In this document: one piece after another, positions 1 through 64,000 of the stretch | Layout of the letters: each line of letters opens with the position of its first letter | Numbering within the stretch: the first letter of the stretch is position 1 | Assembly (NCBI GenBank): GCA_965203725.1 | Contig: CBDBDH010000002.1 | Location: 264,215-328,214, forward strand | Source: Gammaproteobacteria bacterium | GTDB lineage: Bacteria; Pseudomonadota; Gammaproteobacteria; UBA4575 | Length of the DNA stretch: 64,000 bases | Direction: 5' to 3' | Program-made: the position numbers and the translations under genes | Notes under the pieces: generated by a model | The model's database searches: none | The model's input: the letters and a program-made list of their open reading frames with translations, nothing else | What the model was told of the DNA's origin: nothing

Positions 1-261
1 GCCGGCAAGACCGGAACTGCCCAGGTGTTCGGCCTGAAAAGAGACGGAGAGCACCAGGAGTACATCGAGGAAGAGCTCGACGAGAAACTTCGCGATCACG
101 CCCTGTTTATTGCATTTGCCCCTGTAGACAAGCCAAAAATCGCAATTGCCGTGGTGGTGGAAAATGCCGGTGCTGGCGGTGTTGCCGCAGCTCCGGTGGC
201 AAAAGCCGTTTTGGATCATTACCTGCTGGGGAATGAGTATGCACAGCGGGACACCCCGTGA
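1..261 (+). CDS. mrdA: Penicillin-binding protein 2 (peptidoglycan D,D-transpeptidase), C-terminal part; the gene starts upstream of the window
   Basis: The open frame runs from position 1. The translation contains GKTGTAQV and a PBP2-like C-terminus and sits immediately upstream of rodA, the conserved mrdA-mrdB arrangement. Confidence 0.7.
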   Translation, partial: AGKTGTAQVFGLKRDGEHQEYIEEELDEKLRDHALFIAFAPVDKPKIAIAVVVENAGAGGVAAAPVAKAVLDHYLLGNEYAQRDTP

Positions 262-283
262 TTTCTAACCGCGGACACACGGC

Positions 284-1393
284 ATGGCAACACTCGGCAC
301 GATGACGACACAGGAAGGGCGACCGCTGCTCAACCTTGACCCCATTTTAATGGGTGGCCTGGTCGTACTTTGCGGAGCAGGCCTGGCCGTGCTTTACAGT
401 TCTGCAAACAATGACATGGGTGTTGTCCTGCATCAGTTTGGCCATTTCGTCATTGGTTTTATGGTGCTGGTGCTGTTGGCACAAATCCCAAGCAAGCAAC
501 TGTTCCAGTGGTCACCCTGGCTGTATCTGGGAGGTTTGGCATTACTGGTCATGGTGCTGTTCGTGGGATACAGCGGCAAGGGAGCGCAGCGCTGGCTGGA
601 CCTGGGCGTCATTCGTTTCCAGCCATCCGAACTCATGAAGATATTTCTTCCCATGATGATCGCCTGGTATCTCAGCGACAAGCATGTGCCGCCTTCCTTG
701 CGGTATATCGTCGTGGCACTGCTCATGATCGCAGTTCCCGTTTGGCTCATCTTCTTGCAGCCCGACCTGGGTACCGCGCTCCTGGTGTTGAGTCTTGGCT
801 TTTTCGTTGTATTTCTGGCCGGGATCACCTGGCGCCTGCTGGCGGTTTCGGGGGGCCTGATGCTGGCCAGTGTGCCGGCATTTTGGCTTTATCTGCACGA
901 CTATCAGCGGCAGCGGATCATTACCCTGCTGAATCCTGAAAGTGATCCGCTGGGGGCCGGATACCATATCATTCAATCCAAGATCGCACTGGGTTCCGGT
1001 GGCCTGTATGGCAAGGGCTGGCTGAATGGAACACAGTCCCAGCTGGATTTTCTGCCTGAGCGCTCCACGGACTTTGTGTTTGCCGTGTTTGGTGAGGAAT
1101 TCGGCTTTCTGGGGACGGTACTGCTGCTGTTTGTCTACGGGTTTGTGGTGATGCGCGGCCTGAGTATTGCGTCTTATGCGGAGGACACTTACTCGAGGCT
1201 GCTTGCGGGCGGCCTGAGCCTGTCCTTTTTTGTGTATTTCGTGGTGAATATCGGGATGGTCAGCGGTTTGTTGCCGATCGTGGGCGTTCCCTTGCCGTTG
1301 ATCAGCTACGGAGGGACCTCGATGGTCACTATTTTGGCAGCCTTCGGAATACTGATGTCTATTCATTCGAGCCAAAATATGTTTACATCCTGA
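284..1393 (+). CDS. mrdB: Rod shape-determining protein RodA (SEDS family peptidoglycan polymerase)
   Basis: 369-aa polytopic membrane protein with the FtsW/RodA/SpoVE signature, directly after the PBP2 gene. Confidence 0.9.
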   Translation: MATLGTMTTQEGRPLLNLDPILMGGLVVLCGAGLAVLYSSANNDMGVVLHQFGHFVIGFMVLVLLAQIPSKQLFQWSPWLYLGGLALLVMVLFVGYSGKGAQRWLDLGVIRFQPSELMKIFLPMMIAWYLSDKHVPPSLRYIVVALLMIAVPVWLIFLQPDLGTALLVLSLGFFVVFLAGITWRLLAVSGGLMLASVPAFWLYLHDYQRQRIITLLNPESDPLGAGYHIIQSKIALGSGGLYGKGWLNGTQSQLDFLPERSTDFVFAVFGEEFGFLGTVLLLFVYGFVVMRGLSIASYAEDTYSRLLAGGLSLSFFVYFVVNIGMVSGLLPIVGVPLPLISYGGTSMVTILAAFGILMSIHSSQNMFTS

Positions 1394-1396
1394 GCC

Positions 1397-2401
1397 ATGA
1401 GAAAGCTACCGACCGCTGTGTTATCCCTGTGCATTTTTGCAGTCAACCCGGGGCTTGCGAGTGAAAACTATCTGGATCTCGCGGAAGTCAGAAGCTTCAT
1501 CGACGACTTTTCCAAACGGCATCAATACCCAAAATCCTCTCTGACTACCCTGATCGGGAATGTGAAAAAACAGGTTCGGGTGCTGGACGCCATACAACGC
1601 CCGGCAGAGAAGAAAAAGAACTGGCGTGAGTACAGGGAGATCTTTGTCACCGCGAAGCGGATCAACGAAGGTTTGCAATTCTGGGCCCAGAATGCCGTTA
1701 TCTTAGAAGCTGCAGAGAAGCGGTTTGGCATTCCCCCTGAAATCATAGTGGCCATCATCGGGGTCGAGACATTCTATGGACGATACAAGGGCGTATACCC
1801 GGTTCTTGATTCGCTTGTCACGCTGGGATTTGAATATGAACCGCGCAAGAAGTTTTTCCGCAGCGAGCTGGAGCATTTTCTCCTGCTGACAAAAGAAGAG
1901 GCACTGGATCCTTCCACCATCAAAGGTTCGTATGCAGGGGCCATGGGCAAAAGCCAGTTTATTTCAAGCAGTTACCGCAGATACGCGGTCGATTTTGACG
2001 AAAACGGCAAACGGGATTTGTGGGACAGCAATGCAGATGCCATCGGCAGTGTAGCCAACTACCTCAAGGAACATGGGTGGCAGATGGATCAGCCTGTCAC
2101 TTTCCCGGTCACCGTGGAGGGGGACCGGTACAAGGCGCTTTTAAAGAAGGGGCTCAAACCCGCTGCCCCGGTAGTCGAATTGTCGCACTACGGCGTCAAG
2201 CTGCGCGACGATTTGCCTGTGAAGGAAGGCGAGGTCGCACTGCTGGAATTCAAAAAGGACAACTCCACTGAATACTGGGTGGGGCTGAACAACTTCTATG
2301 TGATCACCCGCTACAACCACAGTTCCATGTACGCAATGGCTGTGTACCAATTAAGCCAACAGGTCAAACAGGGATTTAAAGACTACGTTGCTCAGAACTG
2401 A
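1397..2401 (+). CDS. mltB: Lytic murein transglycosylase B-like
   Basis: 334 aa with a signal peptide and MltB/Slt35-family similarity (EVRSFIDDF..., GVETFYGRY motif region). Confidence 0.8.
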   Translation: MRKLPTAVLSLCIFAVNPGLASENYLDLAEVRSFIDDFSKRHQYPKSSLTTLIGNVKKQVRVLDAIQRPAEKKKNWREYREIFVTAKRINEGLQFWAQNAVILEAAEKRFGIPPEIIVAIIGVETFYGRYKGVYPVLDSLVTLGFEYEPRKKFFRSELEHFLLLTKEEALDPSTIKGSYAGAMGKSQFISSSYRRYAVDFDENGKRDLWDSNADAIGSVANYLKEHGWQMDQPVTFPVTVEGDRYKALLKKGLKPAAPVVELSHYGVKLRDDLPVKEGEVALLEFKKDNSTEYWVGLNNFYVITRYNHSSMYAMAVYQLSQQVKQGFKDYVAQN

Positions 2402-3293
2402 ACCTTTTAGGCTCGCAGCCTGTTTCGTCAATGCATGGCTCTTTGTCCTGCTGGCCTCGGGACAGGTAGCCTGTACATCAAAAAAACACGTGGCGGCGGT
2501 ATCCGTGATCCCGCCCGTGTCAAAAGCAACCCCACGCGGGTTGCCCCCGGACCCGATCCCCAAGGCTGAGCCACGCAGTCGCTACGGCAACCCTCCGTCC
2601 TACACGGTACTCGGCAAGCGCTACCACACGCTGTCCACGAGCAAGGGCTTTACCGAGCGCGGCATTGCCTCCTGGTATGGCAAAAAATTCCATGGCCGGC
2701 GCACTTCCAGCGGTGAGACCTATGACATGTACGCCATGACGGCCGCGCACACCCGCTTGCCGTTGCCAACCTACGTCCAGGTTACCAACCTGGAAAATGG
2801 CAAACAGGTGATCGTGCGTGTAAACGACCGTGGACCTTTTCATCAGAACAGGGTGATTGATTTGTCGTATTCGGCAGCAAGAAAACTCGATATGGCCACG
2901 AAGGGGACCAGCCTAGTGGAAATTCGTGCACTCGATCCATTACACTACCCGCTGGCACAAAAATCTGGAACAAAAGCCACACGAAATACTGATACTGAAA
3001 AGACCGAAAGTACAGCGACCTGGACTCAGAAGTCGGATCAGCAGATCATCCATGGAAGGCCAAAAGTATTTGTACAAGTGGGCGCCTTCAGCAAACGCAC
3101 AAGTGCGGATCAGCTGTTAAACCAACTTCGCAATCTCAATCTCGGGGATATCTCCGTGTCTTCAGTAATGAGGGACACAGGGCAGCTTCATCGGGTTCGA
3201 ATCGGCCCACTGCCTACGGTTCAGTCTGCCGACGCCACCTTTTCCAGACTCACTGGCATGGGTATGAGGGAACACCGGGTTGTAATTGAGTGA
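2388..3293 (+). CDS. rlpA: Septal ring lytic transglycosylase RlpA (DPBB domain plus C-terminal SPOR domain)
   Basis: SWYGKKFHGRRTSSGETYDMYAMTAAHTRLPLPTYVQVTNLENGKQVIVRVNDRGPF is a classic RlpA double-psi beta-barrel. A C-terminal SPOR-like segment is present (VFVQVGAFSKRTSADQL). It overlaps the mltB stop by 14 nt. Confidence 0.85.
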   Translation: MLRTEPFRLAACFVNAWLFVLLASGQVACTSKKHVAAVSVIPPVSKATPRGLPPDPIPKAEPRSRYGNPPSYTVLGKRYHTLSTSKGFTERGIASWYGKKFHGRRTSSGETYDMYAMTAAHTRLPLPTYVQVTNLENGKQVIVRVNDRGPFHQNRVIDLSYSAARKLDMATKGTSLVEIRALDPLHYPLAQKSGTKATRNTDTEKTESTATWTQKSDQQIIHGRPKVFVQVGAFSKRTSADQLLNQLRNLNLGDISVSSVMRDTGQLHRVRIGPLPTVQSADATFSRLTGMGMREHRVVIE

Positions 3294-3329
3294 GCACTGC
3301 ATACGAGCAGTTATTGGAGAACAAAAGGT

Positions 3330-4466
3330 TTGATGAAGCTTAAAACAGTGATCTCGATTCTGGGGCTGCTATTTGTCTGCATGTCCGTGCATGCAAAACC
3401 GTTCCCGATTCCTGCAGCTCCGAAATTCGGGGCATCCAGCTACATACTGATGGATTTTGCAAGCGGAAGTGTGTTGGTGGATCACAATTCGAAAGCGCGT
3501 GTAGAGCCCGCAAGCATCACAAAAATAATGACCGCCTATGTCGTGTACCATGCCCTGCAAAGAGGTGATGTGCGCCTGGACGATCAGGTTTTTGTCAGCG
3601 AGAAAGCTTGGCGCAGCATCGGTTCCAGGACCTTTGTCGACGTAGGAAGCAGGGTTTCCCTTGAAGACCTGCTGCTGGGCATGGTTGTACAGTCAGGCAA
3701 CGACGCCAGCATAGCGCTGGCTGAACATATTGCCGGAACTGAAGAGAGTTTCACGAGCATGATGAATGCCTACGCAGCTCAATTGGGCCTTGAGGACACC
3801 AGCTTCGTCAATGCAACGGGCCTGCCGGAGCCCAAGCATTACACGACCGCTTATGACATTGCCTTGCTTTCCCGCGCGATGATCAGGGAATTTCCACAAG
3901 AATATCAACGCTACGCGCAAAGGGAATTCACTTACAACGATATCAAGCAATACAATCGAAACCGTTTGCTTTGGCGTGACGATGCTGTAGACGGCATCAA
4001 AACCGGGTTTACCCGGGCTGCGCGTTACTGCCTGGCCGCCTCGGCCGCTCGCAAGGGCATGCGTTTGATTTCAGTAGTGATGGGCACAGACAGTCCCCGC
4101 TCCCGCATGGTAAACAGCCAGGCGTTGCTGAATTACGGGTTCAGGCACTACGAATCACACAAGCTGTACCAGGCAGACCAGGTCCTTGCCGAGCAGCGTA
4201 TATGGCAAGGGGAGTCGAAGCTGACTCCGCTGGGGCTGGATCAGGATCTTTTCGTGGCGATACCCCGTGGTCAATTCGACAATCTGAAAGCTGTCTCACA
4301 GGTTCCGCAGGACATCGTTGCACCGATTGCCAGGGGAGACCGGCTCGGGACGGTCAAGATCAGCTTCAAGGGCGAAGATATTGCCGAAAGGCCGCTCGTT
4401 GCCCTGCAGGCCAACCCGCTCGGGAACATCTGGCGACGCGTCGTGGATTTTTTTGTAAAATTTTGA
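3330..4466 (+). CDS. dacA: D-alanyl-D-alanine carboxypeptidase (PBP5/6 family)
   Basis: Signal peptide, SITK (SxxK) and SGN motifs, and a C-terminal PBP5 domain; 378 aa. Confidence 0.9.
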   Translation: MMKLKTVISILGLLFVCMSVHAKPFPIPAAPKFGASSYILMDFASGSVLVDHNSKARVEPASITKIMTAYVVYHALQRGDVRLDDQVFVSEKAWRSIGSRTFVDVGSRVSLEDLLLGMVVQSGNDASIALAEHIAGTEESFTSMMNAYAAQLGLEDTSFVNATGLPEPKHYTTAYDIALLSRAMIREFPQEYQRYAQREFTYNDIKQYNRNRLLWRDDAVDGIKTGFTRAARYCLAASAARKGMRLISVVMGTDSPRSRMVNSQALLNYGFRHYESHKLYQADQVLAEQRIWQGESKLTPLGLDQDLFVAIPRGQFDNLKAVSQVPQDIVAPIARGDRLGTVKISFKGEDIAERPLVALQANPLGNIWRRVVDFFVKF

Positions 4467-4519
4467 AACTTTCTGCTTTAGATGTGAATCAGGTTCCCGC
4501 TTTCTTAAATGGAGAGTAC

Positions 4520-5353
4520 ATGCCGCTTGAGGCATGCCGTGTCTCGCCGCTGGACCGTGGTTTCGTATTCGGCGATGCGGTATATGAACTGATCCCTGCT
4601 TATGCGCATCGCGCTTTTTGCCTGCCGCAGCACCTGGCAAGGCTTGAGCGAAGCCTGGGGCAGGTCCGCATTCAGGATCCCTATACACGGACACAGTGGG
4701 AAACCATGATTGGAAATCTCATCCAGCAATCGCAGAGTGGCGATCTGGCCGTTTACATCCAGGTGACCCGGGGGGTTGCCACACGAGATCACCCGTTCCC
4801 CGAAAATGCGGTTCCGACGGTGTTCGCCATGGCAAATCCGCTACCCGGCATTGCCGATGAGGCACTGCAAAACGGGGTTGCGCTGATCACGGTCAAGGAT
4901 ATTCGCTGGCAACGCTGCGACATCAAGGTGACAGGATTGCTGGCCAACATTCTGGCCAAGCAAGATGCATTGCAGTCCTCGGCCTCCGAAGCAATTCTGG
5001 TTCGCGACGGTTTTGCCTTGGAAGGCAGCGCCAGCAACCTGTTCGTCGTACGCGAAGGCATGGTCCACACGCACCCCAGGGACAATCAGATTCTGCCTGG
5101 CATAACACGCGACTTCGTTCTGGAATTGCTGACTGAGCTGGGGCTGGAATACCGCGAACAGGCGATTCCTGAAGAATGGCTATACTCGGCGGATGAGGTC
5201 TGGATCACAAGTTCTGCAAGAGAAGTCCTGCCCGCTGCAAAAATTGACCGGCATGTTGTAGGGAAAGGAGTTCCCGGAGAGCTTTGGAGGGACGTTTATG
5301 CGCTGTACCAGAAAAGGAAAGCATCCAACGGAGTGCGCTCTCAAGGTTCGTGA
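4520..5353 (+). CDS. Class IV (fold type IV) aminotransferase, D-amino-acid transaminase or aminodeoxychorismate-lyase-like
   Basis: ATG at 4520 is preceded by GGAGAG. The product MPLEACRVSPLDRGFVFGDAVYELIPAY... is typical of D-amino-acid or branched-chain aminotransferase family IV. The ORF-track version (from 4202) is an upstream read-through extension overlapping the dacA 3' end. Confidence 0.7.
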   Translation: MPLEACRVSPLDRGFVFGDAVYELIPAYAHRAFCLPQHLARLERSLGQVRIQDPYTRTQWETMIGNLIQQSQSGDLAVYIQVTRGVATRDHPFPENAVPTVFAMANPLPGIADEALQNGVALITVKDIRWQRCDIKVTGLLANILAKQDALQSSASEAILVRDGFALEGSASNLFVVREGMVHTHPRDNQILPGITRDFVLELLTELGLEYREQAIPEEWLYSADEVWITSSAREVLPAAKIDRHVVGKGVPGELWRDVYALYQKRKASNGVRSQGS

Positions 5354-5972
5354 TTTGGGGATACGGGAATATCTTCCCGTGTATGAAAGCATGCGCAGGT
5401 TCAATACCAGGCGCAGTACAGCCACTGCCGATGAATTCTGGTGTCTGCAGCATGCGCCTGTCGTCACGCTGGGGGCAAATTCCAGCCAAACGCACATTCA
5501 TCCCGGAATGGATGTGCCCGTGGTGTGCACGGACCGGGGCGGACAGGTCACCTACCATGCCCCGGGCCAGGCCGTGATCTACCTGCTGGTTGACCTTCGT
5601 CGAAAGGCCCTCGGTATCCGGAAGTTCGTACACCACATAGAGCAGGCCGTGGTTGACCTGCTGGCTGGCCACCAGGTTTTGGCATTTGCCCGAACCGATG
5701 CCCATGGCGTATACATAGGGGATGCAAAAGTTGCCTCGCTCGGTCTGAGGGTCAGTGGTGGCTGCAGTTACCATGGTGTAGCGCTCAATGTCGATATGGA
5801 CCTGGGTCCGTTTTCCCGCATGGATCCATGCGGATTCCCGGGGCAAGCCGTCACGCAGTTAAAAGACCATGGGATCGAGTCCAGCTGTCAGCAGATTCAT
5901 GCGGAATTGGCAATGCAATTGTGTGAACATCTCGATTACAAGAAAACGGACATAGAAACCATTGGCCAGTAA
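5298..5972 (+). CDS. lipB: Lipoyl(octanoyl) transferase LipB
   Basis: LipB family ([19 protein letters not shown]..., [14 protein letters not shown]). The start is uncertain because the first ATG overlaps the preceding gene by 56 nt. Confidence 0.8.
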
Positions 5973-6909
5973 GTCGCATCTAGCAAAACTTGGCGTGAAA
6001 CGGCGCGGAAGTGAAAAGGTCATTCATATTCCGGTCAAGCTGGAAGAGCCTTTGCAACACCTTCCGAAACCCGCGTGGCTTCGCGTGCGTGCGCCGACCG
6101 CCAAGGTAAAAACCCTGAAGAGACTGCTGAGAGAGCAGAAGCTGCACACGGTATGCGAGGAGGCCTCATGTCCAAACCTGACCGAGTGTTTCAGTCATGG
6201 CACGGCCACATTCATGATCATGGGGGATATCTGCACCCGCCGCTGTCCTTTTTGTGACGTGGCGCATGGCAGGCCGCTGGCCCTGGATGAGCAAGAGCCT
6301 GAACACCTGGCCCAGGCCATTGGGCATATGGGACTTCGCTATGTGGTCATTACATCCGTTGACCGCGATGATCTGCATGACGGGGGAGCCAGCCATTTCG
6401 TGAAGTGCATGCAGCGTATACGCGAGTGCTGTACAGAAACCAAAGTGGAAATTCTTGTGCCTGACTTTCGCGGACGCCTGGACCGTGCACTGCAAATTTT
6501 GTCACGGCAACCTGCAGACGTGTTCAATCATAACCTGGAAACTGTCCCGCGCCTGTATCCTTACGCCCGGCCCGGTGCGGATTACCGGCATTCACTGAAA
6601 TTGCTGCACGAATACAAAAAACAACACCCGCATACCCCTACAAAATCGGGCTTGATGCTGGGTCTGGGTGAGCGTACGGAGGAAGTGGTTGAGGTGATGA
6701 GGGATTTGCGTGCACATGAAGTAGACCGGCTTACCCTGGGACAATATCTGCAGCCAAGCCGCCATCACTTGCCCGTGCAACGCTATCTTGATCCAGGGGA
6801 GTTCGATCGGTTACGTCGCGTCGGTGAAGACCTGGGCTTCTGTCATGTGGCAAGCGGCCCGCTGGTCCGCTCCTCTTATCATGCAGATATTGAGGCGTAC
6901 GGGCACTGA
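5962..6909 (+). CDS. lipA: Lipoyl synthase LipA (radical SAM)
   Basis: [13 protein letters not shown] and the [10 protein letters not shown] cysteine clusters; 315 aa. Confidence 0.95.
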
Positions 6910-6989
6910 ACCCAGGGTCGATTTGCCGGACTGTTAAGTGACCAGGGCTTGAACCTGCGCCGAAGCGCTCGGGGATTCATCCGCCGGGG

Positions 6990-7664
6990 TCAGCCCGCAC
7001 CGTGATTCTGCAAGTGTCGCTCGGCTTCGCGAAGCCGTTCGGGGGTGCCAATGTCAAACCATGTCCCGGCATAATGTTCGGCACTTGCTTTTTCCTGGCC
7101 AATGGCAGAATGCAGGACGGGTGCCAGGGCGGTTTGCCCAACTGCTTGTTTCTCGAACAGCTCCGGCTTGTAGATACCGATGCCACTGAAGGTCAGAAAA
7201 CTCCCCCCCGCACTGCACGCCCTGCCGGATTCGCAGGCAAAGTCACCACTCGGGTGGTGTGCAGGGTTATCTACCAGCACCAGATGCGCCATGTCATGCA
7301 CCAGGCTGGGAAAGGAAAGAGGGTGGTCGCACCAGATATCACTGCTGATTACCAGAAACGGCTTGTCTCCCAGAAGCGGCAGGGCATGAACAATTCCTCC
7401 TGCTGTCCCTAACGGCTGTTCCCCTTCATGGGAATACTCGATGTGTACCCCGTAGCGTCCGCCATCCCCGAGCTTTCGCTGGATCATGTCTCCCAGATAG
7501 GAAAGATTGATGACGATTTCCCTGTGACCCGCGGATTCGAGCCTCGCCAGGTGATGTTCGATCAGGGATTTGCCCGCAAGCTTGATCAGAGGTTTCGGGA
7601 TTTGTTGAGTGAGAGGGCGCATTCGCTCCCCCAGGCCCGCGGACAACAGCATGCACTTCATCAT
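6990..7664 (-). CDS. murU: N-acetylmuramate alpha-1-phosphate uridylyltransferase-like nucleotidyltransferase (MurU)
   Basis: N-terminal LSAGLGERMRPLTQQIPKPL sugar-nucleotidyltransferase motif; immediately downstream of an AmgK-like kinase. Confidence 0.65.
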   Translation of the reverse strand: MMKCMLLSAGLGERMRPLTQQIPKPLIKLAGKSLIEHHLARLESAGHREIVINLSYLGDMIQRKLGDGGRYGVHIEYSHEGEQPLGTAGGIVHALPLLGDKPFLVISSDIWCDHPLSFPSLVHDMAHLVLVDNPAHHPSGDFACESGRACSAGGSFLTFSGIGIYKPELFEKQAVGQTALAPVLHSAIGQEKASAEHYAGTWFDIGTPERLREAERHLQNHGAG

Positions 7665-7666
7665 GA

Positions 7667-8644
7667 TCAGAAAATTACCTTTTCATCGATGAAGTCAGCC
7701 AGCTCATGGGTCTCCGGGTACTTTGGTGCAACGGATTTGATATACCCCAGGGTGCGGGGAATATCCTTGAGGTAACCCGGCTTTTTGTCACGCAGGTTAA
7801 GGCGCGCAAAGATTCCGATGGCCTTCAAATGTCGCTGGACCCCCATCAGGTCAAACCACTTCAGAAAGGTTTCGTCGCTGATGCGGGAAACGATGTTTTT
7901 TTCTGCAAGCCTGTCCCGGTACTTGAGTGCCCAGGCCTGCACGCGTTCATGGGGCCATTGAATGTAGCAGTCACGCAGTAATGAGACTGCATCATAGGTG
8001 AGTGGCCCGCAAACGGCATCCTGGTAATCGATAATGCCGGGCCAGTCCGTGTCGATTTTCATCAGATTGCGCGAATGGTAATCCCGATGAACGAAAACCT
8101 GTGGCTGTTCCAGCGCGTTGTTTTTCAGGTGCGCAAAGGCACGCCGTAAAATCTGCAAACTGGAATCCGACAGCTTGACATCGAGGAGCTGGACCAGGAA
8201 CCACTGCTGAAACAGCTCCATTTCCTGCAACAGCAGTTCCCGGCTGTATCTGGGCAGGCTGTCAGCGGAGACCTGCTGGATAACGGTCAGTGCTTCGAGT
8301 GCATCGCTGTACAGCTTGTCGGCATTTTCTGCATCGAGAATGTCCAGCAGCAGTGTATTGCCGAAGTCGTCCAGCAGGAAATATCCGGCATCCATGAAAC
8401 TGTAGTGGACATGGGGCACAGGCAGGCCTTCGGCTTCCAGCAGATGCGTTACCGTGGCAAAGGCCTCGTTCGACTCTTTTTCAGGTGGGGCATCAACAGC
8501 TATATACTGTCCCTGTTCAGACGAGAGCCTGAAGTACCGCCTGAAGCTTGCATCTTCAGAGGCCGGCTCAAGTGTGTACGGGACATCTCCGAATATCCCC
8601 TTGATCCATTCATGTAGCTGGGCGAGACGCGGGTCGGGATCCAT
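7667..8644 (-). CDS. amgK: Anomeric MurNAc/GlcNAc kinase AmgK-like (aminoglycoside-phosphotransferase fold)
   Basis: APH-fold kinase with VHRDYHSRNLM catalytic motif; paired with murU as in Pseudomonas cell-wall recycling bypass. Confidence 0.65.
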   Translation of the reverse strand: MDPDPRLAQLHEWIKGIFGDVPYTLEPASEDASFRRYFRLSSEQGQYIAVDAPPEKESNEAFATVTHLLEAEGLPVPHVHYSFMDAGYFLLDDFGNTLLLDILDAENADKLYSDALEALTVIQQVSADSLPRYSRELLLQEMELFQQWFLVQLLDVKLSDSSLQILRRAFAHLKNNALEQPQVFVHRDYHSRNLMKIDTDWPGIIDYQDAVCGPLTYDAVSLLRDCYIQWPHERVQAWALKYRDRLAEKNIVSRISDETFLKWFDLMGVQRHLKAIGIFARLNLRDKKPGYLKDIPRTLGYIKSVAPKYPETHELADFIDEKVIF

Positions 8645-8757
8645 TTTACGTGTCCAGGCAGGGGTGCAGTTCCAGGCAGCAACCGGATAGTCTGGGGTCA
8701 GGTTCCAAAGCCTCTGGTTTTGGCAAGGCCCGTCACCGCGTCTGGTGCATGCGGCAA

Positions 8758-9165
8758 TTACAGCAGGCTTACATTTTCAGCCTGGGGCCCTTTTGCACCT
8801 TGCACGACATCCATGGAAACTTTCTGACCCTCACGCAGTGATCTGCGGCCATTGCTGACGATAGACTTGTGATGTACAAAAACGTCTTCACCATTTTCCT
8901 GCTCAATAAAGCCAAAACCTTTCTTGTAGTTAAACCACTTGACAGTACCTCGGGCCTGCCGGGATGTAGTCTTTGGCTTGGCGTTTCTCCGGGCTCTCGT
9001 TCCGATGTTGCGGACCAGGCTGATCAATGCAGGTACGGCAAGGATAAACGCAATTACCAGTCCCCCGAAAATCAATAACTGGGCAGTGTCGCCGTCAATC
9101 AGGATAGCCAGTGCTATACCTGCCATGACACCCAGACTGATCAATATGGTGGGACGGATTTTCAT
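8758..9165 (-). CDS. Membrane-anchored cold-shock-domain protein (two N-terminal TM helices plus C-terminal CSD)
   Basis: C-terminal [30 protein letters not shown] is a canonical CspA-type CSD (RNP1-like KGFGFI). The N-terminal 60 aa form two hydrophobic helices. Confidence 0.6.
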
Positions 9166-9257
9166 GACACGTAATTTCTCCTGAGATCAGCTATAGGGGC
9201 TCAGTACTGGCAGTTCAATACCGCAGTTCGTACTGTGCATGATACCTGCCGCAATGT

Positions 9258-10577
9258 TCATTGAATAGTTTTGCTGTAAATTTTTGATTTGCGCATGTCA
9301 TCATATAGCACCTGTTTTTGCATAGGCAGGTCTTCGATTTTTGCGGATTCAAAACCCTGTTCCTGAAACCAGTGCTCGGTTTGCGTCGTCAGCACGAAAA
9401 GTTTCCTGAAGCCAGCCTTGCGGGCTTTGCTTTCCAGGTGCATCAGCATTTTGCTGCCGCGCCCGATGGACTGAAATTCCGGATGCACTGCAAGACAGCC
9501 AACTTCGGCGGCATTTTCTTCCGGGAAAGTGTACAGAATGCCGCAGGTCAAAAGTACGCCGTCGCGTTCTATGACATCAAAGCGGTCAATTTCAAGCTCC
9601 AACTGTTCGCGGGGACGTGCTACCAGGATCCCTTTTTCAATAAAAGGCTGTATGAGTTCGGCGATACCGTCCAGATCATCCAATGTGGCAGGCCTGATTT
9701 CCTCATAGGCTTGAGCGGTTACCAGCGTGGCGGCTCCGTCCAGACTGTAAAGCTCTTCCAGCAGCGTGCCCGGTTTTTCTGTGTCGACCAGGTGTACGTT
9801 CTTGATGTTTTTCGAGCATGCCTGGATTGCGACCCTCAAATAGTGCCCGGCCTCCTGCTCGTGCTCGGGCAGTTTTTCTACAAGCTGCCGGGCTTCATCG
9901 ATGCTGTAGTGATTTTCGCTTTGTTCTTGCTGTTTTTGAAGCCTGAATTGATCCAGTACCAGGATCAGTTTCTCACTTTGCAGTACGCATGCGGTGTGCG
10001 TCGCAAGTTCTGTACCTGATAAAAGGACCAGACCGTCGGCCGTCGTACGAGCCATGGGAGTCATCGCTGCAATGTTTCCCTTGTCCAGTTGCTGTTGCAG
10101 TGCAGTTTGGATGATGCTGCAGCTTTCCCCGAGCCGGGAGTCCACTTGGCCTTGCTTGTCAACGTCAGGGTCGGCCTTCAGGAAATCGCCACAGGTAACG
10201 TCCAGCCTGGCGCCTGCCAGCGGTGTATTGGCGAGGCTGGTAGAAAAAATTGCCTTTACGTTCTCGCACAGGTCGCTGGACACATTCCTGATCTCTTCTA
10301 CAGAGTCTGGATCGGTGACATGCGAAGTGCGGTGCAGCCCACCTTGGCCTGGATCCGTTGTTCCCTGGCAGTTCGATGTCCCGTCCCCGAGTACCAGCAC
10401 CAGCTTGGCGCCCAGCGTATGCATCAGCGCAAGGTCGCGAATGAGTGCATTCAGGCGGGTATCTGCCAGCAGAACACGGGTGTCGATATAGACCACGAAA
10501 GTTTTGCCGCGATGAGAGTGTATGTAATGGGCGGCTTGGCGAAAACTCCCGGTTTGAAACAGGGAAGTACTGTTCAT
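9258..10577 (-). CDS. argA: Amino-acid N-acetyltransferase (N-acetylglutamate synthase), AAK plus GNAT domains
   Basis: 439 aa. N-terminal HSHRGKTFVVYIDTRVL amino-acid-kinase fold and a C-terminal GNAT region, the ArgA architecture. Confidence 0.9.
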   Translation of the reverse strand: MNSTSLFQTGSFRQAAHYIHSHRGKTFVVYIDTRVLLADTRLNALIRDLALMHTLGAKLVLVLGDGTSNCQGTTDPGQGGLHRTSHVTDPDSVEEIRNVSSDLCENVKAIFSTSLANTPLAGARLDVTCGDFLKADPDVDKQGQVDSRLGESCSIIQTALQQQLDKGNIAAMTPMARTTADGLVLLSGTELATHTACVLQSEKLILVLDQFRLQKQQEQSENHYSIDEARQLVEKLPEHEQEAGHYLRVAIQACSKNIKNVHLVDTEKPGTLLEELYSLDGAATLVTAQAYEEIRPATLDDLDGIAELIQPFIEKGILVARPREQLELEIDRFDVIERDGVLLTCGILYTFPEENAAEVGCLAVHPEFQSIGRGSKMLMHLESKARKAGFRKLFVLTTQTEHWFQEQGFESAKIEDLPMQKQVLYDDMRKSKIYSKTIQ

Positions 10578-10775
10578 AATTTATACTGCGATCAGATGGA
10601 GGGACGGAATTACGCGGCTAATCCAGGGTAAGCCCATGAAATGATGAAGGATTTTCAGTAATTGGTTTTTATGCTATCCGGGGCTTGGCTTGCCCCTTAT
10701 AATAGATCATTCAAGCACTGCCACAGGCACTGCCGCCAGGTCAGCGGATCACATTTTATACATAAGGAACCAAGA

Positions 10776-11471
10776 ATGCGAAAAGTATTATCGAGTGGAA
10801 AGGGTTTGTTTTGCCTGCTGCTGGTGTTGGCCGGTCCTGCGGTCCTGGCCAGTGGCGAGGTGCTGAAATCGCCCATTCTCGATCGTGTGAAAGTGCTGTA
10901 TTCGGCGCCCGCCAATCTGGAGGGCCTGACTCTGGAGCAGCTGCATGCGGAAAAGACCGTACTCGCTGATGAACTTGCAGCCATCCAGCAGGTCAGCGAT
11001 GCTCCTGAAGTTGCCAGACAAAAGTTTCTCGAGACGGTTTTTGAACATGATGACAAGCGCCTGAGGATTGTCGATGTCATACACAAACTGATTGACGAGT
11101 ATCAGATAGAAGGAAAATTCCGTGACGACCTGATCGGCTACAGCAATACATTCGACCAGGACATCAGGACCGCCCGCAAACATGTTCACACGCTGGAGGA
11201 CTATAAATCCTATGATTTCAGATTTTCCGCGGTCTACATGGCCATGATGCTGAAGTTCAATGAAAACCCCGAGTTCCGCAAACGCATGGAGGCGGACATG
11301 AAGGACCCGGATACGTCAATGGGCAGGTACCTGAAGGAAATGGATGAGTCCTATGCCGTGGTCCTTCACGAAAAATATCGCATTCAAAACATCTATTCCA
11401 TTCATGAGCTTGAAAATGCGATTACTCACATCAATGCAGAAATCTCCAGGCGGGATCACACGGAATTATAG
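10776..11471 (+). CDS. Hypothetical secreted protein
   Basis: ATG at 10776 with AAGGAA upstream; N-terminal signal peptide (LFCLLLVLAGPAVLASGEV). No recognisable domain. Confidence 0.5.
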   Translation: MRKVLSSGKGLFCLLLVLAGPAVLASGEVLKSPILDRVKVLYSAPANLEGLTLEQLHAEKTVLADELAAIQQVSDAPEVARQKFLETVFEHDDKRLRIVDVIHKLIDEYQIEGKFRDDLIGYSNTFDQDIRTARKHVHTLEDYKSYDFRFSAVYMAMMLKFNENPEFRKRMEADMKDPDTSMGRYLKEMDESYAVVLHEKYRIQNIYSIHELENAITHINAEISRRDHTEL

Positions 11472-11483
11472 GCAGGCTAGGTC

Positions 11484-11882
11484 ATGGTTGGGCGAATTTG
11501 TATATTGCTGGGAGTGATGTGTTGGGCAGCACCCCTGCTTGCAGAAACGGGTGCAGAAGTCAGCGAACCCCCGGAGATCGTCTTGGATGCACCGCCTGCT
11601 GCCAAGCCGGATTCTGAACCGCATATAAGCCAAACGGAAAAAGAAACCGTCTACGAATCGAGATTTTTTCCTGGCTTTCGCCCGTGCACGTCACAGGACT
11701 ACCATGACCATGATTTTGGCCCGGGTGCCTGTCAGGATACTGCGGCTGCACGCGCACTGTCTTCCCCCGATCAGGAGTACGGGTCAAATCGCAAATTGAT
11801 GGAAAAGGATACGATGCCCCAGGGAAATATCTTCAAGTTGCGTTTCGGGCGTATCCCCAAGGGCGCAGGCGCCAAACAGTAG
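11484..11882 (+). CDS. Hypothetical small secreted protein
   Basis: Signal-peptide-like N-terminus; otherwise low-complexity. Weak call. Confidence 0.3.
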   Translation: MVGRICILLGVMCWAAPLLAETGAEVSEPPEIVLDAPPAAKPDSEPHISQTEKETVYESRFFPGFRPCTSQDYHDHDFGPGACQDTAAARALSSPDQEYGSNRKLMEKDTMPQGNIFKLRFGRIPKGAGAKQ

Positions 11883-11993
11883 GTACGCAAGGGCAATCAG
11901 AAAACCGTACTGCCGTGGACTCCGGGTCAAGCCGGATCAGATCATCCATCATTAAATCCTGGGTTGCACAAACCAGCCTTCTCCAGAGGGCAG

Positions 11994-13142
11994 TTATTTC
12001 TGCATGCAGATCGAGCCTATGATTTTTTGCAGTAATTCAATGGTTGGCTCGAGGGATGAGAGCGCAATGAACTCATTGGGCTGGTGGGCCTGATCGATCG
12101 AACCAGGCCCGAGCACCACCGTTTCTATTCCCATGGAATTGAAAAAGGGGGCCTCCGTGGCAAAGGTCACGGATTTCGGCTTTTTACCGGTATACATGCT
12201 TGTCAATTCGACAATCCTTGAGTCACCTGCAGTTTCGAAGGCGGGAACCCCGTCAAACAATGGCTTGAACTTGCAGGCAAGGCCAAGCGGGTCTGTTTTT
12301 TTAGTAATCCTTTCGTGGAGTTCATCTCTGAGGGTATCGATCTGCATGCCGGGCAGCAGGCGCAGATCAACGTGCAGTTCGCACTCTGCACAGATCCGGT
12401 TGGGGTTGTCGCCACCATGAATATGGCCAAGATTCAGCGTTGGGACCGGCACGATGAAATCATGATTCGTATATTTTTCAGCCAGCTCTCGCTTGAATTT
12501 GTCCAGTTCGTTCAACACTACGCGCATTCCTTCCAGTGCGTTGTTCCCCAGTGCCGGGTTGCTTGAATGACCCGCTTTTCCATAGAGGGTAATTGACTCC
12601 ATGAACACCCCCTTGTGCTGGCGTACAGGGGTGAGGCTCGTCGGCTCGCCAATCACGCAAAAGCGCCCCGGTTTTCTGTTTTCTTCTGCAAGTGTGCGCA
12701 CACCCTGCATGGTGCTTTCCTCGTCGGCCGTTGCGACAATAGTAAGGCGCTGCTCGAGATTCTTGCCGACAAACTCTTTTGCCGCCTCAATGGCAATTGC
12801 CAGGAACGATTTCATGTCCGCTGTACCCAGACCGTAAAGGCGGTCCCCGACTTGCTGGGCTCGAAACGGATCAGTATTCCAGCCTGTTTGGTCAAAATTC
12901 ACGGTATCGGTGTGGCCTGACAGCACAAGGCCATCCTCCCCCTCTCCAATCCATGCCAACAGGTTATATTTTTCTTCCGAGGAAGGAACGATCTCCGTCT
13001 GGAAACCCAGGTCGTCCAGCCAGTTGGCCAGGCAGTCGATCATGGGTTTGTTGCTGGTATCAAATTGCGCCTGAGTGCTGCTGATGGAGGGGATTGCAAT
13101 CAGTTGTCCGATCATTTCAAGCAACGGAGGCGGTGACTTCAT
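11994..13142 (-). CDS. argE: Acetylornithine deacetylase (M20 peptidase family)
   Basis: ArgE-like N-terminus (IGQLIAIPSISS) and M20 metal-binding motifs; 382 aa. Confidence 0.85.
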   Translation of the reverse strand: MKSPPPLLEMIGQLIAIPSISSTQAQFDTSNKPMIDCLANWLDDLGFQTEIVPSSEEKYNLLAWIGEGEDGLVLSGHTDTVNFDQTGWNTDPFRAQQVGDRLYGLGTADMKSFLAIAIEAAKEFVGKNLEQRLTIVATADEESTMQGVRTLAEENRKPGRFCVIGEPTSLTPVRQHKGVFMESITLYGKAGHSSNPALGNNALEGMRVVLNELDKFKRELAEKYTNHDFIVPVPTLNLGHIHGGDNPNRICAECELHVDLRLLPGMQIDTLRDELHERITKKTDPLGLACKFKPLFDGVPAFETAGDSRIVELTSMYTGKKPKSVTFATEAPFFNSMGIETVVLGPGSIDQAHQPNEFIALSSLEPTIELLQKIIGSICMQK

Positions 13143-13143
13143 G

Positions 13144-14010
13144 CTACCGGGACCCTGTCATTTCCTGCGCAATTTCATAGATCGCGTTCGCATCCAGTAC
13201 CTGGTCGTTGGACGTAAACAGCCTGTCAATGCAAGCGCGATGCAGCTTCAGTTTCAGTGCCCCTATGCCCAGGCCGCCAAAAATTCTCTTGCCAAATCTT
13301 TCAGTATCCCTGTCATTCATGCTGATGCCCTCAAAGCCCAGGGGTTCCGCCGTACTGACGTCAGCCAGAATTTCAATGCTGTCATGCTGTTGCCACTGGC
13401 CTGCATCCAGTAAACGGACACCTGCCTTGCCTGCACCGAACACAAGCTGCGCCCCTTCCAGCGCAGCGTGGGTCGAGTCGGTGTCATTGGCCTCCACAGG
13501 CACAAGTCGGACTCCAAATTGTTTTCCCATGTCATCACATGCCTGCTGCGAACGACTCTTTTCCCGCGAGGTAAGGCGCACCTGGGCACCGCTTTGTGCA
13601 AGCATGACCGCGGCACGCTGTCCCACGGGCCCCGTACCTGCCAGGACGACGGCAATTTTGCCCGCCAAGGTTGTGGCCCGGTTCAACAGGGTGACACCGG
13701 CTGCAGCAGTGGTATTGCAGCCGTTGCTGTCCAGCATCACGGATACACGAAAATCCTGAAAAAAATGACTTTGTACGGCCTTGAATAAAGACTGGCCACT
13801 GACAAGGTTGCTGCCCCCAATAAAAATTGCAGTGTTCCTCTTGTGCTTGGGGGCTCGTGTATAGATCGCGCCCTCAACCAGGCTTGTGCAATTGCCTTCA
13901 TGGATGCCGCCAAGTTGGGTGACCTGGTCTGCTCCTCCATCGTAGGCAACTACAGAGTCAAATACACTGGGGATAGGATCAGTATCGAAATGGTACAAAA
14001 GCTTTTTCAT
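13144..14010 (-). CDS. mtdA: NAD(P)-dependent methylene-tetrahydromethanopterin/methylene-tetrahydrofolate dehydrogenase (MtdA/MtdB family)
   Basis: 288 aa. FDTDPIPSVFDSVVAYDGGAD..., SVMLDSNGCNTTAAAGV..., VVLAGTGPVG and GLGIGALKLKLHRACI closely match the methylotroph MtdA family. Confidence 0.8.
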   Translation of the reverse strand: MKKLLYHFDTDPIPSVFDSVVAYDGGADQVTQLGGIHEGNCTSLVEGAIYTRAPKHKRNTAIFIGGSNLVSGQSLFKAVQSHFFQDFRVSVMLDSNGCNTTAAAGVTLLNRATTLAGKIAVVLAGTGPVGQRAAVMLAQSGAQVRLTSREKSRSQQACDDMGKQFGVRLVPVEANDTDSTHAALEGAQLVFGAGKAGVRLLDAGQWQQHDSIEILADVSTAEPLGFEGISMNDRDTERFGKRIFGGLGIGALKLKLHRACIDRLFTSNDQVLDANAIYEIAQEMTGSR

Positions 14011-14044
14011 GGTATCGAGAGGTCAGCGTATCCCCACAGGGTCA

Positions 14045-16819
14045 CTAGCCGGTGCTGCCAATTCCCGCAGCAACACAGTTGATCGACAAAAGCAGGGGAA
14101 CCAGAATATTTTGCCTGTCTTCGGCCTGGTGTTGCTCATTGCGGAACTTTTTGACCAGTTCGGCTTGCTCAATACCGACCTGGTTCAGGGATTTCAGACG
14201 CCTGCTGAAGTGCCTTTTGAAATTCGGAAAGCGATCACACAGGTGATCCTCTCTGGTAACCTGCAAAACCATCCGGCTCGTACGCTCATACTCGGATTTG
14301 ATATCTGAGAAAATTGCTTCACTGTATTGGGTGTTAACCACCAGTTCGGAATATTTTTCCGCGACCTCAAAGTCGACCAGCAACAATGTTTTTTCAACGC
14401 TGTCCAGTATCAGACGAAACAATGAATGCGTATTATATAGTTCTTGCAGCAATTCTTTCCCCAGCTCCCCGCGGATGCTGATCAACTGTTCGAGGCTGCT
14501 CCCCACTCCATACCACCCCGGAACCAGAATGCGGTTTTGTGTCCAGGCAAAGACCCAGGGTATCGCACGCAGGTCTTCAAGGGTGGCTGCACCAAATCTG
14601 CGCGAGGGCCTTGATCCGATTTTCATCAGCGTCAGCTCCTCCACGGGGCTTGCCTGCTGGTAGAATTCCACCAGACCCGGGGCTTCGATGAACTTGCGGT
14701 ATGCGACGTACGCTGTACCTGAAAGTGCCTGCATGACTTCATCCAGTTCGGCGTTGGTTTGAAAAGCCGGGTCTTTGCCCGACATGAGCGTGTGTGCGAG
14801 TGCGCTGGAGGCAAGTATCTCCATTTGCTCTTCAGCAAACCCGTGGTTTGCGTACTTGTACGACACGACTTCACCCTGTTCCGTGACTCGCATGCGCCCG
14901 TCGATCGTGCCTACAGGCTGGGCTGCAATGGCGCGGCCACTGGGGGCGCCGCCTCGACTCACCGAACCCCCGCGCCCGTGAAAAAATGCAGCCTCTGTTT
15001 TGTGCTTGTCCCCGGCTTCCTTGATGAGGGTCTGTGCCTGGCTGATGATCCAGTTGGAAGTCAGGAATCCGCCGTCCTTGTTTGAATCCGAGTACCCCAC
15101 CATGACCTCTTGTGAGTCTCCGTTTCTGCGTATCGTGCGCCTGACAAATCCGTGTTCGAGCAATTCACTCAATATGGAGGGGCCCTGCTCCAGGGCTTCT
15201 ATAGTCTCCAGCAGGGGTACGACCAGGATGCGACAGGCTTCCAAACCGTCCACATCCGTGAACAGGCCGACATATTTCGCCAAAAGGTAGACTCCCAGCA
15301 CGTCGGTTGACGTTTGCGTCATGCTGAGGACGAAAACGCCAAATGCCTTGGAGTCCAGTCCGCGCTGGTAATGCTTGACCTGTTCCAGCATGGCCAGCGT
15401 GGCTTGGGCCTGGCTGGATAGAAAATCAATGCTCGGGATTACACGCAGGGGCTGCATGAGTTCGCTGACAACCCATTCTCTCCACTCATCTGATCCGAAA
15501 TCCGGAACATCAAAGTGGGTTTTCTGATGCAGGGCCTGCCAGATTTCTGCGAGAGTGCTATTCGTGATCGTCGTGTTCTCGCGAAGGTCCAGGCTGGCAG
15601 TTCGAAAGCCGAAGGTATCCACCATATGGCGTAAGGGAACGACATTTGACGTGCACAAGTGTTCGCATCGGGCATCATTGAGTCCACGCTCGAGCACCCG
15701 CAGATCGGACGCCAGGTCCGCTGCACTGTGGTATGCGACACTGGATTCTCCGGGCTCATCAATATGTTCCAGGGTCGCGTCAATGCTGCGCAGCATGCAG
15801 CTCAGATACTGCCGGAACACCTCGCCGGGGTTTCGCTTGGAAAAGGATTCCGTTTCTCCCAGCACTTCAAGTTTTTGTTGCAGGGCATCAAGGAAGTGTT
15901 CGGGGACTCTCAGGGAATGACTGGCAATGCTGAGCTTGGTACACAGCTCGCGAAGATCCTGGCGATATCGCTTCAGGCTGGCCTTGGCATTTTCACGAAG
16001 GGCGTAGGCAGTGACTTCAGTGTTCACATTCGGATTCCCATCCCGGTCACCGCCAATCCACGACCCGAAACGGAATATCGGCGGTACCTCGAATTCAACG
16101 TGCGGATACACTCTTCTCAGGGCACGCTCCAGTTCAGAATAGAATTTCATTGCGCCGTCAAACAGGGATTCCGTAAAGAAGTGCAGTCCCCATGTGATTT
16201 CCTGTTCGACGGTGGGTTTTTCCAGGCGAATCTCGCCCGTCAGCCAAAGCAGGTCGATCTCATTGCGTAGTTCATGGACCAGTTTGTCCCGTTCCCGGGG
16301 CGTCCAGCGTGTGAGTTCCAGTTGCTTGAGCAGCACATAGATGCGCCGGTGAATCTCCAGCACTGTGACGCGCTTGGCTTCCGTGGGATGTGCAGTGATT
16401 ACCGGACAGAAAAAACTCTTGTTCAGAATTTTCTGGACTTCTTCTGCCGGGATGCCATGCCGGGTTGCCGTGGAAAATGTATGTGCGAAAGTTCCGGGCA
16501 CGCGGCGGCGTCCGTACTCTTTTTCGATATGTCTACGCTGCTGTACGTTTGCATTTTGCTCGGCAATGCTGAGCAGCTGGAACCAGATGCCATGGGCTTC
16601 CAGTATGTACAGGATTTGTGTGTCCGTACTTTCGCGAATATCTTTGCGGCCCTCGATGAAGGCTTCTATGTCAGGTTGCCGAGCGCGCAGCACACTGAGC
16701 AACTGCTCGTACAACAGGTCTACAAGCTTGTTTTCATAACTTGCAGCCGGGTCAACAATGGCACGGCCACTGGCGACCCGGGTCAGTTGTGTCCAGGAAA
16801 GTGGAGAGGCGTCACTCAT
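14045..16819 (-). CDS. ppc: Phosphoenolpyruvate carboxylase
   Basis: 924 aa with a C-terminus ending ...AGIGSTG and a PEPC family sequence throughout. Confidence 0.95.
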   Translation of the reverse strand: MSDASPLSWTQLTRVASGRAIVDPAASYENKLVDLLYEQLLSVLRARQPDIEAFIEGRKDIRESTDTQILYILEAHGIWFQLLSIAEQNANVQQRRHIEKEYGRRRVPGTFAHTFSTATRHGIPAEEVQKILNKSFFCPVITAHPTEAKRVTVLEIHRRIYVLLKQLELTRWTPRERDKLVHELRNEIDLLWLTGEIRLEKPTVEQEITWGLHFFTESLFDGAMKFYSELERALRRVYPHVEFEVPPIFRFGSWIGGDRDGNPNVNTEVTAYALRENAKASLKRYRQDLRELCTKLSIASHSLRVPEHFLDALQQKLEVLGETESFSKRNPGEVFRQYLSCMLRSIDATLEHIDEPGESSVAYHSAADLASDLRVLERGLNDARCEHLCTSNVVPLRHMVDTFGFRTASLDLRENTTITNSTLAEIWQALHQKTHFDVPDFGSDEWREWVVSELMQPLRVIPSIDFLSSQAQATLAMLEQVKHYQRGLDSKAFGVFVLSMTQTSTDVLGVYLLAKYVGLFTDVDGLEACRILVVPLLETIEALEQGPSILSELLEHGFVRRTIRRNGDSQEVMVGYSDSNKDGGFLTSNWIISQAQTLIKEAGDKHKTEAAFFHGRGGSVSRGGAPSGRAIAAQPVGTIDGRMRVTEQGEVVSYKYANHGFAEEQMEILASSALAHTLMSGKDPAFQTNAELDEVMQALSGTAYVAYRKFIEAPGLVEFYQQASPVEELTLMKIGSRPSRRFGAATLEDLRAIPWVFAWTQNRILVPGWYGVGSSLEQLISIRGELGKELLQELYNTHSLFRLILDSVEKTLLLVDFEVAEKYSELVVNTQYSEAIFSDIKSEYERTSRMVLQVTREDHLCDRFPNFKRHFSRRLKSLNQVGIEQAELVKKFRNEQHQAEDRQNILVPLLLSINCVAAGIGSTG

Positions 16820-16931
16820 ACTGCATGTATAAAATCAGATTGATACATGCAATATACAGCAAGGCCACGAAATACTCCCTCCCGTTGCGGGAAGGCATAC
16901 ACCGGTGCACTGACCAGGGGCAAATAAAGAT

Positions 16932-17903
16932 TTAAACCAGCTTGTCTCTGGGGGTGTCGCCTGCTTCGAATGCAGCCAGATTTTCCAGTACACGGTTGCC
17001 CATCGCAATCCGTGTTTCAGTCGAAGCACTCCCCAGGTGGGGCAGCAGCACGGCATTTTCCAACTCAAGAAAACGCTTGTCGAGGTTGGGTTCGCCTTCG
17101 AACACGTCCAGGCCGGCTCCGGCAATCGTGCCATTTTTCAATGCCTCTATCAGCGCATCATTGTCCACCACATCACCACGCGCCGAATTGATCAGGAACG
17201 CGCCGGACTTCATCTTGGAAAGGTTTTCCCTGTTCAGCAGGTGGTAGGTTTCCTTGCCTCCGGGACAGTGGATGGATACAAAATCAGAGTTTGCAAGAAC
17301 CTCATCGATGGATTCGCACTGCGTGGCGTTAAACTTCTGTATCACCTCGTCGGGCGGGGGGTAGGGGTCCACAAAAATGATTTTCATCCCGAAGCCGTGG
17401 TGCGCGCGCCTTGCCATGGCCTGTGCAATTCGCCCCATGCCGATCATGCCGAGTGTCTTGCCGGTTACCTTGGTAGCCAGCAGGTGTGTGGGCCGCCAGC
17501 CCGTCCAGGCATTGGCACGCAGGTGACGCTCCCCTTCACTGGTGCGCCTTGCTGCGGTTAACAGCAATGTCATGGCAATGTCAGCCGTGCAGTCGGTGAG
17601 CACTTCAGGCGTATTGGTCACGGTCAGTCCACGTGCCTTGGCCGCATCCAGATCGATATGGTTGAATCCCACGCCAAAATTGCCGATAAACCGTGCACGC
17701 AACGGCTCGGCACTCAATACCTCCGCATCAACGGGGTCGGTAACGGTGGGCAGGAATGCATCGCAATTGCCCAGTGCCTGCTTCATTTCATCCTTGCTCA
17801 TGGCAACGTCGGTCTCATTCAGCTGCACGTCATATTTCTCTTTCAGCGTGGCTTCCACTTCTGCAGGCCACGCGCGCGAGACGATGACTTTCAATTTGCT
17901 CAT
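16932..17903 (-). CDS. hprA: D-isomer-specific 2-hydroxyacid dehydrogenase (hydroxypyruvate reductase / glycerate dehydrogenase)
   Basis: GMIGMGRIAQAMARRA Rossmann motif and a D-2-HADH catalytic region; lies inside the serine-cycle cluster. Confidence 0.75.
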   Translation of the reverse strand: MSKLKVIVSRAWPAEVEATLKEKYDVQLNETDVAMSKDEMKQALGNCDAFLPTVTDPVDAEVLSAEPLRARFIGNFGVGFNHIDLDAAKARGLTVTNTPEVLTDCTADIAMTLLLTAARRTSEGERHLRANAWTGWRPTHLLATKVTGKTLGMIGMGRIAQAMARRAHHGFGMKIIFVDPYPPPDEVIQKFNATQCESIDEVLANSDFVSIHCPGGKETYHLLNRENLSKMKSGAFLINSARGDVVDNDALIEALKNGTIAGAGLDVFEGEPNLDKRFLELENAVLLPHLGSASTETRIAMGNRVLENLAAFEAGDTPRDKLV

Positions 17904-17915
17904 TTTGTTCTTCTC

Positions 17916-18806
17916 CTAGGCAAGTTCTTTCAAGACGCGTTCCATGGTGGACCCGAGCTCGGACGGATCCGGTGCAACCGTGACACCCGCATCCCTCAAC
18001 AGCTCCACCTTCTCGGCAGCGCTTTCACCCTTGCCGGATACGATAGCACCTGCATGGCCCATGCGCCGTCCCTTTGGCGCCGTCAGTCCTGCAATGTAGG
18101 CAACCAGCGGCTTGGTCATGTGGTTTTTGAAGTACTCCGCCGCATCGGCTTCCTGGGGTCCTCCGATTTCACCGATCAGCATGACCGCCTCGGTTTCCGG
18201 GTCTGCCTCGAACAGCTCAAGAATGTCGCGATGAGAGCAGCCGTTGATGGGGTCACCACCAATTCCGACACTGGTGCTGATGCCGATTCCGCACGCCTTC
18301 ATCTGGGATGCGGCCTCGTAGCCAAGCGTGCCCGAGCGTGCGACGATGCCGACGTTGCCGGGGATATAGATATGTCCCGGCATGATGCCAAGCAGGCACC
18401 TGTCCGGACTGATCGTTCCGGCACAGTTGGGGCCGGTCAGGCGCATTCGCTCTTCTTTCTTGTAGCGGTACATGTAACGCTTTACAAGCATCATGTCCTG
18501 TGCGGGGATACCATCGGTGATTGCGACACAGGTCTTGATGCCCGCATCGGCCGCTTCCATGATCGAATCTGCGGCAAACGAGGCAGGTACAAACACGATA
18601 CTGGCATCGGCACCGGTCTCCTCAACCGCCTCCTTCATGGTGTTGAATACAGGCAGTTCGAGATGGGTTTGGCCGCCCTTGCCAGGCGTTACGCCGCCGA
18701 CCACCCGGGTGCCGTACTCAAGCATTTCCTTGGCATGAAACGTGCCTATTTTGCCTGTGAAGCCCTGAATCAGTACCTTGGTATTCTTGTCAATCATTAT
18801 GCTCAT
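17916..18806 (-). CDS. mtkB: Malate--CoA ligase (malate thiokinase) alpha subunit, succinyl-CoA-synthetase alpha-like
   Basis: SucD-like CoA-binding subunit ([18 protein letters not shown]..., [18 protein letters not shown]) next to an mtkA-like beta subunit and mcl. Confidence 0.8.
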
Positions 18807-18823
18807 GGGTATCTCCTAACGCT

Positions 18824-20008
18824 TTATGAGGCTTCAGCCGCGCGGTTGCGTTCCGCCACAACTTTTTCCGCCGCTTCAGACAGCGTATCCGCAGTGATCA
18901 CCGGATAGCCGCTGTCTTTGAGCATCTGCATGCCTTTTTCCACATTCGTTCCGGACAGACGGACAACGACCGGGGTGCGTACATCCAGCTTGCCAAATGC
19001 CTGTATCACGCCCTCGGCAATCCAGTCACAACGGTTGATGCCGGCAAAAATGTTGACCAGCATGGCCTTGACGTTTTCATCATCCAGCACCAGCCTGAAG
19101 GCCTTGGTGACCCGGTCCGGGGAAGCGCCGCCGCCGATGTCCAGGAAGTTGGCCGGCTCACCGCCCTTGTGCTTGATCATGTCCATGGTGGCCATCGCCA
19201 GTCCTGCACCGTTGATCATGCAGCCGATGTCACCGTCCAGGCCTACGTAGCTCAGGCCCCTGTCCGATGCCGCAGTTTCACGCGAGTCCTCCTGGGACTT
19301 GTCGCGCAACTCGGAGATCTTCGGTCTTCGAAACAGGGCGTTGTCATCAAAGCTCATCTTGGCGTCCAGGGCCAGGATGTGGTTGTCCTTGGTGACCACC
19401 AGAGGATTGATTTCCACCAGGGTGGCATCGAGTTCACGAAAGGCCTGATAAGCACCTTCGATGCAATGCACGGCCTGGCTGATCATCTCGGGATGGATAT
19501 TCAGGGCGAATGCCAGCTCGCGTGCCTGAAAATCCCGCAAACCCACGGCAGGCTCGACTTCCAGCCTGTGGATGCTCTCCGGCTTGGTCGCGGCCACTTC
19601 CTCGATATCCATGCCGCCTTCGGTTGAGGTGACGATCGTGACGCGCTGCTTGTTCCGGTCCAGCACCAGGGCGAGATAAATCTCGCGTTCTATGTCTGCA
19701 ACCTGCTCGATGTAGAGCCGGTACACGACCTTCCCGCCGGGGCCGGTCTGGTGGGTAACCAGGCGCTTGCCGAGCAATTCCTCGGCGGCATTCCAGATCT
19801 CCTCGTCACTGGAGCAGACCTTGATTCCACCGGCCTTGCCCCGGGCCCCGGAATGAATCTGTGCCTTGACGACCCACTGGTGTCCGCCGATCTCCTTGGC
19901 GCGGTACACGGCCTGTTCGGGACTGTATGCCAGGCCGCCGGGGGAGATCTCCACACCGAACTCCGATAGCAATTCTTTCGCTTGGTACTCATGAATATCC
20001 ACTTGCAT
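18824..20008 (-). CDS. mtkA: Malate--CoA ligase beta subunit (ATP-grasp, SucC-like)
   Basis: [19 protein letters not shown]... ATP-grasp N-terminus; 394 aa. Confidence 0.8.
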
Positions 20009-20141
20009 TCCCTCCCGAGAATTAATTCGTTTCTACCGCCTGTTCGTGGCGCTTCGACATCTCCTGCCGGATGGATGGATGCTCAAGATCCAAACACCTG
20101 CCGGGCGCTCGCAACAGACGAACGGAAAAACTGCTGAGATG

Positions 20142-21083
20142 TCAGGATCTGGCAGCTATGGCGTCAGCGGCGCGCACCACGTTTTCAGCCATGCGTGCAG
20201 AGGCCGCATCGATCATCTTACCATCGAGCGAGGCAGCGCCCTTGCCCTCTTTGGCAGCCTTCTCCAGCTCTTCCAGAATCCTTTTCGCCCGGTTGATCTC
20301 AGCTTCAGGCGGCGTAAAGACTTCATTGGCCAGTTCGATCTGCTTGGGATGAATCGCCCATTTTCCTTCACAGCCCAACGCGGCAGCACGGCGTGCAGCC
20401 AGCAGATACCCGTCCGGATCGTCGAAATCCCCGAAGGGGCCATCGATCGGGCGCAGTCCATACGCCCGGCAGGCGACCGTCATGCGCGAAATTGCCGCAT
20501 GCCACTGATCGCCCGGGTAATCCGGATTCAAGCCGCCGATGTTGACCGTGCGGGCACGATTACTTGCAGCATAATCCGCCACACCAAAGTGCATGGCTTC
20601 CATGCGCGTGCTGGAAGTTGCGATGGCTTCCACGTTGGCCATGCCCAAGGCGGTCTCGATCAGGGCTTCAAGCCCGATACGGTTTTCCAGTCCCTTGGCC
20701 TCTTCGATCTGGGTCACCATGGCGTCAACCATGTACACATCACCGGTGGTTCCCACCTTGGGAATGAGTATGGTGTCCAGCTTGCTGCCTGCCTGTTCCA
20801 CCACGTCCACGACATCGCGATACATGTAATGGGTGTCCAGTCCGTTGATGCGCACGGAAACCGTTTTCCCCTGACCTTTCCAGTCAAACTCGTTGAGCGC
20901 GGCAATGACGTTCTTTCGTGCCTGAACCTTGTCATCAGGTGCGACGGCATCTTCGAGGTCCAGAAACACGTAATCTGCAGCACAGGTCACTGCCTTCTCC
21001 AGCATCCTGGGGTTGGAACCAGGTACAGCGAGTTCGCAGCGTTGCAGTCGCTGTCTGGCCGGTTTGTATTGGGTAAAGCTCAT
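20142..21083 (-). CDS. mcl: Malyl-CoA lyase (HpcH/HpaI aldolase / citrate-lyase beta family)
   Basis: 313-aa CitE/HpcH-fold protein in serine-cycle context. Confidence 0.8.
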   Translation of the reverse strand: MSFTQYKPARQRLQRCELAVPGSNPRMLEKAVTCAADYVFLDLEDAVAPDDKVQARKNVIAALNEFDWKGQGKTVSVRINGLDTHYMYRDVVDVVEQAGSKLDTILIPKVGTTGDVYMVDAMVTQIEEAKGLENRIGLEALIETALGMANVEAIATSSTRMEAMHFGVADYAASNRARTVNIGGLNPDYPGDQWHAAISRMTVACRAYGLRPIDGPFGDFDDPDGYLLAARRAAALGCEGKWAIHPKQIELANEVFTPPEAEINRAKRILEELEKAAKEGKGAASLDGKMIDAASARMAENVVRAADAIAARS

Positions 21084-22348
21084 CTTGATTTCCTTGTTGG
21101 TTTTTTCTTTGCGGCTCTTGCCTCGCGGGGCGCTGTGACTGAACCGAACTTCTTGATCTTCTTGGCGGTTTTGCGGTAGTACTCTCCGGCTGCGGCAACT
21201 CCGCTGCCGGGTTTCACTTTCATTCCCGCATCTCGCATCGCCATTTCCACAGTACCCAGCACGGCCATCATTCGTGCCTCGTTGTTATCCCCGAGGTGTC
21301 CGATCCGGAATACCTTGCCGGCCACTTTGGACAACCCGGCACCCAGGGAGATGTTGTAGCGGTGATAGGCGATGTGGATCACTTCGGCCGCATTGACACT
21401 GGGAGGCACTTCGATCGCCGTCACCGTGTCGGAGTACCACTTGGGCGCCCTGGCACAGGGCTTGAGTCCCCAGGCCTTGATGGCTTTTCGCACCCCTTCG
21501 GCCAGTCGGTGGTGGCGCTGGAATACGTTTTCCAGGCCTTCATCCATTAGCAGGTCGATGGCGGCCCGCAGTCCGCGCAGCATGGGTACCGAGGGGGTGT
21601 AGGGGAAATATCCGTCTTTGTTGGTGTTGATGTGATCCTGGATGTCCAGGAAGCAGCGTGCACAGCGGGCCTGTTTGCGTGCCCTCAGTGCCTTCGGGCT
21701 GAACGCCACGATGGCCATTCCCGCCGGCAGCATGAATCCCTTTTGTGATCCGCTGACGGCGACGTCCACGCCCCACTGGTCCATGCGAAAATCGATGCTC
21801 GCGATCGAGCTGACCCCGTCAACCATGAGCATGGCCGGATGCTTGACGGCATCCATCGCCTTGCGCAAGCCGGCGATGTCACTGGTGACCCCGGTGGCGG
21901 TCTCGTTATGACAAACCACCACGGCGCGAATCCGGTGTTCCTTGTCCGCGGCGAGGATGCGCTTGAACTTGCCAATCGGAACGCCTTCTCCCCAGGGGGT
22001 TTCGACCAGGTCGACCTCCAGGCCGATGCGGCATGCAAGGTCATACCACAAGTGACTGAACTGACCGAAGCGCGTGGTGAGAATCTTGTCCCCGGGAGAC
22101 ATGGTGTTGGCGAGAGCCACCTCCCAGCCTGCGGTGCCTGTGGCGGGAAACAGAAAGCAGGTTCCCTTGGTCGTTTTGAATATTTTTTTGCAGTCGCGAA
22201 GCAGGGGTTTGACGAGTTCTGGAAAATCTGGAGCCCGATGGTCCTCTTGCGGGACGATCATGGCGTTTTGCACGGCCTGCGGGATGTGGGTCGGGCCCGG
22301 GGCAAACAGGTAATTTCGTCCAGGAAATGATAATTTTTCGCTAGGCAT
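21080..22348 (-). CDS. sga: Serine--glyoxylate aminotransferase (class V aminotransferase) with a Lys-rich C-terminal tail
   Basis: The preferred start is the internal ATG at 22348 (MPSEKLSFPGRNYLFAPGPTHIPQAV...), giving a class-V aminotransferase. The C-terminus carries ...KKIKKFGSVTAPREARAAKKKPTRKSR. Confidence 0.8.
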   Translation of the reverse strand: MPSEKLSFPGRNYLFAPGPTHIPQAVQNAMIVPQEDHRAPDFPELVKPLLRDCKKIFKTTKGTCFLFPATGTAGWEVALANTMSPGDKILTTRFGQFSHLWYDLACRIGLEVDLVETPWGEGVPIGKFKRILAADKEHRIRAVVVCHNETATGVTSDIAGLRKAMDAVKHPAMLMVDGVSSIASIDFRMDQWGVDVAVSGSQKGFMLPAGMAIVAFSPKALRARKQARCARCFLDIQDHINTNKDGYFPYTPSVPMLRGLRAAIDLLMDEGLENVFQRHHRLAEGVRKAIKAWGLKPCARAPKWYSDTVTAIEVPPSVNAAEVIHIAYHRYNISLGAGLSKVAGKVFRIGHLGDNNEARMMAVLGTVEMAMRDAGMKVKPGSGVAAAGEYYRKTAKKIKKFGSVTAPREARAAKKKPTRKSR

Positions 22349-22436
22349 AATCAGGAATCCTTGAATTGTAAAATTTGGTAAAAAATGCAAACGCCTAGAT
22401 GGTTGTTTCTGCAGTCCGGGCGGTCATTTCTGCATA

Positions 22437-22470
22437 CAGGATGCTTTTGTCCGAAAAACTAAGCATCCTG
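22437..22470. promoter_or_regulatory. Perfect 10-bp inverted repeat (CAGGATGCTT, 14-nt loop, AAGCATCCTG) in the ftr-sga intergenic region
   Basis: Read directly in the sequence. There is no U-tract, so it is more likely a regulatory stem-loop or operator than an intrinsic terminator. Confidence 0.3.
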
Positions 22471-22602
22471 CCACAAGCACAGCACCAGACTCAAGCAGTT
22501 TGGCCATCGAAAGGGGCGATTCCCGGATGGTCTCAAGCCTGCAGAGACCTTCGGGGATGACATTCGGGACCTACGGGCGTGCCGGGAGCCAGCGCCCCCG
22601 CA

Positions 22603-23520
22603 TTACGGCTGTTTTTCAGGGTGCAGGAAAATAAAGCTTTTGCCCAGGCGCCCGCCATAGTTGCCGGCAGAAATCATCTTCAGGCCCGGGGTGTCCACCG
22701 AAGCCCGGATCGCAGCCTGAGTGGCATCGATAATGGGCTGCATGCCCTGACCGTTCATGATGATCTCCATGACCGAGTGCACACCCTCCGGGAGCCCAGC
22801 CTCGACCTCCGGATTCTCCTGCAACAGCGGGCAGAACTTCTCATAGGTGCTGGCAATGGTGAAGTCATAATTGCTGCCGGCCTTGGAGCCGCTGCCGGCA
22901 ATGCCGCCGGGAAAAGTCGTGATGACGCCGGGCATGGGCAGGATCGCTTCCACCCCTTTCTCTGCCGCTTGCAGCGCGGAATCCACGCTGTCGCCGAAAA
23001 ACCACAGGTTGCCGCCCATCAGGCCATCGGCATAGCCCAGCCTGCGGTCCAGGATGAACTCGCCTCCCAGGATCGGAATCCACCACATTTTGCGCCCGAA
23101 CCGTTCGATGCGCCGCTGATGCCCGTTGCCAAAGTAGGCCACCTTGCGGCCCATGTGATAGTACTCTTCGGAGTCAATCAGGTTGAAGCACGAAGCGGTC
23201 GGGCAGGTGAGGACGTTCTGGCTGATTCGAACCAGGGCCGAACGCTCCAGGGCCTCGACCCGGTCCTTTCTGAAACGCGGGAGGTGCAACTGTACGATCG
23301 CACCCGGGCGGCCATCCGGTGTCTTGAAATTCTCGTCTCCGCCGGGGCCTACGTAGCGGTCCATGCCGGCCTCGCAGTCACATAGAATTGAGCTTGAGGC
23401 GTTGCCGGTCGCCGCATGCACGGCATGGTCCAGCCATTTTCGATCACGTGCGGTGATCAGGAATTCGGTGTACAGGCTCCGGAACGCTTCCGCATAGGTG
23501 TCATCGATAATTGCTGCCAC
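22603..23520 (-). CDS. Formylmethanofuran:tetrahydromethanopterin formyltransferase homologue (Ftr/FhcD-like)
   Basis: TYAEAFRS..., CDCEAGMDRYV, TPDGRPG, ILGGEF, GGNLWFFGDS, PGVITTFPGGIAGSGSK and AGNYGGRLGK match the Ftr family along the whole length. Confidence 0.75.
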   Translation of the reverse strand: MAAIIDDTYAEAFRSLYTEFLITARDRKWLDHAVHAATGNASSSILCDCEAGMDRYVGPGGDENFKTPDGRPGAIVQLHLPRFRKDRVEALERSALVRISQNVLTCPTASCFNLIDSEEYYHMGRKVAYFGNGHQRRIERFGRKMWWIPILGGEFILDRRLGYADGLMGGNLWFFGDSVDSALQAAEKGVEAILPMPGVITTFPGGIAGSGSKAGSNYDFTIASTYEKFCPLLQENPEVEAGLPEGVHSVMEIIMNGQGMQPIIDATQAAIRASVDTPGLKMISAGNYGGRLGKSFIFLHPEKQP

Positions 23521-23522
23521 GA

Positions 23523-24161
23523 CTACCCCCGTCCAATCCCTTCGTAGACCGCATCCTCGGTGATCACCTTGTCCATGTAGACGTCATGCGGGGCCACCAG
23601 GACTTCATCAAACAGTTGCGACTCGTAACACAGTGCGACCAGCGGACAGTCCGGCCGGGCTTTCTCCAGCAGGCGGTCGTAGTATCCCTGCCCGTTTCCC
23701 ATGCGCCCGCCTTTCTGATCGAAACCCACACCGGGCACCATGATGATATCGAGGTCTTCGGGCTCCACCTCTTTTTCCGGATTTCCCCACAGCTCCCTCG
23801 GGGGCTCCAGGATATTCCACTTGCCGACGACCATCTCTTCCAGGCTTTCCATCCACCACAGGCCCAGCTTGTTTTCGCCGTTTTCATCTTCGGTGCAATA
23901 GGGCACGATGATCTTTTTCTTGCCCCTGGCCACTTCTTCGAGCAACTGCGGCTTGGTCCGGGTCTCGGAGCGGCAGTCGATATACCACATCGCGGTCTTG
24001 GCGCGCTGGTATTCGGGCAGGGCCATGAATTTCTGGCAGGCCCGGGCGCTGATCTCGTCCTTGTCTTCCTGCGCATTGCGCCGGTCATAGGCTTCACGGC
24101 GCATCTTGTTCTTGCGTTCCATTACGGCCTCTAGCTCTTCGGGGGATAGTAATGTAGCCAT
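23523..24161 (-). CDS. 5-formyltetrahydrofolate cyclo-ligase family protein
   Basis: MVPGVGFDQKGGRMGNGQGYYDRLL is the 5-FCL/MTHFS signature; 212 aa. Confidence 0.75.
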   Translation of the reverse strand: MATLLSPEELEAVMERKNKMRREAYDRRNAQEDKDEISARACQKFMALPEYQRAKTAMWYIDCRSETRTKPQLLEEVARGKKKIIVPYCTEDENGENKLGLWWMESLEEMVVGKWNILEPPRELWGNPEKEVEPEDLDIIMVPGVGFDQKGGRMGNGQGYYDRLLEKARPDCPLVALCYESQLFDEVLVAPHDVYMDKVITEDAVYEGIGRG

Positions 24162-24262
24162 CGCAGCTCCTGGGTTATCGTTCTGGTTATTCCGGGCAGG
24201 TCATGGGCAACCGGCAGGGACAATCCTAAAGGATTTGCACGCTGCCTGACAATTTTGAATTT

Positions 24263-25945
24263 TCAGTCCGTAGTGGCCCCGTTGGAAGCCGAGCGCACCT
24301 GCCGGGCGTATTTGGCCAGAACTCCTTTGGAGTAACGGGGCCTGGGGGCGCGCCATCGCCGTTTTCTTTGTCCCAGCTCTTTCCTGGAAAGCCTGACGTT
24401 GATCTCGCGCTTTTCGGCATCGATGGTGATCACATCACCATTTTTCAGAAGTGCCAAGGGGCCACCGACCGCAGCTTCCGGGGTGATGTGACCGACCACA
24501 AAGCCGTGACTGCCTCCCGAGAAGCGCCCGTCCGTGATCAGGGCCACGTCCTTGCCCAGCCCCTTGCCCATGATGGCCGAGGTCGGAGACAGCATCTCGC
24601 GCATGCCCGGACCGCCTTTTGGCCCCTCGTAACGGATCACCACCACATCCCCTTTTTTGACACCGCCATCCAGGATCCTGGCCAGCGCCTTCTCCTCGGA
24701 GGGGAAAATGCGCGCCTTTCCGGTAAAGTGCAGCCCCTCTTTTCCGGAAATCTTGGCCACGGCACCTTCGGGTGCGAGATTTCCATACAGGATCACGAGG
24801 TGGCTGTCTTTTTTGATCGGGTCCGCGAAGCTGCGCACGATGTCCTGGGATTTCGGGTATCGCCGGATGCCGCGCAGGTTCTGTTTCAGGGTCTTGCCGG
24901 TTACGGTCAGGCAGTCCCCGTGCAGCAGGCCCTTGTCGAGCAACATGCGCATCAGGGGCCGGATGCCGCCGATTTCGATCAGTTCGGACATCATGTACCG
25001 CCCGCTCGGTCGCAGATCGGCCAGCACCGGCACTTTCTTGCCCACCCGCGTGAAGTCGTCGAGGCTCAGCCTTACCCCGATGGCATGCGCCATCGCCAGC
25101 AGGTGCAGCACCGCATTGGTGGACCCTCCCAGTGCGGTCACCACGGTGATCGCATTCAGGAAGGCCTTGCGGGTCATGATGTCCCGGGGGCGGATATTTT
25201 TCCGCACCAGGTGCATGACGGCTTTGCCGGCAGCAATACAGTCGAGCCGCTTGTCTTCCGAGATTGCGTTTTGCGCCGAGCTGTTCGGCAGGCTCATGCC
25301 GAGCGCCTCGATGGCACTGGCCATGGTGTTGGCGGTGTACATCCCGCCGCAGGACCCCGCGCCCGGGATCGCCGCGCATTCAACCTGCTTGAGCTCACGG
25401 TCCGACAACTGGTTTTTGGCGTGCTGTCCCACGGCCTCGAATACCGAGACCACGTCCACCTTCGTGTTCTTGTAGTGCCCCGGCTGGATCGTGCCCCCGT
25501 AGACGAAGATCGAGGGGCGGTTGAGTCGCGCCATGGCGATCAGGCAGCCGGGCATGTTCTTGTCGCACCCGCCAATGGCAACCACGCCGTCAAATCCCTC
25601 GCAGCCCACCACCGTCTCGATGGAGTCCGCGATGACTTCCCTGGACACCAGGGAATACTTCATGCCTTCCGTGCCCATGGAAATCCCGTCAGAGACGGTG
25701 ATGGTGTTGAAGATCACGGCCTTGCCGCCGGCCTGGTCGGCACCTTGGGCCGCTTCATCGGCCAGGGTGTTGATGTGCATGTTGCAGGGCGTCACCATGC
25801 TCCAGGTGGATGCGATGCCGATCTGCTCTTTCGAGAAATCGTCATCCTCAAAGCCCACGGCCCGCAGCATGGCGCGGCTCGGTGCGCGCTCCACCCCGTC
25901 CACGATGATGGAAGAATGGTTTCGTGACTGTTTGTATCTACCCAA
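24263..25945 (-). CDS. ilvD: Dihydroxy-acid dehydratase
   Basis: 560-aa IlvD/EDD family protein (CDKNMPG, GGTIQPGH motifs). Confidence 0.9.
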   Translation of the reverse strand: MGRYKQSRNHSSIIVDGVERAPSRAMLRAVGFEDDDFSKEQIGIASTWSMVTPCNMHINTLADEAAQGADQAGGKAVIFNTITVSDGISMGTEGMKYSLVSREVIADSIETVVGCEGFDGVVAIGGCDKNMPGCLIAMARLNRPSIFVYGGTIQPGHYKNTKVDVVSVFEAVGQHAKNQLSDRELKQVECAAIPGAGSCGGMYTANTMASAIEALGMSLPNSSAQNAISEDKRLDCIAAGKAVMHLVRKNIRPRDIMTRKAFLNAITVVTALGGSTNAVLHLLAMAHAIGVRLSLDDFTRVGKKVPVLADLRPSGRYMMSELIEIGGIRPLMRMLLDKGLLHGDCLTVTGKTLKQNLRGIRRYPKSQDIVRSFADPIKKDSHLVILYGNLAPEGAVAKISGKEGLHFTGKARIFPSEEKALARILDGGVKKGDVVVIRYEGPKGGPGMREMLSPTSAIMGKGLGKDVALITDGRFSGGSHGFVVGHITPEAAVGGPLALLKNGDVITIDAEKREINVRLSRKELGQRKRRWRAPRPRYSKGVLAKYARQVRSASNGATTD

Positions 25946-26131
25946 GCCGGTTACCTGCTATTTGCCGCCACCTGGGGAGGATGGCATCAAAAGAAGTCCT
26001 GCCACGCTGGTGCGATCCGTGTGGCATTTTCGGCTTTTTATAGCGGTTACGCGTGCGGAATGCAAAGTTTTGCGCACGCATCCGGGCGCCAGTCGACCCA
26101 TCCCGGGAGGTATCGGTGACCGGGGCTGGCC

Positions 26132-27217
26132 CTAGGGCGAGGTGCCTGACGGCAGGGGAGACTGGCGGGCGAAGACGACCAGATGTTCGATGTCCAGATT
26201 GATCCCGATCGGCTCTCCGATCTGGTGGTCGTGGTGGCTGGAGGCATAGCACAGCACGGAATTTCCACTTTGCAGGCGAAGCTTGTACAGGAATTCGGCG
26301 CCGCGGAAACGCTTTTCCTCAACCAGTGCAGTAATGGAGCTGCTGTCATCATGGGGAATATCATCCGGTCGCACCAGCAAGTCCACTTCCTCACCGCAGG
26401 CAAAAGACGGATCCAGGCTCCCTCGCAGCCGGCCAAACTCGGTATCCAGCGTATGCGCGTCAAGCACCCTGGCCGGAAGCATGCTGCCGAGGCCGATAAA
26501 ATCGGCCACGAAACGGGTTCGGGGCCTGTGATAGATGTTGTAGGCGCTGTCCCACTGCACGATGCGGCCCCCTACCATGACACCGATCTCATCGGCCATG
26601 GCGAAGGCCTCGTTCTGGTCATGCGTCACCAGTATTGCAGTGGCGTTCTCATGCTTGAGGATCTCGCGCACCCCGGTTGCGACCTGTTCACGCAGGTCAG
26701 GATCGAGGTTCGAGAAGGGTTCATCCAGCAACAGGATCTCCGGCTTGGGTGCCAGCGCTCGTGCCAGCGCGACTCTCTGCTGCTGTCCGGTGGACAGCTG
26801 GTGCGGGTACTTTTCTCCCTTGTGCTCCAGCTCGATCAGTTCGAGCACCTCGCGCGTGCGCGCCACCTGGTCACTTTCAGTCAGTGACTTGAGACCAAAG
26901 CATATGTTCTGCCGAACCGTCAGATGCGGGAACAATGCAAGATCCTGGAACATCATGCTGATGTGCCTCTTCTCCGGGGCAAGGGTGAACTGTGCCTTGC
27001 TGAAAAGCCTTTCATGTACGTAGATCTCGCCACTGGCGACCGGCTGGAATCCTGCAAGGGCACGCAACAGCGTGGTTTTGCCGCAGCCACTTGGTCCCAG
27101 TATGGAAGCAATGCATCCCGGCTCAAGCTGCAGGGAAACATCTTGCAGGGTGTTTTTGTTGTGCAGCTTCAGGCTGACGTTGCGTACTTCAAGTCTGGGC
27201 GCCATGGATGACTCCAC
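26132..27217 (-). CDS. ABC transporter ATP-binding protein (Fe3+/polyamine type with C-terminal TOBE domain)
   Basis: Walker A GPSGCGKTT, LSGGQQQRVALARAL signature and Walker B LLLDEPFSNLD. Confidence 0.85.
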   Translation of the reverse strand: MESSMAPRLEVRNVSLKLHNKNTLQDVSLQLEPGCIASILGPSGCGKTTLLRALAGFQPVASGEIYVHERLFSKAQFTLAPEKRHISMMFQDLALFPHLTVRQNICFGLKSLTESDQVARTREVLELIELEHKGEKYPHQLSTGQQQRVALARALAPKPEILLLDEPFSNLDPDLREQVATGVREILKHENATAILVTHDQNEAFAMADEIGVMVGGRIVQWDSAYNIYHRPRTRFVADFIGLGSMLPARVLDAHTLDTEFGRLRGSLDPSFACGEEVDLLVRPDDIPHDDSSSITALVEEKRFRGAEFLYKLRLQSGNSVLCYASSHHDHQIGEPIGINLDIEHLVVFARQSPLPSGTSP

Positions 27218-28886
27218 TTTGTATGATCGAGCGGTTCAGCATCAGGATGGGCAAGACACTGATGGCTACGATCAGCAATGCGCTGCTCGAGGCATCCGCC
27301 AGGCGTTCGTCGGAAGCCAGCTCGTACGTGCGCACCGCAAGGGTGTTGAAGTCGAACGGACGCAACACGAGGGTGGCCGGGAGCTCCTTGGTGACCTCGA
27401 CGAATACCAGCAATGCCGCCGTGAGTATGCCGCCCCGGATCATGGGAAGGTGAATGCCGGCAAAGCGCTCGAAGGTCTTGCGTCCCAACAGCTGTGCGGC
27501 GTCATCGATGCTGCGGTGGATTTTTGCCAGGCTGGCGTCCACCGAGTTCAGCCCGATGGCCATGAAGCGCACCACGTGGGCGAATGCCAGGGATACCAGG
27601 GTGCCGGTCAGGAGCAGGCCGGAGGAGATCCCGAGGTTTCGCTGCAGCCACCCGTCCAGTGCATGATCCAGCCATGCAAAGGGCAGCAGTACGCCCACCG
27701 CGATGATCACCCCCGGTACCGCGTAGCCCATCGCGCTGAGATTTACGGTGTAGGGAATGGAAAAATGTGTGCCGACACGCTTTCCATAAGCCAGTACGGC
27801 GGATGCCGTGATGATGATCAGGGTCACGATGACGGCAAGCTGCACCGTATTGAAGATCAGTGCCAGGAAAGAACGGTCGATGATTTCGGGTGCGGTCCTG
27901 AGTGCCCAGGCGCCCAGCTGAAGCGCCGGAACAATGAAGCCGAGGAGAACGGGCAGGCTGCAAATGACGATCGCTGCAATGGCCTTGACCCCCGATAGCG
28001 GATAGCGCCAGCTTCTTTGCACCTTGGCCGGATTTTGATAGCGAACCGCTTTTCGCGAATAACGCTCTGCCAGGATTACCGCGAACACGCAAAGCAGCAA
28101 CAGGCTGGCCAACTGGGTGGCCGCCACCAGGTCGCCCAGGCCAAACCAGGTGCGAAGAATGCCCGTAGTGAACGTCGGCACGCCAAAATAGTGAACCGTT
28201 CCGTAATCGGCCAGCGTTTCCATGACCACCAGGGTGAGTCCTGCAACCAGGGCAGGACGCGCCATGGGCAGGATGATCGTGAAAAGGGTTTTATAGGGGC
28301 CCACGCCGAACATGTGGCTGGCTTCGCGCAGACTCGAGGACTGCTCGGAAAATGCGGTTCTCAACAGCAGATAGACGTAGGGGTACAGCACCAGGGAGAT
28401 CATGATGATGGCACCTGCAACGGAGCGGATTTCGGGAAACCAGTAGTCTCCGTACCCCCAGCCAAAGAGGTTGCGCATCAGGGTCTGCACGGGCCCTGAA
28501 AAATCGAGCATGCCGGTGTAGGTGTAGGCAATGATGTATGGAGGGAATGCAAGCGGTAGGAGCAATGCCCAGCTGAACAGTTTTCTGCCTGGAAAACTGT
28601 AGGCGCTGCACAGCCAGGCGGTGGAAATGCCGATCAGGGACGTGCCGATACAGACACCGACAGCCAGCACCAGGGAATTCCAGGCATAGTCTGCAAGGAC
28701 CGTGGACCTCAGATGCGACCAGATGTCGCCGGTCGGTAACAGGACCGAGTAGAGCACCGTGACCACCGGGATGCTCAGCAGCAAGGCGGTGCCTACCGCG
28801 AAAAACAGCCAGCCAAGGTCGCTTTTCTGTTGCCGGAACTGCCGGAAAAAGCCCGATGGAGCCAGTGCTTCGTTTTCCGTACCCAT
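27189..28886 (-). CDS. ABC transporter permease, fused double-domain (FbpB/ferric-iron type)
   Basis: 565-aa polytopic membrane protein with two permease repeats, between the ATPase and the binding protein. Confidence 0.8.
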   Translation of the reverse strand: MGTENEALAPSGFFRQFRQQKSDLGWLFFAVGTALLLSIPVVTVLYSVLLPTGDIWSHLRSTVLADYAWNSLVLAVGVCIGTSLIGISTAWLCSAYSFPGRKLFSWALLLPLAFPPYIIAYTYTGMLDFSGPVQTLMRNLFGWGYGDYWFPEIRSVAGAIIMISLVLYPYVYLLLRTAFSEQSSSLREASHMFGVGPYKTLFTIILPMARPALVAGLTLVVMETLADYGTVHYFGVPTFTTGILRTWFGLGDLVAATQLASLLLLCVFAVILAERYSRKAVRYQNPAKVQRSWRYPLSGVKAIAAIVICSLPVLLGFIVPALQLGAWALRTAPEIIDRSFLALIFNTVQLAVIVTLIIITASAVLAYGKRVGTHFSIPYTVNLSAMGYAVPGVIIAVGVLLPFAWLDHALDGWLQRNLGISSGLLLTGTLVSLAFAHVVRFMAIGLNSVDASLAKIHRSIDDAAQLLGRKTFERFAGIHLPMIRGGILTAALLVFVEVTKELPATLVLRPFDFNTLAVRTYELASDERLADASSSALLIVAISVLPILMLNRSIIQSGVIHGAQT

Positions 28887-28904
28887 TGCGGTGCTTGTCT
28901 GTAT

Positions 28905-29933
28905 CTATTTCCACCCGGCGCGGTCCATGACCATCACCGCGCTTGCATTGAGTTCGCCGAGCCGATGGAGGTTCAGGGAGTCCGCCTTGAATTGGCCCCA
29001 GCTTTCGAGCATCTTGCTGGCCCGTATGCCGGGCTTTACCGGGTACTCGAAATTGGTTTTTGCATACCACTGCTGTGCATCATCGCTTGCAAGGAATTCC
29101 AGGAGCCTGATGGCGGATGTCCTGTTTTTCGAGTATTTGGTCACCGCACCGCCACTGATATTGACATGCACCCCGCGCCCCTCCTGGTTGGGCCAGAATA
29201 TTTTTACTTTTTCAGCGGCCTCGCGCTGTGCAGGATCCTTGGAAGCGAGCATTTTGCCGAGGTAATAGCTGTTGGCCACCGCAAGGTCGCATTGTCCTGC
29301 AGCCACGGCCCGGATCTGGTCGCGGTCCCCTCCTTGCGGGGGCCGGGCAAAATTCCCGACCAGGCCCTGGGACCAAGCCAGGGTGTCCTGCTCTCCCAGG
29401 TGTGCGAGCAGGGAGGCGACCAGCGACTGGTTGTAGATGTTGTTCGAGGAGCGAATACAGATTTTCTTTTGCCAATGCGGGTCGCCCAGGGCCTCGTAGG
29501 TCGACAGTTCTTCGGGCTGGACGCGGTCACCGGCATACATGATCGGGCGGGTCCTCAGGGAAAGTGCAAACCAGTATCCCTCGGGCTCACGGTACTGTTC
29601 GGGTATGGAGTCTCTGAGAATCTTCGAGTCCACCGGCTGCAGTACCTGGGCCTGCTGGGCACGGTACAAACGACCCGCATCCACAGTGATCAGGATATCG
29701 GCGGGGGAGTGTTCGCCTTCACTGACGATGCGCTGCAGCAGGGCATCCGCCTTGCCCGTGATCAGGTTGACCCGGGTGTCCGTGCGATTTGCAAACTCGC
29801 TCAGCAGGGGCTTGATCAGGTTTTCTTTCCTGGCGGAGTACACGTTTACCTCCGCAGCGCCGAGCAACGAAGCGGATAGACACAGGCAGACGCCAAGCGC
29901 AAACTGCATGCTGGACAAGCTTCGGATTTTCAT
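28905..29933 (-). CDS. Fe(3+) ABC transporter periplasmic substrate-binding protein (FbpA/AfuA-like)
   Basis: The start is placed at the ATG complementary to 29931-29933, giving a clean signal peptide MKIRSLSSMQFALGVCLCLSASLLGAAEV. The mature part is an SBP family-1 ferric-binding fold. Confidence 0.75.
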   Translation of the reverse strand: MKIRSLSSMQFALGVCLCLSASLLGAAEVNVYSARKENLIKPLLSEFANRTDTRVNLITGKADALLQRIVSEGEHSPADILITVDAGRLYRAQQAQVLQPVDSKILRDSIPEQYREPEGYWFALSLRTRPIMYAGDRVQPEELSTYEALGDPHWQKKICIRSSNNIYNQSLVASLLAHLGEQDTLAWSQGLVGNFARPPQGGDRDQIRAVAAGQCDLAVANSYYLGKMLASKDPAQREAAEKVKIFWPNQEGRGVHVNISGGAVTKYSKNRTSAIRLLEFLASDDAQQWYAKTNFEYPVKPGIRASKMLESWGQFKADSLNLHRLGELNASAVMVMDRAGWK

Positions 29934-30079
29934 GGGGAGCCCTTTTCGAAGTTGGGAAACGTGGCACAAGTATACAATTATAATAGCTATTCTCATTAGC
30001 ATTTAGAATACCTTCATTTCACAGGCACGTGATCGCGCACCACTTTTTTCGCTGAGACTTTCGTATATATTTTGCAGCC

Positions 30080-32944
30080 ATGCCCAGATCCCTGCCTGAA
30101 CCCCTGCTCCCCCGGCTCGTCCAGGAATTCGAGACACTGGTCGCACAGACCGGGAGTGCATCGATTGAAAATTCCAGGGACGAGATCCTGTCCGTCTGGC
30201 ATGCCAGCCCGTTCGTGCGGCGGGTCTGCCTGGCCCAGCCGCAGTGGCTGGAGCAGCTGCTCTCGAAAGGGCAGTTGCACATGGATTGCGATTTCGAACA
30301 GTATGCCTGGCAACTGGAGTCCGAACTGTGCGAGGCCACGGGCATCGAGCACTTGCAGCAGATCCTGCGCGGGGCCAGAAGCCGCGCTTATGCGCGCATC
30401 GCATGGCGGGACCTGCAGCAGTACGCCAGCGTGCAGCAGACCCTGTCCGAGCTCAGCGCCTACGCACAGATCTGCATCGACCGGACGCTCTCATGGTGCT
30501 TCGAGTGGCTGAAGTCGCGCCCGCACGCGGGTCAGTTCGAACAGTCCATGTCCAATGACATCGTGGTCTTTGCACTGGGCAAGCTCGGCGGCGGCGAACT
30601 CAATTTTTCATCGGACGTGGACCTTGTGTTCGCCTACGTGGACGATCCGGCCCACTCGCAGGATGAGCGCGCTAAGGCCGGCAGCTTCTACCTGAAGCTG
30701 GTTCAGCTTCTGATCAAGGTGCTTTCGCAGCAAACCCAGGACGGATTTGTCTTTCGGGTGGATACGCGGCTGAGGCCGTTCGGCAATTCCGGTGCGCTGG
30801 TGCCGAGCCTTGCCGGGATCGACCAGTATTTCCAGACCACCGGGCGTGACTGGGAACGGTATGCCTGGATCCGGGCACGCGCCATCGCGGGCAACACGGA
30901 GCTTGGAGAACAGTTTCTCCAGGATGTCAGCCCGTTCATGTACCGCCGCTATCATGACTATGGCGTGATGCAGTCCTTGCGTGAAATGAAGTCCATGGTC
31001 GATCGCAAGGCGGGTCAGGCGACGAACCGGGACAACCTGAAAATCGGGCAGGGCGGCATCCGTGAAATCGAATTCGTCGCCCAGATGTTCCAGCTGATAT
31101 ACGGGGGCCGGGACCCCGACCTTCGGATGCGCTCGACCCTCGAGGCGCTGACCTACCTGGGAGGGACCGGCAAGCTGTCCGGCGAAAGCGTGAGCGAGTT
31201 GCGCAGTGCCTACCTGTTCCTGAGGCGCGCGGAAAACTGTCTGCAGATGCGTGAAGACCAGCAGATGTACAGCCTGCCGGCCAAGGACCCGGAGCGCGGG
31301 CAGTATGCCTACGCCCTGGGCTTTGAATCCTGGGATGCATTGTACGGCGAGTACCTGGAGCGCACGGCGAAAGTCAGCAAGATATTCCATGCCCTGCTGC
31401 TGGACGAGCAGCTGGGGCCCGAAGATACAGACAAGGATTTCGGCGATCTGGCACTGGTCTGGCCGCAGCTCCAGGATGAGCCCTTGTGCATGGAAATCCT
31501 GGCCCGGCACTTCGATGAGGATGCCAAGGACGTTTACCGTCGTTTGCGCGGCTTCGAGGAATCGGTGCGCCAGATCGAGCCCGTGGCGGAGCAACGACTG
31601 GAGCGGTTTTTCCCGGTCTTTCTGAGAAACCTTTCCAGCCACGCCCAGGCGGCCCTGATCCTGACCCGTTTCCTGAGAATCCTCGCCAAGATCGTGCAGC
31701 GCTCCACCTATATCGCCCTGCTGAGCGAGAACCAGAACAAGCTGGCCAGGCTGCTCAAGCTGATCGAGGCCAGCCAGTGGGTGGCCCAGTACATCGCCGC
31801 GCACCCGCTGCTGCTCGATGAGTTGCTGCATACCGACAACTATGATCCCCCGGACCTCGAGGAGATGCAGTACCAGATGCAGGTGCTTGAGCAACTGCAG
31901 ATGCTGATCGACGCCTCCGGGACCGATCTCGAGGCCTACATGGAACGCCTGCGCGAGTTCAAGCATGCCCAGGTGTTGCGCATTGCCGCAGCGGATATCG
32001 TCACGGACTACCCCATCATGCGCGTCAGCGATCACCTGTCCTGGCTGGCGGATACCTGCCTCAAGAGTGCGGTTCGAAAGGCCTACCAGGATCTGGTGGA
32101 CAAGCATGGCGAACCGACCGGCATCGCGGAGGGTGAAGCCGTGGCCCCGGAGCTGCTGATCATCGAATACGGCAAGCTGGGCGGCCTGGAACTCGGCTAC
32201 GGCTCCGACCTCGATGTGGTTTTCGTGCATGACGGTGTGGATGAGTCAGGAGAAACCGGTGGCGAGCCTGCACTGAAGAACACGGTTTTCTTCACCCGGG
32301 TGGTGCAGCGCACCATCCACCTGCTGACGACGACCACGGCATCCGGCAAGGTGTTCGACATCGACACGAGGCTCAGGCCGTACGGCCAGTCCGGAGCCAT
32401 GGTCTGTTCGCTGGCAACCTACGAGGATTATCTGAGGAACAAGGCCTGGTTGTGGGAGCACCAGGCGCTGATTCGCGCCAGGCCGGTCACCGCAAGCAGG
32501 GGCCTGGCGGAGCGCTTCCAGGCGTTGAGGAAAGACCTGCTCTGCCAGGCACGGGACATCGACGAGGTCCGCAACGCGGTCATTGAAATGCGCGACAAGA
32601 TCGTCGCGAGTCACCCGGCCAGGGACGGGGCGCGGTTCAGCCTCAAGAAAGACCGGGGAGGCATTGTCGATATCGAATTCATCGTGCAGTTCTACGTTCT
32701 CAGCTACGCCAGCCGGCACCACGAGATTTGCGTGCATACGGACAATGTCAGGATTCTGGATGCGTGTGCAAAGGTTGGTCTGATCAAGCCCGGATCGGTC
32801 GATGAACTCAAGGAAATTTACATTGCGTACCGCAAGCATCTTCACCAGCTGAGCCTGCAGTTGCTGCCGGAAACCGTAGCGGCCGACAGGTTTGCCGAGG
32901 AGCGGTCCGTCATACAACACCATTGGACAACTCTGTTACACTAA
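30080..32944 (+). CDS. glnE: Bifunctional glutamine synthetase adenylyltransferase/adenylyl-removing enzyme
   Basis: 954 aa with two nucleotidyltransferase domains (GKLGGGELNFSSDVDL and GKLGGLELGYGSDLDV). Confidence 0.95.
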   Translation: MPRSLPEPLLPRLVQEFETLVAQTGSASIENSRDEILSVWHASPFVRRVCLAQPQWLEQLLSKGQLHMDCDFEQYAWQLESELCEATGIEHLQQILRGARSRAYARIAWRDLQQYASVQQTLSELSAYAQICIDRTLSWCFEWLKSRPHAGQFEQSMSNDIVVFALGKLGGGELNFSSDVDLVFAYVDDPAHSQDERAKAGSFYLKLVQLLIKVLSQQTQDGFVFRVDTRLRPFGNSGALVPSLAGIDQYFQTTGRDWERYAWIRARAIAGNTELGEQFLQDVSPFMYRRYHDYGVMQSLREMKSMVDRKAGQATNRDNLKIGQGGIREIEFVAQMFQLIYGGRDPDLRMRSTLEALTYLGGTGKLSGESVSELRSAYLFLRRAENCLQMREDQQMYSLPAKDPERGQYAYALGFESWDALYGEYLERTAKVSKIFHALLLDEQLGPEDTDKDFGDLALVWPQLQDEPLCMEILARHFDEDAKDVYRRLRGFEESVRQIEPVAEQRLERFFPVFLRNLSSHAQAALILTRFLRILAKIVQRSTYIALLSENQNKLARLLKLIEASQWVAQYIAAHPLLLDELLHTDNYDPPDLEEMQYQMQVLEQLQMLIDASGTDLEAYMERLREFKHAQVLRIAAADIVTDYPIMRVSDHLSWLADTCLKSAVRKAYQDLVDKHGEPTGIAEGEAVAPELLIIEYGKLGGLELGYGSDLDVVFVHDGVDESGETGGEPALKNTVFFTRVVQRTIHLLTTTTASGKVFDIDTRLRPYGQSGAMVCSLATYEDYLRNKAWLWEHQALIRARPVTASRGLAERFQALRKDLLCQARDIDEVRNAVIEMRDKIVASHPARDGARFSLKKDRGGIVDIEFIVQFYVLSYASRHHEICVHTDNVRILDACAKVGLIKPGSVDELKEIYIAYRKHLHQLSLQLLPETVAADRFAEERSVIQHHWTTLLH

Positions 32945-32976
32945 ACGGCCATTTGATCTGAGGGAGTCCGGTAGCC

Positions 32977-33897
32977 ATGTCGATGTCTGATAGGGAGGGG
33001 GTCATCTGGTACAACGGCGAGTTTGTACCGTGGCAGGAAGCCAGCACGCATGTACTGACTCACACACTCCACTACGGCGGCGGAGTATTCGAGGGAGTTC
33101 GCGCCTACCAGACCGACCAGGGAACGGCCATCTTTCGCCTCCATGACCACACCAGCCGGCTGTTCAATTCCGCGAAAATCATCCGCATGGAGCTGCCTTA
33201 CAGTCCGCAGCAGATCAGCCAGGCACAGGTGGACACCGTGCGCAAAAACGGCATGCGCTACGGGTATATCCGGCCGATGTGCTTTTATGGCCCCGAGGAT
33301 ATGGGCCTGAGGGCCGACAACCTGAAGGTCCACTGCATCGTGGCCGGGTGGGAGTGGGATGCCTATTTCGGCGAAGAGAAGATGAAGAACGGAATTCGCG
33401 TCAAGACTTCGTCCTACTCGAGGCACCATGTCAACGTGGCCATGTGCCGTGCCAAGGTGAACGGCAACTACATCAACTCCATGCTGGCCTTGAACGAGGC
33501 GCTGCAGGATGGCTATGACGAGGCGCTGTTGCTGGACGTTGACGGTTTCGTGGCGGAGGGCAGCGGCGAGAACATCTTCATCGTCAAGGCGGGAACGCTG
33601 TTCACCCCGGAACTGACCTCGGTGCTCGATGGCATCACCCGCGATACCGTGATTGCACTGGCCCGCTCGATCGACATTCCCCTGGTGGAAAAACGCATCA
33701 CGCGTGATGAGGTGTATATCGCCGATGAGGCCTTTTTCACCGGCACCGCGGCGGAGGTCACACCGATACGCGAACTTGACAACCGCACGATCGGGGAAGG
33801 CAAGCCGGGTCCGGTCACCCAGAAACTGCAGACCATGTTTTTTGATCTGGCGCGCGGCAAAAGCGAGATGTCCGGTGACTGGCTTGCCTACGTGTAG
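32977..33897 (+). CDS. ilvE: Branched-chain-amino-acid aminotransferase
   Basis: 306 aa, IlvE family (HTLHYGGGVFEGVRAY...). Confidence 0.9.
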   Translation: MSMSDREGVIWYNGEFVPWQEASTHVLTHTLHYGGGVFEGVRAYQTDQGTAIFRLHDHTSRLFNSAKIIRMELPYSPQQISQAQVDTVRKNGMRYGYIRPMCFYGPEDMGLRADNLKVHCIVAGWEWDAYFGEEKMKNGIRVKTSSYSRHHVNVAMCRAKVNGNYINSMLALNEALQDGYDEALLLDVDGFVAEGSGENIFIVKAGTLFTPELTSVLDGITRDTVIALARSIDIPLVEKRITRDEVYIADEAFFTGTAAEVTPIRELDNRTIGEGKPGPVTQKLQTMFFDLARGKSEMSGDWLAYV

Positions 33898-33898
33898 A

Positions 33899-33930
33899 CA
33901 GGCTTTGAAGCGGCGTCAAAAACAAGCCTG
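33899..33930 (+). terminator. Weak hairpin after ilvE (CAGGCTT, 18-nt loop, AAGCCTG, then CCTTTCGTT)
   Basis: 7-bp stem read in the sequence; the downstream T-tract is poor. Confidence 0.2.
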
Positions 33931-33977
33931 CCTTTCGTTGATGCGATCTGCACCCGCGTACCCCTGAGTCAAGCCTC

Positions 33978-35396
33978 ATGAACCTGGACAATCTTGCAAA
34001 GGCCAAGATCCTGGTCATCGGGGATGTCATGCTGGACCAGTACTGGCTGGGCGAGACCAGCCGCATATCCCCCGAAGCCCCGGTCCCGGTCATCAATATC
34101 GAAGACATGGAAAACCGGTTGGGCGGTGCGGCCAATGTCGCAGCCAACGCCATCAGCGTGGGAGCCGACGTGACCCTGATCGGAATGGTCGGGCGCGATG
34201 AAAACGGCGACCGGCTGCTGGAGTTGCTGGATGCCACGAACATCCATACAAAAGTCATTCGCAAGGAGGACTACAGGACTTCCACCAAACTGCGCGTCGT
34301 CAGCCGTAACCAGCAACTGCTCAGGCTGGACCATGAAGACAGCCGCAAGGAGGCCGACAACACCGAGGTCCTGGAAGTGTGCGAACAGCAGATTTCCGGG
34401 CACGGAACCATCGTGATCTCGGATTATGACAAGGGGGCAGTGGCAGGAATTGAGCACATTATCGAAGCCGTACGCAAGGCCGGCAAGCGGATCATCGTAG
34501 ATCCGAAAGGGGCCTGCTTCGACAAGTACAAGAATGCAAGCATCATCACCCCGAACTACCAGGAGTTCATACAGGTTGCCGGTGAATGCACGGATGAGGA
34601 AGAGCTTGAGAACAAGGCACTCGGGATGTGCAGGGAACTGGACCTTGATGCCTTGCTGGTCACGCGAAGTGAACATGGCATGTCCTTGTTCATGCAAGGC
34701 CAGCCTGCCAGGCATTTCCCTACGCAGGCCAGGGAGGTCTACGATGTCACAGGAGCCGGAGATACCGTAGTGGGCCTGTTTGCCTCGGCGGTATCCGCCG
34801 ATTATCCAATTGCAGATGCGGTGAAAATCGCGAACCTGGGAGCGGGGATTGCGGTGAGCAAGCTGGGCACCGTGGCCGTGACGACTGAGGAGCTGGATTT
34901 CAGTTTGCAGGTCGCGGCCAGCAGAGGGAAACGGGTCGCTGACCTGGATGAATTGAAGCGGGTCGTGGCCGCGCTGAGGCGCAATAATGAAAAAGTCGTG
35001 TTCACCAACGGGTGTTTTGATCTGATCCACCGCGGCCATATCGCTTGCCTGCGCGATGCCAAGTCCAGGGGTGACTGCCTGATCGTGGCCATCAATGACG
35101 ATACTTCGGTAAGAAGCATCAAGGGGGACAGTCGTCCCGTGTGCAGTCTGCAAAACCGCATCGAGGTGCTTGAGGAGCTGAACTGCATTGACTGGCTCAT
35201 ACCGTTCTCCGAAGACACGCCCTTGACGCTGATCGAGGAACTGAAGCCCGATGTTTACGTCAAGGGTGGCGATTATGAAAAGGAGAAGCTGGCCGAATAC
35301 GAACTGGTCAGCAGCTACGGAGGGGAAGTTGTCATCTCGCCCTACGTGGAAGGCTGCTCGACCACCTCGATCATTGATTCCATTCAGAGCGCTTGA
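33978..35396 (+). CDS. hldE: Bifunctional D-beta-D-heptose 7-phosphate kinase / D-beta-D-heptose 1-phosphate adenylyltransferase
   Basis: 472 aa. An N-terminal PfkB-type kinase and a C-terminal cytidylyltransferase (FTNGCFDLIHRGH) give the HldE/RfaE architecture. The last approximately 15 codons lie within the island-border repeat. Confidence 0.95.
   Translation: MNLDNLAKAKILVIGDVMLDQYWLGETSRISPEAPVPVINIEDMENRLGGAANVAANAISVGADVTLIGMVGRDENGDRLLELLDATNIHTKVIRKEDYRTSTKLRVVSRNQQLLRLDHEDSRKEADNTEVLEVCEQQISGHGTIVISDYDKGAVAGIEHIIEAVRKAGKRIIVDPKGACFDKYKNASIITPNYQEFIQVAGECTDEEELENKALGMCRELDLDALLVTRSEHGMSLFMQGQPARHFPTQAREVYDVTGAGDTVVGLFASAVSADYPIADAVKIANLGAGIAVSKLGTVAVTTEELDFSLQVAASRGKRVADLDELKRVVAALRRNNEKVVFTNGCFDLIHRGHIACLRDAKSRGDCLIVAINDDTSVRSIKGDSRPVCSLQNRIEVLEELNCIDWLIPFSEDTPLTLIEELKPDVYVKGGDYEKEKLAEYELVSSYGGEVVISPYVEGCSTTSIIDSIQSA
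35343..35396. repeat. Left copy of an approximately 54-bp imperfect direct repeat (att-like) comprising the hldE 3' end
   Basis: CGTGGAAGGCTGCTCGACCACCTCGATCATTGATTCCATTCAGAGCGCTTGACT here and CGTGGAAGGTCGCTCGACAACCTCGATCATTGATTCCATTCAGAGTGCCTGACT at 41449-41503 differ at about 5 positions. Both copies encode ...VEGxSTTSIIDSIQSA*. Confidence 0.65.
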
Positions 35397-35445
35397 CTGC
35401 GAACTAGGCGGGCGGGAGTTCGAATCTTTCCGGGCGTGCCATTTT
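35397..35445 (+). other. tRNA 3'-end-like fragment (T-arm GGGAGTTCGAATCTTTCC plus acceptor ...GTGCCA); not a complete tRNA
   Basis: GGTTCGAATC-type T-loop and a terminal CCA are read in the sequence. No D-arm or anticodon arm precedes it (hldE coding sequence lies there). Probably an element-borne att remnant. Confidence 0.35.
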
Positions 35446-35720
35446 TTGTGACTCACGCTTGCTCTGGGGCTGAGGCTGTCCAATAGTATCGGGTTTACCT
35501 GTTTTTTTCTCAGGGGTGAGTTGCACCCGCACCGGCTTGCGCCGGTATATCCGCTGGGTGATCATGGTGTCCGCACGACCGAGGCGTTTCGAGGCTTCGA
35601 CCAAGCTGTTCGATTCGCTCGTGACTTTGACTTCAATCGTCTGCAGTAAATTGATGAGCTCTGGCTTCCTGAATCGCTTGCGTAGGGCGATCCCCCTGAC
35701 CCAACTTAGCAGAGTTTAGA
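35404..35720 (-). pseudogene. Tyrosine recombinase (phage integrase) C-terminal fragment
   Basis: Minus-strand translation ...LGQGIALRKRFRKPELINLLQTIEVKVTSESNSLVEASKRLGRADTMITQRIYRRKP... matches the R-H-R-Y integrase C-terminus (LGHxxxxxTxRYxH box). There is no N-terminal 250 aa; an unrelated AT-rich gene occupies that space. Confidence 0.5.
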
Positions 35721-35825
35721 CTATAATCTGGAGTGAGTTTAGGGCAGGACACTCAAACCGATAAGAAATATACATAGACTTTAAACAAAGTCAAAGTGCA
35801 CAAAAATATTCTTTTTAAAAGATAT

Positions 35826-35855
35826 TTGGCACTGTAATGGTTAGGTTCTTATAAT
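35826..35855 (+). promoter_or_regulatory. Sigma70-like promoter candidate (TTGGCA, 18-nt spacer, TATAAT) upstream of the island cargo operon
   Basis: Hexamers read directly in the sequence, about 55 nt upstream of the ATG at 35911. Confidence 0.35.
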
Positions 35856-35910
35856 TTGTCTCTTTATTTATAAAGAATACACTCAGGGATACTAAACACG
35901 GGGAAATATC

Positions 35911-36474
35911 ATGACTGATAAAAACCAAGATGCATGTTTATCAGCATTCAATTCAATTATATCTATTCTTTCTGATTTTAATAATGAAGATAAAAAGCAC
36001 GTTTTAGGTTCTGTTATTAACTGGCTAAAAATTTCTGATATAGGTTCCGGTTTAGGAAATGCTAAAGAGTCACCACTACAATCGAGTCCTTCAAGGGCAA
36101 TAGCAAATATTTCACTTGAATCAGATGTGTCCCCAAAGGACTTTCTATTAGAGAAACTCCCTGGATCGAACGTTGAGCGTGTTGCTTGTTTGGCATACTA
36201 TCTTACTCATTACAGAGATACCCCTCACTTCAAGACAACCGACATCAATAAATTAAATACCGAAGCTGCGCAACCAAAGTTCTCTAATCCAGCTGTTGCT
36301 GTGAATGATTCGTCAAAAGCAAGATTATTGGTTGCAAGCGGCAAAGGGAATAAGCAATTGAGTGCAATGGGAGAACAGTTTGTTCTGGCACTACCAAATC
36401 GCGATCAAGCTAAATCGATTCTGAACAAAATGAGACCAAAACGTAAAGCAAAAAAAAGAGCAAAAAGACAATAA
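35911..36474 (+). CDS. Hypothetical protein with strongly basic C-terminal tail (KMRPKRKAKKRAKRQ)
   Basis: 187-aa ORF with a start-proximal GGGGAAA ribosome-binding site, AT-rich codon usage unlike the host core, and no recognisable domain. First gene of a three-gene co-oriented cassette. Confidence 0.5.
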   Translation: MTDKNQDACLSAFNSIISILSDFNNEDKKHVLGSVINWLKISDIGSGLGNAKESPLQSSPSRAIANISLESDVSPKDFLLEKLPGSNVERVACLAYYLTHYRDTPHFKTTDINKLNTEAAQPKFSNPAVAVNDSSKARLLVASGKGNKQLSAMGEQFVLALPNRDQAKSILNKMRPKRKAKKRAKRQ

Positions 36475-36502
36475 AGATAAATTGATAAATTGTTCTGGAA
36501 AA

Positions 36503-37498
36503 ATGGCTGGGCGACATAAAGCAATTCGGATTTCTATTTTCAACCATAAAGGTGGTGTAGGTAAGACAACTCTTACGGTTAATTTAGCTGCAGCTTTGGC
36601 AGAAGCAGGGAAAAAAGTTCTATTAATTGATTCGGACCCACAATGCAATATTACTCAATACTTGTTTGATGACTCTACAATTGATGGTTTGTTGGAAAAA
36701 TCTGATGAAAGTGATGGAGAGACAATCTGGTCAGCAGTTAAGCCGGTTGTAGAAGGTGAGGGGAGAATATCAGACGTAGGTGTATACGAAACTGCCGTTT
36801 CTAATTTATATATCCTTCCTGGTGATATTCAGTTATCAGAATTTGAAATTGAACTCTCTAATTATTGGACAGCATGTATTAAAGGCCAAAGGAGAGGATT
36901 TAAGGAAATTTCTACCCTAAGTCATCTCGCGAATATGTATGCTAAAAATGATGATATTGATTTTATATTTTTTGATACAGGACCAAATATTGGCCCATTA
37001 AACCGTATAATTTTATTGGATTGTGACTATTTTTTAGTTCCAGGAGCATGTGATCTTTTTTCGGTTAGAGCATTAAGAACTTTAGGTTCTTCAATGACGA
37101 AATGGATTAAAGAATGGGCTGAAATCTCAAAAAAATCAACAGGCGACATTAATATTCCACCTGGCTGCCCTAAATTTCTTGGGTATATACCCCAAGGATT
37201 TAGGGTCTATGGACAAGGCATGGCAAGGTGGCCTTCTAAATATCATGCAAGGTTTCGAAAAGAACTCCAAAAATACTTACTGACACCACTAAGGCGAATA
37301 TCTTCAGATCTAATTAGGACATCCGGGTCTGAGTCGAAACTAGGAGAAATAAAAGATTTTGCGCATTTAGTTCAAAAATCACAAGAACAGCGTGTGCCAC
37401 TATGGCTTGTTGCTGGTGGGCCGGTGTATCAAACCGAAGAAGCGCATGATGCTTTTTCTAAGATGGCTGATGAACTAATCACTCGAACAGAGGAATAG
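36503..37498 (+). CDS. ParA/MinD-family P-loop ATPase with long C-terminal extension
   Basis: Deviant Walker A IRISIFNHKGGVGKTTLTVNLAAALAEAGKKVLLIDSDPQCN. ATG at 36503; 331 aa, about 80-100 aa longer than canonical ParA. Confidence 0.8.
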   Translation: MAGRHKAIRISIFNHKGGVGKTTLTVNLAAALAEAGKKVLLIDSDPQCNITQYLFDDSTIDGLLEKSDESDGETIWSAVKPVVEGEGRISDVGVYETAVSNLYILPGDIQLSEFEIELSNYWTACIKGQRRGFKEISTLSHLANMYAKNDDIDFIFFDTGPNIGPLNRIILLDCDYFLVPGACDLFSVRALRTLGSSMTKWIKEWAEISKKSTGDINIPPGCPKFLGYIPQGFRVYGQGMARWPSKYHARFRKELQKYLLTPLRRISSDLIRTSGSESKLGEIKDFAHLVQKSQEQRVPLWLVAGGPVYQTEEAHDAFSKMADELITRTEE

Positions 37499-37504
37499 TA
37501 AATA

Positions 37505-38215
37505 GTGGCCAGAATTACTGAGAGCCGCCATCGTGAGATCGACAAAGCAGTATCAAAATATGAAAGCATACGCACAGACTTTGATAATCTAGGTGAAACC
37601 ACTAACAGATTACTAGTTAGTGATGCACGACTAAAGCATTATATTCACTCTAGTAAATATAGAACAAAAGATCCCAAAAGATTAAAAGAAAAAATCATAA
37701 GAAAAACAAGTGATCGATTAAAGTTGCCAAAAGATGAGAGAGCCCCATTAATAACTGCTAGAAATCTTCTGGAGACTGTGGAAGATCTAGCTGGAATTCG
37801 ACTCCTTCATTTGCATACGCAACAAATGTCAAATATACATCCAGTAATAGTCGAAATACTTGAAGGAAATCGCTATCAAATTATCGATAGGCCAGTCGTA
37901 TATATATGGGATACTGAGAACAGAGAGTTCTTCAAAGGTATTGGCATAAAACCAATCGAACGCCTAGATAAAGAAATGTATACAAGTGTTCATTATGTTG
38001 TTAGTTCACCTCAACGACCAGAAATGAGAATTGAAATACAGGTGCGAACACTGATGGAAGAAGTTTGGGGAGAAGTATCTCACATTATAAATTACCCTCA
38101 GAAAACTGAAATTACAGCCTGCCGTGAGCAACTTAGCGCCCTTGCAAGATTTACTTCTGGGTGCAGTCGTTTGGTTGACTCAATTTTTGCCACTAAAGCT
38201 GAAAGTGAAAAATAA
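37505..38215 (+). CDS. RelA/SpoT-domain nucleotidyltransferase (small-alarmone-synthetase-like, single domain)
   Basis: DLAGIRLLHLHTQQ (DxxGxRxx), SVHYVVSSP (G/S-x-x-S/H-x-H) and EIQVRTLMEEVWGEVSH (EIQIRT...WAE..H) are the synthetase-fold signature motifs. 236 aa; begins 6 nt after the ParA-like gene. Confidence 0.75.
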   Translation: MARITESRHREIDKAVSKYESIRTDFDNLGETTNRLLVSDARLKHYIHSSKYRTKDPKRLKEKIIRKTSDRLKLPKDERAPLITARNLLETVEDLAGIRLLHLHTQQMSNIHPVIVEILEGNRYQIIDRPVVYIWDTENREFFKGIGIKPIERLDKEMYTSVHYVVSSPQRPEMRIEIQVRTLMEEVWGEVSHIINYPQKTEITACREQLSALARFTSGCSRLVDSIFATKAESEK

Positions 38216-38258
38216 TTTTTAGAAAGGTCTGATCAATTTAGTTGCTGAGAGGCGATTT

Positions 38259-38513
38259 CTACAGATCATGGATTTCAAGCCAGTCTAGAAGATCAAAAGG
38301 CCTGGAATCCGTGGCCTGTGCCGGGTAAATGCGGATCAATGCAGGCGATGGCACATCCCTCCAATTTTTCAAGTGCACGCCCCCACCAGTTCCTTCTAGG
38401 GAAATGATCCGCCCCATGTCTTCCTGGAACGCTTCCTTGCGGGTCTTCTTGCTGTACTGGTCGAATCTGGTATCAGAAAAGGCTGGCGGACGTATGGGAT
38501 AAATCTCTATCAT
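38259..38513 (-). CDS. Hypothetical small protein (84 aa); has a degraded paralogue at about 42000-42145
   Basis: ORF on the opposite strand between the SAS-like and macro genes. Its 3' end and downstream approximately 70 bp are repeated, diverged, next to the XRE gene at 42145. Confidence 0.3.
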   Translation of the reverse strand: MIEIYPIRPPAFSDTRFDQYSKKTRKEAFQEDMGRIISLEGTGGGVHLKNWRDVPSPALIRIYPAQATDSRPFDLLDWLEIHDL

Positions 38514-38599
38514 TGAATCCTTGACAGAGATTATGATTCTTGTGGGTTAATTAATCAGAGGTTCCTTAAAATTGAAGCTCAATCAAGCTGGTATTTCTA

Positions 38600-39058
38600 A
38601 TGATCACGTTTACCCAAGGTAATCTGCTTGAAGCCGATGTTGAGGCAGCAGTGAACACCGTGAACACTGTTGGCATCATGGGAAAAGGTATTGCCCTGAT
38701 GTTCAAGGAGCGGTTTCCGCAGAATTTTGAAGCCTACGCACATGCTTGTGAGGACAAGGAGGTGCGTATCGGGAAAATGTTTGTTAGTGAGAACAGAGAG
38801 TTTTTCGGTCCGAAGTGGATAGTCAATTTTCCAACTAAAACGCACTGGCGAGCAAATACACAGCTTGAATGGATAGAAAAAGGTCTTCAAGACCTCATCT
38901 GGGTCATCAAGGAAAAGAATATCCGTTCGATTGCAATCCCGCCTCTTGGTTGTGGCAATGGTGGCCTCAATTGGGATGACGTTCGGCCTCTTGTCGTTGC
39001 AGCTTTAGAGAAAGTTGAGGGCCTTGAGGCAGTGGTTTATGAGCCTACTGCCAAATAA
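38600..39058 (+). CDS. Macro-domain protein (ADP-ribose / O-acetyl-ADP-ribose hydrolase family)
   Basis: [39 protein letters not shown] and [18 protein letters not shown] correspond to the macrodomain N-x(6)-GGGVA and AFPxISTGxYG motifs; 152 aa. Confidence 0.8.
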
Positions 39059-39380
39059 CAGGATGTCGCGAAACGTACCAGTGTAGAAAAGTTTACGCCG
39101 GCCCAAGCTCTCATGGTAGCGTCCATCAACAAGACCGCCCTCCCGTTGCGCGGGCGTGGGCTGTTTCGAAAAGGATGACGCGTTACAGTCACTCAATCGA
39201 GGAGAACTAGGAGCATCAGCCGGAAACGATACTCAGGCGTCGCCACGCCCCGAGTCTTTGATCGCGGAGATTGGTGAGGATGGCCTTTTTCGTGGCGAAG
39301 CAGAGCAGTTCCCAAGGATATATCAGCAGATCGCTGAAGTTAGCATTTGACTGTACACTCTTGATTTATTTCACCAATAG

Positions 39381-40502
39381 GTGTACTTTCATCAAATGGT
39401 GAAAGTACCTGAAACAGAGAAACAGGTAGAGGGTGCGATGGTGGACGCGGTGCGTGCCCTCCTTGAGCATGTCCCGAACACACAGATCATTGGCGTTCGC
39501 CACGCGCTGCATCTCAAGGCCGACTACCGGCTCGATGCCAGGATCGATATAGATCACGATGGAAATCGCTATGCGCTCCTCATGGAGATCAAGTCAGATG
39601 GAGCGCCGCGCTTTGCCCGTTCCGCGGTCTATCAGCTCGAGAGCTACATCGCGCATTTGCATCGATCCGAACACCAGGACGACACCGGGCAGTTCATTCC
39701 GATGCTGGTGAGCCCCTATTTGTCTCCGGTGTCGCGCTCCATCTGCCTCGATCACAATGTCGCCTACCTCGACTTCTACGGTAACGCCCAGCTTGCTTTC
39801 GGCTCCGTCTATATCGAGCGGTCCGTACCGGACAGACCGAAGTCTGAAATCCGCACCCAGCGGTCATTGTTCACTCCAAGGGCGGGCGCAATCCTGCGAG
39901 TTCTCCTGCGCGACCCGACCCGCGCATGGCGCGTCACGGACTTGGCTGAGGCAGCCAACTCCAGTCTCGGGCACGTAAGCAATGTCCGCCAAGCACTGCT
40001 CAACCGGGAATGGATCGAAATACGAGACGACGGTCTCGTCCTTGTCCAGCCGGATGCGCTGCTGAAGTCTTGGCGCGAAAACTACCGTCAACCCGCCGGT
40101 CGTCACGTCAGCGGATACACAAGCCTGCACGGGGACCAGCTGCGCAATCGCCTGTCGGGAAGCCTGAACCCGGGACCGCAACCCCCGCGTGCAATCTGCG
40201 CATTAAACTCGGCTGCCCAGTGGATTGCGCCATACGTCCGAGGCGGCACGCAGAGCTTTTACGCAGACGAACCCGGGGTGCAGATGCTGCAAGAAACGCT
40301 GCAACTGACTCATGCCGCCCAAGGTGCCAACGTGATCCTTCGCATCCTCAAGGATGAAACCCTGTTTGAAGACGCCGTCCAGCCGGTGCCGGGCATCTAC
40401 TGCGCAAATCCGGTAGTCACCTACCTCGATCTGTGGAATAGCAACGATCGGGGTCGAGAGGCTGCCGACCATCTGGCCACGAAGTGTTTTTCATGGTTGT
40501 GA
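39381..40502 (+). CDS. Putative wHTH-containing partner or regulator of the DUF1814 nucleotidyltransferase (AbiEi-like?)
   Basis: High-GC ORF overlapping the downstream gene by 19 nt. The internal segment RVLLRDPTRAWRVTDLAEAANSSLGHVSNVRQAL looks like a winged helix. Start uncertain (GTG 39381, ATG 39396 or ATG 39438). Confidence 0.4.
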   Translation: MYFHQMVKVPETEKQVEGAMVDAVRALLEHVPNTQIIGVRHALHLKADYRLDARIDIDHDGNRYALLMEIKSDGAPRFARSAVYQLESYIAHLHRSEHQDDTGQFIPMLVSPYLSPVSRSICLDHNVAYLDFYGNAQLAFGSVYIERSVPDRPKSEIRTQRSLFTPRAGAILRVLLRDPTRAWRVTDLAEAANSSLGHVSNVRQALLNREWIEIRDDGLVLVQPDALLKSWRENYRQPAGRHVSGYTSLHGDQLRNRLSGSLNPGPQPPRAICALNSAAQWIAPYVRGGTQSFYADEPGVQMLQETLQLTHAAQGANVILRILKDETLFEDAVQPVPGIYCANPVVTYLDLWNSNDRGREAADHLATKCFSWL

Positions 40503-41350
40503 GGGAACTCCAGGCCGCTGGTGAGTACGATGACCGGACGACAGCCGCGGTCAAGTCCGTACTCATCGAGATCGGCCAGATTCTTGGCAGCTTCAAAGGC
40601 AAGTTTGCGATCATCGGCGGCGCTGTTCCCTGGCTGTTGCTGGGCGAAGCCGAGATGCAGCACGTCGGCACCGTCGATGTCGACCTCGGCCTCGATCCGG
40701 CTGCTTTGGGCGATAGTGAATACGCTCGGCTCGTCGAAGCCCTCCGGGAACACGGCTACCTTCAACGAGACAATTTGCGGCGCTTTCAGTTGGTACGGAC
40801 TGTCCCGGCCAGTGATGGCGGGCCCGACATTGACGTCGTCGTCGATTTCTTGATGCCGCGCGATGCCGAGATTACAAGGAATACGCCGCCGCTGATCAGC
40901 GAATTTGCCGTCCAGCGTGCGGACGGCGCAGACCTGGCGCTCAACTTCTATCAAATGGTCGCTATCGAGGGACACATGCCGGACGGTGCCCAAAATCGCG
41001 TCAACATCGCGGTGGCATCGATCCCAGCCCTTCTCGCTATGAAAGGTTACGCCATCGCCAACCGTCTGAAACGCAAGGATGCCTACGACATCTACTTCTC
41101 CGTGAGGAACTTCCCGGAGGGAATTGATGCCCTCGTCGAAGCAACCCGGCCACTTCTCGATGTCGAGTCGGCCCTCCAGGGGTACCGCTCTATCGGTGAC
41201 AAGTTTCGGAATGTCGAAGATTTCGGACCGTCGAGCGTGAGAACGTTCGTTGAGGGTTCCGACCTGCTTGGCGACCGTACGGCAGACCAATGGCAGCAGG
41301 ATGCCTTTGGACAGGTCGACGCCTGGCTCAGGGGCCTGGGACTGAAATAG
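40484..41350 (+). CDS. Nucleotidyltransferase of the DUF1814 / AbiEii-AbiGii toxin family
   Basis: FAIIGGAVPWLLLGEAEMQHVGTVDVDLG matches the hGG...D-x-D minimal nucleotidyltransferase motif of DUF1814 proteins; 288 aa. Confidence 0.65.
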   Translation: MFFMVVRELQAAGEYDDRTTAAVKSVLIEIGQILGSFKGKFAIIGGAVPWLLLGEAEMQHVGTVDVDLGLDPAALGDSEYARLVEALREHGYLQRDNLRRFQLVRTVPASDGGPDIDVVVDFLMPRDAEITRNTPPLISEFAVQRADGADLALNFYQMVAIEGHMPDGAQNRVNIAVASIPALLAMKGYAIANRLKRKDAYDIYFSVRNFPEGIDALVEATRPLLDVESALQGYRSIGDKFRNVEDFGPSSVRTFVEGSDLLGDRTADQWQQDAFGQVDAWLRGLGLK

Positions 41351-41448
41351 TCATGACCGGAACCTCGAATGCCAGAATCCGTACAGTGGGCATGCCGACC
41401 CGCGAGACGGGGTGATGGTGGTGGTGCTCCCAACAGTTGCTGCTCCTA

Positions 41449-41503
41449 CCTGCGTGGAAGGTCGCTCGACAACCTCGATCATTGATTCCATTCAGAGTGC
41501 CTG
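41449..41503. repeat. Right copy of the approximately 54-bp direct repeat (displaced original hldE 3' end / att site)
   Basis: See the left copy. Here the sequence is non-coding in context yet retains the hldE C-terminal reading frame up to TGA. Confidence 0.65.
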
Positions 41504-41536
41504 ACTTCAGCAGTGACACCTGTTCAGGCTTGCCTC

Positions 41537-41647
41537 CTAGCGGTCGATGTAACGGCGGTACGTGCGCGCGCATACACCCAGCAGCCGCGCCGTCGCCTGG
41601 CTGAGGCGGCGTTGCGTCCAACCCTCATACGCTTCCTCAAACCTCAT
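41537..41647 (-). pseudogene. IS-element transposase N-terminal HTH fragment (36 codons then stop)
   Basis: The minus-strand translation is MRFEEAYEGWTQRRLSQATAARLLGVCARTYRRYIDR followed by a stop. This is the typical N-terminal HTH of an IS transposase; nothing further follows. Confidence 0.35.
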
Positions 41648-41815
41648 TCTCCGGATCTCCTGTACCACGCTGTCCGTCTCATCGGGTACCGCCTTAGAGG
41701 CCCCATGAAAACCGGACAGATCATGTGCTCCCTACAGTGATTTAGTCCTAGCGTTCAAATTTGCCCGCAGAGAGGGTATTTTGGTATGCCTGAATCATCT
41801 TGGGCATGGTGTAAA

Positions 41816-41836
41816 ACGTGAACTACAAGTTCACGT
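41816..41836. promoter_or_regulatory. Perfect palindrome ACGTGAACT-ACA-AGTTCACGT
   Basis: Read in the sequence. Shares the half-site AGTTCAC with the palindrome at 42617-42630; both flank the XRE-HTH gene. Confidence 0.3.
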
Positions 41837-42144
41837 CGATGGTTTCATCCCATACAACCCAGCATGAGACAGGATGCAGCAGCCTATGGCCTACACGTTT
41901 ACTGAGCGGTAAGCCCGTAAGCTTTATCCAGAGTTCACTGTGGGGGTGGCCCGATGAATGAGGCCCATCGGATCCCAAACCATCAAGGGAGGTCTGATTT
42001 AGTTTCCGAGAGGTGATTTCTGCAGATCATGGAGTTCAGCCGGTCCAGAGGATCAATAAGAATGCTGTCGGCGGCCATCGCTCTCAAAATGCAGCTGACC
42101 GACAATACGCTTTGCCTGCCCAAGTGCGACGATGGCTTCAGGCA

Positions 42145-42534
42145 TCAGAAGCCGACTCCTTCATCGTCCACGCTAGCACTTTTTGAATCGCTTCGGCGAT
42201 TGGGTGCGAGTTGATCAGGTATCTTTCTCCGCTTAGTTCCAATTCGCTTGGGTAACAGGTTGCGCTCCAGCAGTAATGCCGTATCGTCCGAGGCGGGATC
42301 AAGCAGGTCGCCGATACGGTCGATTTCTCCAAGAACCAGGCATGCCATCGCCAGGGTTCCCGTACTGACACCGTCATCGCCTTTTTCAAGGCGCGTGATC
42401 GTACGGGCTGACACACCAACACGGTCGGCAAAATCCTGGACAGCAATCCTGCGCTTCAATCGTGCTGTTTTCAGGTTCTCAGCCATCTGGCGCAATGCTA
42501 TTTGTGCACGTTTGGATTTTATTTTGTCTGACAT
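42145..42534 (-). CDS. XRE-family helix-turn-helix transcriptional regulator (antitoxin-like)
   Basis: RAQIALRQMAENLKTARLKRRIAVQDFADRVGVSARTITRLEKGD is a Cro/C1-type HTH. Its stop overlaps (ATGA) a short degraded downstream ORF. Confidence 0.7.
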   Translation of the reverse strand: MSDKIKSKRAQIALRQMAENLKTARLKRRIAVQDFADRVGVSARTITRLEKGDDGVSTGTLAMACLVLGEIDRIGDLLDPASDDTALLLERNLLPKRIGTKRRKIPDQLAPNRRSDSKSASVDDEGVGF

Positions 42535-42616
42535 ATTTGTCTCCTAATAAATTATTATATGACAAATATGTCGGTTATAAAGAAAATGTTAAATATTTCT
42601 CTATAAATTTCACTAT

Positions 42617-42630
42617 GGAAGTTCACTTCC
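42617..42630. promoter_or_regulatory. Palindrome GGAAGTTCACTTCC in the AT-rich region upstream of the XRE gene
   Basis: Perfect 14-bp inverted repeat containing the AGTTCAC / GTGAACT half-site. Confidence 0.3.
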
Positions 42631-42877
42631 AAACAAAGGAATCGGTCATGTACAAAGGCAAACGGGTGTTCTCTCGGGTCATGGAGCATGCGCCCCAGCA
42701 TCCCGACTTCCTGTACATCTCCCATGAGTTGAGCAGCACCTGTGCATCAAGTCGTTCTTCGGCACCTCCGGGAATGCCGTGAAGCCCCAGACCTGGGCTG
42801 CGGTGGCCGTCCACGTACTGGCTTTCGCAGTACTGTTGTCGCAGATGGAAGAACCGACAGGGACACGGGGAAAACCA

Positions 42878-42910
42878 CCCAAGAAACTACCCAAGAAACT
42901 ACCCAAGAAA
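42878..42910 (+). repeat. Tandem 12-bp repeat CCCAAGAAACTA, about 2.8 copies
   Basis: Read directly in the sequence. It encodes PKKLPKKLPKKK inside a short, probably spurious ORF (42779..42985). Confidence 0.6.
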
Positions 42911-43058
42911 AAAATTCTTGCTTTATTACGTGAGCATCCTGAGCTTACCCGAAGGGCCCGAAATCCAAGATTGCTTACTCTCTGAATGAGAAATCTTCTA
43001 AGATAGGTGGCAATATCTCAGATATAGCGTGAGATTAAATGCCGAAAAAGTCGGATAA

Positions 43059-43071
43059 GTGACATTGTCAC
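43059..43071. promoter_or_regulatory. Palindrome GTGACA-T-TGTCAC upstream of the DUF433 gene
   Basis: 6-bp perfect arms, about 140 nt upstream of the ATG at 43210; candidate operator. Confidence 0.25.
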
Positions 43072-43209
43072 AAGCAAGCTTAATATTCGTGGGGCAGCAA
43101 CTGAGCTACTGGAATCGAGACCGATTGTAGCCGAAGATGGACGCGAGAGCGTCCAAACCAAGTTCAATCCACGATTTTCCAGCAACATGTTGGGAAAGGA
43201 GGAAAACTT

Positions 43210-43437
43210 ATGACGAACTGGACAGACTGTCCTGCGGTGGAACGTAATCCCCGCAAGATCAGTGGCGACTGGGCCTTCGCGGGAACCCGGGTGCCGGTAT
43301 ATGCCCTTTTCGAGAACATCGAGAGCGGCGCCACTGTCAAGGAGTTTCTTGAATGGTACCCCGAGGTGAAGGCGTGGCAGGTTGCCGCTGTCCTCAAACA
43401 CGAAGCTGAATCCCTCAAGACGTTCGCCGAGGCGTGA
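43210..43437 (+). CDS. DUF433-family protein (putative antitoxin)
   Basis: AAAGGAGGA ribosome-binding site. ISGDWAFAGTRVPVYALFENIESGATVKEFLEWYPEV is the DUF433 core. The stop overlaps the GTG of the next ORF. Confidence 0.7.
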   Translation: MTNWTDCPAVERNPRKISGDWAFAGTRVPVYALFENIESGATVKEFLEWYPEVKAWQVAAVLKHEAESLKTFAEA

Positions 43438-43751
43438 AAATCCTGTTTGACCACGGGACGCCAGCGCCCCTTAGGCGACACCTCGAAGGACATATCGTGG
43501 ACCGTTCCGCAGAGAAGGGATGGGAGTTGCTAGAGAATGGAGAACTGATCCGCGGGGCTGAAGAAGACGGCTATGAAATCATCGTCACCACGGACCAGAA
43601 CATGCGGCACTAGCAAAACCTGGCCAGTAGCAAGTTGGCAATCATCGTGCTGATGGCCACGGCATGGCCACGCGTGCAGCATCGAACGAAAGAGGTCCTT
43701 GAGGCCATCGAGGAAGTGCGTCCGGGCGAGGTTCGGGAAGTCCCGATCTGA
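43434..43751 (+). pseudogene. DUF5615 (PIN-like, Mut7-C type) partner gene interrupted by an in-frame TAG at 43611-43613
   Basis: MKILFDHGTPAPLRRHLEGHIVDRSAEKGWELLENGELIRGAEEDGYEIIVTTDQNMRH is followed by a TAG stop. The frame then continues in the family-typical way (...KLAIIVLMATAWP...) to TGA at 43749-43751. Confidence 0.5.
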
Positions 43752-44108
43752 TTGCATGCCTGTCTGTGTCATGTGACTCACGGATGGGGTGGTCCATATG
43801 CCCGGATGAAATAGCCAAATGCGATACGCGTTGAAGCTAAGTAGTCCTTTTAGAAATCTTGGCAATAATAACCTCGTGAAAACACCTTAGAGATCAGATC
43901 AACGCTATGAAAGTTTGCTAGGTTATCTTGAGACGCAGTTCATGCATTGACCTATTGTCAGATACTGGCTTATGCCACTGTTCTGCAACATGTGTAAGTA
44001 AGGCTTGCAATCCTCGGGAACATTCTCCGTAGCATGCAGTCATAACTATAGGCAAAACAGGCAGTTCCCTACCTGCTCGGGGCTTGCTGGAAGGAAGGTT
44101 TTGCTCCC

Positions 44109-44130
44109 GATAGCTATAACTATCGGGATT
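44109..44130. repeat. Hairpin CCCGATAG-CTATAA-CTATCGGG (first of two related hairpins; the second is at 44611-44632)
   Basis: Both are embedded in the similar context CTCCCGATA...TATCG(G/C)G about 500 bp apart; further GC-rich palindromes (GGGCTGCCATCGCAGCCC) lie between them. Confidence 0.4.
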
Positions 44131-44774
44131 AAATTTGTAAAGCGGAATCGTTTTTCCGGCAGGGCTGCCATCGCAGCCCGCAGCCACTTCATGCCTGTTC
44201 AATGATAACTCCCTGAATCCATGGAAGTAAAATGGGGCAAATCCGCTCACGCTGGGGCAGGCAGGCGTCCAGCAGCCTGACCGGTCTGCGCGATTTTTAC
44301 TCCTGATAACATCATGCGGTCCCGGCTGCAGTTCCTCCCGGAATGTATGCACAGAAAACCCCTGGGCACGCACATGCATGCATGCCCGCCCGATCCACTC
44401 GGCCAACTGCGGCGATCCACTACGCTCAGGTCATCGACGTTGTCTCCGGCTCATCTCCTGTGCTGCAGTTCGGCCAGTTGGGCCGCCCCGCTTCTTTTGG
44501 CCAGCAGCTGCTCCCCCCAACGTCCTTCAGGCAGCTGGCCAAACGCACGCCCAGCCCCGCATCGGGCGAGGTGCATGCGAGGACCTCCACATCACTGATA
44601 CAAGCCCCGGAAGTTTACTCCCGATATTTATAGTTATCGCGAATAAAAAAGGATAATTCATGTACCACATTTTTGGGGACCCGGATTTGTCGTTATTACA
44701 TCCTGAAACTTGGGTATTCCAAATTAAGATCGCGATCGGGGTAATCACCCGCCGCCCCAAGATCTAGGAGGCGC

Positions 44775-47700
44775 ATGATACCCGTCTCGCCCGGATCGGA
44801 CTCTAGGCAATCACCTCCCTTGCCATCTCTACAGGCTCGTGCATTTTCCAGGCGGGCGGCTCTCTCGTGTGCAATGCTTTTGATGAGTAATCTGTACGCA
44901 GGGTATGCCCATGCGGCCGACGTATGCCATAACTCGCCAGCGCAAGGGGACAGGATCGTATGTACAAAAGAGGGGGACACATCGACCGGTAATATCGACA
45001 TTGACGTCGTCGGCCTCGACATCGATACGACGGCGGATGAGGGGAGTCAAGGGACCAACGACGGCGGACATGGGGTAATTCTTAAACACGAAGGCAGCGG
45101 GAACATTGAACTCGATATCGCCGGAACCACCACAGGAGGCACCACGACGCCGTCGACCATTGACACGACGGGCGACAGTGCTGTGGGCATTGTGCTTTGG
45201 CATGTGGATTTACAGTCCAGCAATGGCCGGTCAGGAAACATCACCGCTACACTGTCAGACACCGAAATCAATACATCAGGCGCTGGCAGCACTGGTGCAC
45301 AAGGGATCTGGGCCCGCAACTCGGGCAATGGCCATGTGACTCTAAACCTGAATCCAGGTGTCACGATTGGTACGGGTGGAAGTAATGCGACTGGCGTGTA
45401 CCTGGTATCGGATAATGCCGTGGCAAACCAAAATAACGATGTGATCCTCAACGCTCGAGGGATCACTATCACGACACAAGGAGGTGGAACCTTATCTAAC
45501 ACGATCTGGGCCGAGCGGATAGTTGGACCAGGAGATGTCCGCCTGGACATCAGGGACAGCACGCTTAGCACGACAGGCGATTTCCTGTATGGAATCCGTG
45601 CCAACAACAGTGGTGGCCAAAATAGCGTTGGTGATGTCGACATTGACCTTGTGGGTGGACGCATCACGACAGGGGGCTACCTTGCCCATGGCATCTATGC
45701 GCATCGCCAGAATGACAACAGCCTTTCGGGTACCCCTTCCGGCAATATCGAGATCACGTCCCGAAACCACACCATCGAGACGACCGGCACAGCCCATCAT
45801 GCGGGCCTACAGGGCACTTACTCATACGGCATACTCGCGGCTCACGAAAGCGACGGCAACACTGTCATCGACCTGGGGGAAGGATCCTCCGTGATTACGC
45901 ACGGCAAGAACTCTCACGGCATCGTGACCTACCACTACGGTACAGAAAACACCCGGAGCATGGACGTTACCGTCAGCGGTACGATCACCGTGAATGGTGA
46001 AGCCGCACAGGGCGTCCGTGTAGGAACAATCAGAGGCGGTGCCCTTGAGCGTATGGCTGCACTGGACAGTGAAGGTTACCGCCGGCACACGGTGACGGTG
46101 AACGGACCAATCACGAGTACCGGTGAAGGCGTGTATCTGGTCAACGGCGGGCGGGTGATCATCGGACCACAGGGCAGCATCAGTTCCGGTTCGGGAATCG
46201 CGATCCTCGCAACGGGCACCGTGCCAGAGGACAACACCGACCCACAGAATATTATCCCGGCTATACCGCCGAAGCTGCGGGTCGACCTGAACCTGGGGGG
46301 TCGACGGGTGTCGGAGGCGATTGGCGATGACTGGATTCTCAACGATGGCGGTGAAACCACGCTGGCCGTGAACAGTATCGTGCTGCACGACGGTGCGACC
46401 GGCAATACTGGCAACACGGCAAGAAACGGCGTCTGGGATGTAACCCTGGCTAGTCCGGGTGTATCGGTCACCGACCGCACCACGGACCCGTGGACCACGG
46501 CTGCATCCACTGCGCCTGCGGACCGTGACTTTCGGGCGGCAGATTTCAATGAGGTCGAAGCCAATTGCCCCACCGGCCAGATCGGCACACCACCGAATTG
46601 CAGAACGCCCCCACCTCCTACACCACGTCGGCCTCCTCCTGAACCTGAACCCGAGCCCCAGGTGCATCAGGTGAATGAAGCGATATCCGCTGGGACGGAT
46701 GCCCCGGCAGGTGTGGTGGTCCAGGGGGACGGCGAGGTATACATCGGGGCGCAGGGCCGCATCGAGGCGGCCTCCGGCATCGCCATCCTGGCCACCGGAG
46801 ACGACCCGGACCTGCTGGTGGACATCGACCTCGATGGCCGTCAGGTCCGCGAGGTGATCGGGGATGACTGGATTATCAATGACGGCGGCGGCACCACCCT
46901 CGTGATCAATGACGTGAAGCTGCACGACGGGGAAGCTGGCGTAGTTCCGGAAGCCTCGGCCCCGAACGGCGTATTTAATGTGCGGGTCCTGGCCGAAGGC
47001 GTACAGGTGCTGGACCGTACAGACCCGGATCCTGCAAACTGGAACGTGAGTCTGCGGCAAGCTGGCGTTGTTGCCGACCGGGACTTTGCCTCGGCGGACT
47101 TTGTCGAGACCCGGGAGGAGCCCGAGCCCCAGCCCCCGATGCTCATTGAGGAGTACGCCCCGCGGGCAGCCCTTTATGAAGCGCTGCCCGAGTTCCTGCT
47201 GGGCCTGCAAACGAGAACACCGGGAGGTGCGTACCGGGTTCTGCTGAAGCCGCCGAGGTGGATTGAGTTGCGGGGCAGTTCCGGGTCGCAGGACTTTGAT
47301 CGTTCGACCGTGGGCGCGAAGTACGATGCGGAGCATCTGGCCGTGGAAGCGGGCGGGACGGTACTGGAAAGTGAGCACTGGAATGTCGGTGCCTCGCTGC
47401 ACCACGTCACGGGCTCTGCGGACGTGTCATCGCCGGTCAGGGGCGGGGACATCCGTGTGAAGGGCGTGGGCCTCTCGTTCGATGCCCACCGGCACAGTGG
47501 GCACGGCCACTATACCGCCGCCCGTGTTTCATGGACGAACTACTACGACCTGGACATCTCCTCGGACACGGTGGGACGGCTCATCTCGGAGGTGGATGCC
47601 GACTCCCTGGCCCTGAATGTGGAGGCCGGGCGGCGGATACGCCAGGGAGAGGACCGCACCTGGTACACACCGCATGTTTGGCTGGGCTACACGAGAGTAT

Positions 47701-48047
47701 CGGTCGACAGTTTCATGGATGCCGTGAAGGCCCGGGCATCATTTCCGGATGCCGATCGCTACACCGCAGGACTTGGGCTGATGGCGGAGACGGTGAAAGA
47801 CACGTCTAGCGGTGAGCTGGCCCTGATGGCATCGCTGGACATCGAGCACAAGTTCGGGGGAGCGGACACCTCCTCCAAGGTCTCAGGGGAGAGGCTGAGC
47901 GCCGAACCGCAGGAGAACAGTGCTTCGCTAGCCCTGGGGAGCGCCTGGCGGCAGGGCCCCTGGTCGATCGATGCCGTGATTTCCACCCGCGAAGGATCGG
48001 GGGACGACGGCTATTCGGGTTCCTTCAATCTCGGCATGCGCTTCTAG
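44775..48047 (+). CDS. Autotransporter (type Va secretion) with a repetitive passenger domain and C-terminal beta-barrel translocator
   Basis: TAGGAGG ribosome-binding site and a long signal peptide. A Gly/Thr-rich beta-helix-like passenger carries two approximately 130-aa tandem repeats and a PPPPTPRRPPPEPEPEP linker. The C-terminal approximately 280 aa end in ...FNLGMRF (terminal aromatic). Confidence 0.8.
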   Translation: MIPVSPGSDSRQSPPLPSLQARAFSRRAALSCAMLLMSNLYAGYAHAADVCHNSPAQGDRIVCTKEGDTSTGNIDIDVVGLDIDTTADEGSQGTNDGGHGVILKHEGSGNIELDIAGTTTGGTTTPSTIDTTGDSAVGIVLWHVDLQSSNGRSGNITATLSDTEINTSGAGSTGAQGIWARNSGNGHVTLNLNPGVTIGTGGSNATGVYLVSDNAVANQNNDVILNARGITITTQGGGTLSNTIWAERIVGPGDVRLDIRDSTLSTTGDFLYGIRANNSGGQNSVGDVDIDLVGGRITTGGYLAHGIYAHRQNDNSLSGTPSGNIEITSRNHTIETTGTAHHAGLQGTYSYGILAAHESDGNTVIDLGEGSSVITHGKNSHGIVTYHYGTENTRSMDVTVSGTITVNGEAAQGVRVGTIRGGALERMAALDSEGYRRHTVTVNGPITSTGEGVYLVNGGRVIIGPQGSISSGSGIAILATGTVPEDNTDPQNIIPAIPPKLRVDLNLGGRRVSEAIGDDWILNDGGETTLAVNSIVLHDGATGNTGNTARNGVWDVTLASPGVSVTDRTTDPWTTAASTAPADRDFRAADFNEVEANCPTGQIGTPPNCRTPPPPTPRRPPPEPEPEPQVHQVNEAISAGTDAPAGVVVQGDGEVYIGAQGRIEAASGIAILATGDDPDLLVDIDLDGRQVREVIGDDWIINDGGGTTLVINDVKLHDGEAGVVPEASAPNGVFNVRVLAEGVQVLDRTDPDPANWNVSLRQAGVVADRDFASADFVETREEPEPQPPMLIEEYAPRAALYEALPEFLLGLQTRTPGGAYRVLLKPPRWIELRGSSGSQDFDRSTVGAKYDAEHLAVEAGGTVLESEHWNVGASLHHVTGSADVSSPVRGGDIRVKGVGLSFDAHRHSGHGHYTAARVSWTNYYDLDISSDTVGRLISEVDADSLALNVEAGRRIRQGEDRTWYTPHVWLGYTRVSVDSFMDAVKARASFPDADRYTAGLGLMAETVKDTSSGELALMASLDIEHKFGGADTSSKVSGERLSAEPQENSASLALGSAWRQGPWSIDAVISTREGSGDDGYSGSFNLGMRF

Positions 48048-48271
48048 GGGTCCACTGGCTGAATAAAGATTCGAATCTATAGTTCTTGCTCTCATGTTAC
48101 ATGCCCTCGCCCTGAGCGGGTGCCCCGAGTTCTATAGCGAACGTGAACTGGCTTTGACAAGAAGATTGGCATAACCAAGTGCAGTTGTCGCACGAGGTAA
48201 TGCTGAATTCAATTGTTCCCTTTATTTTCTCTATTGGTGAGTTGGCCTGAGAAAATCTGCAGGACTTTGAA

Positions 48272-49141
48272 CTATTCAGCCAATTTCAGGAAATTAATCC
48301 TTTTGTGAAAGTTGAATCCGCCGGAACTCCAGAAGCTCAATACATGCCGCCAGTAGGTTCTGTAGTCTTCTTTCAGGTACCGGCGCAGCAACTCCTGCTT
48401 TGGAATTTCGCAGATGCTGAATCTTGCCAGGCACTTGATATCAAAAAACCGCTTCAGCAAAGGGCTCATGGTACGTGAAAATGTACAGCGGTCATTATCA
48501 ATCAGGGTGAATTTTGCTTTCATGATGTCTTCTACACTGAGTTCGGCTATGTCCTGATGTGTTAGGTCTGTCAGTATGTTGCGATCGTGCGGGTCGTCGT
48601 GGCGTATGTTGCCGGCGTGAATTTTCTTGACGATTTCAACACACCGGTTTGCAATCGCTTCGATCAGAACCTCTCTGCCTCCTCTCCCGGACCGCAGGAT
48701 ATGCCTGCACAACTCAGATACAGTCAGCTCACTTTCAACTTTTTGGTACAGCAGGTAGCTTCTTCGATGCAGCCAGGATGATCTGAAAGTCCAGTACGCT
48801 ATAGGTTTGATGGTATCGACCCCGGCCTGCTGGAGCCGCAAGCTGCCGATATAACTCCTGTAGTTATAGTCTTTGAACAGGCTGGTTAGAAACAGGTTCA
48901 CTCTCCTGGCAAGTTTGTAGTGCCGACTGATCTGGGAAACTTTCATGATCACACGACAGTTAGCGGGCTCGTAGTCAAAGCAATACAGCCGATTCCTTTT
49001 CCTGCTTTTTGTGTCCAGCTGAAACTGGGCGATTTCATACTTCAAAAAATGCTTTTCCCGTATCCATTCCTCCGTCAAAGGGCAGGACGGCATAGCTCTG
49101 TTAATCAGGAATTTGCCATGTGAATAGAACTGCTTGCTCAT
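48272..49141 (-). CDS. Lipopolysaccharide/Kdo kinase family protein (PF06293-like protein-kinase fold)
   Basis: KKIHAGNIRHDDPHDRNIL is the H-x-D...N catalytic loop of Kdo/WaaP-type kinases. The start is taken at the internal ATG (MSKQFYSHGKF...). Confidence 0.55.
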   Translation of the reverse strand: MSKQFYSHGKFLINRAMPSCPLTEEWIREKHFLKYEIAQFQLDTKSRKRNRLYCFDYEPANCRVIMKVSQISRHYKLARRVNLFLTSLFKDYNYRSYIGSLRLQQAGVDTIKPIAYWTFRSSWLHRRSYLLYQKVESELTVSELCRHILRSGRGGREVLIEAIANRCVEIVKKIHAGNIRHDDPHDRNILTDLTHQDIAELSVEDIMKAKFTLIDNDRCTFSRTMSPLLKRFFDIKCLARFSICEIPKQELLRRYLKEDYRTYWRHVLSFWSSGGFNFHKRINFLKLAE

Positions 49142-49248
49142 TCTAGGGAGGCCTTGCGGGTGCGTTATAATGACTCGGCAGGTTTGGGGAAGTGCGCCCC
49201 GAATTTTACAATCCCACCTATGTGAGATCAAAGGATACCGACTTCGTC

Positions 49249-49926
49249 ATGGTCAAGCTGAACAGGATAAATACTCTGAAGGCGCGTGAGATAGAGATAC
49301 AGCAGGCACCTGTCTTGCCAGAAGAAATACAGATCAGGGAATTCCTTGGCAGGGGCCGTCGATCTTTTTCCTACAAGGGCGAATACGAGGGAAAGGATGT
49401 TGTCATCAAGATATACAGGAAAGAGTTTGTCGAAAAGTACCAACGGAAGTGCAGTATTGACATTGCAAAGTTCGAGTTTGAACGAAATGCAACCCTGTAC
49501 AACATTGATGAGATTAGTTCCTACATTGCCAGACCATACAAGGTTTTTACGCGTCAAAGCGGCTTCACGCATTCATTTGTGCAGGAATATATCGATGGCA
49601 TCTCACTCAAACAGTTGATTGTCCAGTCGGGGTGCCTTCCTCAGGAAGTATTGAATGCAGGCTATAAGATCGTGCGGTCCGCAGAGGCCCGTGGTATCCA
49701 TGACATGGACATCTTCGCAGAAAATGTGTTTGCGGTTCGAAGTGAAGGTGCTTGGGCGCCAAAACTGTATGATTTCAACATGTTGCCTCAGCACGTGAGT
49801 CCTCCCAATCTATTCATCGCACTGGGTATCAGGCTGGGATTGCGCAGAAAATCATGGAGGGATTACAGGAACCTCAGGAATTGGCAGCGTACCGGTGAAC
49901 AACAATGCATGGCAGGCAACAACTAG
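49249..49926 (+). CDS. Second Kdo/LPS-kinase-family (protein-kinase-like) paralogue, divergently transcribed
   Basis: Gly-rich loop GRGRRSFSYKG, VVIK lysine and IHDMDIFAENVF catalytic loop. Alternative GTG start at 49192. TATAAT at 49166-49171 upstream. Confidence 0.5.
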   Translation: MVKLNRINTLKAREIEIQQAPVLPEEIQIREFLGRGRRSFSYKGEYEGKDVVIKIYRKEFVEKYQRKCSIDIAKFEFERNATLYNIDEISSYIARPYKVFTRQSGFTHSFVQEYIDGISLKQLIVQSGCLPQEVLNAGYKIVRSAEARGIHDMDIFAENVFAVRSEGAWAPKLYDFNMLPQHVSPPNLFIALGIRLGLRRKSWRDYRNLRNWQRTGEQQCMAGNN

Positions 49927-49929
49927 AAG

Positions 49930-50625
49930 ATGGAAAAAGATTTGAGCAAACCGGTTTGGCTGTGGCTACCAGTGATTATATTTTTCGTGCCCTACCTAAT
50001 GCGCATTGGAAACACTGGTGTGGATGTATATCTGTACGGAGAAAGCGGCTGGATAGAAGTGCTGACTGTGGTTTTTCTGTTCGTTGCAATTCTTTTTGGT
50101 TTAGCGTCGCTGCTATTTATTAAAATATCTGGTCACAGTTGGATGCGGTGGTGGATGGTCCTGATGGTCCTGGGCTCCGTCTATTTTGCGGGAGAAGAGT
50201 TGAGCTGGGGTCAACATATATTTGGCTGGGAAGCTTCCGACTACTGGAAGAATTTCAATGATCAGGGTGAAACCAACTTGCATAACACAGGCCCTCTTTT
50301 TGACCAGGTTCCGAGGACACTGCTGTCTGTTGCGGCGCTCGTTGGAGGAGTATTGGCGCCCCTGTATCTGGCACTTTCCAAGCGGCGTCTACGCAGGGAG
50401 TCTTTTCATTACTGGCTGTGGCCTACGTATGTTTGTATGCCAGCGGCATTTTTTTCCCTGCTGGTAAGTTGGCACGAAAAAACTTACAGGCTTCTGGATG
50501 TACAGATTCCAGCCGTGCTGGATGTGCGTGCCGGGGAGGTTAAGGAGTGTTTCTTGGCACTGTTCATTATGCTTTACCTGGTTTCGGCCTGGTACAGAAG
50601 CCGGAATATTTCGCTGCCTGGGTAG
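49930..50625 (+). CDS. Hypothetical polytopic membrane protein
   Basis: 231 aa with at least 5 hydrophobic helices; Trp-rich. No family recognised. Confidence 0.45.
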   Translation: MEKDLSKPVWLWLPVIIFFVPYLMRIGNTGVDVYLYGESGWIEVLTVVFLFVAILFGLASLLFIKISGHSWMRWWMVLMVLGSVYFAGEELSWGQHIFGWEASDYWKNFNDQGETNLHNTGPLFDQVPRTLLSVAALVGGVLAPLYLALSKRRLRRESFHYWLWPTYVCMPAAFFSLLVSWHEKTYRLLDVQIPAVLDVRAGEVKECFLALFIMLYLVSAWYRSRNISLPG

Positions 50626-50706
50626 TTGGTGTAATACTTCCGAAAGAAAACCAACCTCGACCTCAGGAGGCTGGGTCAATTCAGAAGCAGGTCTTGCAGG
50701 ATGCCC

Positions 50707-51396
50707 TCAGGGATTTCGGGTCATCAGTACATCGCATTCAATCAAAGCACCCTTATCCCTCAAGATAGGAAACCACCCGCTGGGGGAAAATCCTGCCTCC
50801 GCGTATGCGGTCAATGCCGTCAGGTAATTGGGCATGCCCTCGTACAGGGCGTGGATCGACAGCTCCGCCTGCAGGGTTTGGACTGTCTTCAGGGTCTCTC
50901 GGGCTCCCGCAAATACTTTCAGGTCAAACCCCTGTGTGTCCATCTTCAGGTGAATCCTGCTCGCATCGCCACACGGCAGGTCTGCGAATATGGCATCCAA
51001 CGTCTGCACACGAACGGACAACGACTCATCAATACTGGATTTGTTTTGAAGAAAATTCCTGCAATATGCATTTGGTTCAAGGAAGGATGAGAGGCCCCGG
51101 CCATGCAGAACATTCAAAGCAAGCGAGTCTTGGGTGTCGCCCAACGCTAAGTTGTATATGTGCCAGTTTGTATCATGTTTTGAACGCTTCTCAAGGAGGT
51201 TGAAGGCATCGGTAAGCGGTTCAAATGACAGAATCATGCCCTTGAATCCAAGTTTTCGAAGCAAGGATCCGAACTGTCCCCTATTCGCTCCCACATCAAG
51301 GACTGTATCAATTCGGTGAGCACGCAGAAGATTTATTAAGTGCCTATTAAACAGTAGCTTATAAGCTTTCCGTGTGAAATCATACATGACAGTCAA
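50707..51396 (-). CDS. FkbM-family methyltransferase
   Basis: DTVLDVGANRGQFGSLL SAM-binding motif and FkbM-domain layout. Confidence 0.7.
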   Translation of the reverse strand: MTVMYDFTRKAYKLLFNRHLINLLRAHRIDTVLDVGANRGQFGSLLRKLGFKGMILSFEPLTDAFNLLEKRSKHDTNWHIYNLALGDTQDSLALNVLHGRGLSSFLEPNAYCRNFLQNKSSIDESLSVRVQTLDAIFADLPCGDASRIHLKMDTQGFDLKVFAGARETLKTVQTLQAELSIHALYEGMPNYLTALTAYAEAGFSPSGWFPILRDKGALIECDVLMTRNP

Positions 51397-51593
51397 ACCC
51401 TGCTATGCAGTCGTGTGGTAATTCTGTTGCCAGCGCATGATTAGCTTTTGCGAGACGAATGATGGCTGTCTTTGGCGCACGCGGGTAACGTATGGATGTA
51501 GCGGATGGACCACACATTCTGCAACATAATCCAGGCAAACGAAACAACTACAAGTCGTTCTGCTCTATCCTGTCCCCGGGCATTGGTGGTCTG

Positions 51594-52442
51594 TCAATTT
51601 CCTGGCCCTGCGCTGGAAAAGACAGCCTCTTCAGGCTTGCAGAGGATATCGTAATGTTGCCACTCGTTGAGATTATCCTCGGTTAGTACCGGTCCAGCCC
51701 CGATCGGTTCGTCGACTATCTTGTACACAAGATAGCCAAGCTCCAGAAAAAAGGTAAGCAGTTGCTTGCGGTATTTCGTATCCGTTCTTTTAAATACTTC
51801 GGCCTTGATGACCGGTTGGTAGGTTTTGATGATGTCGCGTACCGATTGCAGGATGTACAAATCGTAACCCTCGGCATCCACCTTGATGAATTTTAACCGC
51901 GACAACAACTCCGGATAATCTTCACGCAGTTCTTTTTCCAGGTCGATGCAAAATACTTCCAGCTTGAAGGGATGCCCATGTTTGATTGCAGGAATGTTTT
52001 CATGGCGTCCTCCATTACAAAAGCCTGCATCGGAATATTCGAACTTCATGAACCCTTCACAAGATCCGGCAGCAGCCATCATGGTCTTGATATTGGCGAC
52101 GTGATGGTTTGCCCGGGCATTTTTTTCTAGGACATGGTAGACGTACGGGTTGGGCTCCAAGGCCAGCGTACAACCATTTTTACCCGCAGCCACTGCCATG
52201 GGCAGGGTTGTGTCTCCAGTCTGCGCACCTATATCAATACAAAAATCACCTTCCTGTAAAATTTCACGGTACGCACTTATCATTTGAGCCGTAACAGTTT
52301 TCTTTGCTTCGCCGCGGTGTGGATGTGACCAGCAAGCAAAGTGAACAGTGTTGTCACCCAGGTCAATGTCATGCATTTCATAAGCGTAATGCTTGGACCT
52401 TCCACGAAAACCCAGGAATTGGATCATGTTTCTGATCTTCAT
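51594..52442 (-). CDS. FkbM-family methyltransferase (second paralogue)
   Basis: FCIDIGAQTGDTTLPMA motif; 282 aa. Confidence 0.7.
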   Translation of the reverse strand: MKIRNMIQFLGFRGRSKHYAYEMHDIDLGDNTVHFACWSHPHRGEAKKTVTAQMISAYREILQEGDFCIDIGAQTGDTTLPMAVAAGKNGCTLALEPNPYVYHVLEKNARANHHVANIKTMMAAAGSCEGFMKFEYSDAGFCNGGRHENIPAIKHGHPFKLEVFCIDLEKELREDYPELLSRLKFIKVDAEGYDLYILQSVRDIIKTYQPVIKAEVFKRTDTKYRKQLLTFFLELGYLVYKIVDEPIGAGPVLTEDNLNEWQHYDILCKPEEAVFSSAGPGN

Positions 52443-52497
52443 CTTATGTTTCGCACCCCTTGCACAAGATAAAATCCAAGGCTATACGGCATGTTCG

Positions 52498-52887
52498 TCA
52501 GTAATCGGCATAGGATTTTTCTTCCATGATGCCCGACCCAAGCAGTACATTGATCTCTTTCTTAGTGGCGGCACGTTTGTCGTTTTTCAGATAAACGGAC
52601 CGCGCCAGTTCCACGAATTCATGATCAAACTCTTTTCGTGCCTCCTTGATACGGATCTTGTCTTCTATTGTCCAAAGGTCCATGTTGGTTGTCTTGAGAG
52701 TCTGTTTGAGCTTCTGCACCGTGTCGTTGTCTGCAGAAGCCTGATCCCACACTTGGCCCAGCAGATCAAGTTCTGTTTTTACATTGCGTAACTTTTCATT
52801 GTCCGCAATCTGCTCTGCTTTGATTTCCAGTATGGTGATTTTGTCCAGCAATTCCCCGGGTGAGATCGGTACGCGAATATTTTCCAT
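52498..52887 (-). CDS. Hypothetical protein (129 aa) in the LPS locus
   Basis: The internal ATG (MENIRVPISPGELLDKITILEIK...) is the preferred start; the upstream part of the longer ORF overlaps waaC. Coiled-coil-like. Confidence 0.4.
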   Translation of the reverse strand: MENIRVPISPGELLDKITILEIKAEQIADNEKLRNVKTELDLLGQVWDQASADNDTVQKLKQTLKTTNMDLWTIEDKIRIKEARKEFDHEFVELARSVYLKNDKRAATKKEINVLLGSGIMEEKSYADY

Positions 52888-52910
52888 AGTGCAGCTTTGG
52901 TGTTGATGGT

Positions 52911-53951
52911 TTATCGGTGATGGCCGAGGGTGTCCAGTGTGGAGATGACCTCGTCCACGGTGATCAGGTCCATGACCCCCGGAAATTCCAGCTTTGTCCC
53001 CCATTTTAATTGATTTTCGGACTTGTTTTTGAAAGTCTGCGCAGCGTCTCCGTACTTGTCCACACACCATTGCCGACTGAGGTAAGGGCCGCTTCGCTTG
53101 GGGTTACTCGCGGCATAAAGTCCGATGACCGGCGTACCCAGGCCGCCCGCCATATGTGCAGGACCGGAGTCTGGCGAGATGATGACATCTGCGGCCTGCA
53201 GCAGGGCGAGAAATTTCTTCAAAGTGTCTTTGCCAATCAGGTTTGTAGCCTTCATTTGCATGCAGGCCTCGATCTCCTGTCCCATTTGAATTTCTGTTGG
53301 GGATTTCCCGCCGCAGAGGATGACCTGGGCATCGAGTGAGCGGATGGCGAAATCGGCCACCGCCGCATAGCGTTCCGCTCGCCAGTTTCTGAGCGGGTGG
53401 CTTGAACAGGGACTGATAATCACTTTGAAGCGATCCTCGGCCAGGTTCGTCTTAGCAAATTGACGGGCATCCTCCGGGATGACGTAGTCCCAGCGCAGGT
53501 CACGGTCCGGCAATCCGATGTGTTCGATGAAGCTGAAAAAACTGTCCAGGACATGCTGCTGCGATACCGGCTTGATGTGCTGGTGTACGAAAAGGGAGTG
53601 CAGATCCTTGGAGCGCGCCTTGTCGTAGCCCAGTTTCAGGTCCGCATCGATAATTGTACTGAGGATGTTTGCCCTCAGTGAGACCTGGGCACATAGCAGT
53701 ACATCAAACTTCCGATGCCGGGTTTGGCGGGCAATGGACTGATAGCTGCCCAGCCCCTTTGCCTTGTCAAACTTGATAAACTCGATTCCGGGGATGTCGC
53801 CGACCAGTTTGGCCTCGTGATTTCCGATGATCCAGGTAAGTTCGGTAGCCGGCCAGTATTTCTGGATCGTGCGTACTACCGGTACCATATGCGTGACATC
53901 TCCAATCGAGGAGAGTCGCAGGATACAAATGGATGTTGGTGAGCTGTCCAT
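52911..53951 (-). CDS. waaC: ADP-heptose--LPS heptosyltransferase (GT9), WaaC-like
   Basis: ICILRLSSIGDVTHMVPVV is the N-terminus typical of GT9 heptosyltransferases. The start is taken at the ATG giving MDSSPTSICIL.... Confidence 0.7.
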   Translation of the reverse strand: MDSSPTSICILRLSSIGDVTHMVPVVRTIQKYWPATELTWIIGNHEAKLVGDIPGIEFIKFDKAKGLGSYQSIARQTRHRKFDVLLCAQVSLRANILSTIIDADLKLGYDKARSKDLHSLFVHQHIKPVSQQHVLDSFFSFIEHIGLPDRDLRWDYVIPEDARQFAKTNLAEDRFKVIISPCSSHPLRNWRAERYAAVADFAIRSLDAQVILCGGKSPTEIQMGQEIEACMQMKATNLIGKDTLKKFLALLQAADVIISPDSGPAHMAGGLGTPVIGLYAASNPKRSGPYLSRQWCVDKYGDAAQTFKNKSENQLKWGTKLEFPGVMDLITVDEVISTLDTLGHHR

Positions 53952-53995
53952 ATCGAGTGAGTTGAAGCCGAGGAACAACCGCAAAAGCAGTATCC

Positions 53996-54733
53996 ATGGA
54001 TTCGCTTGAATTCAACCGCTATGGTAACGACATTGTTGCCTACAACAAAAGCCTGTATTCCGAATTCCGGGTTGATTTGTTTCGTCCCGAATTCCTTTCA
54101 TCGAATCCTTCCCTGCACTACGAGCGGCTGTTGCCCTCCGACATCAAAGGGCGCCAGGGACTGCACCTGTTTACCTACCATGGGCAGCAGCTGGTTTTGC
54201 GGCATTATTACCGTGGCGGTGCGATAGCCAAATTCGTTCGCGACAGCTATCTCTGGTGTGGGCTGCACAGAACCCGGGCCATCGGTGAGCTGCAGACCCT
54301 GTGCACCCTGCGGCAGTTGGACCTGCCGGTGCCGGCCCCGGTGGCCGCACGTGTACGAAAAGAAGGCCTCACTTACCGGGCGGACATTGTGACCCGGCTT
54401 ATCCCGGAGACACGGTCACTGAGTTCCAGGCTGGCGGAAAATCCTCTCTCGGCGGATACCTGGCGCAGGATCGGTGCCGTGATCAGGCGGTTTCATGATC
54501 ACAACTGCAATCATGCTGATCTGAACGCACACAATATTCTGCTCGGAGAAGAAGAGACCGTGTACTTGGTCGATTTTGACCGGGCGAGGGTTGGCAAGTC
54601 AGTCCGTGGTGCAGCGCAAAGGAATTTGTCCAGATTGCAGCGCTCACTGTCCAAGCTCAAAGAAAGGGAGCCTTTATTTCACTATTCTGGACAGGATTTC
54701 AGGTCGTTTTTGGAAGGATATGGAACGGACTGA
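53996..54733 (+). CDS. kdkA: 3-deoxy-D-manno-octulosonic acid kinase
   Basis: LRHYYRGG, NHADLNAHNILL and VYLVDFDRARV motifs of KdkA; 245 aa. Confidence 0.8.
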   Translation: MDSLEFNRYGNDIVAYNKSLYSEFRVDLFRPEFLSSNPSLHYERLLPSDIKGRQGLHLFTYHGQQLVLRHYYRGGAIAKFVRDSYLWCGLHRTRAIGELQTLCTLRQLDLPVPAPVAARVRKEGLTYRADIVTRLIPETRSLSSRLAENPLSADTWRRIGAVIRRFHDHNCNHADLNAHNILLGEEETVYLVDFDRARVGKSVRGAAQRNLSRLQRSLSKLKEREPLFHYSGQDFRSFLEGYGTD

Positions 54734-55209
54734 TATGGATTAATCTGTCGAATCTTTGGTTGGGCTCGACGACCCCGACAAATTTCTTGTCAACAAAAAG
54801 AATATAGTCGGCAGGTCCAATATCTGTCTGATACTCGCAAGCTTGGAAAGTTCGCCAAAAACGAAACTTTCCAGTAGTGGTCCGAAGAGTGTCCGTTTAC
54901 GATTCAGGTGGTCCAAAGAGAGGCCTCTCAGCGTGGCCAGCAGCCCGGAATGCTCGGCAAGAACAGGCAACAGTCCCGGTATGGCACTCAATTGCCCCAC
55001 GGCCCCGGTATTTGATAAAAAGAGGATATATTTCAGCCTCCAAAACAGCCGACCATTTGAAAGTCAGTGTACGACTGATTGAAATTCAATATACGACTAT
55101 TTGAAAGTATTCATTTGGCCGATTGCAGCCCAGCAACAGCCTGCCACTGCCCAGAACCCCCTGGACCTGACTTGTATAGCTTGGGACCAAGGCGGCCAAC
55201 CCGCGCTGT

Positions 55210-56469
55210 CTAGCGTGGTGGCAGCATCGGCTGCAGATGCCCGAGGTAGCTGTCCAGTACACGAGCCTTGCGCCGCACAAATTGCTGGGCATTTCCCCCG
55301 TACCGGTTTCGCACTTCTGCATTGTCCAGCAGCTGCGTAAGTTGAAGTCCCAGATCCTGGTTGTCAGAAACCTGGATAATCGCCTCTGCTTCTTTCAGTT
55401 CTTTTGTCTCCAATGCGAAGTTATCGGTATGAGGTCCCACAACCGTACACTTGCCAAAACCTGCCGGCTCCAGGATGTTGTGACCTCCACGAGAGATCAG
55501 TGAACCGCCCACAAATACCAGGCTGGCCTCACTGAAAAACCCGTCCAGTTGGCCGAGGGTGTCGACGATGTAGATGTCGGTCTGCTCTGTAGCCCCGTCC
55601 TGTTGGCTGTGCAAAGCCACCGTCCAGTTTTCTTGCTGCAACTGATGGCACAGGGTTTTGCTGCGCTCAGGGTACCTTGGCGCGATCACCAGCCGATGGT
55701 TTCGTTCTCGCAGGAGCGGCAGGTGTTGTGCCAGCTGCAGTTCCTCGTTTTCGTGTGTGGAGACCGCCAGTAAAAAAGGGTATTTGATGGCAATTTGGCG
55801 GCGGGATTGATCAACCCGGGCGGCGGCATATTTGAGATTGCCGACCACATGCGTCGTACGAGGTTCGGCTCCGAGTTCCAGAAATCTCAGGTGATCGTCG
55901 TCGGAGCGTGCCAGAACCAAGCTCAGGTTTCTCAGCGTGGCCTGCTGTTCGTTCTTGAAGTACCTGCTGGCCCGCAGTGTCTTCTCTGTCAGCCTCCCGT
56001 TGACAATGGCAATATCGATCCCTTTTTTCGCCGCCTGATAAAACAGCGTTGGCCAGATTTCGGTTTCCAGGACCAGTACGCAGGCTGGACCCACACGCCT
56101 CAATAGCCGGTGGACCGCAAACGGGTAGTCGAGCGGCATGTATACATGCGTGACTCTTTCATCCGCCTGTTTGGATGCCAGTTTTGCTGCAGTGGGTGTG
56201 TTGGTGGAGAGTATCAGGTGGTAGTCAGGATACTGGTCATGCAGTCTGAGGATCAGAGGCTTGGCGGCATTGAACTCGCCCACCGAGGCGCAATGGATCA
56301 GGATAGAGGGGGCCTGTACGGGCGGGTAGCCGAAGCCGAAGCGCTGCTGGAAGTAACGCCAGCCTCCATCTTTCACAGCCCGGTACACCGTGTAGATGAC
56401 CGCTACAGGAGCCAGCAGGAGTATCAGCGCCCTGTATCGCAGGGAGGTGCGATGAAGCGGTTTCGACAT
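55210..56469 (-). CDS. waaA: 3-deoxy-D-manno-octulosonic acid transferase
   Basis: 419 aa, KdtA/WaaA family (ILIHCASVGEFNAAKPLI...). Confidence 0.9.
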   Translation of the reverse strand: MSKPLHRTSLRYRALILLLAPVAVIYTVYRAVKDGGWRYFQQRFGFGYPPVQAPSILIHCASVGEFNAAKPLILRLHDQYPDYHLILSTNTPTAAKLASKQADERVTHVYMPLDYPFAVHRLLRRVGPACVLVLETEIWPTLFYQAAKKGIDIAIVNGRLTEKTLRASRYFKNEQQATLRNLSLVLARSDDDHLRFLELGAEPRTTHVVGNLKYAAARVDQSRRQIAIKYPFLLAVSTHENEELQLAQHLPLLRERNHRLVIAPRYPERSKTLCHQLQQENWTVALHSQQDGATEQTDIYIVDTLGQLDGFFSEASLVFVGGSLISRGGHNILEPAGFGKCTVVGPHTDNFALETKELKEAEAIIQVSDNQDLGLQLTQLLDNAEVRNRYGGNAQQFVRRKARVLDSYLGHLQPMLPPR

Positions 56470-56473
56470 CTGG

Positions 56474-57808
56474 CTAATTTAGCCAATCATCAATCTTGAG
56501 TAAATCATCGACGGAAAGGGTTCCCGTGGCCTGCTTGAGCTTTAGCGTATGCAACAGGTAGTCATAACGTGCGCGTGCATGATCCCGCTTGGCACGAAAA
56601 GTATCCTGCACGGCGAGCAGCACATCCACCGAAGTGCGTGTGCCTGCCTGAAAGCCAGCCTCTGCCGCCCGGGCGGCAGCCTCATTGGATTCCACGGCCG
56701 TGGTCAGGGCCTTGACACGACTGATTCCGGAAATCACGTTCAGGTAAGCATCGCGCACATCCTGAATAGTCTGGCGACGGACCTTCTCATACTCACTTTG
56801 GGCAAGTGCGGCATTGTGGCGAGCCTGCTTCGTGCCGTAATACGTCCTGCCCCCTTGGAAGATTGGCATGCTGAGTTCAAGGCCCAACTCCGTGTCTTCC
56901 ATTTCCCGAGGGCCGGAAATCCCGCCGGTGTCGGCATGGGAGTACGAGCCCACCAGATCGAGTGTCGGGTGGTGGCGTGATTGCTGTAACTTGATCTCCT
57001 GGCGGGCAATCCTGCTTGCATGTTCGCTCGACAGCAATGCCAGGTTCTGCTGCAGGCCTTTGGTGATCCAGTCCTCGGTGTTGTTCGGGACCGGTGCAAC
57101 CAGCTCCATGCGGTCAGACAAGGGGAACAGGTTGTCCAGACGTTGTGCAACGATCACCTCCAGTGCTGCTTTGGAGATTTCCAGCGCATTCAGTGCCTCG
57201 ATTTCCTTGACCGCGGCAAGATCATAGGAAGCCTGGGCCTCATGTACGTCCGTGATCGCAATGATGCCCACATGAAAATGCTGTTTGGCCTGCTTCAACT
57301 GACGGCCGATGGCCTTTTTCTCCGCTTTTTGAAAGGTGACCGCATCCTGTGCAGCGAGCACATCGAAGTAGGCGTCGGCTGTGCGCACGATCAGGTCCTG
57401 GTGCGCTGCATCCAGGTCGACCCTGGCCTTGTCGACGGAGTTTTGTGCCTGGCGGAACTGCACATAGAAGTCCCGGTGGTACAGTACCTGGCTGAGATTC
57501 AGGCTGTAGCCGTGTGAGTTGAAATCCACCGTTCTGCCGGGGAACCCAAAGGTTTGCCCCCGGGTTTCCTGGCGGACATCGGCTGTATTGGCCTTCAGGG
57601 TGGCCTGAGGCAGCAGGTTGGCACGGGCAATCGGTTTTTTCTGGGTCTCTGCGCCGTACCTGGATTCTGCGATCTGGATATCGGCATCATGCTGCTTGGC
57701 CAGGGCATACACGTCCATCAGGCCCTTTGCGGAGGCAGGCACAGGGACAGCCATCCACAGCGTGGCAAGCAGCAGCATGGAATAGTGGGGCAGGGCACTC
57801 AGGCGCAT
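56474..57808 (-). CDS. tolC: TolC-family outer-membrane channel
   Basis: Two OEP repeats. The start is taken at the ATG giving the signal peptide MRLSALPHYSMLLLATLWMAVPVPASA. Confidence 0.8.
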   Translation of the reverse strand: MRLSALPHYSMLLLATLWMAVPVPASAKGLMDVYALAKQHDADIQIAESRYGAETQKKPIARANLLPQATLKANTADVRQETRGQTFGFPGRTVDFNSHGYSLNLSQVLYHRDFYVQFRQAQNSVDKARVDLDAAHQDLIVRTADAYFDVLAAQDAVTFQKAEKKAIGRQLKQAKQHFHVGIIAITDVHEAQASYDLAAVKEIEALNALEISKAALEVIVAQRLDNLFPLSDRMELVAPVPNNTEDWITKGLQQNLALLSSEHASRIARQEIKLQQSRHHPTLDLVGSYSHADTGGISGPREMEDTELGLELSMPIFQGGRTYYGTKQARHNAALAQSEYEKVRRQTIQDVRDAYLNVISGISRVKALTTAVESNEAAARAAEAGFQAGTRTSVDVLLAVQDTFRAKRDHARARYDYLLHTLKLKQATGTLSVDDLLKIDDWLN

Positions 57809-57836
57809 AACGTATGCAAAGCTCTGTACCGCCGGA

Positions 57837-58163
57837 TCAGTACACGGGCATGGACGGGTCGACTTCCTTGGCCCATCCATCCATTCCGGTGGAAAGGTTG
57901 ATCACCTTGGTAAAATTGTGCTTGACCAGAAAACCGGCAACTGCACGGCTGCGTATGCCGTGGTGACAGATGACGACAATTTCCCGGTCAGGGTCAAGGT
58001 CGTGCAGCAGACCCGGAATCTGCCTCATGGGGACCAGTGTCGTTTTGGGAAGGTGGCAGCGTTCATATTCCCAGGGTTCCCTGACATCCAGAAGCACCGG
58101 CTCGGGGTCGGCCAGTTCCAGATGATCCTTCAGCTCACGCGGGCTGTATTCCGCAAACATCAC
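57837..58163 (-). CDS. Rhodanese-domain sulfurtransferase
   Basis: 108 aa, single rhodanese domain with active-site Cys loop ICHHGIRS. Confidence 0.75.
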   Translation of the reverse strand: MMFAEYSPRELKDHLELADPEPVLLDVREPWEYERCHLPKTTLVPMRQIPGLLHDLDPDREIVVICHHGIRSRAVAGFLVKHNFTKVINLSTGMDGWAKEVDPSMPVY

Positions 58164-58810
58164 AGCTGGAAGGCCCTGGACTCCTCAAGGCCGACCAAGG
58201 GAGGCAGGTTGGTTTCGAACAGGGTGGTGCAATGCAGCCCCTGCCGGTCCACCCGGGTCAGCAGTTGTGCCTGCATGACCGGGGCCTCTCCCGTGACCAC
58301 AAACATCCGTCCACCCGTGGCCAGCCGACTTTCAAAGCTATCCCGGTACACGGGTATGGAGGCGGTCACGGCGATCACATCGTACTGCTTGTCTGCACAT
58401 TCACTGATGGCATCGCCGTGAACAAGGCTGACATTTTCAATCTCCAGGTTTTCCAAGGTGCTTTGAGCCCTCATCAACAGGTCTTCAAACCACTCGATGG
58501 TGTCCACGTGGGCGCCCAGTTTGGCAAGACAGGCAGTCACGAACCCACTGCCTGTCCCGATTTCGAGGACCCTGTCGCCCGGCTTGACCTGCAAAGCCTG
58601 AAGCATGCGCGCCTCGACTTTCGGGGCCATCATGCATTGCCCGCACGAAAGTGGAATCTCCAGGTCGGAAAATGCCAGGTTACGATACTGGTCAGGAACG
58701 AACAGTTCACGGGGGGTCTGCCTGACCACTTCCAGCACACCCGTATCCAGAACGTCCCAGGGACGTATCTGCTGCTCGATCATGTTAAATCTGGCTTGTT
58801 CGATATCCAC
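58160..58810 (-). CDS. pcm: Protein-L-isoaspartate O-methyltransferase
   Basis: VLEIGTGSGFVTACLA SAM motif and Pcm family sequence; 216 aa. Confidence 0.9.
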   Translation of the reverse strand: MDIEQARFNMIEQQIRPWDVLDTGVLEVVRQTPRELFVPDQYRNLAFSDLEIPLSCGQCMMAPKVEARMLQALQVKPGDRVLEIGTGSGFVTACLAKLGAHVDTIEWFEDLLMRAQSTLENLEIENVSLVHGDAISECADKQYDVIAVTASIPVYRDSFESRLATGGRMFVVTGEAPVMQAQLLTRVDRQGLHCTTLFETNLPPLVGLEESRAFQL

Positions 58811-58880
58811 GGTCCTACTTATACTCTGATTCGTATATTCTTCGGCAGGCGTTTGTAAACTATATCAACATCATCCGTGC

Positions 58881-59990
58881 GTGAACTACAGGCCTGCCGA
58901 TGCACGGCAATATACTGGAAAAACAAGCAGGTTTCATGAATCCGGTGCAGTACCGCAAATACTCTTGAACGCGAGGAAAATTCTGGTCATCGGCCCAGCC
59001 TGGGTGGGCGACATGGTGATGGTGCAGAGCCTGTTCATGGCTCTAAAGCACCAAAACCCGGACAATGTCATTGATGTGGCTGCACCGCCCTGGTCCGCCC
59101 CGGTGCTCGCACGCATGTCCGAGGTCAGCGATATTATCGAGGTCGATATAGGCCACGGAGAGCTTGGCCTGCTCAAGCGCAGGCGTATCGGTCGGGCGTT
59201 GCGTGACCGATACGACCAGTCCATCGTTTTGCCGAGGTCCTTCAAGTCCGCGCTGATCCCTTACTTTGCCGGCATCCCGCAGCGAACCGCCTACCGCGGA
59301 GAGATGCGTTACGGGGTCATCAACGATATGCGGATACTCGATACGGAGGTCACGTACAAGGCCGTGGAACGGTATGTGAATCTGGGCGCTGACCCGTCAC
59401 AGTCGCACCATCCCCCCGAGATCCGTTTTCCCAGGCTGCGGGTGCATGAAGGCAAGCGCCGCAAGGCGGCCGCCCGGCTCGGGATCAGCGAAGCGGCGCC
59501 TAGCATCGCATTGATGCCCGGGGCCGAATTCGGACCCTCCAAACGCTGGCCAGCCGAATATTTTGGCAAGCTGGCCAAGCGCTTCAGGCAGGAGGGGTTT
59601 GAGGTCTACGTGTTCGGCTCTTCCAAGGATCATGATATCGGGCAGGAGGTGGTCAATGCATCGAACGGAAGCGCCAAAAACCTATGCGGACAGACCAGCC
59701 TGGAGGAGGTGGTCGACCTGCTCTCGCTGGCAAGCGTTGCCATCACCAACGATTCGGGTCTGATGCATATCGCCAGCGCGGTCGGTCGCCCGGTGGTGGC
59801 CATCTACGGCTCCATCACACCCGAGTACACGCCGCCGCTGTCCAGTATCGCACGGACCCAGTACCTGGACCTGGTGTGCAGTCCCTGCTGGGAAAAGCAG
59901 TGTCCTTACGGGCACTACAATTGCCTGCGCGATCTCAGCGTGCAGCGGGTGTACGCGAGTGCCCGGGAATTGCTGGAGGCGGCGGCCTAG
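58881..59990 (+). CDS. waaF: ADP-heptose--LPS heptosyltransferase II
   Basis: KILVIGPAWVGDMVMVQSLFMALK and FAGIPQRTAYRGEMRYGVIND closely follow the WaaF pattern. The true start may be the in-frame TTG at 58974. Confidence 0.85.
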   Translation: MNYRPADARQYTGKTSRFHESGAVPQILLNARKILVIGPAWVGDMVMVQSLFMALKHQNPDNVIDVAAPPWSAPVLARMSEVSDIIEVDIGHGELGLLKRRRIGRALRDRYDQSIVLPRSFKSALIPYFAGIPQRTAYRGEMRYGVINDMRILDTEVTYKAVERYVNLGADPSQSHHPPEIRFPRLRVHEGKRRKAAARLGISEAAPSIALMPGAEFGPSKRWPAEYFGKLAKRFRQEGFEVYVFGSSKDHDIGQEVVNASNGSAKNLCGQTSLEEVVDLLSLASVAITNDSGLMHIASAVGRPVVAIYGSITPEYTPPLSSIARTQYLDLVCSPCWEKQCPYGHYNCLRDLSVQRVYASARELLEAAA

Positions 59991-61378
59991 AGAAAGTAAT
60001 CTGCCCGGTCAAAGTTCGAGTCGAGCTGCTCCAGCTTTTCCGGGTGGTTGATCAGGTCCTCGATGAACCAGTTGGCGTGGTTGTACAGGCAGGTCACGTC
60101 CTTGCACTCCTCGGTGGCATCGAACGTCTCGATCAGCCGCAGGGTATTCCTCTGTGCATCAAGCAGGCTGTCCGGCGTGGCATAGGCATGCTTGCCCCCG
60201 ATCAACGCCTGGGGAACGTGACGGTACACCGGGCAGTTGAAGATGCCGAGCGGACTGACTACCTGCCTGAAGTACTGCATGTGGCAATTGTGGGGCTGTT
60301 GGCTGTAGTTCATGTACGTACCGTTTTCCAGCACCCTCAGGTTGGTGCTTTCCACCACGGCAAAGTTTTCATCTTCCAGTTTTTGAGCCTCGTGGATGGC
60401 ATTGCGGATCTTGGCCATCGTCGAGGCCACATGTTCTCGCCCCTTCTCGATGCCGACCACTTCGGCATTGTTCAGCTCGGAACGCGTGAGAAACGGCTTG
60501 TAGGAGATGTAGTCGAACCGGTGCTGCTTGGCCAGTTGCGCCGCAGCCACCATCTCATCGACGTTCTCGATGATCCCGGTATCGTTGGTCTCGCAGTCCT
60601 GCCACACGATGATGTAGCTGAACCCGATCATGAGGTCAGGGTTCAGTTCCTTGATGGGCGGTATGTGCTCACAGATCCACTCCAGCGTGCACTTTTTGCT
60701 GCCCGGCTTGTGCATGGCGCGGAAGGTTTCATTGGTGCCGGAGTCCAGTGAAAGCCGCACCCAGTCGCGCTTTTGCAATACGTCGGCGACTGCCTGGATT
60801 TTTTTCATCATGCTGCCGTTGGTGACCACACCGATCTGTACATCCATGGCCTTCAGGTGACGCACGACATCCTCGAATCCCTTGTAGGCCGTGGGTTCAC
60901 CGCCGCCAATGATGATCACGGAACGCAATCCATGGTTCACCAGCTGGGTCAGGGAATCCTTGAGCAGTTCATGCTCGTAGTTGATGTTCTTGTTCAGGAT
61001 GTCCATGTCCACGCAATGATCGCAGCGGTAGTTGCAGGCGGTGGTCACATCCAGGTTGATGGACACCGGTGCATGTCGGGGTGCAGTTTCCAGTGCCTGC
61101 TCGAAGGTCATGGCATCCGCCGCATAGCCCTCTCGCCACTGTACCTGCCAGCGCACGTACTCTTTCAGGTTTTCCAGTACCTCGGGCTGGCGGAGTTTGC
61201 CCATGAAGTCATGCAGGGGTGAAAGTTCTGTCTGTTTCTCAACCCGGTGTTCCGCGGTTTTTACGTGCAGGGGTTGCGCGACAGCACCCGGGTTCGACCG
61301 CTGGCCGAATTTGCTGTAGTTGATCAACGGCGAAACCTTGATCAGCACCTCGCCGCTTTCAGAATGTATTTTTTCCAT
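59987..61378 (-). CDS. Radical SAM enzyme (possibly with C-terminal SPASM/auxiliary-cluster domain)
   Basis: CNYRCDHC (CxxxCxxC) plus the GGGEP glycine motif and additional C-terminal cysteines (CHMQYF...CPVYRH...C...C). Start taken at the internal ATG (MEKIHSE...). Confidence 0.7.
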   Translation of the reverse strand: MEKIHSESGEVLIKVSPLINYSKFGQRSNPGAVAQPLHVKTAEHRVEKQTELSPLHDFMGKLRQPEVLENLKEYVRWQVQWREGYAADAMTFEQALETAPRHAPVSINLDVTTACNYRCDHCVDMDILNKNINYEHELLKDSLTQLVNHGLRSVIIIGGGEPTAYKGFEDVVRHLKAMDVQIGVVTNGSMMKKIQAVADVLQKRDWVRLSLDSGTNETFRAMHKPGSKKCTLEWICEHIPPIKELNPDLMIGFSYIIVWQDCETNDTGIIENVDEMVAAAQLAKQHRFDYISYKPFLTRSELNNAEVVGIEKGREHVASTMAKIRNAIHEAQKLEDENFAVVESTNLRVLENGTYMNYSQQPHNCHMQYFRQVVSPLGIFNCPVYRHVPQALIGGKHAYATPDSLLDAQRNTLRLIETFDATEECKDVTCLYNHANWFIEDLINHPEKLEQLDSNFDRADYFL

Positions 61379-61386
61379 GGGCTTGG

Positions 61387-62412
61387 TTATGCGTCCATCG
61401 CCAGATAAATTTGCAACAAGTGCTCCATCCCGTCGACCAGTGCAGTCTCGTCCACACCGCATCCGGAATATATGGAGCCCAGAAAGTTCTTCACCGAGCA
61501 CGTCAGCGGGTCCACGATCGGTACCTGTTTGCCGGAAGACCGCAATGATATCAGGTAATCCGGGAGTTCGACATGTCGGTCGACGCGTTGCTGGTTGAGG
61601 GCATAGGCCGCAGGCTTTGGTAGGACATCCGTCGAACTCAAGGCCAAAGAAACCGTGCAGTCCCCCGTGGCATGCAGATAGTCAAACCGGATCCGAAGGT
61701 CCTGGTCCGGATTGTCGCCTGGGGTGTCGCAGCGGAGTTCCTGGATGCGCCCGGCACCGAACACCGCATACAGCATGCTGAGGGCATGGGGCACGGCATC
61801 AATGATCATCTGCTTTCCCGTACTCTGCGGGGAGAGCCACATGGAGAAGGTTTCGATGGACTGGGGCGCCGGGTCCTGCCGGGGATGCAGCGCATAAAAG
61901 CCGGGCAGCGTGTAGACCCATTGCGTGTTCAGTTGCAGGCAGGCGTTGCGCCCGCGGGCACGCCGGACCAGGCGCAGGGTGTCGTTGACAAGGTTCTGTG
62001 CACACTCGGGCGTTCGGATTCCCTGTTCGGGCCACCACAGCGGTTTTTCGCAAAATATGTGGCAGCCGGCATCCATGGCCGCTTCCAGGTATGGATAGTG
62101 TGTAGTGGACGGAGAGCAGATCGCCACGATGTCAACCGGTGCAGCTTCCAGGAGTTCTTCGATCCCGGCAAAGGCCCTGCAGCTGATGCCGTGCTCTTTT
62201 TGCAGGTGATCTGCAGCAGCGGTGGCGGATTGGAGGGAACTGCTGACCACGGCACGGATGTTGCAACCCAGCTGGTGAAAGGCCCTTGCTATGTAGGGGC
62301 CCGTGCCCTGCAGGCTTCGGGCGGGTCCCACCACGGCGATATTGAAGGGCATTGCATCCATTACACTCAGGTTACTGGACAACAGCGTACTGACAGCAGC
62401 CTGTTGGAGCAA
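61387..62412 (-). CDS. Gfo/Idh/MocA-family NAD(P)-dependent oxidoreductase
   Basis: N-terminal Rossmann segment NIAVVGPARSLQGTGPY and the EKPLWW motif. Alternative starts at 62361 or 62352. Confidence 0.65.
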   Translation of the reverse strand: MLQQAAVSTLLSSNLSVMDAMPFNIAVVGPARSLQGTGPYIARAFHQLGCNIRAVVSSSLQSATAAADHLQKEHGISCRAFAGIEELLEAAPVDIVAICSPSTTHYPYLEAAMDAGCHIFCEKPLWWPEQGIRTPECAQNLVNDTLRLVRRARGRNACLQLNTQWVYTLPGFYALHPRQDPAPQSIETFSMWLSPQSTGKQMIIDAVPHALSMLYAVFGAGRIQELRCDTPGDNPDQDLRIRFDYLHATGDCTVSLALSSTDVLPKPAAYALNQQRVDRHVELPDYLISLRSSGKQVPIVDPLTCSVKNFLGSIYSGCGVDETALVDGMEHLLQIYLAMDA

Positions 62413-62895
62413 GTGAATGTATAGATTCAGTACCTATGGTACTGGTGGATCAGGTGGCCTCCAGTTGGGCAAGGTACTTACTCGGAGTTCGATAGTTGAG
62501 TGCAGCATGCGGGCGCTGACTAGTTGCAGAAAAACTTGATGTGGGCACTGTAGTTGGCGCGTTCTACCCGGAAGCTCTTGTATGATCGAATGCAAAGAGA
62601 TTTAACGGGCATGTTTGGGTCTCCTGTTCCAGTAGCACTGCTTGGTTCACTGGGGGATACCCGTTCCTGCACTCCTCACTCAGAACCCATTCTCATAAGT
62701 ACTGAAAAGGAGTTATCAGAACCATACCATGATACCATTTCAATCTAATTTACTCGGAGCCTTATGCGTCATGATTTGCTCCTGATTTCTGGCACCTCCA
62801 GTACATGGATGAGCTATGGCTTGGTTATCGACGAGCTATATACCCATATAGGAACATGTGAAATTTGTCGATAAACTAACCTTAATGGTTGAAAA

Positions 62896-63237
62896 TTGAG
62901 CAAAAAGACCCCAAAATATAGTCTGAATGACATAAAAGCGGCTGTGGAAACAGGTAAAATAAGCTTCAGTACGACAGGCCACGAAAACGTCCAAAGAGAT
63001 GCACTAACTCTCGGTTATGATTATGAAGAGGTCAGGAAATGCATCCTATCACTGTCAGAAGATGACTATATAAACACCCAAGAATATGAAGAGGGTAAAT
63101 TCAAGCTTTTCTGCGATGAATATCTACTCTCATATCACAACCCTTCCAGCCATACCGATGATGATCTGTATATAAAAATCAGATACACATCTACATGGTT
63201 ATTCATCATGTCATTTCATCTACAAAGAATCGGATAG
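62896..63237 (+). CDS. mqsR: Type II toxin MqsR family (mRNA interferase)
   Basis: KKTPKYSLNDIKAAVETGKISFSTT...CILSLSEDDYINTQEYE...DLYIKIRY parallels MqsR. TTG start. Confidence 0.7.
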   Translation: MSKKTPKYSLNDIKAAVETGKISFSTTGHENVQRDALTLGYDYEEVRKCILSLSEDDYINTQEYEEGKFKLFCDEYLLSYHNPSSHTDDDLYIKIRYTSTWLFIMSFHLQRIG

Positions 63238-63243
63238 CAAAAA

Positions 63244-63834
63244 ATGAACAAGAAAATTGAGAATATCTGTCCGGCGTGCGGGTCATCCAAGTTTGAAAAT
63301 TTGCATAAAAGCGAATCTTTTCATTATAAAAATAACGATTTTGTCATAGATTCATTTGAGTACAGCAAGTGCAGTGAATGTGGATTTGAGCTGATCAACC
63401 CCGCCCAGATTAAGAAAAATGAATCTAAGATCAAAGACCAATTCCGCCATATTGACGGTCTATTGACCGGAGAAGAAATAAAAGCGGTACGTGAAAAATA
63501 TAACCTTACCCAAGAAGACGCTGCCCGTATTTTTGGTGGAGGGCCAAATGCATTTTCCAAGTATGAGCGGGGAGAAGTTGTCCAAAGTCAATCAATGGAT
63601 AGGTTATTAAAATCGGCCTATGAAGACGAAGACTTTTACTCTCTTATCTTGGAGAAATGTGATGATACGCGTAAAAGAACGGTAACTAGAAAAAGAATAT
63701 CTGGATATAAAAGAATTGATATTGCGGAAGTTAATATAGGGACGCCTAGTAATATAGTATCTCTACAGTTCAAACGAGAAGGACCTGAATATGAGGTCGA
63801 AGGATTTGAAGAAACAAATATGGCCTTTGGATAA
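63244..63834 (+). CDS. mqsA: Antitoxin MqsA family (Zn-ribbon plus HTH) with approximately 60-aa C-terminal extension
   Basis: CPACGS...CSECG zinc ribbon and the GGGPNAFSKYERGE HTH hallmark; 196 aa (canonical MqsA is about 130 aa). Confidence 0.75.
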   Translation: MNKKIENICPACGSSKFENLHKSESFHYKNNDFVIDSFEYSKCSECGFELINPAQIKKNESKIKDQFRHIDGLLTGEEIKAVREKYNLTQEDAARIFGGGPNAFSKYERGEVVQSQSMDRLLKSAYEDEDFYSLILEKCDDTRKRTVTRKRISGYKRIDIAEVNIGTPSNIVSLQFKREGPEYEVEGFEETNMAFG

Positions 63835-64000
63835 TAATGGACAAGCGCGTTATATCCAGGGCAGCAAGAAAGCTAGAATTAAGAGATGTGGCTCTTCATA
63901 CATCCTCGCTCACTAGGAATAAAAAAGTTGATCCGTCTTTGTACCCGTACTCGATCGATAAAGACACAACCATTCAAGTTAAATCAGAAGAGCTTTCGTT

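Follow-up and report, generated by a model that had tools for sequence, protein, structure and literature searches.

The cluster described here consists of ordinary serine-cycle genes headed by an unusual gene pair, which encodes a stand-alone homologue of archaeal formyltransferase (Ftr) and a 5-formyltetrahydrofolate cyclo-ligase (5-FCL). We found no description of such a pair in the papers that could be searched. Elsewhere the pair belongs to H4MPT/methanofuran-linked C1 metabolism; in the gammaproteobacterial lineage of the window it goes together with folD and serine-cycle genes. The gene identities, the retained catalytic residues, the subfamily status of the Ftr homologue, the near-universal and tightly spaced pairing and the two kinds of genomic context are established. 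The formyl donor, the acceptor and the direction of flux are what we infer, and we tentatively propose, giving it somewhat less than an even chance, that the pair is a formyl-level bridge into the folate pool, running from Ftr through 5-FCL to FolD or MtdA.

The window, which is the whole 64-kb stretch of DNA analyzed, carries nine genes on the minus strand between positions 13144 and 24161 in the order 5-FCL, Ftr homologue, Sga, Mcl, MtkA, MtkB, HprA, Ppc and MtdA (Table 1). Profile searches and matches to solved structures agreed with the original prediction on all nine identities and on their order. Its description of the set as the glyoxylate-regeneration half of the serine cycle has to be replaced: the genes encode core serine-cycle enzymes, and glyA, glycerate kinase, enolase and malate dehydrogenase were not found in the 64-kb window. 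Neither fch nor formate-H4F ligase is part of the cluster. Among the individual proteins, MtkB scored 441.7 as a succinate-CoA ligase alpha-type protein, HprA is glyoxylate reductase-like (303.7 bits, under that profile's cut-off), and Sga reached 599.7 bits with a BhcA-like profile, under the cut-off of 650. MtdA matched two M. extorquens MtdA entries, 1lu9 and 6tge, whose molecule names in the PDB denote a bifunctional enzyme for H4MPT and H4F. The order of sga followed by mcl is kept in 52 of 80 genome loci. Upstream of the pair lies a sigma-70-like sequence from which fcl and the Ftr gene might be transcribed; it matches at 9 of 12 positions, in a region where such matches do not exceed the shuffled expectation.

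Table 1. Features of the serine-cycle cluster and its flanks
Feature	Position	Strand	Evidence or remark
ilvD	24263-25945		flank of cluster
Sigma-70-like promoter match, candidate for fcl and Ftr gene	24223..24252	-	ilvD-fcl intergenic; TTGTCA, 18 nt, TAGGAT
5-FCL (MTHFS family), 212 aa	23523-24161	-	PF01812 full length; TIGR02727 131.7, cut-off 84.9
Stand-alone archaeal-type Ftr homologue, 305 aa, GTG start	22603-23520	-	PF01913 and PF02741
Ftr-sga intergenic region	22349..22602	-	folD site in most relatives
Sga, serine-glyoxylate aminotransferase, 422 aa	21080-22348	-	467 bits to 6pk1 SGAT, best solved structure
Lys/Arg-rich C-terminal tail of Sga, residues 393-422	21083..21172	-	past end of 6pk1 alignment
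Mcl, malyl-CoA lyase, 313 aa	20142-21083	-	PF03328 HpcH/HpaI and C-C_Bond_Lyase
MtkA, malate-CoA ligase beta subunit	18824-20008	-	NF010647 690.4, cut-off 604
MtkB, malate-CoA ligase alpha subunit	17916-18806	-	CoA_binding and Ligase_CoA; adjoins mtkA
HprA, hydroxypyruvate/glyoxylate reductase	16932-17903	-	2-Hacid_dh and 2-Hacid_dh_C
Ppc, phosphoenolpyruvate carboxylase, 924 aa	14045-16819	-	PF00311, 773 bits
MtdA, NADP-dependent methylene-H4F/H4MPT dehydrogenase	13144-14010	-	PF09176; 297 bits to M. extorquens MtdA 1lu9
argE	11994-13142		flank of cluster

By sequence, the Ftr homologue is a member of a discrete Ftr subfamily. Its clade was monophyletic in 100 of 100 bootstraps. Members are 55-92% identical to one another, whereas identity to archaeal Ftr or FhcD does not exceed 47%. 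The protein scored 306.6 with the NCBIfam Ftr subfamily profile NF002554 (cut-off 297) and 289.8, slightly under the cut-off of 292.6, with the fhcD equivalog TIGR03119; it matched A. fulgidus Ftr (1m5s) with 231 bits versus 158 bits for M. extorquens FhcD (6s6y_D). Since archaeal Ftr is the closer relative, the protein is better called Ftr-like than FhcD-like, the label it had been given. It keeps the catalytic Glu (E252, equivalent to Glu245 of M. kandleri) and 42 of the 44 family-conserved positions. Enzymes of the Ftr family place the formyl group on N5, and those characterized, Ftr as well as FhcD, have been reported as H4MPT-specific. This specificity counts against our proposal, and the 42 retained positions would fit an unchanged formyl-MFR:H4MPT specificity equally well. 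Together with the score above the Ftr subfamily cut-off, the retained residues are what one would expect if the homologue were an ordinary stand-alone formyl-methanofuran:H4MPT formyltransferase serving an H4MPT formaldehyde oxidation pathway encoded elsewhere, with the linked 5-FCL as a repair enzyme; we regard this explanation as the chief rival of our proposal, and as rather unlikely.

The partner gene bears directly on this choice. The TAG stop codon of the 5-FCL gene lies 2 nt ahead of the Ftr start codon. Among 143 loci with a clade Ftr gene and enough upstream sequence, a 5-FCL gene immediately precedes Ftr in the same orientation in 138 (median gap 4 nt). These paired loci span several bacterial lineages, including bacteria far outside the Gammaproteobacteria; some belong to soil-type bacteria with an MfnB similar to proteins of Acidobacteriota and Gemmatimonadota. 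The original prediction had considered the pairing meaningful, and its breadth bears this out. The window 5-FCL is 62% identical to that of locus L090 and matches solved 5-FCLs with merely 39-77 bits, which by sequence makes it a dedicated, co-evolving partner of the Ftr gene. It is not the divergent paralogue that had been supposed, as it passes the MTHFS equivalog cut-off and retains the family motifs (K17, R21, E66, GxGxGYYD and TE). Such a fully canonical appearance would suit a repair enzyme that removes 5-formyl-H4F, a dead-end inhibitor of serine hydroxymethyltransferase that Ftr might form as a by-product with H4F, or that the heavy serine-cycle flux through the transferase might generate. 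Pairing this strict, however, would be unusual for a generic salvage enzyme, and the canonical FhcD-type genes in L091, L092, L093 and L174 have no adjacent 5-FCL gene.

The contexts of the pair fall into two kinds. In marine and sponge Gammaproteobacteria the pair is followed by folD and then by serine-cycle genes, with mtdA closing the cluster; among the loci compared, 52 of 80 from genomes and 21 of 80 from metagenomes have folD after the pair, and this linkage is limited to the gammaproteobacterial branch, which we count against the bridge. In other lineages the same pair lies inside H4MPT/methanofuran clusters, as in L090, L096 and L099, where it accompanies mch, mptG, mfnB, fhcA and fhcC, and in L101, where the gene order is fae-fcl-ftr-mfnB. 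The gammaproteobacterial locus L049 has mch-mtdB-mptG adjoining fcl-ftr-folD, at the place where L092, L093 and L174 have fhcBADC. Embedding in such clusters again suits an ordinary formyltransferase with a repair partner, and in L096 and L099, where fhcA and fhcC are adjacent and no canonical fhcD follows them, the clade enzyme may be the ordinary formyltransferase of the pathway. Conversely, L102 carries a canonical fhcD alongside the pair, which argues that the two formyltransferases differ in role, and in Gammaproteobacteria the neighbor of the pair is folD, not a set of H4MPT genes. The clade enzyme is essentially unchanged between the two contexts: of the strongly conserved columns, 151 are identical between gammaproteobacterial members and those in H4MPT/methanofuran contexts and 1 differs.

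The H4MPT contexts also raise the prospect of an ATP-driven methanopterin route, in which 5-FCL would act on N5-formyl-H4MPT instead of folate, making the conversion of formyl-methanofuran to methenyl-H4MPT irreversible, and MtdA, accepting both carriers, would reduce the product. The chemistry of 5-FCL requires just an N5-formyl-tetrahydropterin with a free N10, and the bifunctional annotation of M. extorquens MtdA points the same way. Yet Mch, which performs the equivalent step for H4MPT without ATP, is present in the same clusters (L049, L090 and L099), the gammaproteobacterial branch conserves the gene for folate-specific FolD in third place, the 5-FCL scores as an MTHFS equivalog, and we know of no serine cycle that can use methylene-H4MPT. 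We hold this route to be the least probable of the explanations considered.

The supply of formyl groups in the host is a separate matter. A Pfam scan of window ORFs of at least 150 aa and several shorter ones detected no fae, mch, fhc, mfn or mpt gene, and no fhcA, fhcB or fhcC adjoins the Ftr gene, which thus stands outside an fhcCDAB operon and next to 5-FCL, as had been proposed. The flanks of the first 80 genome loci, about 1.4 Mb altogether, contained no methanofuran/H4MPT gene except in L049. About 27 complete chromosomes of relatives (1.6-2.9 Mb) contributed none of the 120 best Mch or MfnB homologues, although L049's own chromosome was itself missing from the source contigs of its Mch cluster, so that these genome negatives are weak. 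The donor that we propose may therefore be absent from the host, which counts against the bridge, and the lack of H4MPT/methanofuran genes in the window and in 79 of the first 80 genome loci likewise counts against a formyltransferase serving a complete H4MPT pathway. It would fit a different donor, such that in small sponge and marine gammaproteobacterial genomes devoid of methanofuran or H4MPT, Ftr moves formyl from another N-formyl amine (N-formylglutamate or another formamide-type metabolite, for example) to H4F. In these genomes the Ftr gene is strongly constrained (77-98% identity). We nevertheless judge a different donor improbable: at the strongly conserved positions the enzyme is almost identical to clade members that neighbor mfnB, fae and mch, which points to shared substrates.

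The formyl-level bridge would work as a fixed two-enzyme module that, like a valve, lets formyl groups pass in one direction only, into the tetrahydrofolate pool that feeds the serine-cycle operon. Ftr would take formyl from a methanofuran-type carrier or N5-formyl-H4MPT and transfer it to N5 of a tetrahydropterin, most likely H4F, yielding 5-formyl-H4F. The co-translated 5-FCL, judging by its family, would use ATP to cyclize this product to 5,10-methenyl-H4F, a reaction for which we know of no ATP-independent folate enzyme. FolD in most relatives, or MtdA in the window, would then reduce methenyl-H4F to methylene-H4F, from which serine hydroxymethyltransferase would supply the serine-cycle enzymes (Sga, HprA, Ppc, MtkAB and Mcl). 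The net reaction would equal that of Fhc hydrolase, formate-H4F ligase and cyclohydrolase at the same one-ATP cost, without free formate. Published energetics put formyl-methylofuran 22.9 kJ/mol above formate and the Ftr step, at 4.4 kJ/mol, close to equilibrium (PMC6926001), so the ATP-driven exit step would give the route its direction. In favor of the bridge we count the pairing and the co-inherited 5-FCL, the linkage to folD and the serine cycle, the methanofuran/H4MPT-cluster contexts, the coexisting canonical fhcD in L102, the N5 chemistry, the retained residues and motifs of both enzymes, the unchanged Ftr and these energetics.

Downstream of the pair, the region between Ftr and sga, where most relatives have folD, contains no FolD remnant, nor does the rest of the 64-kb window; the lineage has lost folD from this site and kept mtdA. 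An alignment of seven close relatives (alignment A1) revealed a conserved motif there, CCAAAYTGCTTGAGTC ... CTTRTGGCA.GATGC ... TTTT, which is probably an sga promoter or operator; a search of the region against Rfam matched no family. We rejected the TTG at 22390, which opens the longest ORF, as the sga start in favor of the ATG at 22348. The sga TGA stop overlaps the mcl ATG (ATGA). The Lys-rich Sga tail noted in the original prediction is genuine and is conserved throughout the clade: in all 58 related loci that carry sga, the protein ends in a basic tail, 10-35 aa long, which rules out a frameshift.

The host had been placed among C1-utilizing Gammaproteobacteria, and of this the gammaproteobacterial kinship stands: it is related to sponge and marine MAGs, probably of the UBA10353/Arenicellales group, with relatives named Ca. 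Porisulfidus and Ca. Oxydemutator. It is not a classical methylotroph, and its C1 use is a genomic prediction only. A serine cycle has been reported in cultured UBA868 Arenicellales (bioRxiv 10.64898/2026.04.01.715867).

Archaeal Ftr proteins (1ftr, 2fhj, 1m5s and 1m5h) are the best solved-structure matches of clade Ftr (219-231 bits) and share with it the two-lobe FTR and FTR_C architecture of about 300 aa, a gene that stands alone rather than in an operon for an fhc complex, the counterpart of Glu245 and most of the residues conserved in the family. The clade differs in its fully supported separation at 41-47% identity, its specific insertions (GPGGDENF, PRFRKDRV and ENPEVEAG), an Arg22-to-Glu change and its bacterial, 5-FCL-preceded setting; archaeal Ftr genes, such as that of L088, have fwd/fmd, mtd or mch genes nearby. 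FhcD of the M. extorquens FhcABCD complex (6s6y) is likewise a homologous bacterial C1 formyltransferase, and in L096, L099 and L102 the clade gene is near fhcA, fhcB or fhcC, as fhcD is. Identity to FhcD is 33-47%, however, and fhcC and fhcA do not flank the gene. Compared with solved MTHFS proteins (EC 6.3.3.2; 1ydm, 1sou and 3hxt), the partner 5-FCL matches the whole domain and differs in forming a separate orthologous group, which accompanies the Ftr subfamily across distant lineages, in a 16-aa N-terminal extension and in its translational coupling to the Ftr gene. The M. extorquens clusters sga-hprA-mtdA-fch and mtkAB-ppc-mcl share Sga, HprA, MtkAB, Mcl, Ppc and MtdA with the window, where the set is clustered on one strand. 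The window differs in the basic tail of Sga, in its host group of sponge-associated and marine Gammaproteobacteria with small genomes, and in the Ftr/5-FCL pair (with folD in relatives), which takes the position of fch and formate-H4F ligase.

Nine close-set genes, identified by Pfam, NCBIfam and solved-structure searches, occupy the minus strand between 13144 and 24161 (see the table below). The Ftr homologue, a formyltransferase of the archaeal type, starts 2 nt past the stop codon of the gene for 5-formyltetrahydrofolate cyclo-ligase (5-FCL; gene fcl), the sga stop codon overlaps the start of mcl, and the cluster is bounded by ilvD on one side and argE on the other. Sga, HprA, MtkA/B, Mcl and Ppc are all there and clustered, in an order shared by as many as 58 related loci; GlyA, glycerate kinase, enolase, malate dehydrogenase and a glyoxylate regeneration route were not found in the 64-kb window. 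The original prediction was of a serine-cycle cluster with an Ftr-like gene lying outside any fhc operon, and gene searches of the 64 kb bear out both the cluster and the placement. The observation is correct because domain scans of the window (Pfam, covering ORFs of at least 150 aa and several shorter ones) detected no fae, mch, fhcABC, fwd, mfn or mpt gene; the immediate neighbors of the Ftr gene are the 5-FCL gene and sga, and inside the 64 kb no fhc set shares an operon with it. A standard FhcD with its fhc genes nearby was thus ruled out, since the window is without fhcA, fhcB and fhcC and the flanks are ilvD and sga. The same Pfam scan did detect cell-wall, lipoate, LPS-core, transporter, glnE and toxin-antitoxin genes, and nothing credible emerged from a search of 12000-26500 for riboswitches or other known RNAs.

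Genes of the C1/serine-cycle cluster and of a low-GC island in the window
Feature	Position	Strand	Supporting match or location
5-FCL	23523-24161	minus	TIGR02727 131.7, cut-off 84.9
Ftr homologue	22603-23520	minus	GTG start; FTR + FTR_C domains
Sga	21080-22348	minus	6pk1, 467 bits
Mcl	20142-21083	minus	HpcH/HpaI lyase
MtkA	18824-20008	minus	NF010647 690, cut-off 604
MtkB	17916-18806	minus	CoA-ligase alpha type
HprA	16932-17903	minus	D-2-hydroxyacid dehydrogenase
Ppc	14045-16819	minus	PF00311, 773 bits
MtdA	13144-14010	minus	M. extorquens MtdA, 297 bits
ParA-like ATPase	36482-37498		low-GC island
RelA/SpoT-domain protein	37505-38215		low-GC island
Macro-domain protein	38600-39058		low-GC island
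AbiEi/AbiEii toxin-antitoxin pair	39381-41350		low-GC island
HTH protein	42145-42534		low-GC island

The Ftr homologue has the two-lobe architecture of its family over its full length (residues 4-300; PF01913, 2.1e-40; PF02741, 1.3e-45). Its E252 (VYEIVING aligned to VMEIIMNG) corresponds to the strictly conserved catalytic Glu, which is Glu245 in Methanopyrus kandleri and Glu252 in FhcD and whose role is described in the Fhc structure paper (PMC6926001). The protein scores 306.6 against the subfamily model NF002554 (cut-off, 297) and 289.8 against TIGR03119, the equivalog model for one_C_fhcD (cut-off, 292.6), and archaeal Ftr structures (1m5s, 231 bits; 1m5h; 1ftr) outscore Methylorubrum extorquens FhcD (6s6y_D, 158 bits). 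In a library clustered at 50% identity, its nearest relative is 67% identical, and no other full-length member of the family exceeds 48%. A neighbor-joining tree of 69 sequences, the phylogeny against FhcD and archaeal Ftr that had been proposed as a check, placed the protein in a clade of its own, apart from FhcD, with 100 of 100 bootstraps in support. Members of this clade are 55-92% identical to one another, and identity falls to 41-47% against the archaeal structures and to 33-47% against FhcD. Three insertions are specific to the clade. Relatives of the protein confirmed by tblastn number 395 in GTDB species genomes, a further 130 matches were confirmed in metagenome contigs, and the source databases label the protein formylmethanofuran--tetrahydromethanopterin N-formyltransferase.

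The real signal of the locus is the pairing of this clade Ftr with 5-FCL. Among the genome and metagenome loci that have a clade Ftr gene and at least 650 bp upstream of it (n = 143), in 138 the gene immediately upstream, on the same strand, encodes 5-FCL, with a median gap of 4 nt; the pair is broken in the other five (L081, L082, L121, L158 and L167), where the neighbors are uninformative. The 5-FCL of the window matches PF01812 over its full length (133.6 bits), exceeds the TIGR02727 cut-off and keeps the motifs common to the solved structures 1ydm and 1sou, namely, K17, R21, the pterin-binding E66, GxGxGYYD (G155-D162) and TE (T201-E202). From what is known of its family, it is a putative ATP-dependent converter of 5-formyl-tetrahydrofolate (5-formyl-H4F) to 5,10-methenyl-H4F. 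It is 62% identical to the partner 5-FCL of L090, a locus from a distant soil-type bacterium, and solved 5-FCLs reach just 39-77 bits, so that, judged by its sequence, the partner is a conserved orthologue in its own right. Two apparent 5-FCL-Ftr fusion proteins (P0131 and P0223) proved to be frameshifted calls in error-prone assemblies. An ordinary Ftr accompanied by a linked 5-FCL that serves in repair is a somewhat unlikely account of this arrangement: the conservation of canonical residues is almost complete, as that account would have it, the window protein retaining 42 of 44 positions whose conservation in canonical Ftr/FhcD is 80% or more and departing from them by Arg22 to Glu and Met148 to Leu, but the strictness of the pairing weighs against it, as does the fact that canonical fhcD genes have no adjoining 5-FCL.

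In the gammaproteobacterial branch, the next gene after the pair is folD in 52 of 80 genome loci and in 21 of 80 metagenome loci, lying between the Ftr gene and sga (for example, L010 11033-11911, L053 10949-11836, L064 10920-11783 and L049 10946-11911). After folD come sga-mcl-mtkAB-hprA-ppc, with mtdA last where the flank extends far enough; some genomes, including those of Oxydemutatoraceae, have fcl-ftr-folD without serine-cycle genes. In the sub-lineage of the window (also L001-L007, L014, L023, L024, L027 and L031), folD is gone from this site and mtdA is retained. We ruled out that the 254 bp separating the Ftr gene from sga contain a folD pseudogene, as tblastn showed no remnant there, and neither folD nor a remnant was found elsewhere in the 64-kb window by the same search. 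In several Porisulfidus-type genomes, insertions of 4-8 kb lie between folD and sga (L064 13289-15733 and similar ones in L032, L062, L067, L072 and L075); the inserted genes include one for an 814-aa subtilase and ORFs without a family, and they part the C1 module from the serine-cycle genes.

In other lineages the pair resides inside clusters for tetrahydromethanopterin (H4MPT) and methanofuran (L090, L096, L099, L101 and L049). The L090 cluster, whose Ftr is 73% identical to that of the window, contains mptG, DUF447, pabAB, a pterin-binding protein gene and mfnB, followed by 5-FCL-Ftr, and beside the pair are amino-acid-kinase-like, hydantoinase-like, ATP-grasp, PTPS, CitG and mch genes. 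In L101, fae-fcl-ftr-mfnB sits in housekeeping surroundings. Two soil-type contigs (L096, 3-1464; L099, 3-2653) read fhcA-fhcC-mch-...-fcl-ftr, with mch directly after fhcC where the related L091 reads fhcA-fhcC-fhcD; the sole formyltransferase in these two clusters is the clade Ftr, which lies some 5 kb downstream together with its 5-FCL, and the missing fhcD speaks for an ordinary Ftr function there. In L102, 6 kb separate the pair from a canonical fhcD-fhcA-fhcB set. L049 is a gammaproteobacterial chromosome of 2.6 Mb whose Ftr is 82% identical to the window's; at 85-11911 it has a citG-mptN-mch-ATP-grasp-mtdB-mptG block beside a class-V aminotransferase gene, hprA and fcl-ftr-folD. The same H4MPT block is flanked by fhcBADC in the gammaproteobacterial contigs L092, L093 and L174, with fae beyond in L092 and L093, and in L049 the genes of the Fhc complex seem to have been replaced in synteny. 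This apparent substitution and the coexistence with fhcD in L102 fit a distinct role for the pair.

We compared 101 clade Ftr sequences from folD/serine-cycle contexts with 57 from other contexts, considering columns at least 90% conserved in both sets. For Ftr, 151 such columns are identical and one differs (Asn132 versus Asp); for the partner 5-FCL, 56 are identical and three differ conservatively. Whatever it is, the role of the pair in the window is most likely the one that it has beside mfnB, fae and mch. The substitutions relative to canonical Ftr (R22E and M148L) and between contexts (N132/D) are too few for a change of substrate to be predictable.

Ftr-type enzymes formylate N5 of a tetrahydropterin. 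N5-formyl-H4MPT is then cyclised reversibly by Mch, and the only route that we know of from 5-formyl-H4F to methenyl-H4F is the ATP-dependent 5-FCL. An N5-formyltransferase tied to 5-FCL, and in one large branch to FolD as well, is what would be expected if the acceptor were H4F. We consider it possible, though tentative as an assignment, that clade Ftr is an H4F N5-formyltransferase, with formyl-methanofuran, N5-formyl-H4MPT or, where these cofactors are missing, a new N-formyl donor as its formyl source. The larger pathway that we propose has a real chance of being correct, if a little short of an even one: the formyl group would leave a methanofuran-type carrier or 5-formyl-H4MPT and pass via Ftr onto H4F, 5-FCL would use ATP to pull it to methenyl-H4F, and FolD or MtdA would convert this to methylene-H4F, which would feed the serine cycle. 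Such a route would spend one ATP, as formate-H4F ligase does, and would involve no free formate. It is consistent with the energetics set out in PMC6926001, by which formyl-methylofuran exceeds formate by 22.9 kJ/mol and the transferase step, at 4.4 kJ/mol, is close to equilibrium. Direct condensation of formate with H4F by Ftr was rejected on energetic grounds: the formyl amide is ~23 kJ/mol above formate (PMC6926001), and by our own estimate the steady state of 5-formyl-H4F would be far too low for 5-FCL.

Two other assignments of substrate bear on this proposal. A donor other than methanofuran, in genomes without the methanofuran/H4MPT cofactors, is improbable. It would account for the lack of any methanofuran/H4MPT gene in the window and, L049 excepted, in the flanks of the first 80 genome loci (79 of 80). 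It would also agree with the absence of ~27 complete chromosomes from among the 120 best homologues of L049 Mch or L085 MfnB, a negative result that is weak because it covers the best 120 only and because the L049 chromosome itself is unlisted for its Mch cluster. The constancy of the sequences between contexts, on the other side, speaks against a switch of substrate. That the 5-FCL instead acts on 5-formyl-H4MPT is slightly more doubtful still: this would keep the pair within the methanopterin pathway but would be needless where Mch exists, and it leaves FolD unexplained. Formyl transfer to H4F followed by 5-FCL remains our preferred reading.

The best 80 of the 395 Ftr relatives (77-98% identical) are encoded in MAGs and in complete chromosomes of 1.6-2.9 Mb, many from sponges and others from sea water, and are labeled Gammaproteobacteria, 'Thiotrichales', Candidatus Porisulfidus or Candidatus Oxydemutatoraceae. 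From our own reading of their GTDB placement, we take the named relatives, and with them the organism of the window, to be probable members of the marine group UBA10353. That group is equated with the order Arenicellales in a 2026 preprint on the first UBA868 strain in culture, which also describes a serine cycle supplied by methylated-amine oxidation and makes no mention of Ftr (10.64898/2026.04.01.715867). For this group, the serine-cycle part of the cluster is therefore ordinary. Typical gammaproteobacterial fcl-ftr genes also occur in MAGs labeled 'uncultured Mycobacterium sp.' and 'uncultured Planctomycetaceae bacterium' (L021 and L077), in L021 with ilvD upstream and serine-cycle genes downstream as well; these labels are probably binning or labeling errors in public records.

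A Lys-rich C-terminal tail on Sga had also been pointed out, and it is a genuine feature of the lineage. Residues 393-422 (KTAKKIKKFGSVTAPREARAAKKKPTRKSR) run past the end of the alignment with 6pk1, an SGAT structure, and a Lys/Arg-rich tail of ~10-35 residues is present in all 58 related loci with Sga, its composition kept and its sequence not. A frameshift or miscalled end was ruled out by this occurrence in 58 of 58 loci and by the overlap of the sga stop with the mcl start. Binding of polyanions or assembly of an enzyme complex would be speculative roles for the tail. In the spacer upstream of sga (22349-22602), a block of ~60 nt is kept in seven close relatives and the rest varies (alignment A1). 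The block reads CCAAAYTGCTTGAGTC ... CTTRTGGCA.GATGC ... TTTT, had no match in Rfam and is likely a promoter or operator of the serine-cycle operon.

Elsewhere in the window, a low-GC island at 35900-44400 (GC of 0.376 at 36-38 kb versus ~0.55 elsewhere) also contains several ORFs without a family and is probably a mobile or defense island. A 1,090-aa protein (44775-48047) has a C-terminal autotransporter beta-domain and an N-terminal passenger without a Pfam match, and it might be relevant to host association. The LPS-core/outer-membrane region (48272-61501) encodes Kdo/WaaP-type kinases, two FkbM methyltransferases, two heptosyltransferases, a Kdo transferase, a TolC-like outer-membrane protein and a 504-aa radical-SAM protein, and an MqsA-type antitoxin homologue lies near the window end (63244-63834).

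In serine-cycle methylotrophs, C1 units are thought to move from methanopterin/methanofuran to folate as free formate, via formate-H4F ligase, and 5-formyl-H4F is viewed as a by-product that 5-FCL, to our knowledge its only consumer, just recycles. The module is found in abundant sponge symbionts and marine plankton, for which a picture of C1 and methylated-amine metabolism is just emerging. It would pair an N5-formylating enzyme with 5-FCL under tight constraint and is widespread (395 genome and 130 metagenome matches), which points to a second, unrecognized link between the carrier systems or, at the least, to an Ftr of a new functional class. If the proposal is true, 5-formyl-H4F would be made on purpose, 5-FCL would become assimilatory instead of a salvage enzyme, and a formate-free bridge at one ATP between methanopterin/methanofuran and folate would take the place of formate-H4F ligase in soil bacteria as well as in abundant Gammaproteobacteria of the sea and of sponges. 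The automatic name of the protein may also lead metabolic models to infer an H4MPT pathway that does not exist. Full-text literature searches returned no description of the Ftr-5-FCL pair or of this Ftr subfamily, and neither did targeted reading of the Fhc structure paper (PMC6926001) and of a review of H4MPT gene distribution (PMC5020050). The folds and the chemistry are known ones, joined in an unrecognized, conserved and widespread partnership that likely has a new physiological role.

The canonical Ftr/FhcD loci that we examined are organized differently from the module, and each is without 5-FCL. The archaeal-type context is represented by L088, which reads mtd-ftr-fwdDBAC. Among the fhc clusters, L091 has fhcA, fhcC and fhcD with a candidate fhcB fragment farther on, L092 and L093 have fhcBADC with fae, and L174 has fhcBADC without an adjacent fae. 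In all four of these, fhcD is embedded with the fhcA/B/C genes of the FhcABCD complex, whereas the window Ftr gene stands outside any such set.

Follow-up and report, generated by a model that had tools for sequence, protein, structure and literature searches.

The window analysed here, a stretch of 64,000 nucleotides from a gammaproteobacterial genome, carries next to hldE a patchwork of defence and toxin-antitoxin genes 12.9 kb long. As a genomic island it is of an ordinary kind, with a junction that is unusual. An integrase element that is now dead, and whose normal target is a gene for arginine tRNA, probably founded it. On balance, the spacer between hldE and the neighbouring LPS-kinase gene appears to be an insertion hotspot in an uncultured gammaproteobacterial lineage, and the island within it, running from 35385/35397 to 48259, a composite. 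For its history we lean towards serial insertions at the hldE end, in which a tRNA-Arg-type element would have founded the island and a 58-bp repeat would be the scar of a later single-crossover insertion.

Extent and contents of the island

The hldE gene (33978-35396, plus strand; Pfam PfkB and CTP_transf_like) encodes a bifunctional heptose kinase/adenylyltransferase of 472 aa, the same length as in at least 30 homologues, and is intact, as the initial annotation had stated. The downstream site is occupied in five genomes, namely the window, L001 (OZ244850.1), L002, L117, and L118, and is empty in seven loci (L003, L014-L017, L120, and L121), where hldE is followed by a 91-bp spacer and then by the convergent LPS-kinase gene; in L122 even this spacer has been lost. 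The DNA missing from the empty-site loci corresponds to 35385-48259 (12.9 kb), with 35384 joined to 48260, and synteny restarts at 48260 with the right-hand core flank, a Kdo/WaaP-type LPS kinase gene (48260-49231, minus strand). The island had initially been taken to span about 6 kb and to be replaced in relatives by an empty site at which hldE directly precedes the sequence after 41503. No such site was found, the DNA at 41507-42055 being confined to the window.

The two closest relatives, L117 and L118 (flanks 96.5% identical), lack 35445-42055; they match the window through 35444 and then continue with segment-B genes. The metagenomes from which these two and the window were obtained include ERZ23495205 and ERZ23495130. 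The second copy of the repeat therefore lies inside the 12.9-kb composite island. Cargo at the same junction differs among L001 (AbiE with DUF4238), L002 (an E1/JAB-E2-multiubiquitin set and an AAA_21 ATPase), L117, and L118. Apart from the AbiE cassette, which L001 shares, none of the related loci examined has the DNA between the repeats; it is accessory, in keeping with the island originally proposed. The left-flank phylogeny was star-like, recombining, and unresolved, so that one ancient event is inseparable from recurrent insertion.

The flanking core genes have a GC content of 0.55-0.62. Within the island the profile runs from 0.33-0.42 at 35.6-38.2 kb through 0.44-0.51 at 38.2-39.4 kb to 0.57-0.63 at 39.4-41.4 kb, bearing out the AT-rich to GC-rich shift and the mosaic structure noted earlier. 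The AT-rich part (35911-38215, plus strand, GC 0.33-0.42) is a three-gene cassette comprising genes for a 187-aa protein (35911-36474), a ParA-like ATPase (36482-37498; Pfam AAA_31/CbiA, PHROG ParA-like 1e-43), and a RelA/SpoT-domain protein (37505-38215; Pfam RelA_SpoT), all on the plus strand; only weak matches to it were returned by PADLOC. It is followed by the first copy (38225-38316) of a second imperfect direct repeat, D4, whose other copy lies at 41990-42076; the core is identical at 37/42 positions and the pair is about 75% identical across about 90 nt.

The gene at 38600-39058 (plus strand) encodes a macro-domain protein equivalent to the N-terminal half of DarG (PADLOC DarG, 2.5e-77, profile positions 1-147/329; NCBIfam antitoxin_DarG, 264.7 bits, positions 1-150/338). 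DarT was not found, and the ORFs upstream of the macro gene gave no Pfam match; judged by its predicted products, the locus is not a DarTG system, which requires DarT together with a full-length DarG. Exact-protein look-ups of the window's hldE product, the 187-aa protein, and the macro protein returned no record. The GC-rich part is an AbiEi/AbiEii cassette (39342-41378, plus strand), in which adjacent, overlapping genes for AbiEi (39381-40502; Pfam AbiEi_2, 28.7 bits, cut-off 21) and AbiEii (40484-41350; Pfam AbiEii, 26.9 bits, cut-off 22.5) form a predicted AbiE type IV toxin-antitoxin pair. The cassette is 94.6% identical to positions 11513-13550 of L001, where it begins about 90 bp past hldE.

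To the right of the second repeat copy, the unassigned, window-only stretch (41507-42055), which matched nothing in any relative, contains the second D4 copy as well as a fragment of an HTH-like ORF (41540-41740, minus strand). The ORF fragment was considered as the N-terminus of an IS transposase and dropped, as it had only a Pfam HTH_23 match with E=0.022 and nothing in NCBIfam or in tblastn against plasmids; no transposase could be verified with Pfam, NCBIfam, or plasmid tblastn. A truncated hipA (42056-42145) and an intact hipB-like HTH gene (42145-42534; Pfam HTH_3, NCBIfam couple_hipB) follow on the minus strand, hipA being reduced to its first 30 codons, 27 of which are identical to the full-length HipA of L118 (tblastn). 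Beyond them lie a pair of plus-strand genes assigned by Pfam (43210-43750), a DUF433 antitoxin-like gene (43210-43437) and a DUF5615 PIN-like gene with an in-frame TAG, with orthologues in L117 and L118, and then an autotransporter gene (44775-48047, plus strand; Pfam Autotransporter beta-domain) that none but the window possesses; a 302-aa gene takes its place in L117. Several truncated genes surround the second repeat copy.

The tRNA-derived junction at the hldE stop codon

Directly after the hldE stop codon begins a tRNA-Arg 3' stub (35397-35441, plus strand) that comprises the anticodon loop CTGCGAA, the stem, variable loop, T-arm, acceptor 3' strand, discriminator, and CCA. The initial annotation had described a tRNA-3'-like stub here, and comparison with tRNA-Arg genes and viral att sites shows that it is real. 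Ungapped identity to real tRNA-Arg genes was 47/59 from the D-stem 3' strand onward and 3/18 before that point; the likeness starts at about 35386, within the last hldE codons, and upstream of tRNA position ~19 the sequence is that of hldE. The end of a protein gene thus replaces the tRNA 5' part, so that the hldE stop codon sits at the anticodon-stem position, and the 30-mer across the stop codon and the anticodon loop reads GAGYGCYTGACTNCGAACYAGG. The same stub serves as an att site beside integrases in IMG/VR contigs, dozens of which have both stub and integrase, and it is common to the window, L002, L117, and L118 (17 bits on Rfam tRNA for the L002 copy). Neither ARAGORN nor Rfam called any tRNA gene in the window, including a regenerated intact one that could have been the insertion target; no second stub copy was present there, and the RNA-structure signal of the stub region was no greater than that of shuffled sequences.

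Foreign DNA begins at TGACT in all occupied genomes, and native hldE genes end in ...AAACGCCTGAATTTTCATG and ...TTGAGTGCCTGA... The occupied genomes have hldE termini unlike those of close empty-site genomes, yet the C-terminal variants of hldE overlap natural allelic variation. As the foreign DNA starts at or next to the stop codon, the earlier proposal that the element supplies a replacement end is not supported.

Between 35521 and 35706 on the minus strand lies the decayed C-terminus of a tyrosine integrase, about 62 aa long, in which the catalytic Tyr motif LGRADTMITQRIYRRKP is retained, the HxxR box is lost, and the N-terminal part is absent. Direct searches of Pfam, PHROGs, PDB, plasmids (tblastn), and a set of 5.8 billion proteins returned nothing, and the remnant was recognised solely through comparison with the ORFs that adjoin the same stub in viral contigs. 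It is 35-44% identical to the C-termini of these ORFs of 320-360 aa located beside tRNA-Arg stubs (tblastn, E down to 9e-5), three of which pass the Pfam Phage_integrase cut-off, and it has the same orientation relative to the stub as in the viral contigs, the integrase being convergent with the stub. Contigs L097 and L064 are examples of viral contigs in which an integrase of this family is intact. By this indirect route the integrase fragment and its decay, both claimed at the outset, were confirmed. As regards the claim of a site-specific element, a tyrosine-integrase remnant does adjoin an att stub, but stub and integrase are of a tRNA-Arg-targeting type and an hldE-specific element is not demonstrated. 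No intact integrase was found within 10 kb of the locus in the five occupied genomes; a 368-aa ORF next to the stub in L002 was examined as a candidate and rejected, as it has no similarity to the window remnant. All of the island is probably immobile now, with no part able to move by itself.

The founding event would have been recombination of a tRNA-Arg-targeting tyrosine-integrase element at the hldE stop codon instead of a tRNA-Arg gene, leaving an attL-like junction with hldE in place of the tRNA 5' part. Read rightward, this putative junction starts with ...GAG(C/T)GC(C/T)TGA, passes into the anticodon loop and the 3' half of tRNA-Arg up to CCA, and leads on to the integrase, encoded on the other strand, an arrangement common to the window, L117, L118, and L002. 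No copy of the hldE end or of the stub was detectable at the outer right boundary, where a full attR should have one.

Origin of the repeat pair

The last 18 codons of hldE, its stop codon, and 2 nt (35341-35398, plus strand) are repeated directly, imperfectly, and without gaps at 41449-41506 on the same strand, with 52 of 58 positions identical. Chance is excluded by a binomial P(>=52/58) multiplied by all window placements of about 4e-16, and shuffled sequence gave zero matches. The repeat had been reported as 54 bp; it is genuine, but the 54-mer actually occupies 35345-35398, 2 nt to the right, and the match extends to 58 bp. Both copies translate in one common frame to ...VEG(C/R)STTSIIDSIQSA*, with stop codons at 35394-35396 and 41502-41504, so that copy 1 as the functional terminus and copy 2 as a preserved frame and stop were described correctly. 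Copy 2 is an orphan hldE 3' end; its hldE homology covers only 16 codons (tblastn) and its left edge is an abrupt switch to unrelated sequence. No comparable orphan was found within 10 kb in L001, L002, L117, or L118. A third hldE-end copy was sought in two places, the DNA separating the macro gene from AbiE and the junction at the outer right (48048-48262), with scores no higher than those of shuffles.

Copy 2 has the terminus type typical of occupied sites, CAGAGTGCCTGACT (18/18 with L001), and close-clade empty sites have a terminus ending in ...TCAAACGCCTGAAT; judged from these sequences, copy 2 does not represent the end that the chromosome had ancestrally. An LSA-type hldE terminus occurs also at the island-free site L122, which counts against a simple assignment of termini to host or element. 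Private substitutions number three in copy 2 (repeat positions 4, 14, and 15) and two in copy 1 (positions 23 and 50), and the last 43 of 58 positions of copy 2 are consensus. Because the private changes are split left and right, a host site reconstructed from the left part of copy 1 and the right part of copy 2 is 57/58 identical to the L118 hldE end, and the reconstructed incoming site holds all five. This distribution of mismatches fits a single crossover inside the repeat, although a partition of five substitutions in this way is expected by chance about 1 in 10 times, which counts against that reading.

In the serial-insertion history that we favour, a module of about 6.1 kb would have entered later through a single, Campbell-type crossover within the last 58 bp of hldE. 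It would have carried its own diverged hldE-end/stub junction, an integrase, the AT-rich cassette, the macro gene, and AbiE, and was possibly a circle related to the resident element that recombined through its integrase or through RecA. Insertion would have regenerated an intact hldE ending in copy 1 and shifted the earlier hldE end, copy 2 of L001/L118 type, 6.1 kb downstream; later deletions would have left little of the integrase and only 30 of the 408 hipA codons, 378 being lost, and would also have taken away the sequence that had followed copy 2. The D4 copies have the same order as the repeat copies, which would fit two related tandem units. Against the model, AbiE lies to the left of copy 2 in the window, whereas in L001 it is found rightward of the hldE end; the simple form of the model needs extra deletions to explain this. 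Window positions 39200-39341 had no significant match to the 90 bp upstream of AbiE in L001, and a circular permutation of an AbiE mini-element is therefore unsupported. Likewise, the sequence right of copy 2 did not match the stub, the native 91-bp spacer, or L001 significantly, nor did the flank right of hldE in L001 match the native spacer or the stub. Scans with an hldE-core pattern gave no match in viral contigs and one in metagenome contigs, which was the hldE of an unrelated organism; the element was not encountered in a free or circular form, and the viral and metagenome scans yielded nothing that carries the hldE fragment.

It is unlikely that the repeat arose instead by homology-facilitated illegitimate recombination of linear DNA, in which a fragment from a foreign strain, spanning the upstream core, hldE, stub, integrase remnant, cargo, and AbiE, would have been anchored on the left by core homology, with an illegitimate join on its right side 58 bp short of the end of the recipient hldE. 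Copy 2 would then be the recipient tail, and neither att site nor circle would be involved, in keeping with its abrupt left edge, the absence of both an intact recombinase and a second stub, the strain-specific cargo at one locus, and flanks whose mosaic divergence is typical of frequent homologous exchange. Such a tail should, however, be plain recipient sequence, whereas the private changes of copy 2 all fall within the leading 15 of its 58 positions, ahead of the consensus portion, a pattern that a crossover fits better, and there would be no reason for copy 2 to end at TGACT, where all islands start.

Local rearrangement within an older island, by a segmental duplication or a mobile-element deletion/insertion that copied the hldE tail and D4 without bringing new DNA to the hldE end, is improbable. 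The interleaved order of hldE end, D4, hldE end, and D4 does resemble a diverged tandem duplication, and the truncated genes around copy 2 would suit such an event. Yet the paired markers are separated by 2.9 kb in one case and 0.55 kb in the other, without shared sequence; the copies differ by 10-25%, as against 3.5% for the closest strains, in which none of this material is present; and no transposase could be verified.

The most literal reading of the repeats, as attL and attR of an hldE-specific 6-kb element with a dedicated integrase and a replacement terminus, the DNA after 41506 being ancestral flank, is very improbable in spite of the repeat geometry, the preserved reading frame, the integrase remnant adjoining the supposed attL, and the difference between hldE termini in occupied and close empty-site genomes. 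At the true empty site 35384 is joined to 48260, so that the DNA after 41506 is not ancestral flank; among the relatives, none has hldE adjoining the sequence that follows 41506 and none lacks exactly 35399-41506, the integrase family and stub are of tRNA-Arg type, and the AbiE part is shared with L001 in another arrangement. That the 12.9 kb was present ancestrally and has been lost from the "empty" genomes is hardly credible. Deletions do occur here (as in L122), but seven loci, among them the outgroup-like L003, have the very same 91-bp spacer, the composition is foreign and mosaic, an att stub and integrase remnant stand at the start, and every occupied genome differs in content.

Relation to known integration systems

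The Islander catalogue comprises genomic islands and prophages in tRNA genes (tDNA) that have P4/lambda-type tyrosine integrases (PMC4383910). As in these, the integrase, here a remnant, abuts a tRNA 3' fragment extending from the anticodon loop to CCA, is convergent with it, and is accompanied by accessory cargo. Unlike in these, the tRNA gene is absent, the end of a protein gene stands in place of the tRNA 5' part, and the integrase amounts to about 62 decayed codons; such islands also have a displaced tRNA 3' fragment, directly repeated at their far end, which is missing from the window. A broader possibility, which we consider distinctly unlikely, is that the hldE 3' end (...GAGYGCYTGA) mimics the D-stem/anticodon-stem side of tRNA-Arg and is a recurrent attachment site for tRNA-Arg-type integrases, with small circulating defence-cargo elements that have a composite hldE'::tRNA-Arg' attP stacking in tandem in sponge-symbiont-like Gammaproteobacteria. 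If true, this would document how a lineage of integrases that target tRNA genes turned to a protein-coding gene, with the tRNA fossil still in the att site. For annotation, the locus serves as a warning that the apparent 6-kb island is only one module of a 12.9-kb composite, and that the last hldE codons and stop overlap tRNA-derived sequence. Its interest is local to mobile-element and symbiont genomics, and it bears on no open general question.

The elements e14 and phage 21 insert in the 3' end of icd; the literature that could be searched gave no instance of hldE as an attachment site. SGI1 shows secondary-site and tandem integration at the 3' end of trmE (PMC2297512, PMC8409611). Like islands of this kind, the window has a 3'-end direct repeat (58 bp, 52/58) with the target gene intact (hldE, 472 aa) and a tandem or composite structure with an internal att-like copy. 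It differs from them in having no dedicated intact integrase and in that the copies are 10% diverged; nor does its empty site correspond to exact removal of the inter-repeat interval, as 35384 is joined to 48260 and L117 and L118 lack 35445-42055.

Defence islands and hotspots between core genes are known, as are composite genomic islands stabilised by HipAB (PMC8978831). Several modules in the window, unlike those of defence hotspots, are visibly truncated (hipA, the DarG-like and PIN-like genes, and the integrase). We attribute formation of the hotspot to the fossil att site: the locus would illustrate how a hotspot originates, with off-target landing of a tRNA-specific element beside an essential LPS gene leaving an att fossil at which cargo was then stacked and exchanged. 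As in defence hotspots, variable defence and toxin-antitoxin genes, here AbiE, a DarG-like macro gene, hipBA, and DUF433-PIN, are clustered at a single core-gene junction and differ from strain to strain.

Direct repeat and tRNA-Arg stub at the hldE end

The hldE gene (33978-35396; 472 aa, Pfam PfkB and cytidylyltransferase domains) has its true end in the first copy of a direct repeat, and the second copy lies 6.1 kb downstream. The 54-mer reported in the initial annotation was located at 35345-35398, and the gap-free repeat covers 58 bp (35341-35398 and 41449-41506) with 52 of 58 positions identical, a match expected about 4e-16 times in the window. The repeat is thus real, and copy 2 keeps the same frame and stop (...VEGRSTTSIIDSIQSA*); it is an orphan, since HldE similarity ends after 16 codons. 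The shift in composition inside the island was likewise as first described.

In every occupied genome, hldE similarity stops at TGACT. The next 45 nt in the window, L117, L118, and L002 are the 3' part of a tRNA-Arg (a stub at 35397-35441 in the window), ordered as anticodon loop (CTGCGAA in the window, CTACGAA in L117), 3' strand of the anticodon stem, variable loop, T-arm, acceptor strand, discriminator, and CCA. The T-arm/acceptor pattern was present in 99 stretches of IMG/VR viral contigs. Whole tRNAs at five of these loci were tRNA-Arg (ACG/TCG) in four cases and tRNA-Met in one (L070), and many contigs hold only the anticodon loop onward, which is the usual form of the att site of tRNA-targeting integrases. 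In ungapped comparison with real tRNA-Arg genes, 47 of 59 positions were identical at 35383-35441 and only 3 of 18 in the preceding 18 nt; the tRNA likeness therefore takes in the final codons of hldE, whose TGA stop occupies the place of the 5' strand of the anticodon stem. No tRNA gene was called within the window, and even the better preserved stub of L002 scores no more than 17 bits against the tRNA model of Rfam. A stretch of 76 bp directly after the stub CCA (TTTAAGCTTGTTGGATCAAGCGGTTAGAC...) is common to L117 and L118 (11467-11542 in each) and absent from the window; it holds a motif like one that many viral attP-like sites carry approximately 20-30 nt to the left of their anticodon loop.

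Beside the stub, on the minus strand, lies the decayed C-terminus of a tyrosine integrase (35521-35706), the sole integrase remnant in the window. Its 96-103-aa reading gave no matches in direct searches but matched the C-termini of 320-360-aa ORFs beside stubs in the viral loci (35-44% identity; lowest E 9e-5, database size 0.85 Mb). These ORFs adjoin the stub on the opposite strand, as in the window, and all three that were scanned exceeded the Pfam Phage_integrase cut-off. In the alignment, the fragment keeps the tyrosine motif LGxxxxxxTxRxYRRKP, reads QTIEVK at the HDLR box, and is without everything N-terminal of approximately residue 260. The remnant ends where GC falls (near 35700), and no similar one was found in the L001, L002, L003, and L014 loci. 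Among the IMG/VR loci (L018-L116), the integrase family has a conserved C-terminal end (...LGHxxxxTTxRxYRRKPxxVxPLR) and many prophage-like contigs carry it beside a tRNA-Arg att stub of 45 nt; two stubs, 5.9 kb apart, are present in L029. The original call of a tRNA-3'-like stub and integrase fragment beside the left repeat was therefore correct, and both parts come from an element of the tRNA-Arg type.

Empty sites, occupied sites, and cargo

Related loci were identified by a one-genome-per-species scan together with homologue look-ups for hldE and the downstream kinase, and 12 were informative. Seven are empty sites (L003, L014, L015, L016, L017, L120, and L121), in which hldE is followed by a conserved 91-bp spacer and a convergent Kdo/WaaP-type kinase gene orthologous to window 48272-49231. 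In an eighth island-free locus, L122, the spacer is also gone; hldE and the end of the kinase gene overlap (9584-9613), and the deletion, which may be the scar of a lost island, starts precisely at the stop codon of hldE. Relative to the empty sites, the insertion in the window is 12.9 kb (35385 to 48259).

Four relatives are occupied, each with different cargo after hldE. L001 carries AbiEi/AbiEii, DUF4238, and unknowns; L117 carries a DUF433-PIN pair and a 302-aa gene; and L118 carries hipA-hipB, DUF433, and sugar-modification genes. In L002 the cargo (11651-17326, minus strand) comprises a 368-aa ORF that by eye looks like pentapeptide repeats, a gene for an AAA_21 ATPase, and a ubiquitin-like conjugation set made up of an E1(ThiF)-JAB fusion, a prokaryotic E2, and a multiubiquitin protein; sets of this kind have been linked to phage defence. 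The closest relatives, L117 and L118 (96.3-96.6% identity across 11.5 kb of left flank), align unbroken with the window to 35444, after which L118 resumes at window 42059 onward and L117 at 42635 onward; the extra DNA of the window relative to these two is 35445-42055. No orphan hldE end was found in the 10 kb examined of each occupied relative. No relative joins hldE directly to the sequence after 41503, and the decisive test set by the initial annotation therefore fails in its strict form; its broader proposal, an insertion with empty sites elsewhere, is confirmed.

Within the island, an AT-rich cassette (35911-38215, GC 0.33-0.42) holds three genes, for an unknown protein of 187 aa whose C-terminal tail is basic, a ParA-like ATPase, and a RelA/SpoT-domain nucleotidyltransferase; it received no convincing PADLOC or NCBIfam assignment and may represent a defence or toxin-antitoxin module not yet described. 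A 152-aa macro-domain protein (38600-39058) corresponds to the N-terminal half of DarG and scores above the NCBIfam DarG cut-off. No DarT gene was found near it; the gene is either a truncated form of darG or codes for a DarG-type macro protein that stands alone. An AbiEi/AbiEii pair lies within 39342-41378. A hipB-like gene stands beside a hipA stump (42056-42145) that retains only the first 30 codons of a protein of 408 aa in L118 (11664-12890). An in-frame TAG interrupts the DUF5615 PIN-like gene (43434-43750) that comes after a DUF433 gene; in L117 the orthologue of this PIN-like gene is called as 83 aa. A 1090-aa autotransporter gene (44775-48047) occurs at this locus in the window only and contains a diverged repeat of approximately 95 nt, with copies 537 bp apart (46269 and 46806). 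The cargo of the window and the four occupied relatives is that of a typical strain-variable defence/toxin-antitoxin hotspot with much decay.

Source of the hldE terminus and of copy 2

The initial annotation held that the element supplies a replacement hldE end. Close empty-site genes end in ...TCA AAC GCC TGA AT (SNA) or ...TCA GAT ACC TGA AT (SDT), whereas occupied-site genes end in CAG AGY GCY TGA CT (QSA), TTG AGT GCC TGA CT (LSA), or TTG GGT ACC TGA CT (LGT), a contrast that looks like replacement. Against this, island-free L122 also ends in TTG AGT GCC TGA, more distant HldE proteins end in ILKS, ILNS, or ILSA, and the L002 terminus is similar to the native terminus of L120. For these reasons no firm conclusion on an element-supplied terminus was reached, and the only conclusion drawn is that host DNA gives way to foreign DNA somewhere between 35381 and 35397. 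The native hldE end (e.g. TTGAGTGCCTGA) is similar to tRNA-Arg positions of approximately 20-31 (TAGAGTG(C/T)CTGG), which suggests, short of proof, that the element treated this end of the gene as a pseudo-attachment site.

The last 18 nt of copy 2 are identical to the L001 hldE end and match L118 at 17 of 18 positions, and its first 40 nt depart from the consensus across all hldE genes at three private positions (4, 14, and 15). Relative to L118, copy 1 is changed at positions 23 and 50. Joining the left of copy 1 to the right of copy 2 gives a site 57/58 identical to the L118 hldE end, and the reciprocal combination bears all five private changes. This partition would fit a single crossover, although five sites give modest support (such a split would arise by chance approximately once in 10). 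A molecule bearing a diverged hldE-end/stub junction of its own would have recombined once with the resident hldE end, between repeat positions 16 and 22, leaving copy 1 as attL and copy 2 as attR; the original sequence following copy 2 would since have been lost, and the 550 bp right of copy 2 gave no matches. Another imperfect direct repeat (38225-38316 and 41990-42076; core 37/42 identical, approximately 75% over about 90 nt) runs in the same order, its copies alternating with those of the hldE repeat. Read on the minus strand, each copy encodes ...(E/L)(I/L)HDLxKSPL(S/G)N*. The copies may derive from the 3' end of one gene carried by two related units, and the pair may mean that two such units lie in tandem, the right-hand one being mostly deleted.

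Several observations are at odds with this reading. Between sharp boundaries, the AbiE cassette (39342-41378) shares 94.6% identity with L001 11513-13550; it lies approximately 90 bp right of the hldE end in L001 and 70 bp left of copy 2 in the window, and no homology could be demonstrated between the adjoining sequences. The two arrangements may be related by deletion in L001, by recombinational cassette exchange, or in some other way. No attR-type copy was found at the outer right boundary of the island. The flank phylogeny is unresolved and mosaic: the left flank of L014 is 19-20% divergent over approximately 3 kb and 7-8% near hldE. This mosaic divergence points to frequent homologous recombination in the lineage, and single and repeated acquisition cannot be separated by the phylogeny of flank sequences. 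When window 24000-30000 was compared with L014, L002, and L003, L002 jumped to 22% divergence within one kilobase.

Comparison with known systems

The initial observation was real and its anatomy good; its interpretation as a 6-kb element was too simple for a 12.9-kb composite. With moderate confidence, the locus is regarded as a composite island, now immobilised, that began with a tRNA-Arg-type integrase element at a hotspot between hldE and the LPS-kinase gene; a 6.1-kb module would later have entered by a single crossover, which most likely left the 58-bp repeat as its scar. The searchable literature yielded no report in which hldE serves as an attachment site. As a gene-3'-end-specific element in the strict sense the locus fails, since the DNA missing from the empty sites never coincides with the interval between the repeats. 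It behaves like an off-target insertion of a tDNA genomic island, but differs from that class in the strict sense in being without a tRNA gene, a second stub, and an intact integrase. As a composite or tandem island it is similar to SGI1 at its secondary site (PMC2297512), and it also resembles the HipAB-stabilised composite islands (PMC8978831). What stands out is a known kind of island with an unusual junction.

Follow-up and report, generated by a model that had tools for sequence, protein, structure and literature searches.

Three genes (here called A, B and C), which encode a winged-helix protein, a ParA/MinD-type ATPase and a predicted RelA/SpoT-type synthetase, almost certainly form a single conserved, horizontally mobile operon. 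With a probability of roughly 0.55, we read this A-B-C cassette as a mobile conflict system whose ATPase, together with a DNA-binding adaptor, would gate a growth-arresting alarmone synthetase. The cassette was met in a stretch of 64,000 nucleotides from a gammaproteobacterial genome (positions 264,215 to 328,214 of contig CBDBDH010000002.1; hereafter the window), the initial annotation of which had proposed these genes, together with a macrodomain gene further downstream, as an undescribed module.

The A-B-C locus and its products

The three tightly packed, co-oriented ORFs and the macrodomain ORF were all confirmed (Table 1). The region was also rightly described as an AT-rich islet, with a GC content of 36–46% across 35.5–39 kb vs. 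55–62% in the flanks. The att repeat noted at its edge is a real direct repeat of 58 nt that duplicates the 3′ end of hldE, and the cassette sits within it together with AbiE and darG remnants. The island contains toxin–antitoxin (TA) pieces (i.e., AbiE, darG and DUF433/DUF5615), and the Abi-like neighbour reported earlier proved to be an AbiEi/AbiEii pair adjoining the three-gene locus (Pfam). The supposed integrase remnant did not hold up, Pfam giving no integrase signal in that minus-strand stretch even at E<=10.

Table 1. Features of the locus, in window coordinates.
Feature	Position	Strand	Remark
Left att-like repeat copy	35341-35398	+	58 nt; equals hldE 3′ end; island boundary
Supposed integrase remnant	about 35404-35715	minus	Visual resemblance only
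Sigma-70-like promoter candidate	35826..35855	+	TTGGCA, 18-nt spacer, TATAAT; 11/12 consensus matches
Gene A	35911..36474	+	First of the three ORFs
Gene B	36503..37498	+	Likely true start ATG 36503; longest ORF from TTG 36482
Gene C	37505..38215	+	Third ORF; GTG start
Small antisense ORF	38259-38513		No match in Pfam
Macrodomain ORF	38600-39058		PF01661 Macro, 1.7e-23 (Pfam)
Right att-like repeat copy	41449-41506	+	90% identical to left copy; encodes variant hldE C-terminus

The promoter candidate was identified purely by its match to the consensus, 56 nt ahead of gene A, and promoter-like sites in the region as a whole are not more numerous than in shuffled sequence. The sequence upstream of gene A contained no conserved inverted repeat of the operator type, and neither a repeat array nor centromere-like or enriched inverted repeats were seen near the operon.

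The product of gene A (187 aa) matched no family in Pfam or NCBIfam searches, and Pfam indicated no ParB domain in it. It consists of a helical hairpin (residues 2–39), a disordered linker (44–68), a winged-helix domain (about 75–160) and a basic C-terminal tail (175–187), and is likely a DNA-binding adaptor or regulator.

Gene B encodes a deviant-Walker-A ATPase of about 331 aa (PF13614, 4.7e-33; also PF01656), the ATG start of which agrees with database protein P0241. Its translation contains the KGGVGKTT motif with the signature lysine, and the Walker A (NHKGGVGKTT), DSDPQCN and Walker B (D..DTGPN) motifs are invariant across 35 homologues, Walker A′ included. With these motifs intact, the enzyme looks active. 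Among solved structures, the uncharacterised protein 3pg5 comes closest (2.3e-44), with Soj matching at no better than 4.7e-19. The product is indeed longer than partition ParAs, by about 80 aa relative to Soj-type proteins instead of the about 100 aa first estimated, and part of the extra length lies in an insertion, the remainder in the C-terminal half. It matches PHROG 164 ("ParA-like partition protein") at 1.2e-43. It does not group with the partition ParAs, however: its score against the NCBIfam partition model NF041546 is 65.8 bits (cut-off 180), with a match limited to the P-loop (residues 17–58), and that against TIGR03453 is 63.9 bits (cut-off 348; residues 17–174). The ATPase is also nearly absent from plasmids.

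Gene C, the GTG start of which is preceded by the ribosome-binding site GAGGAA, encodes a predicted single-domain RelA/SpoT-type small alarmone synthetase-like pyrophosphokinase of 236 aa (PF04607 RelA_SpoT, 1.1e-14; 55.1 bits, cut-off 27). As with KGGVGKTT in gene B, the motifs initially quoted for it (DLAGIR, SVHYVV and EIQVRT...W.E..H) are all present in the translation. Its catalytic residues are conserved across the family: all of 32 homologues carry K51, R53, K55, D94, G97, R99, Y159, S161, H163, E177, Q179, R181, T182, W188, H193 and Y197, and the motifs with the catalytic Asp (DxxGxR) and Glu (ExQxRT) align with those of RelP. In the structure model (pLDDT 93), a single terminal helix (residues 204–235) accompanies the synthetase fold, and there are no hydrolase or regulatory domains. 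On domain score, motifs and modelled single-domain fold, the product is thus classed as a predicted small alarmone synthetase, and with its synthetase motifs intact it looks active. In the GYRSLH motif, the family carries Thr in place of Arg, which leaves the acceptor substrate uncertain. We presume C to be the effector of the cassette.

The macrodomain ORF was rejected as a fourth component or antitoxin because it represents a darG pseudogene that is missing from all related loci. It corresponds to the N-terminal 150 residues of DarG (model positions 1–150 of 338), and reading past its TAA stop extends the match to position 180 of 338; the in-frame stop and 3′ truncation are what mark it as a pseudogene. 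A full-length DarG (macrodomain plus C-terminal DarT-binding domain) is lacking at the locus. The 385-nt gap upstream of the ORF lacks a long plus-strand open frame that could be an adjacent darT, and neither the ORFs inside this gap nor the small antisense ORF matched Pfam. No macrodomain gene was present at any of 80 related genome loci, and none was matched in metagenome or viral loci. The macrodomain ORF is therefore unrelated debris of a darTG module, and only the three-gene core of the proposed module stands.

Co-conservation, distribution and a two-gene sister form

When loci were anchored on C, gene B was present in all 80 genome loci and gene A in 74/74 of those with enough upstream DNA, with strand and order kept. 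Anchoring on A instead returned B and C in 53/53 metagenome loci (counting those with at least 1.9 kb downstream). No fourth conserved gene accompanies A-B-C across loci. In Variovorax sp. RO1, where the cassette is surrounded by metabolic and regulatory genes, the three gene calls run into each other, with overlaps of 1 and 4 nt. The adjacency is thus not unique to the strain of the window but recurs in many genomes from at least 18 phyla (by record titles), and such strong co-conservation of A-B-C rules out the alternative initially considered, i.e., a ParA partition module that by chance sits beside an orphan synthetase.

The cassette is nevertheless rare: a pattern-based scan of 185,579 species genomes gave 197 confirmed hits. 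Its loci are scattered chromosomal sites with unrelated flanks, few integrases and no common element backbone. Its GC content is more than 3 points below that of the flanks in 62/70 loci (median -9) and never higher. The search of 72,556 plasmid records gave a single close relative of C, which is apparently frameshifted and lies on a 1.68-Mb replicon, besides 10 distant ones, and that of 50,697 phage records gave no close relative. Pseudogenised copies occur at two loci (L026 and L078) and in Caballeronia. The majority of immediate neighbours are ordinary metabolic genes; roughly 13 of 145 match defence models (a tally from overlapping family counts), including DUF1156 methylases (four), SNF2/PLD helicases (three) and type I restriction-modification S (three) and M (three) subunits.

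A two-gene sister form, with ParA-like and RelA/SpoT genes in the same order but without a gene A homologue, is located between gpA/DinI and portal Q of an E. coli P2-like prophage (e.g., WP_089588522.1 and WP_176599854.1 in E. coli J31) and occurs in 7 of 5,426 complete E. coli genomes (J31 and six others). Full-length identity with the cassette is 27% for the ATPase, which is longer in the sister form (365–400 aa), and 38% for the RelA/SpoT protein, the C-terminal helix motif C(R/K)EQ..LAR..G.G..L.DSI of which is common to both. Both forms are AT-rich accessory cargo, although the sister form is prophage-borne in enterobacteria whereas the cassette is chromosomal in environmental phyla. At other viral loci, the pair adjoins SIR2_2 and HSDR_N proteins. 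The P2 hotspot is known to hold anti-phage systems, and entry 110 of Table S5 in the study by Rousset et al. (2022) reads "ParA/AAA_31 | RelA_SpoT", with no function note and without a counterpart in that study's tables of tested systems (PMC9122126). The term "undescribed" must be qualified accordingly, the sister form having been listed there, unannotated. In our literature search, no paper describing either form was found.

Relation to known systems

The initial annotation had recognised no named defence or TA system in the module, and with PADLOC-DB v2.0.0 neither form was called as any named or candidate system. Partial matches of both forms were limited to P-loop-length ones to PDC-M28B and a weak one to PDC-S33.

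The sequence and structure of C are closest to RelP and RelQ (PDB 6ewz, 6fgj, 5dec), with TM-scores of the model up to 0.75 relative to the target and all five synthetase motifs aligned, but at an identity of about 20% and with the Arg-to-Thr change mentioned above. Moreover, RelP and RelQ are vertically inherited housekeeping genes of Firmicutes without an ATPase partner. CapRel follows as a weaker structural match, and a profile search of solved structures returned only RelP/RelQ, with no toxic synthetase chain at E<=0.01; C is thus nearer to RelP/RelQ than to the validated toxic synthetases. With the latter (toxSAS; i.e., FaRel, FaRel2, PhRel, PhRel2 and CapRel), C shares the single-domain synthetase fold of about 230 aa (PMC7229694, PMC9712102, PMC11782079), and both are encoded in conserved two- or three-gene operons on mobile DNA with catalytic motifs intact. 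Single-domain RelA/SpoT enzymes in such operons are toxins (PMC7229694). The partners differ: toxSAS are paired with PAD1-Panacea, D27, a small alarmone hydrolase or a fused pseudo-ZBD, whereas the ParA-type ATPase and winged-helix protein of the cassette are unlike known toxSAS antitoxins (PMC10440598).

PANGU type I (Pag1A and Pag1B/GRel) likewise combines a DNA-associated protein with an alarmone synthetase, and its Pag1B is non-toxic alone but activated by the nucleoid-associated Pag1A (bioRxiv 10.64898/2026.04.06.716658). By analogy, it may serve as a conceptual precedent for gating an alarmone synthetase by DNA state, although its two genes include no ATPase and Pag1B carries a C-terminal acidic DNA-mimic domain that the model of C lacks. 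A similar logic applies to PARIS (AriA/AriB), Septu (PtuAB), Gabija and Menshen (NsnABC), where the toxic effector is under the control of a sensor or scaffold that hydrolyses nucleotides (PMC9122126, PMC10440598, PMC12065111), and in Menshen a DNA-binding first gene precedes the ATPase and effector, as gene A would in the cassette. However, these defences employ ABC/OLD-type ATPases and nucleases, vs. a ParA/MinD (SIMIBI) class ATPase and a predicted pyrophosphokinase here, and the PADLOC models of the four systems did not match the cassette. ParABS and type Ib partition systems, finally, share the deviant Walker A and a small DNA-binding partner with a basic flexible tail. They differ from the cassette in its adaptor-first order, missing ParB domain, sub-cut-off partition scores, near absence from plasmids and obligate link to a RelA/SpoT enzyme.

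Proposed function and alternative explanations

A conflict role for the operon, be it abortive-infection-type phage defence or TA-like, is probable, and we infer both the toxicity of C and the defence role of the cassette. Active C would transfer pyrophosphate from ATP to a purine nucleotide, giving (p)ppGpp or (p)ppApp, with the tRNA 3′ end as a less likely target, and either modification would lead to growth arrest. B could be an ATP-dependent dimerising switch that keeps C inactive or activates it, and its occurrence in both forms, with three genes or two, would make it the obligatory partner. A would then be a DNA-bound adaptor that tunes the ATPase cycle or DNA association of B. ParB-type partners tune ParA likewise. 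Such tuning would make the release of the effector depend on a cue from DNA, for example foreign DNA or nucleoid damage. This specific gating of C by B and A is a tentative proposal, held with less confidence than the conflict role itself. The conflict reading is supported by the strict colinear co-conservation, the low-GC inserts across very distant phyla, the sister form in a validated prophage defence hotspot, the defence genes among the neighbours, the intact motifs of both enzymes and the precedents of toxSAS operons and PANGU. Against it count the mostly metabolic neighbours, the rarity of the cassette, the lack of a conserved operator-like repeat, and a C that is nearer to the non-toxic RelP/RelQ and altered in GYRSLH.

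The operon could also be a classical TA or addiction module without an immune role of its own, in which C is constitutively toxic and A and/or B act as antitoxin and autorepressor to stabilise the island. The conserved, overlapping architecture is TA-like, gene A is laid out like many type II antitoxins (i.e., a DNA-binding domain with disordered parts), TA pieces fill the island of the window, and conserved operons of two or three genes around small alarmone synthetases turned out to be TA systems (PMC7229694). Nevertheless, the sister form wholly lacks A, so A is not a universal antitoxin, and a 330-aa ATPase with invariant catalytic motifs would be an unusually elaborate one; such ATPases act as sensors in known systems like PARIS and Septu (PMC10440598). 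Together with the P2 hotspot position, which argues for an anti-phage role, this makes a pure TA module unlikely, although a TA function would not preclude one in defence.

Quite improbable is a role of the operon in physiological signalling, in which a DNA- or spatially regulated alarmone synthetase would tune host stress adaptation without any part in conflict. C does most resemble the housekeeping RelP and RelQ, and the operon lies among metabolic and regulatory genes in some genomes. Its sporadic and rare occurrence over at least 18 phyla, its GC content consistently below that of the host, its pseudogenised copies and the prophage sister form as cargo at a hypervariable defence hotspot nevertheless speak against such a role. 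Least credible is that the operon serves in partition or positioning to maintain a mobile element, with the RelA/SpoT gene as passenger or post-segregational killer. This reading would draw on the bona fide ParA/MinD deviant Walker A and PHROG 164 match of B, and on a small, DNA-binding and basic-tailed A reminiscent of ParG, TubR and omega-type adaptors. However, A-B loci never occurred without C (53/53), which is therefore not a passenger, and the plasmid and phage counts, the few integrases and missing shared backbone, the partition scores far under cut-off and the lack of centromere-like repeats or a repeat array all speak against it.

Small RelA/SpoT enzymes such as CapRel and that of PANGU are increasingly recognised as immune effectors, and how they are restrained and triggered is understood for few partners only. 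Our literature search found no report tying the ParA/MinD ATPase class to alarmone synthesis or phage defence. The E. coli prophage relative lies at a hotspot where most cargo proved antiviral. The cassette and its sister may, at somewhat less than even odds, represent a widespread unnamed anti-phage system, in which a ParA/MinD ATPase, of a class known for positioning cargo on the nucleoid, was repurposed to sense a trigger or to switch a small alarmone synthetase, and would read the state of cellular or invading DNA via a winged-helix adaptor, resulting in alarmone-mediated or tRNA-directed growth arrest. Cultured carriers of either form (Variovorax sp. RO1, Corallococcus aberystwythensis AB050A, Paraflavitalea sp. 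CAU 1676 and E. coli J31 with the six other complete E. coli genomes) make the system immediately testable. Should this reading be borne out, bacterial immunity would gain a new class of sensor, and alarmone synthesis a new regulatory input.

Operon structure and conservation of the three genes

An initial annotation had proposed a module of three or four genes on an AT-rich islet, i.e., genes encoding a hypothetical protein with a basic tail (gene A), a ParA/MinD-type ATPase (gene B) and a single-domain RelA/SpoT synthetase (gene C), followed by a macrodomain gene (macro ORF). The four plus-strand ORFs were indeed present, and Pfam assigned gene B to AAA_31/CbiA, gene C to RelA_SpoT and the fourth ORF to Macro, with no Pfam match for gene A. 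The islet was borne out by a GC content of 36-46% across 35.5-39 kb versus 55-62% on both sides. The att repeat was likewise present, as a direct repeat that brackets an island of 6.1 kb.

Coordinates of the operon, the island boundaries and neighbouring features in the window
Feature	Coordinates	Strand	Length	Remarks
Gene A	35911-36474	+	187 aa	
Gene B	36482-37498 (ORF)	+	331 aa	Real start ATG 36503, from database protein P0241 and family alignment
Gene C	37505-38215	+	236 aa	GTG start, GAGGAA before start
Macro ORF	38600-39058	+		Pfam Macro
darG remnant	38600-39140			Includes the macro ORF
att repeat	35341-35398 and 41449-41506		58 nt	90% identical; copies last hldE codons
tRNA-like stretch	35407-35441			GGCGGGCGGGAGTTCGAATCTTTCCGGGCGTGCCA; just past left att copy
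72-nt direct repeat	38225-38296 and 41990-42056		72 nt	82% identical; interleaved with att repeat
AbiEi_2/AbiEii	39381-41350		373 aa/288 aa	19-nt overlap; GC about 60%
XRE-type HTH gene	42145-42534	-		
DUF433 and truncated DUF5615	43210-43613		75 aa and 59 aa	Just beyond island; DUF5615 profile has 110 positions

Conservation of the gene neighbourhood, a check that the initial annotation had called for, was examined by scanning 185,579 species, each represented by a single genome, with aligned relatives of gene C, which yielded 197 confirmed matches and 80 retrieved loci. Phmmer searches with the window proteins located gene B directly upstream of gene C in all 80 loci and gene A upstream of gene B in 74 of them, the contigs of the other six stopping before gene A could appear. 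Reciprocally, when metagenomes were searched from gene A, genes B and C were found downstream in each of the 53 loci that extended 1.9 kb or more in that direction. Conservation of the three-gene core is strict. The gene A and gene C families are of similar size (2046 and 1833 clusters at 90% identity, respectively), and a gene A profile, run at E<=1e-30, 1e-10 and 1e-3, collected 401, 762 and 1521 clusters, respectively (50% identity), all of about 120-300 aa. With 53-70% identity to the window protein, B is the best conserved of the three, the corresponding ranges being 43-81% for C and 33-53% for A. Overlaps of 1 and 4 nt separate none of the called genes in Variovorax sp. RO1 but join them. 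No conserved fourth gene (e.g., an alarmone hydrolase or Nudix enzyme) emerged when 775 flank ORFs were clustered all against all, as no family reached more than five loci.

According to their record titles, the loci stem from Verrucomicrobiota, Planctomycetota, Acidobacteriota, Nitrospirota, Nitrospinota, Desulfobacterota, Omnitrophota, Sumerlaeota, Hydrogenedentota, Chloroflexota, Bacteroidota, Ignavibacteriales, Binatia, Marinimicrobia, Myxococcota, Gemmatimonadota, Alpha-, Beta- and Gammaproteobacteria and one archaeal bin. In 62 of 70 loci, the GC content of the three-gene cassette was more than 3 points under that of the flanking DNA (median difference -9 points), and in none was it higher. 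The cassette is essentially absent from plasmids, the one close match among 72,556 records being located on a replicon of 1.68 Mb, and no close match was obtained among 50,697 deposited phage genomes. Immediate neighbours matched restriction-modification, DUF1156 or helicase families in roughly 13 of 145 cases (our own tally from overlapping family counts); such defence-type neighbours are a minority, yet a clear enrichment. Overall, the evidence shows that A-B-C is a self-contained, horizontally transferred operon, with the ATPase and the RelA/SpoT enzyme as its constant core.

Disrupted copies were also encountered. In locus L026 (3698-8699), the ATPase gene is split into three pieces through inserted DNA and the synthetase gene is frameshifted, leaving both core genes broken, and in L078 (360-2648) the sole visible disruption is an ATPase gene in two pieces. 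The Caballeronia sp. NK8 copy (L081, 6200-8654), which is of the two-gene type described below, is probably a pseudogene because the reading frame of the ATPase does not include the Walker A region, its sole visible disruption. Protein P0119 (388 aa, a single ORF on an 82,652-nt metagenome contig) fuses the ~225 N-terminal residues of the ATPase to the ~160 C-terminal ones of the RelA/SpoT protein. This fusion was rejected as "Rosetta stone" evidence, as the N-terminal ATP-binding motif of the synthetase is missing, and probably reflects an internal deletion inactivating both genes.

The macrodomain ORF and the composition of the island

The macro ORF had been put forward as a possible fourth component or antitoxin of the module. 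It matched the NCBIfam DarG equivalog model (1.2e-78), although only over model positions 1-150 of 338, and the PADLOC DarG model gave the same partial match. Reading through its TAA stop codon (39056-39058) extended the match to model position 180 and raised the score from 265 to 282 bits, indicating a frame that was broken by the stop codon and then truncated near 39140. The remnant thus comprises the macrodomain, the in-frame TAA, about 27 further DarG-like codons and a truncation where the GC content rises, and no darT was found upstream of it. Moreover, no macro homologue occurred in the 80 genome loci, nor did the metagenome and viral locus sets contain any macro match. The macro ORF is a darG pseudogene outside the module, and its role as a fourth component or antitoxin was rejected.

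The att-bounded island also contains an intact-looking AbiEi/AbiEii pair, whose host-like GC content makes the island look mosaic. The integrase remnant suggested at the repeat could not be substantiated, since Pfam returned no match for the 66-aa ORF or for its 103-aa extended frame. For the att site, no tRNA or further RNA was detected by ARAGORN (33-46 kb) or Rfam (34.5-45 kb), neither of which called the stretch past the left att copy. This stretch resembles a tRNA T-arm and 3′ acceptor end (CCA), and could be left over from a tRNA-type attachment site brought by an earlier element. The first copy of the 72-nt repeat lies behind gene C and overlaps an 84-aa minus-strand ORF, which could not be assigned, at its end, and the second lies downstream of the XRE-type HTH gene; this repeat suggests serial insertions or rearrangements at the site. 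The DUF433 and DUF5615 genes look like a toxin-antitoxin-type pairing, which would represent further toxin-antitoxin debris in the region.

Features of the core proteins and the two-gene sister form

All synthetase motifs of gene C were invariant in 32 homologues and could be aligned with those of RelP, the only change among them affecting the GYRSLH motif, whose Arg is a Thr here. An AlphaFold model of the protein (pLDDT 93) best matched RelP/RelQ (E about 1e-9, TM-score up to 0.75), with CapRel, an exported synthetase and long RelA/SpoT enzymes ranking lower. The protein also has a conserved C-terminal helix bearing two invariant cysteines. In gene B, the deviant Walker A (with its signature lysine), Walker A′ and Walker B motifs are all invariant. 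Its nearest solved relative is 3pg5, an uncharacterised 361-aa structural-genomics protein (2.3e-44 across the N-terminal 215 residues), with Soj reaching only 4.7e-19. The genomic partners of 3pg5 might bring to light more variants of such a pairing of ATPase and effector. Against curated partition models, gene B scored far under the cut-offs, and the best of these models covered the P-loop only.

Viral contigs in IMG/VR contained one three-gene locus and 20 loci of a two-gene sister form, in which a ParA-like protein of 365-400 aa precedes a RelA/SpoT protein of 218-315 aa (lengths of the longest ORFs) and no gene A homologue could be detected. P2-type portal, terminase, gpA or gpS genes flank about half of these two-gene loci, and in other viral loci the pair adjoins SIR2_2 and HSDR_N proteins. 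In E. coli, the two-gene form was present in 7 of 5,426 complete genomes. The pair of E. coli J31 (L184 8662-10445, i.e., NZ_CP053787.1 1454564-1456347), annotated as "ParA family protein" and "RelA/SpoT domain-containing protein", resides within a P2-like prophage between replication gene A/DinI and portal Q, and shares 27% (B) and 38% (C) full-length identity with the window proteins. Its site is the cos-proximal P2 hotspot, known as a reservoir of anti-phage systems (Rousset et al. 2022, PMC9122126).

A putative conflict system

The best reading of the A-B-C cassette is that of a conflict system, because the sister form is located at a hotspot, the cassette habitually occurs as a low-GC island, its restriction-modification, DUF1156 and helicase neighbours are enriched, and the window itself carries AbiE and darG debris. 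This reading is further backed by the precedent of small alarmone synthetases that act as toxins in conserved small operons (PMC7229694). Most of the data also fit a pure toxin-antitoxin or addiction role, and such a role and defence are not mutually exclusive. The alternative raised in the initial annotation, i.e., a partition module that happens to sit near a small alarmone synthetase, is contradicted by the obligate presence of gene C, by the near-absence from plasmids and by the failure to find centromere-like repeats. Neither an operator nor a centromere was supported upstream of gene A, where the best inverted repeat across 149 regions was no longer than after shuffling (6.99 versus 6.78 arm matches). 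Likewise, housekeeping signalling is contradicted by how sporadically the cassette is distributed and by its foreign base composition.

As a conflict system, the cassette would employ gene C as effector, which gene B would gate in an ATP-dependent manner, in analogy to PARIS, Septu and Menshen (PMC10440598, PMC12065111). Gene A might then be a DNA-bound adaptor that modulates gene B as ParB-type partners do for ParA, and the cue may be DNA-related, as in PANGU (bioRxiv 10.64898/2026.04.06.716658). Since gene C is slightly nearer to RelP/RelQ than to CapRel, we lean weakly towards nucleotide synthesis over tRNA modification.

The initial annotation had not recognised the gene combination as any named system, and in agreement no system-level match was found in PADLOC, NCBIfam or PHROGs, PADLOC v2 calling neither the three-gene nor the two-gene form. 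Menshen, PANGU and NetFlax are each a different system, and no account of the cassette emerged from our literature search on ParA, RelA/SpoT and toxic synthetases. Its sole trace is an unannotated entry for the two-gene form in Table S5 of PMC9122126 ("ParA/AAA_31 | RelA_SpoT", given as entry 110 with the number 29, functional note absent), and the pair was not found in that study's table of tested systems. The building blocks and overall logic of the cassette are of already known kinds; new are the ParA-type partner and the putative winged-helix adaptor.
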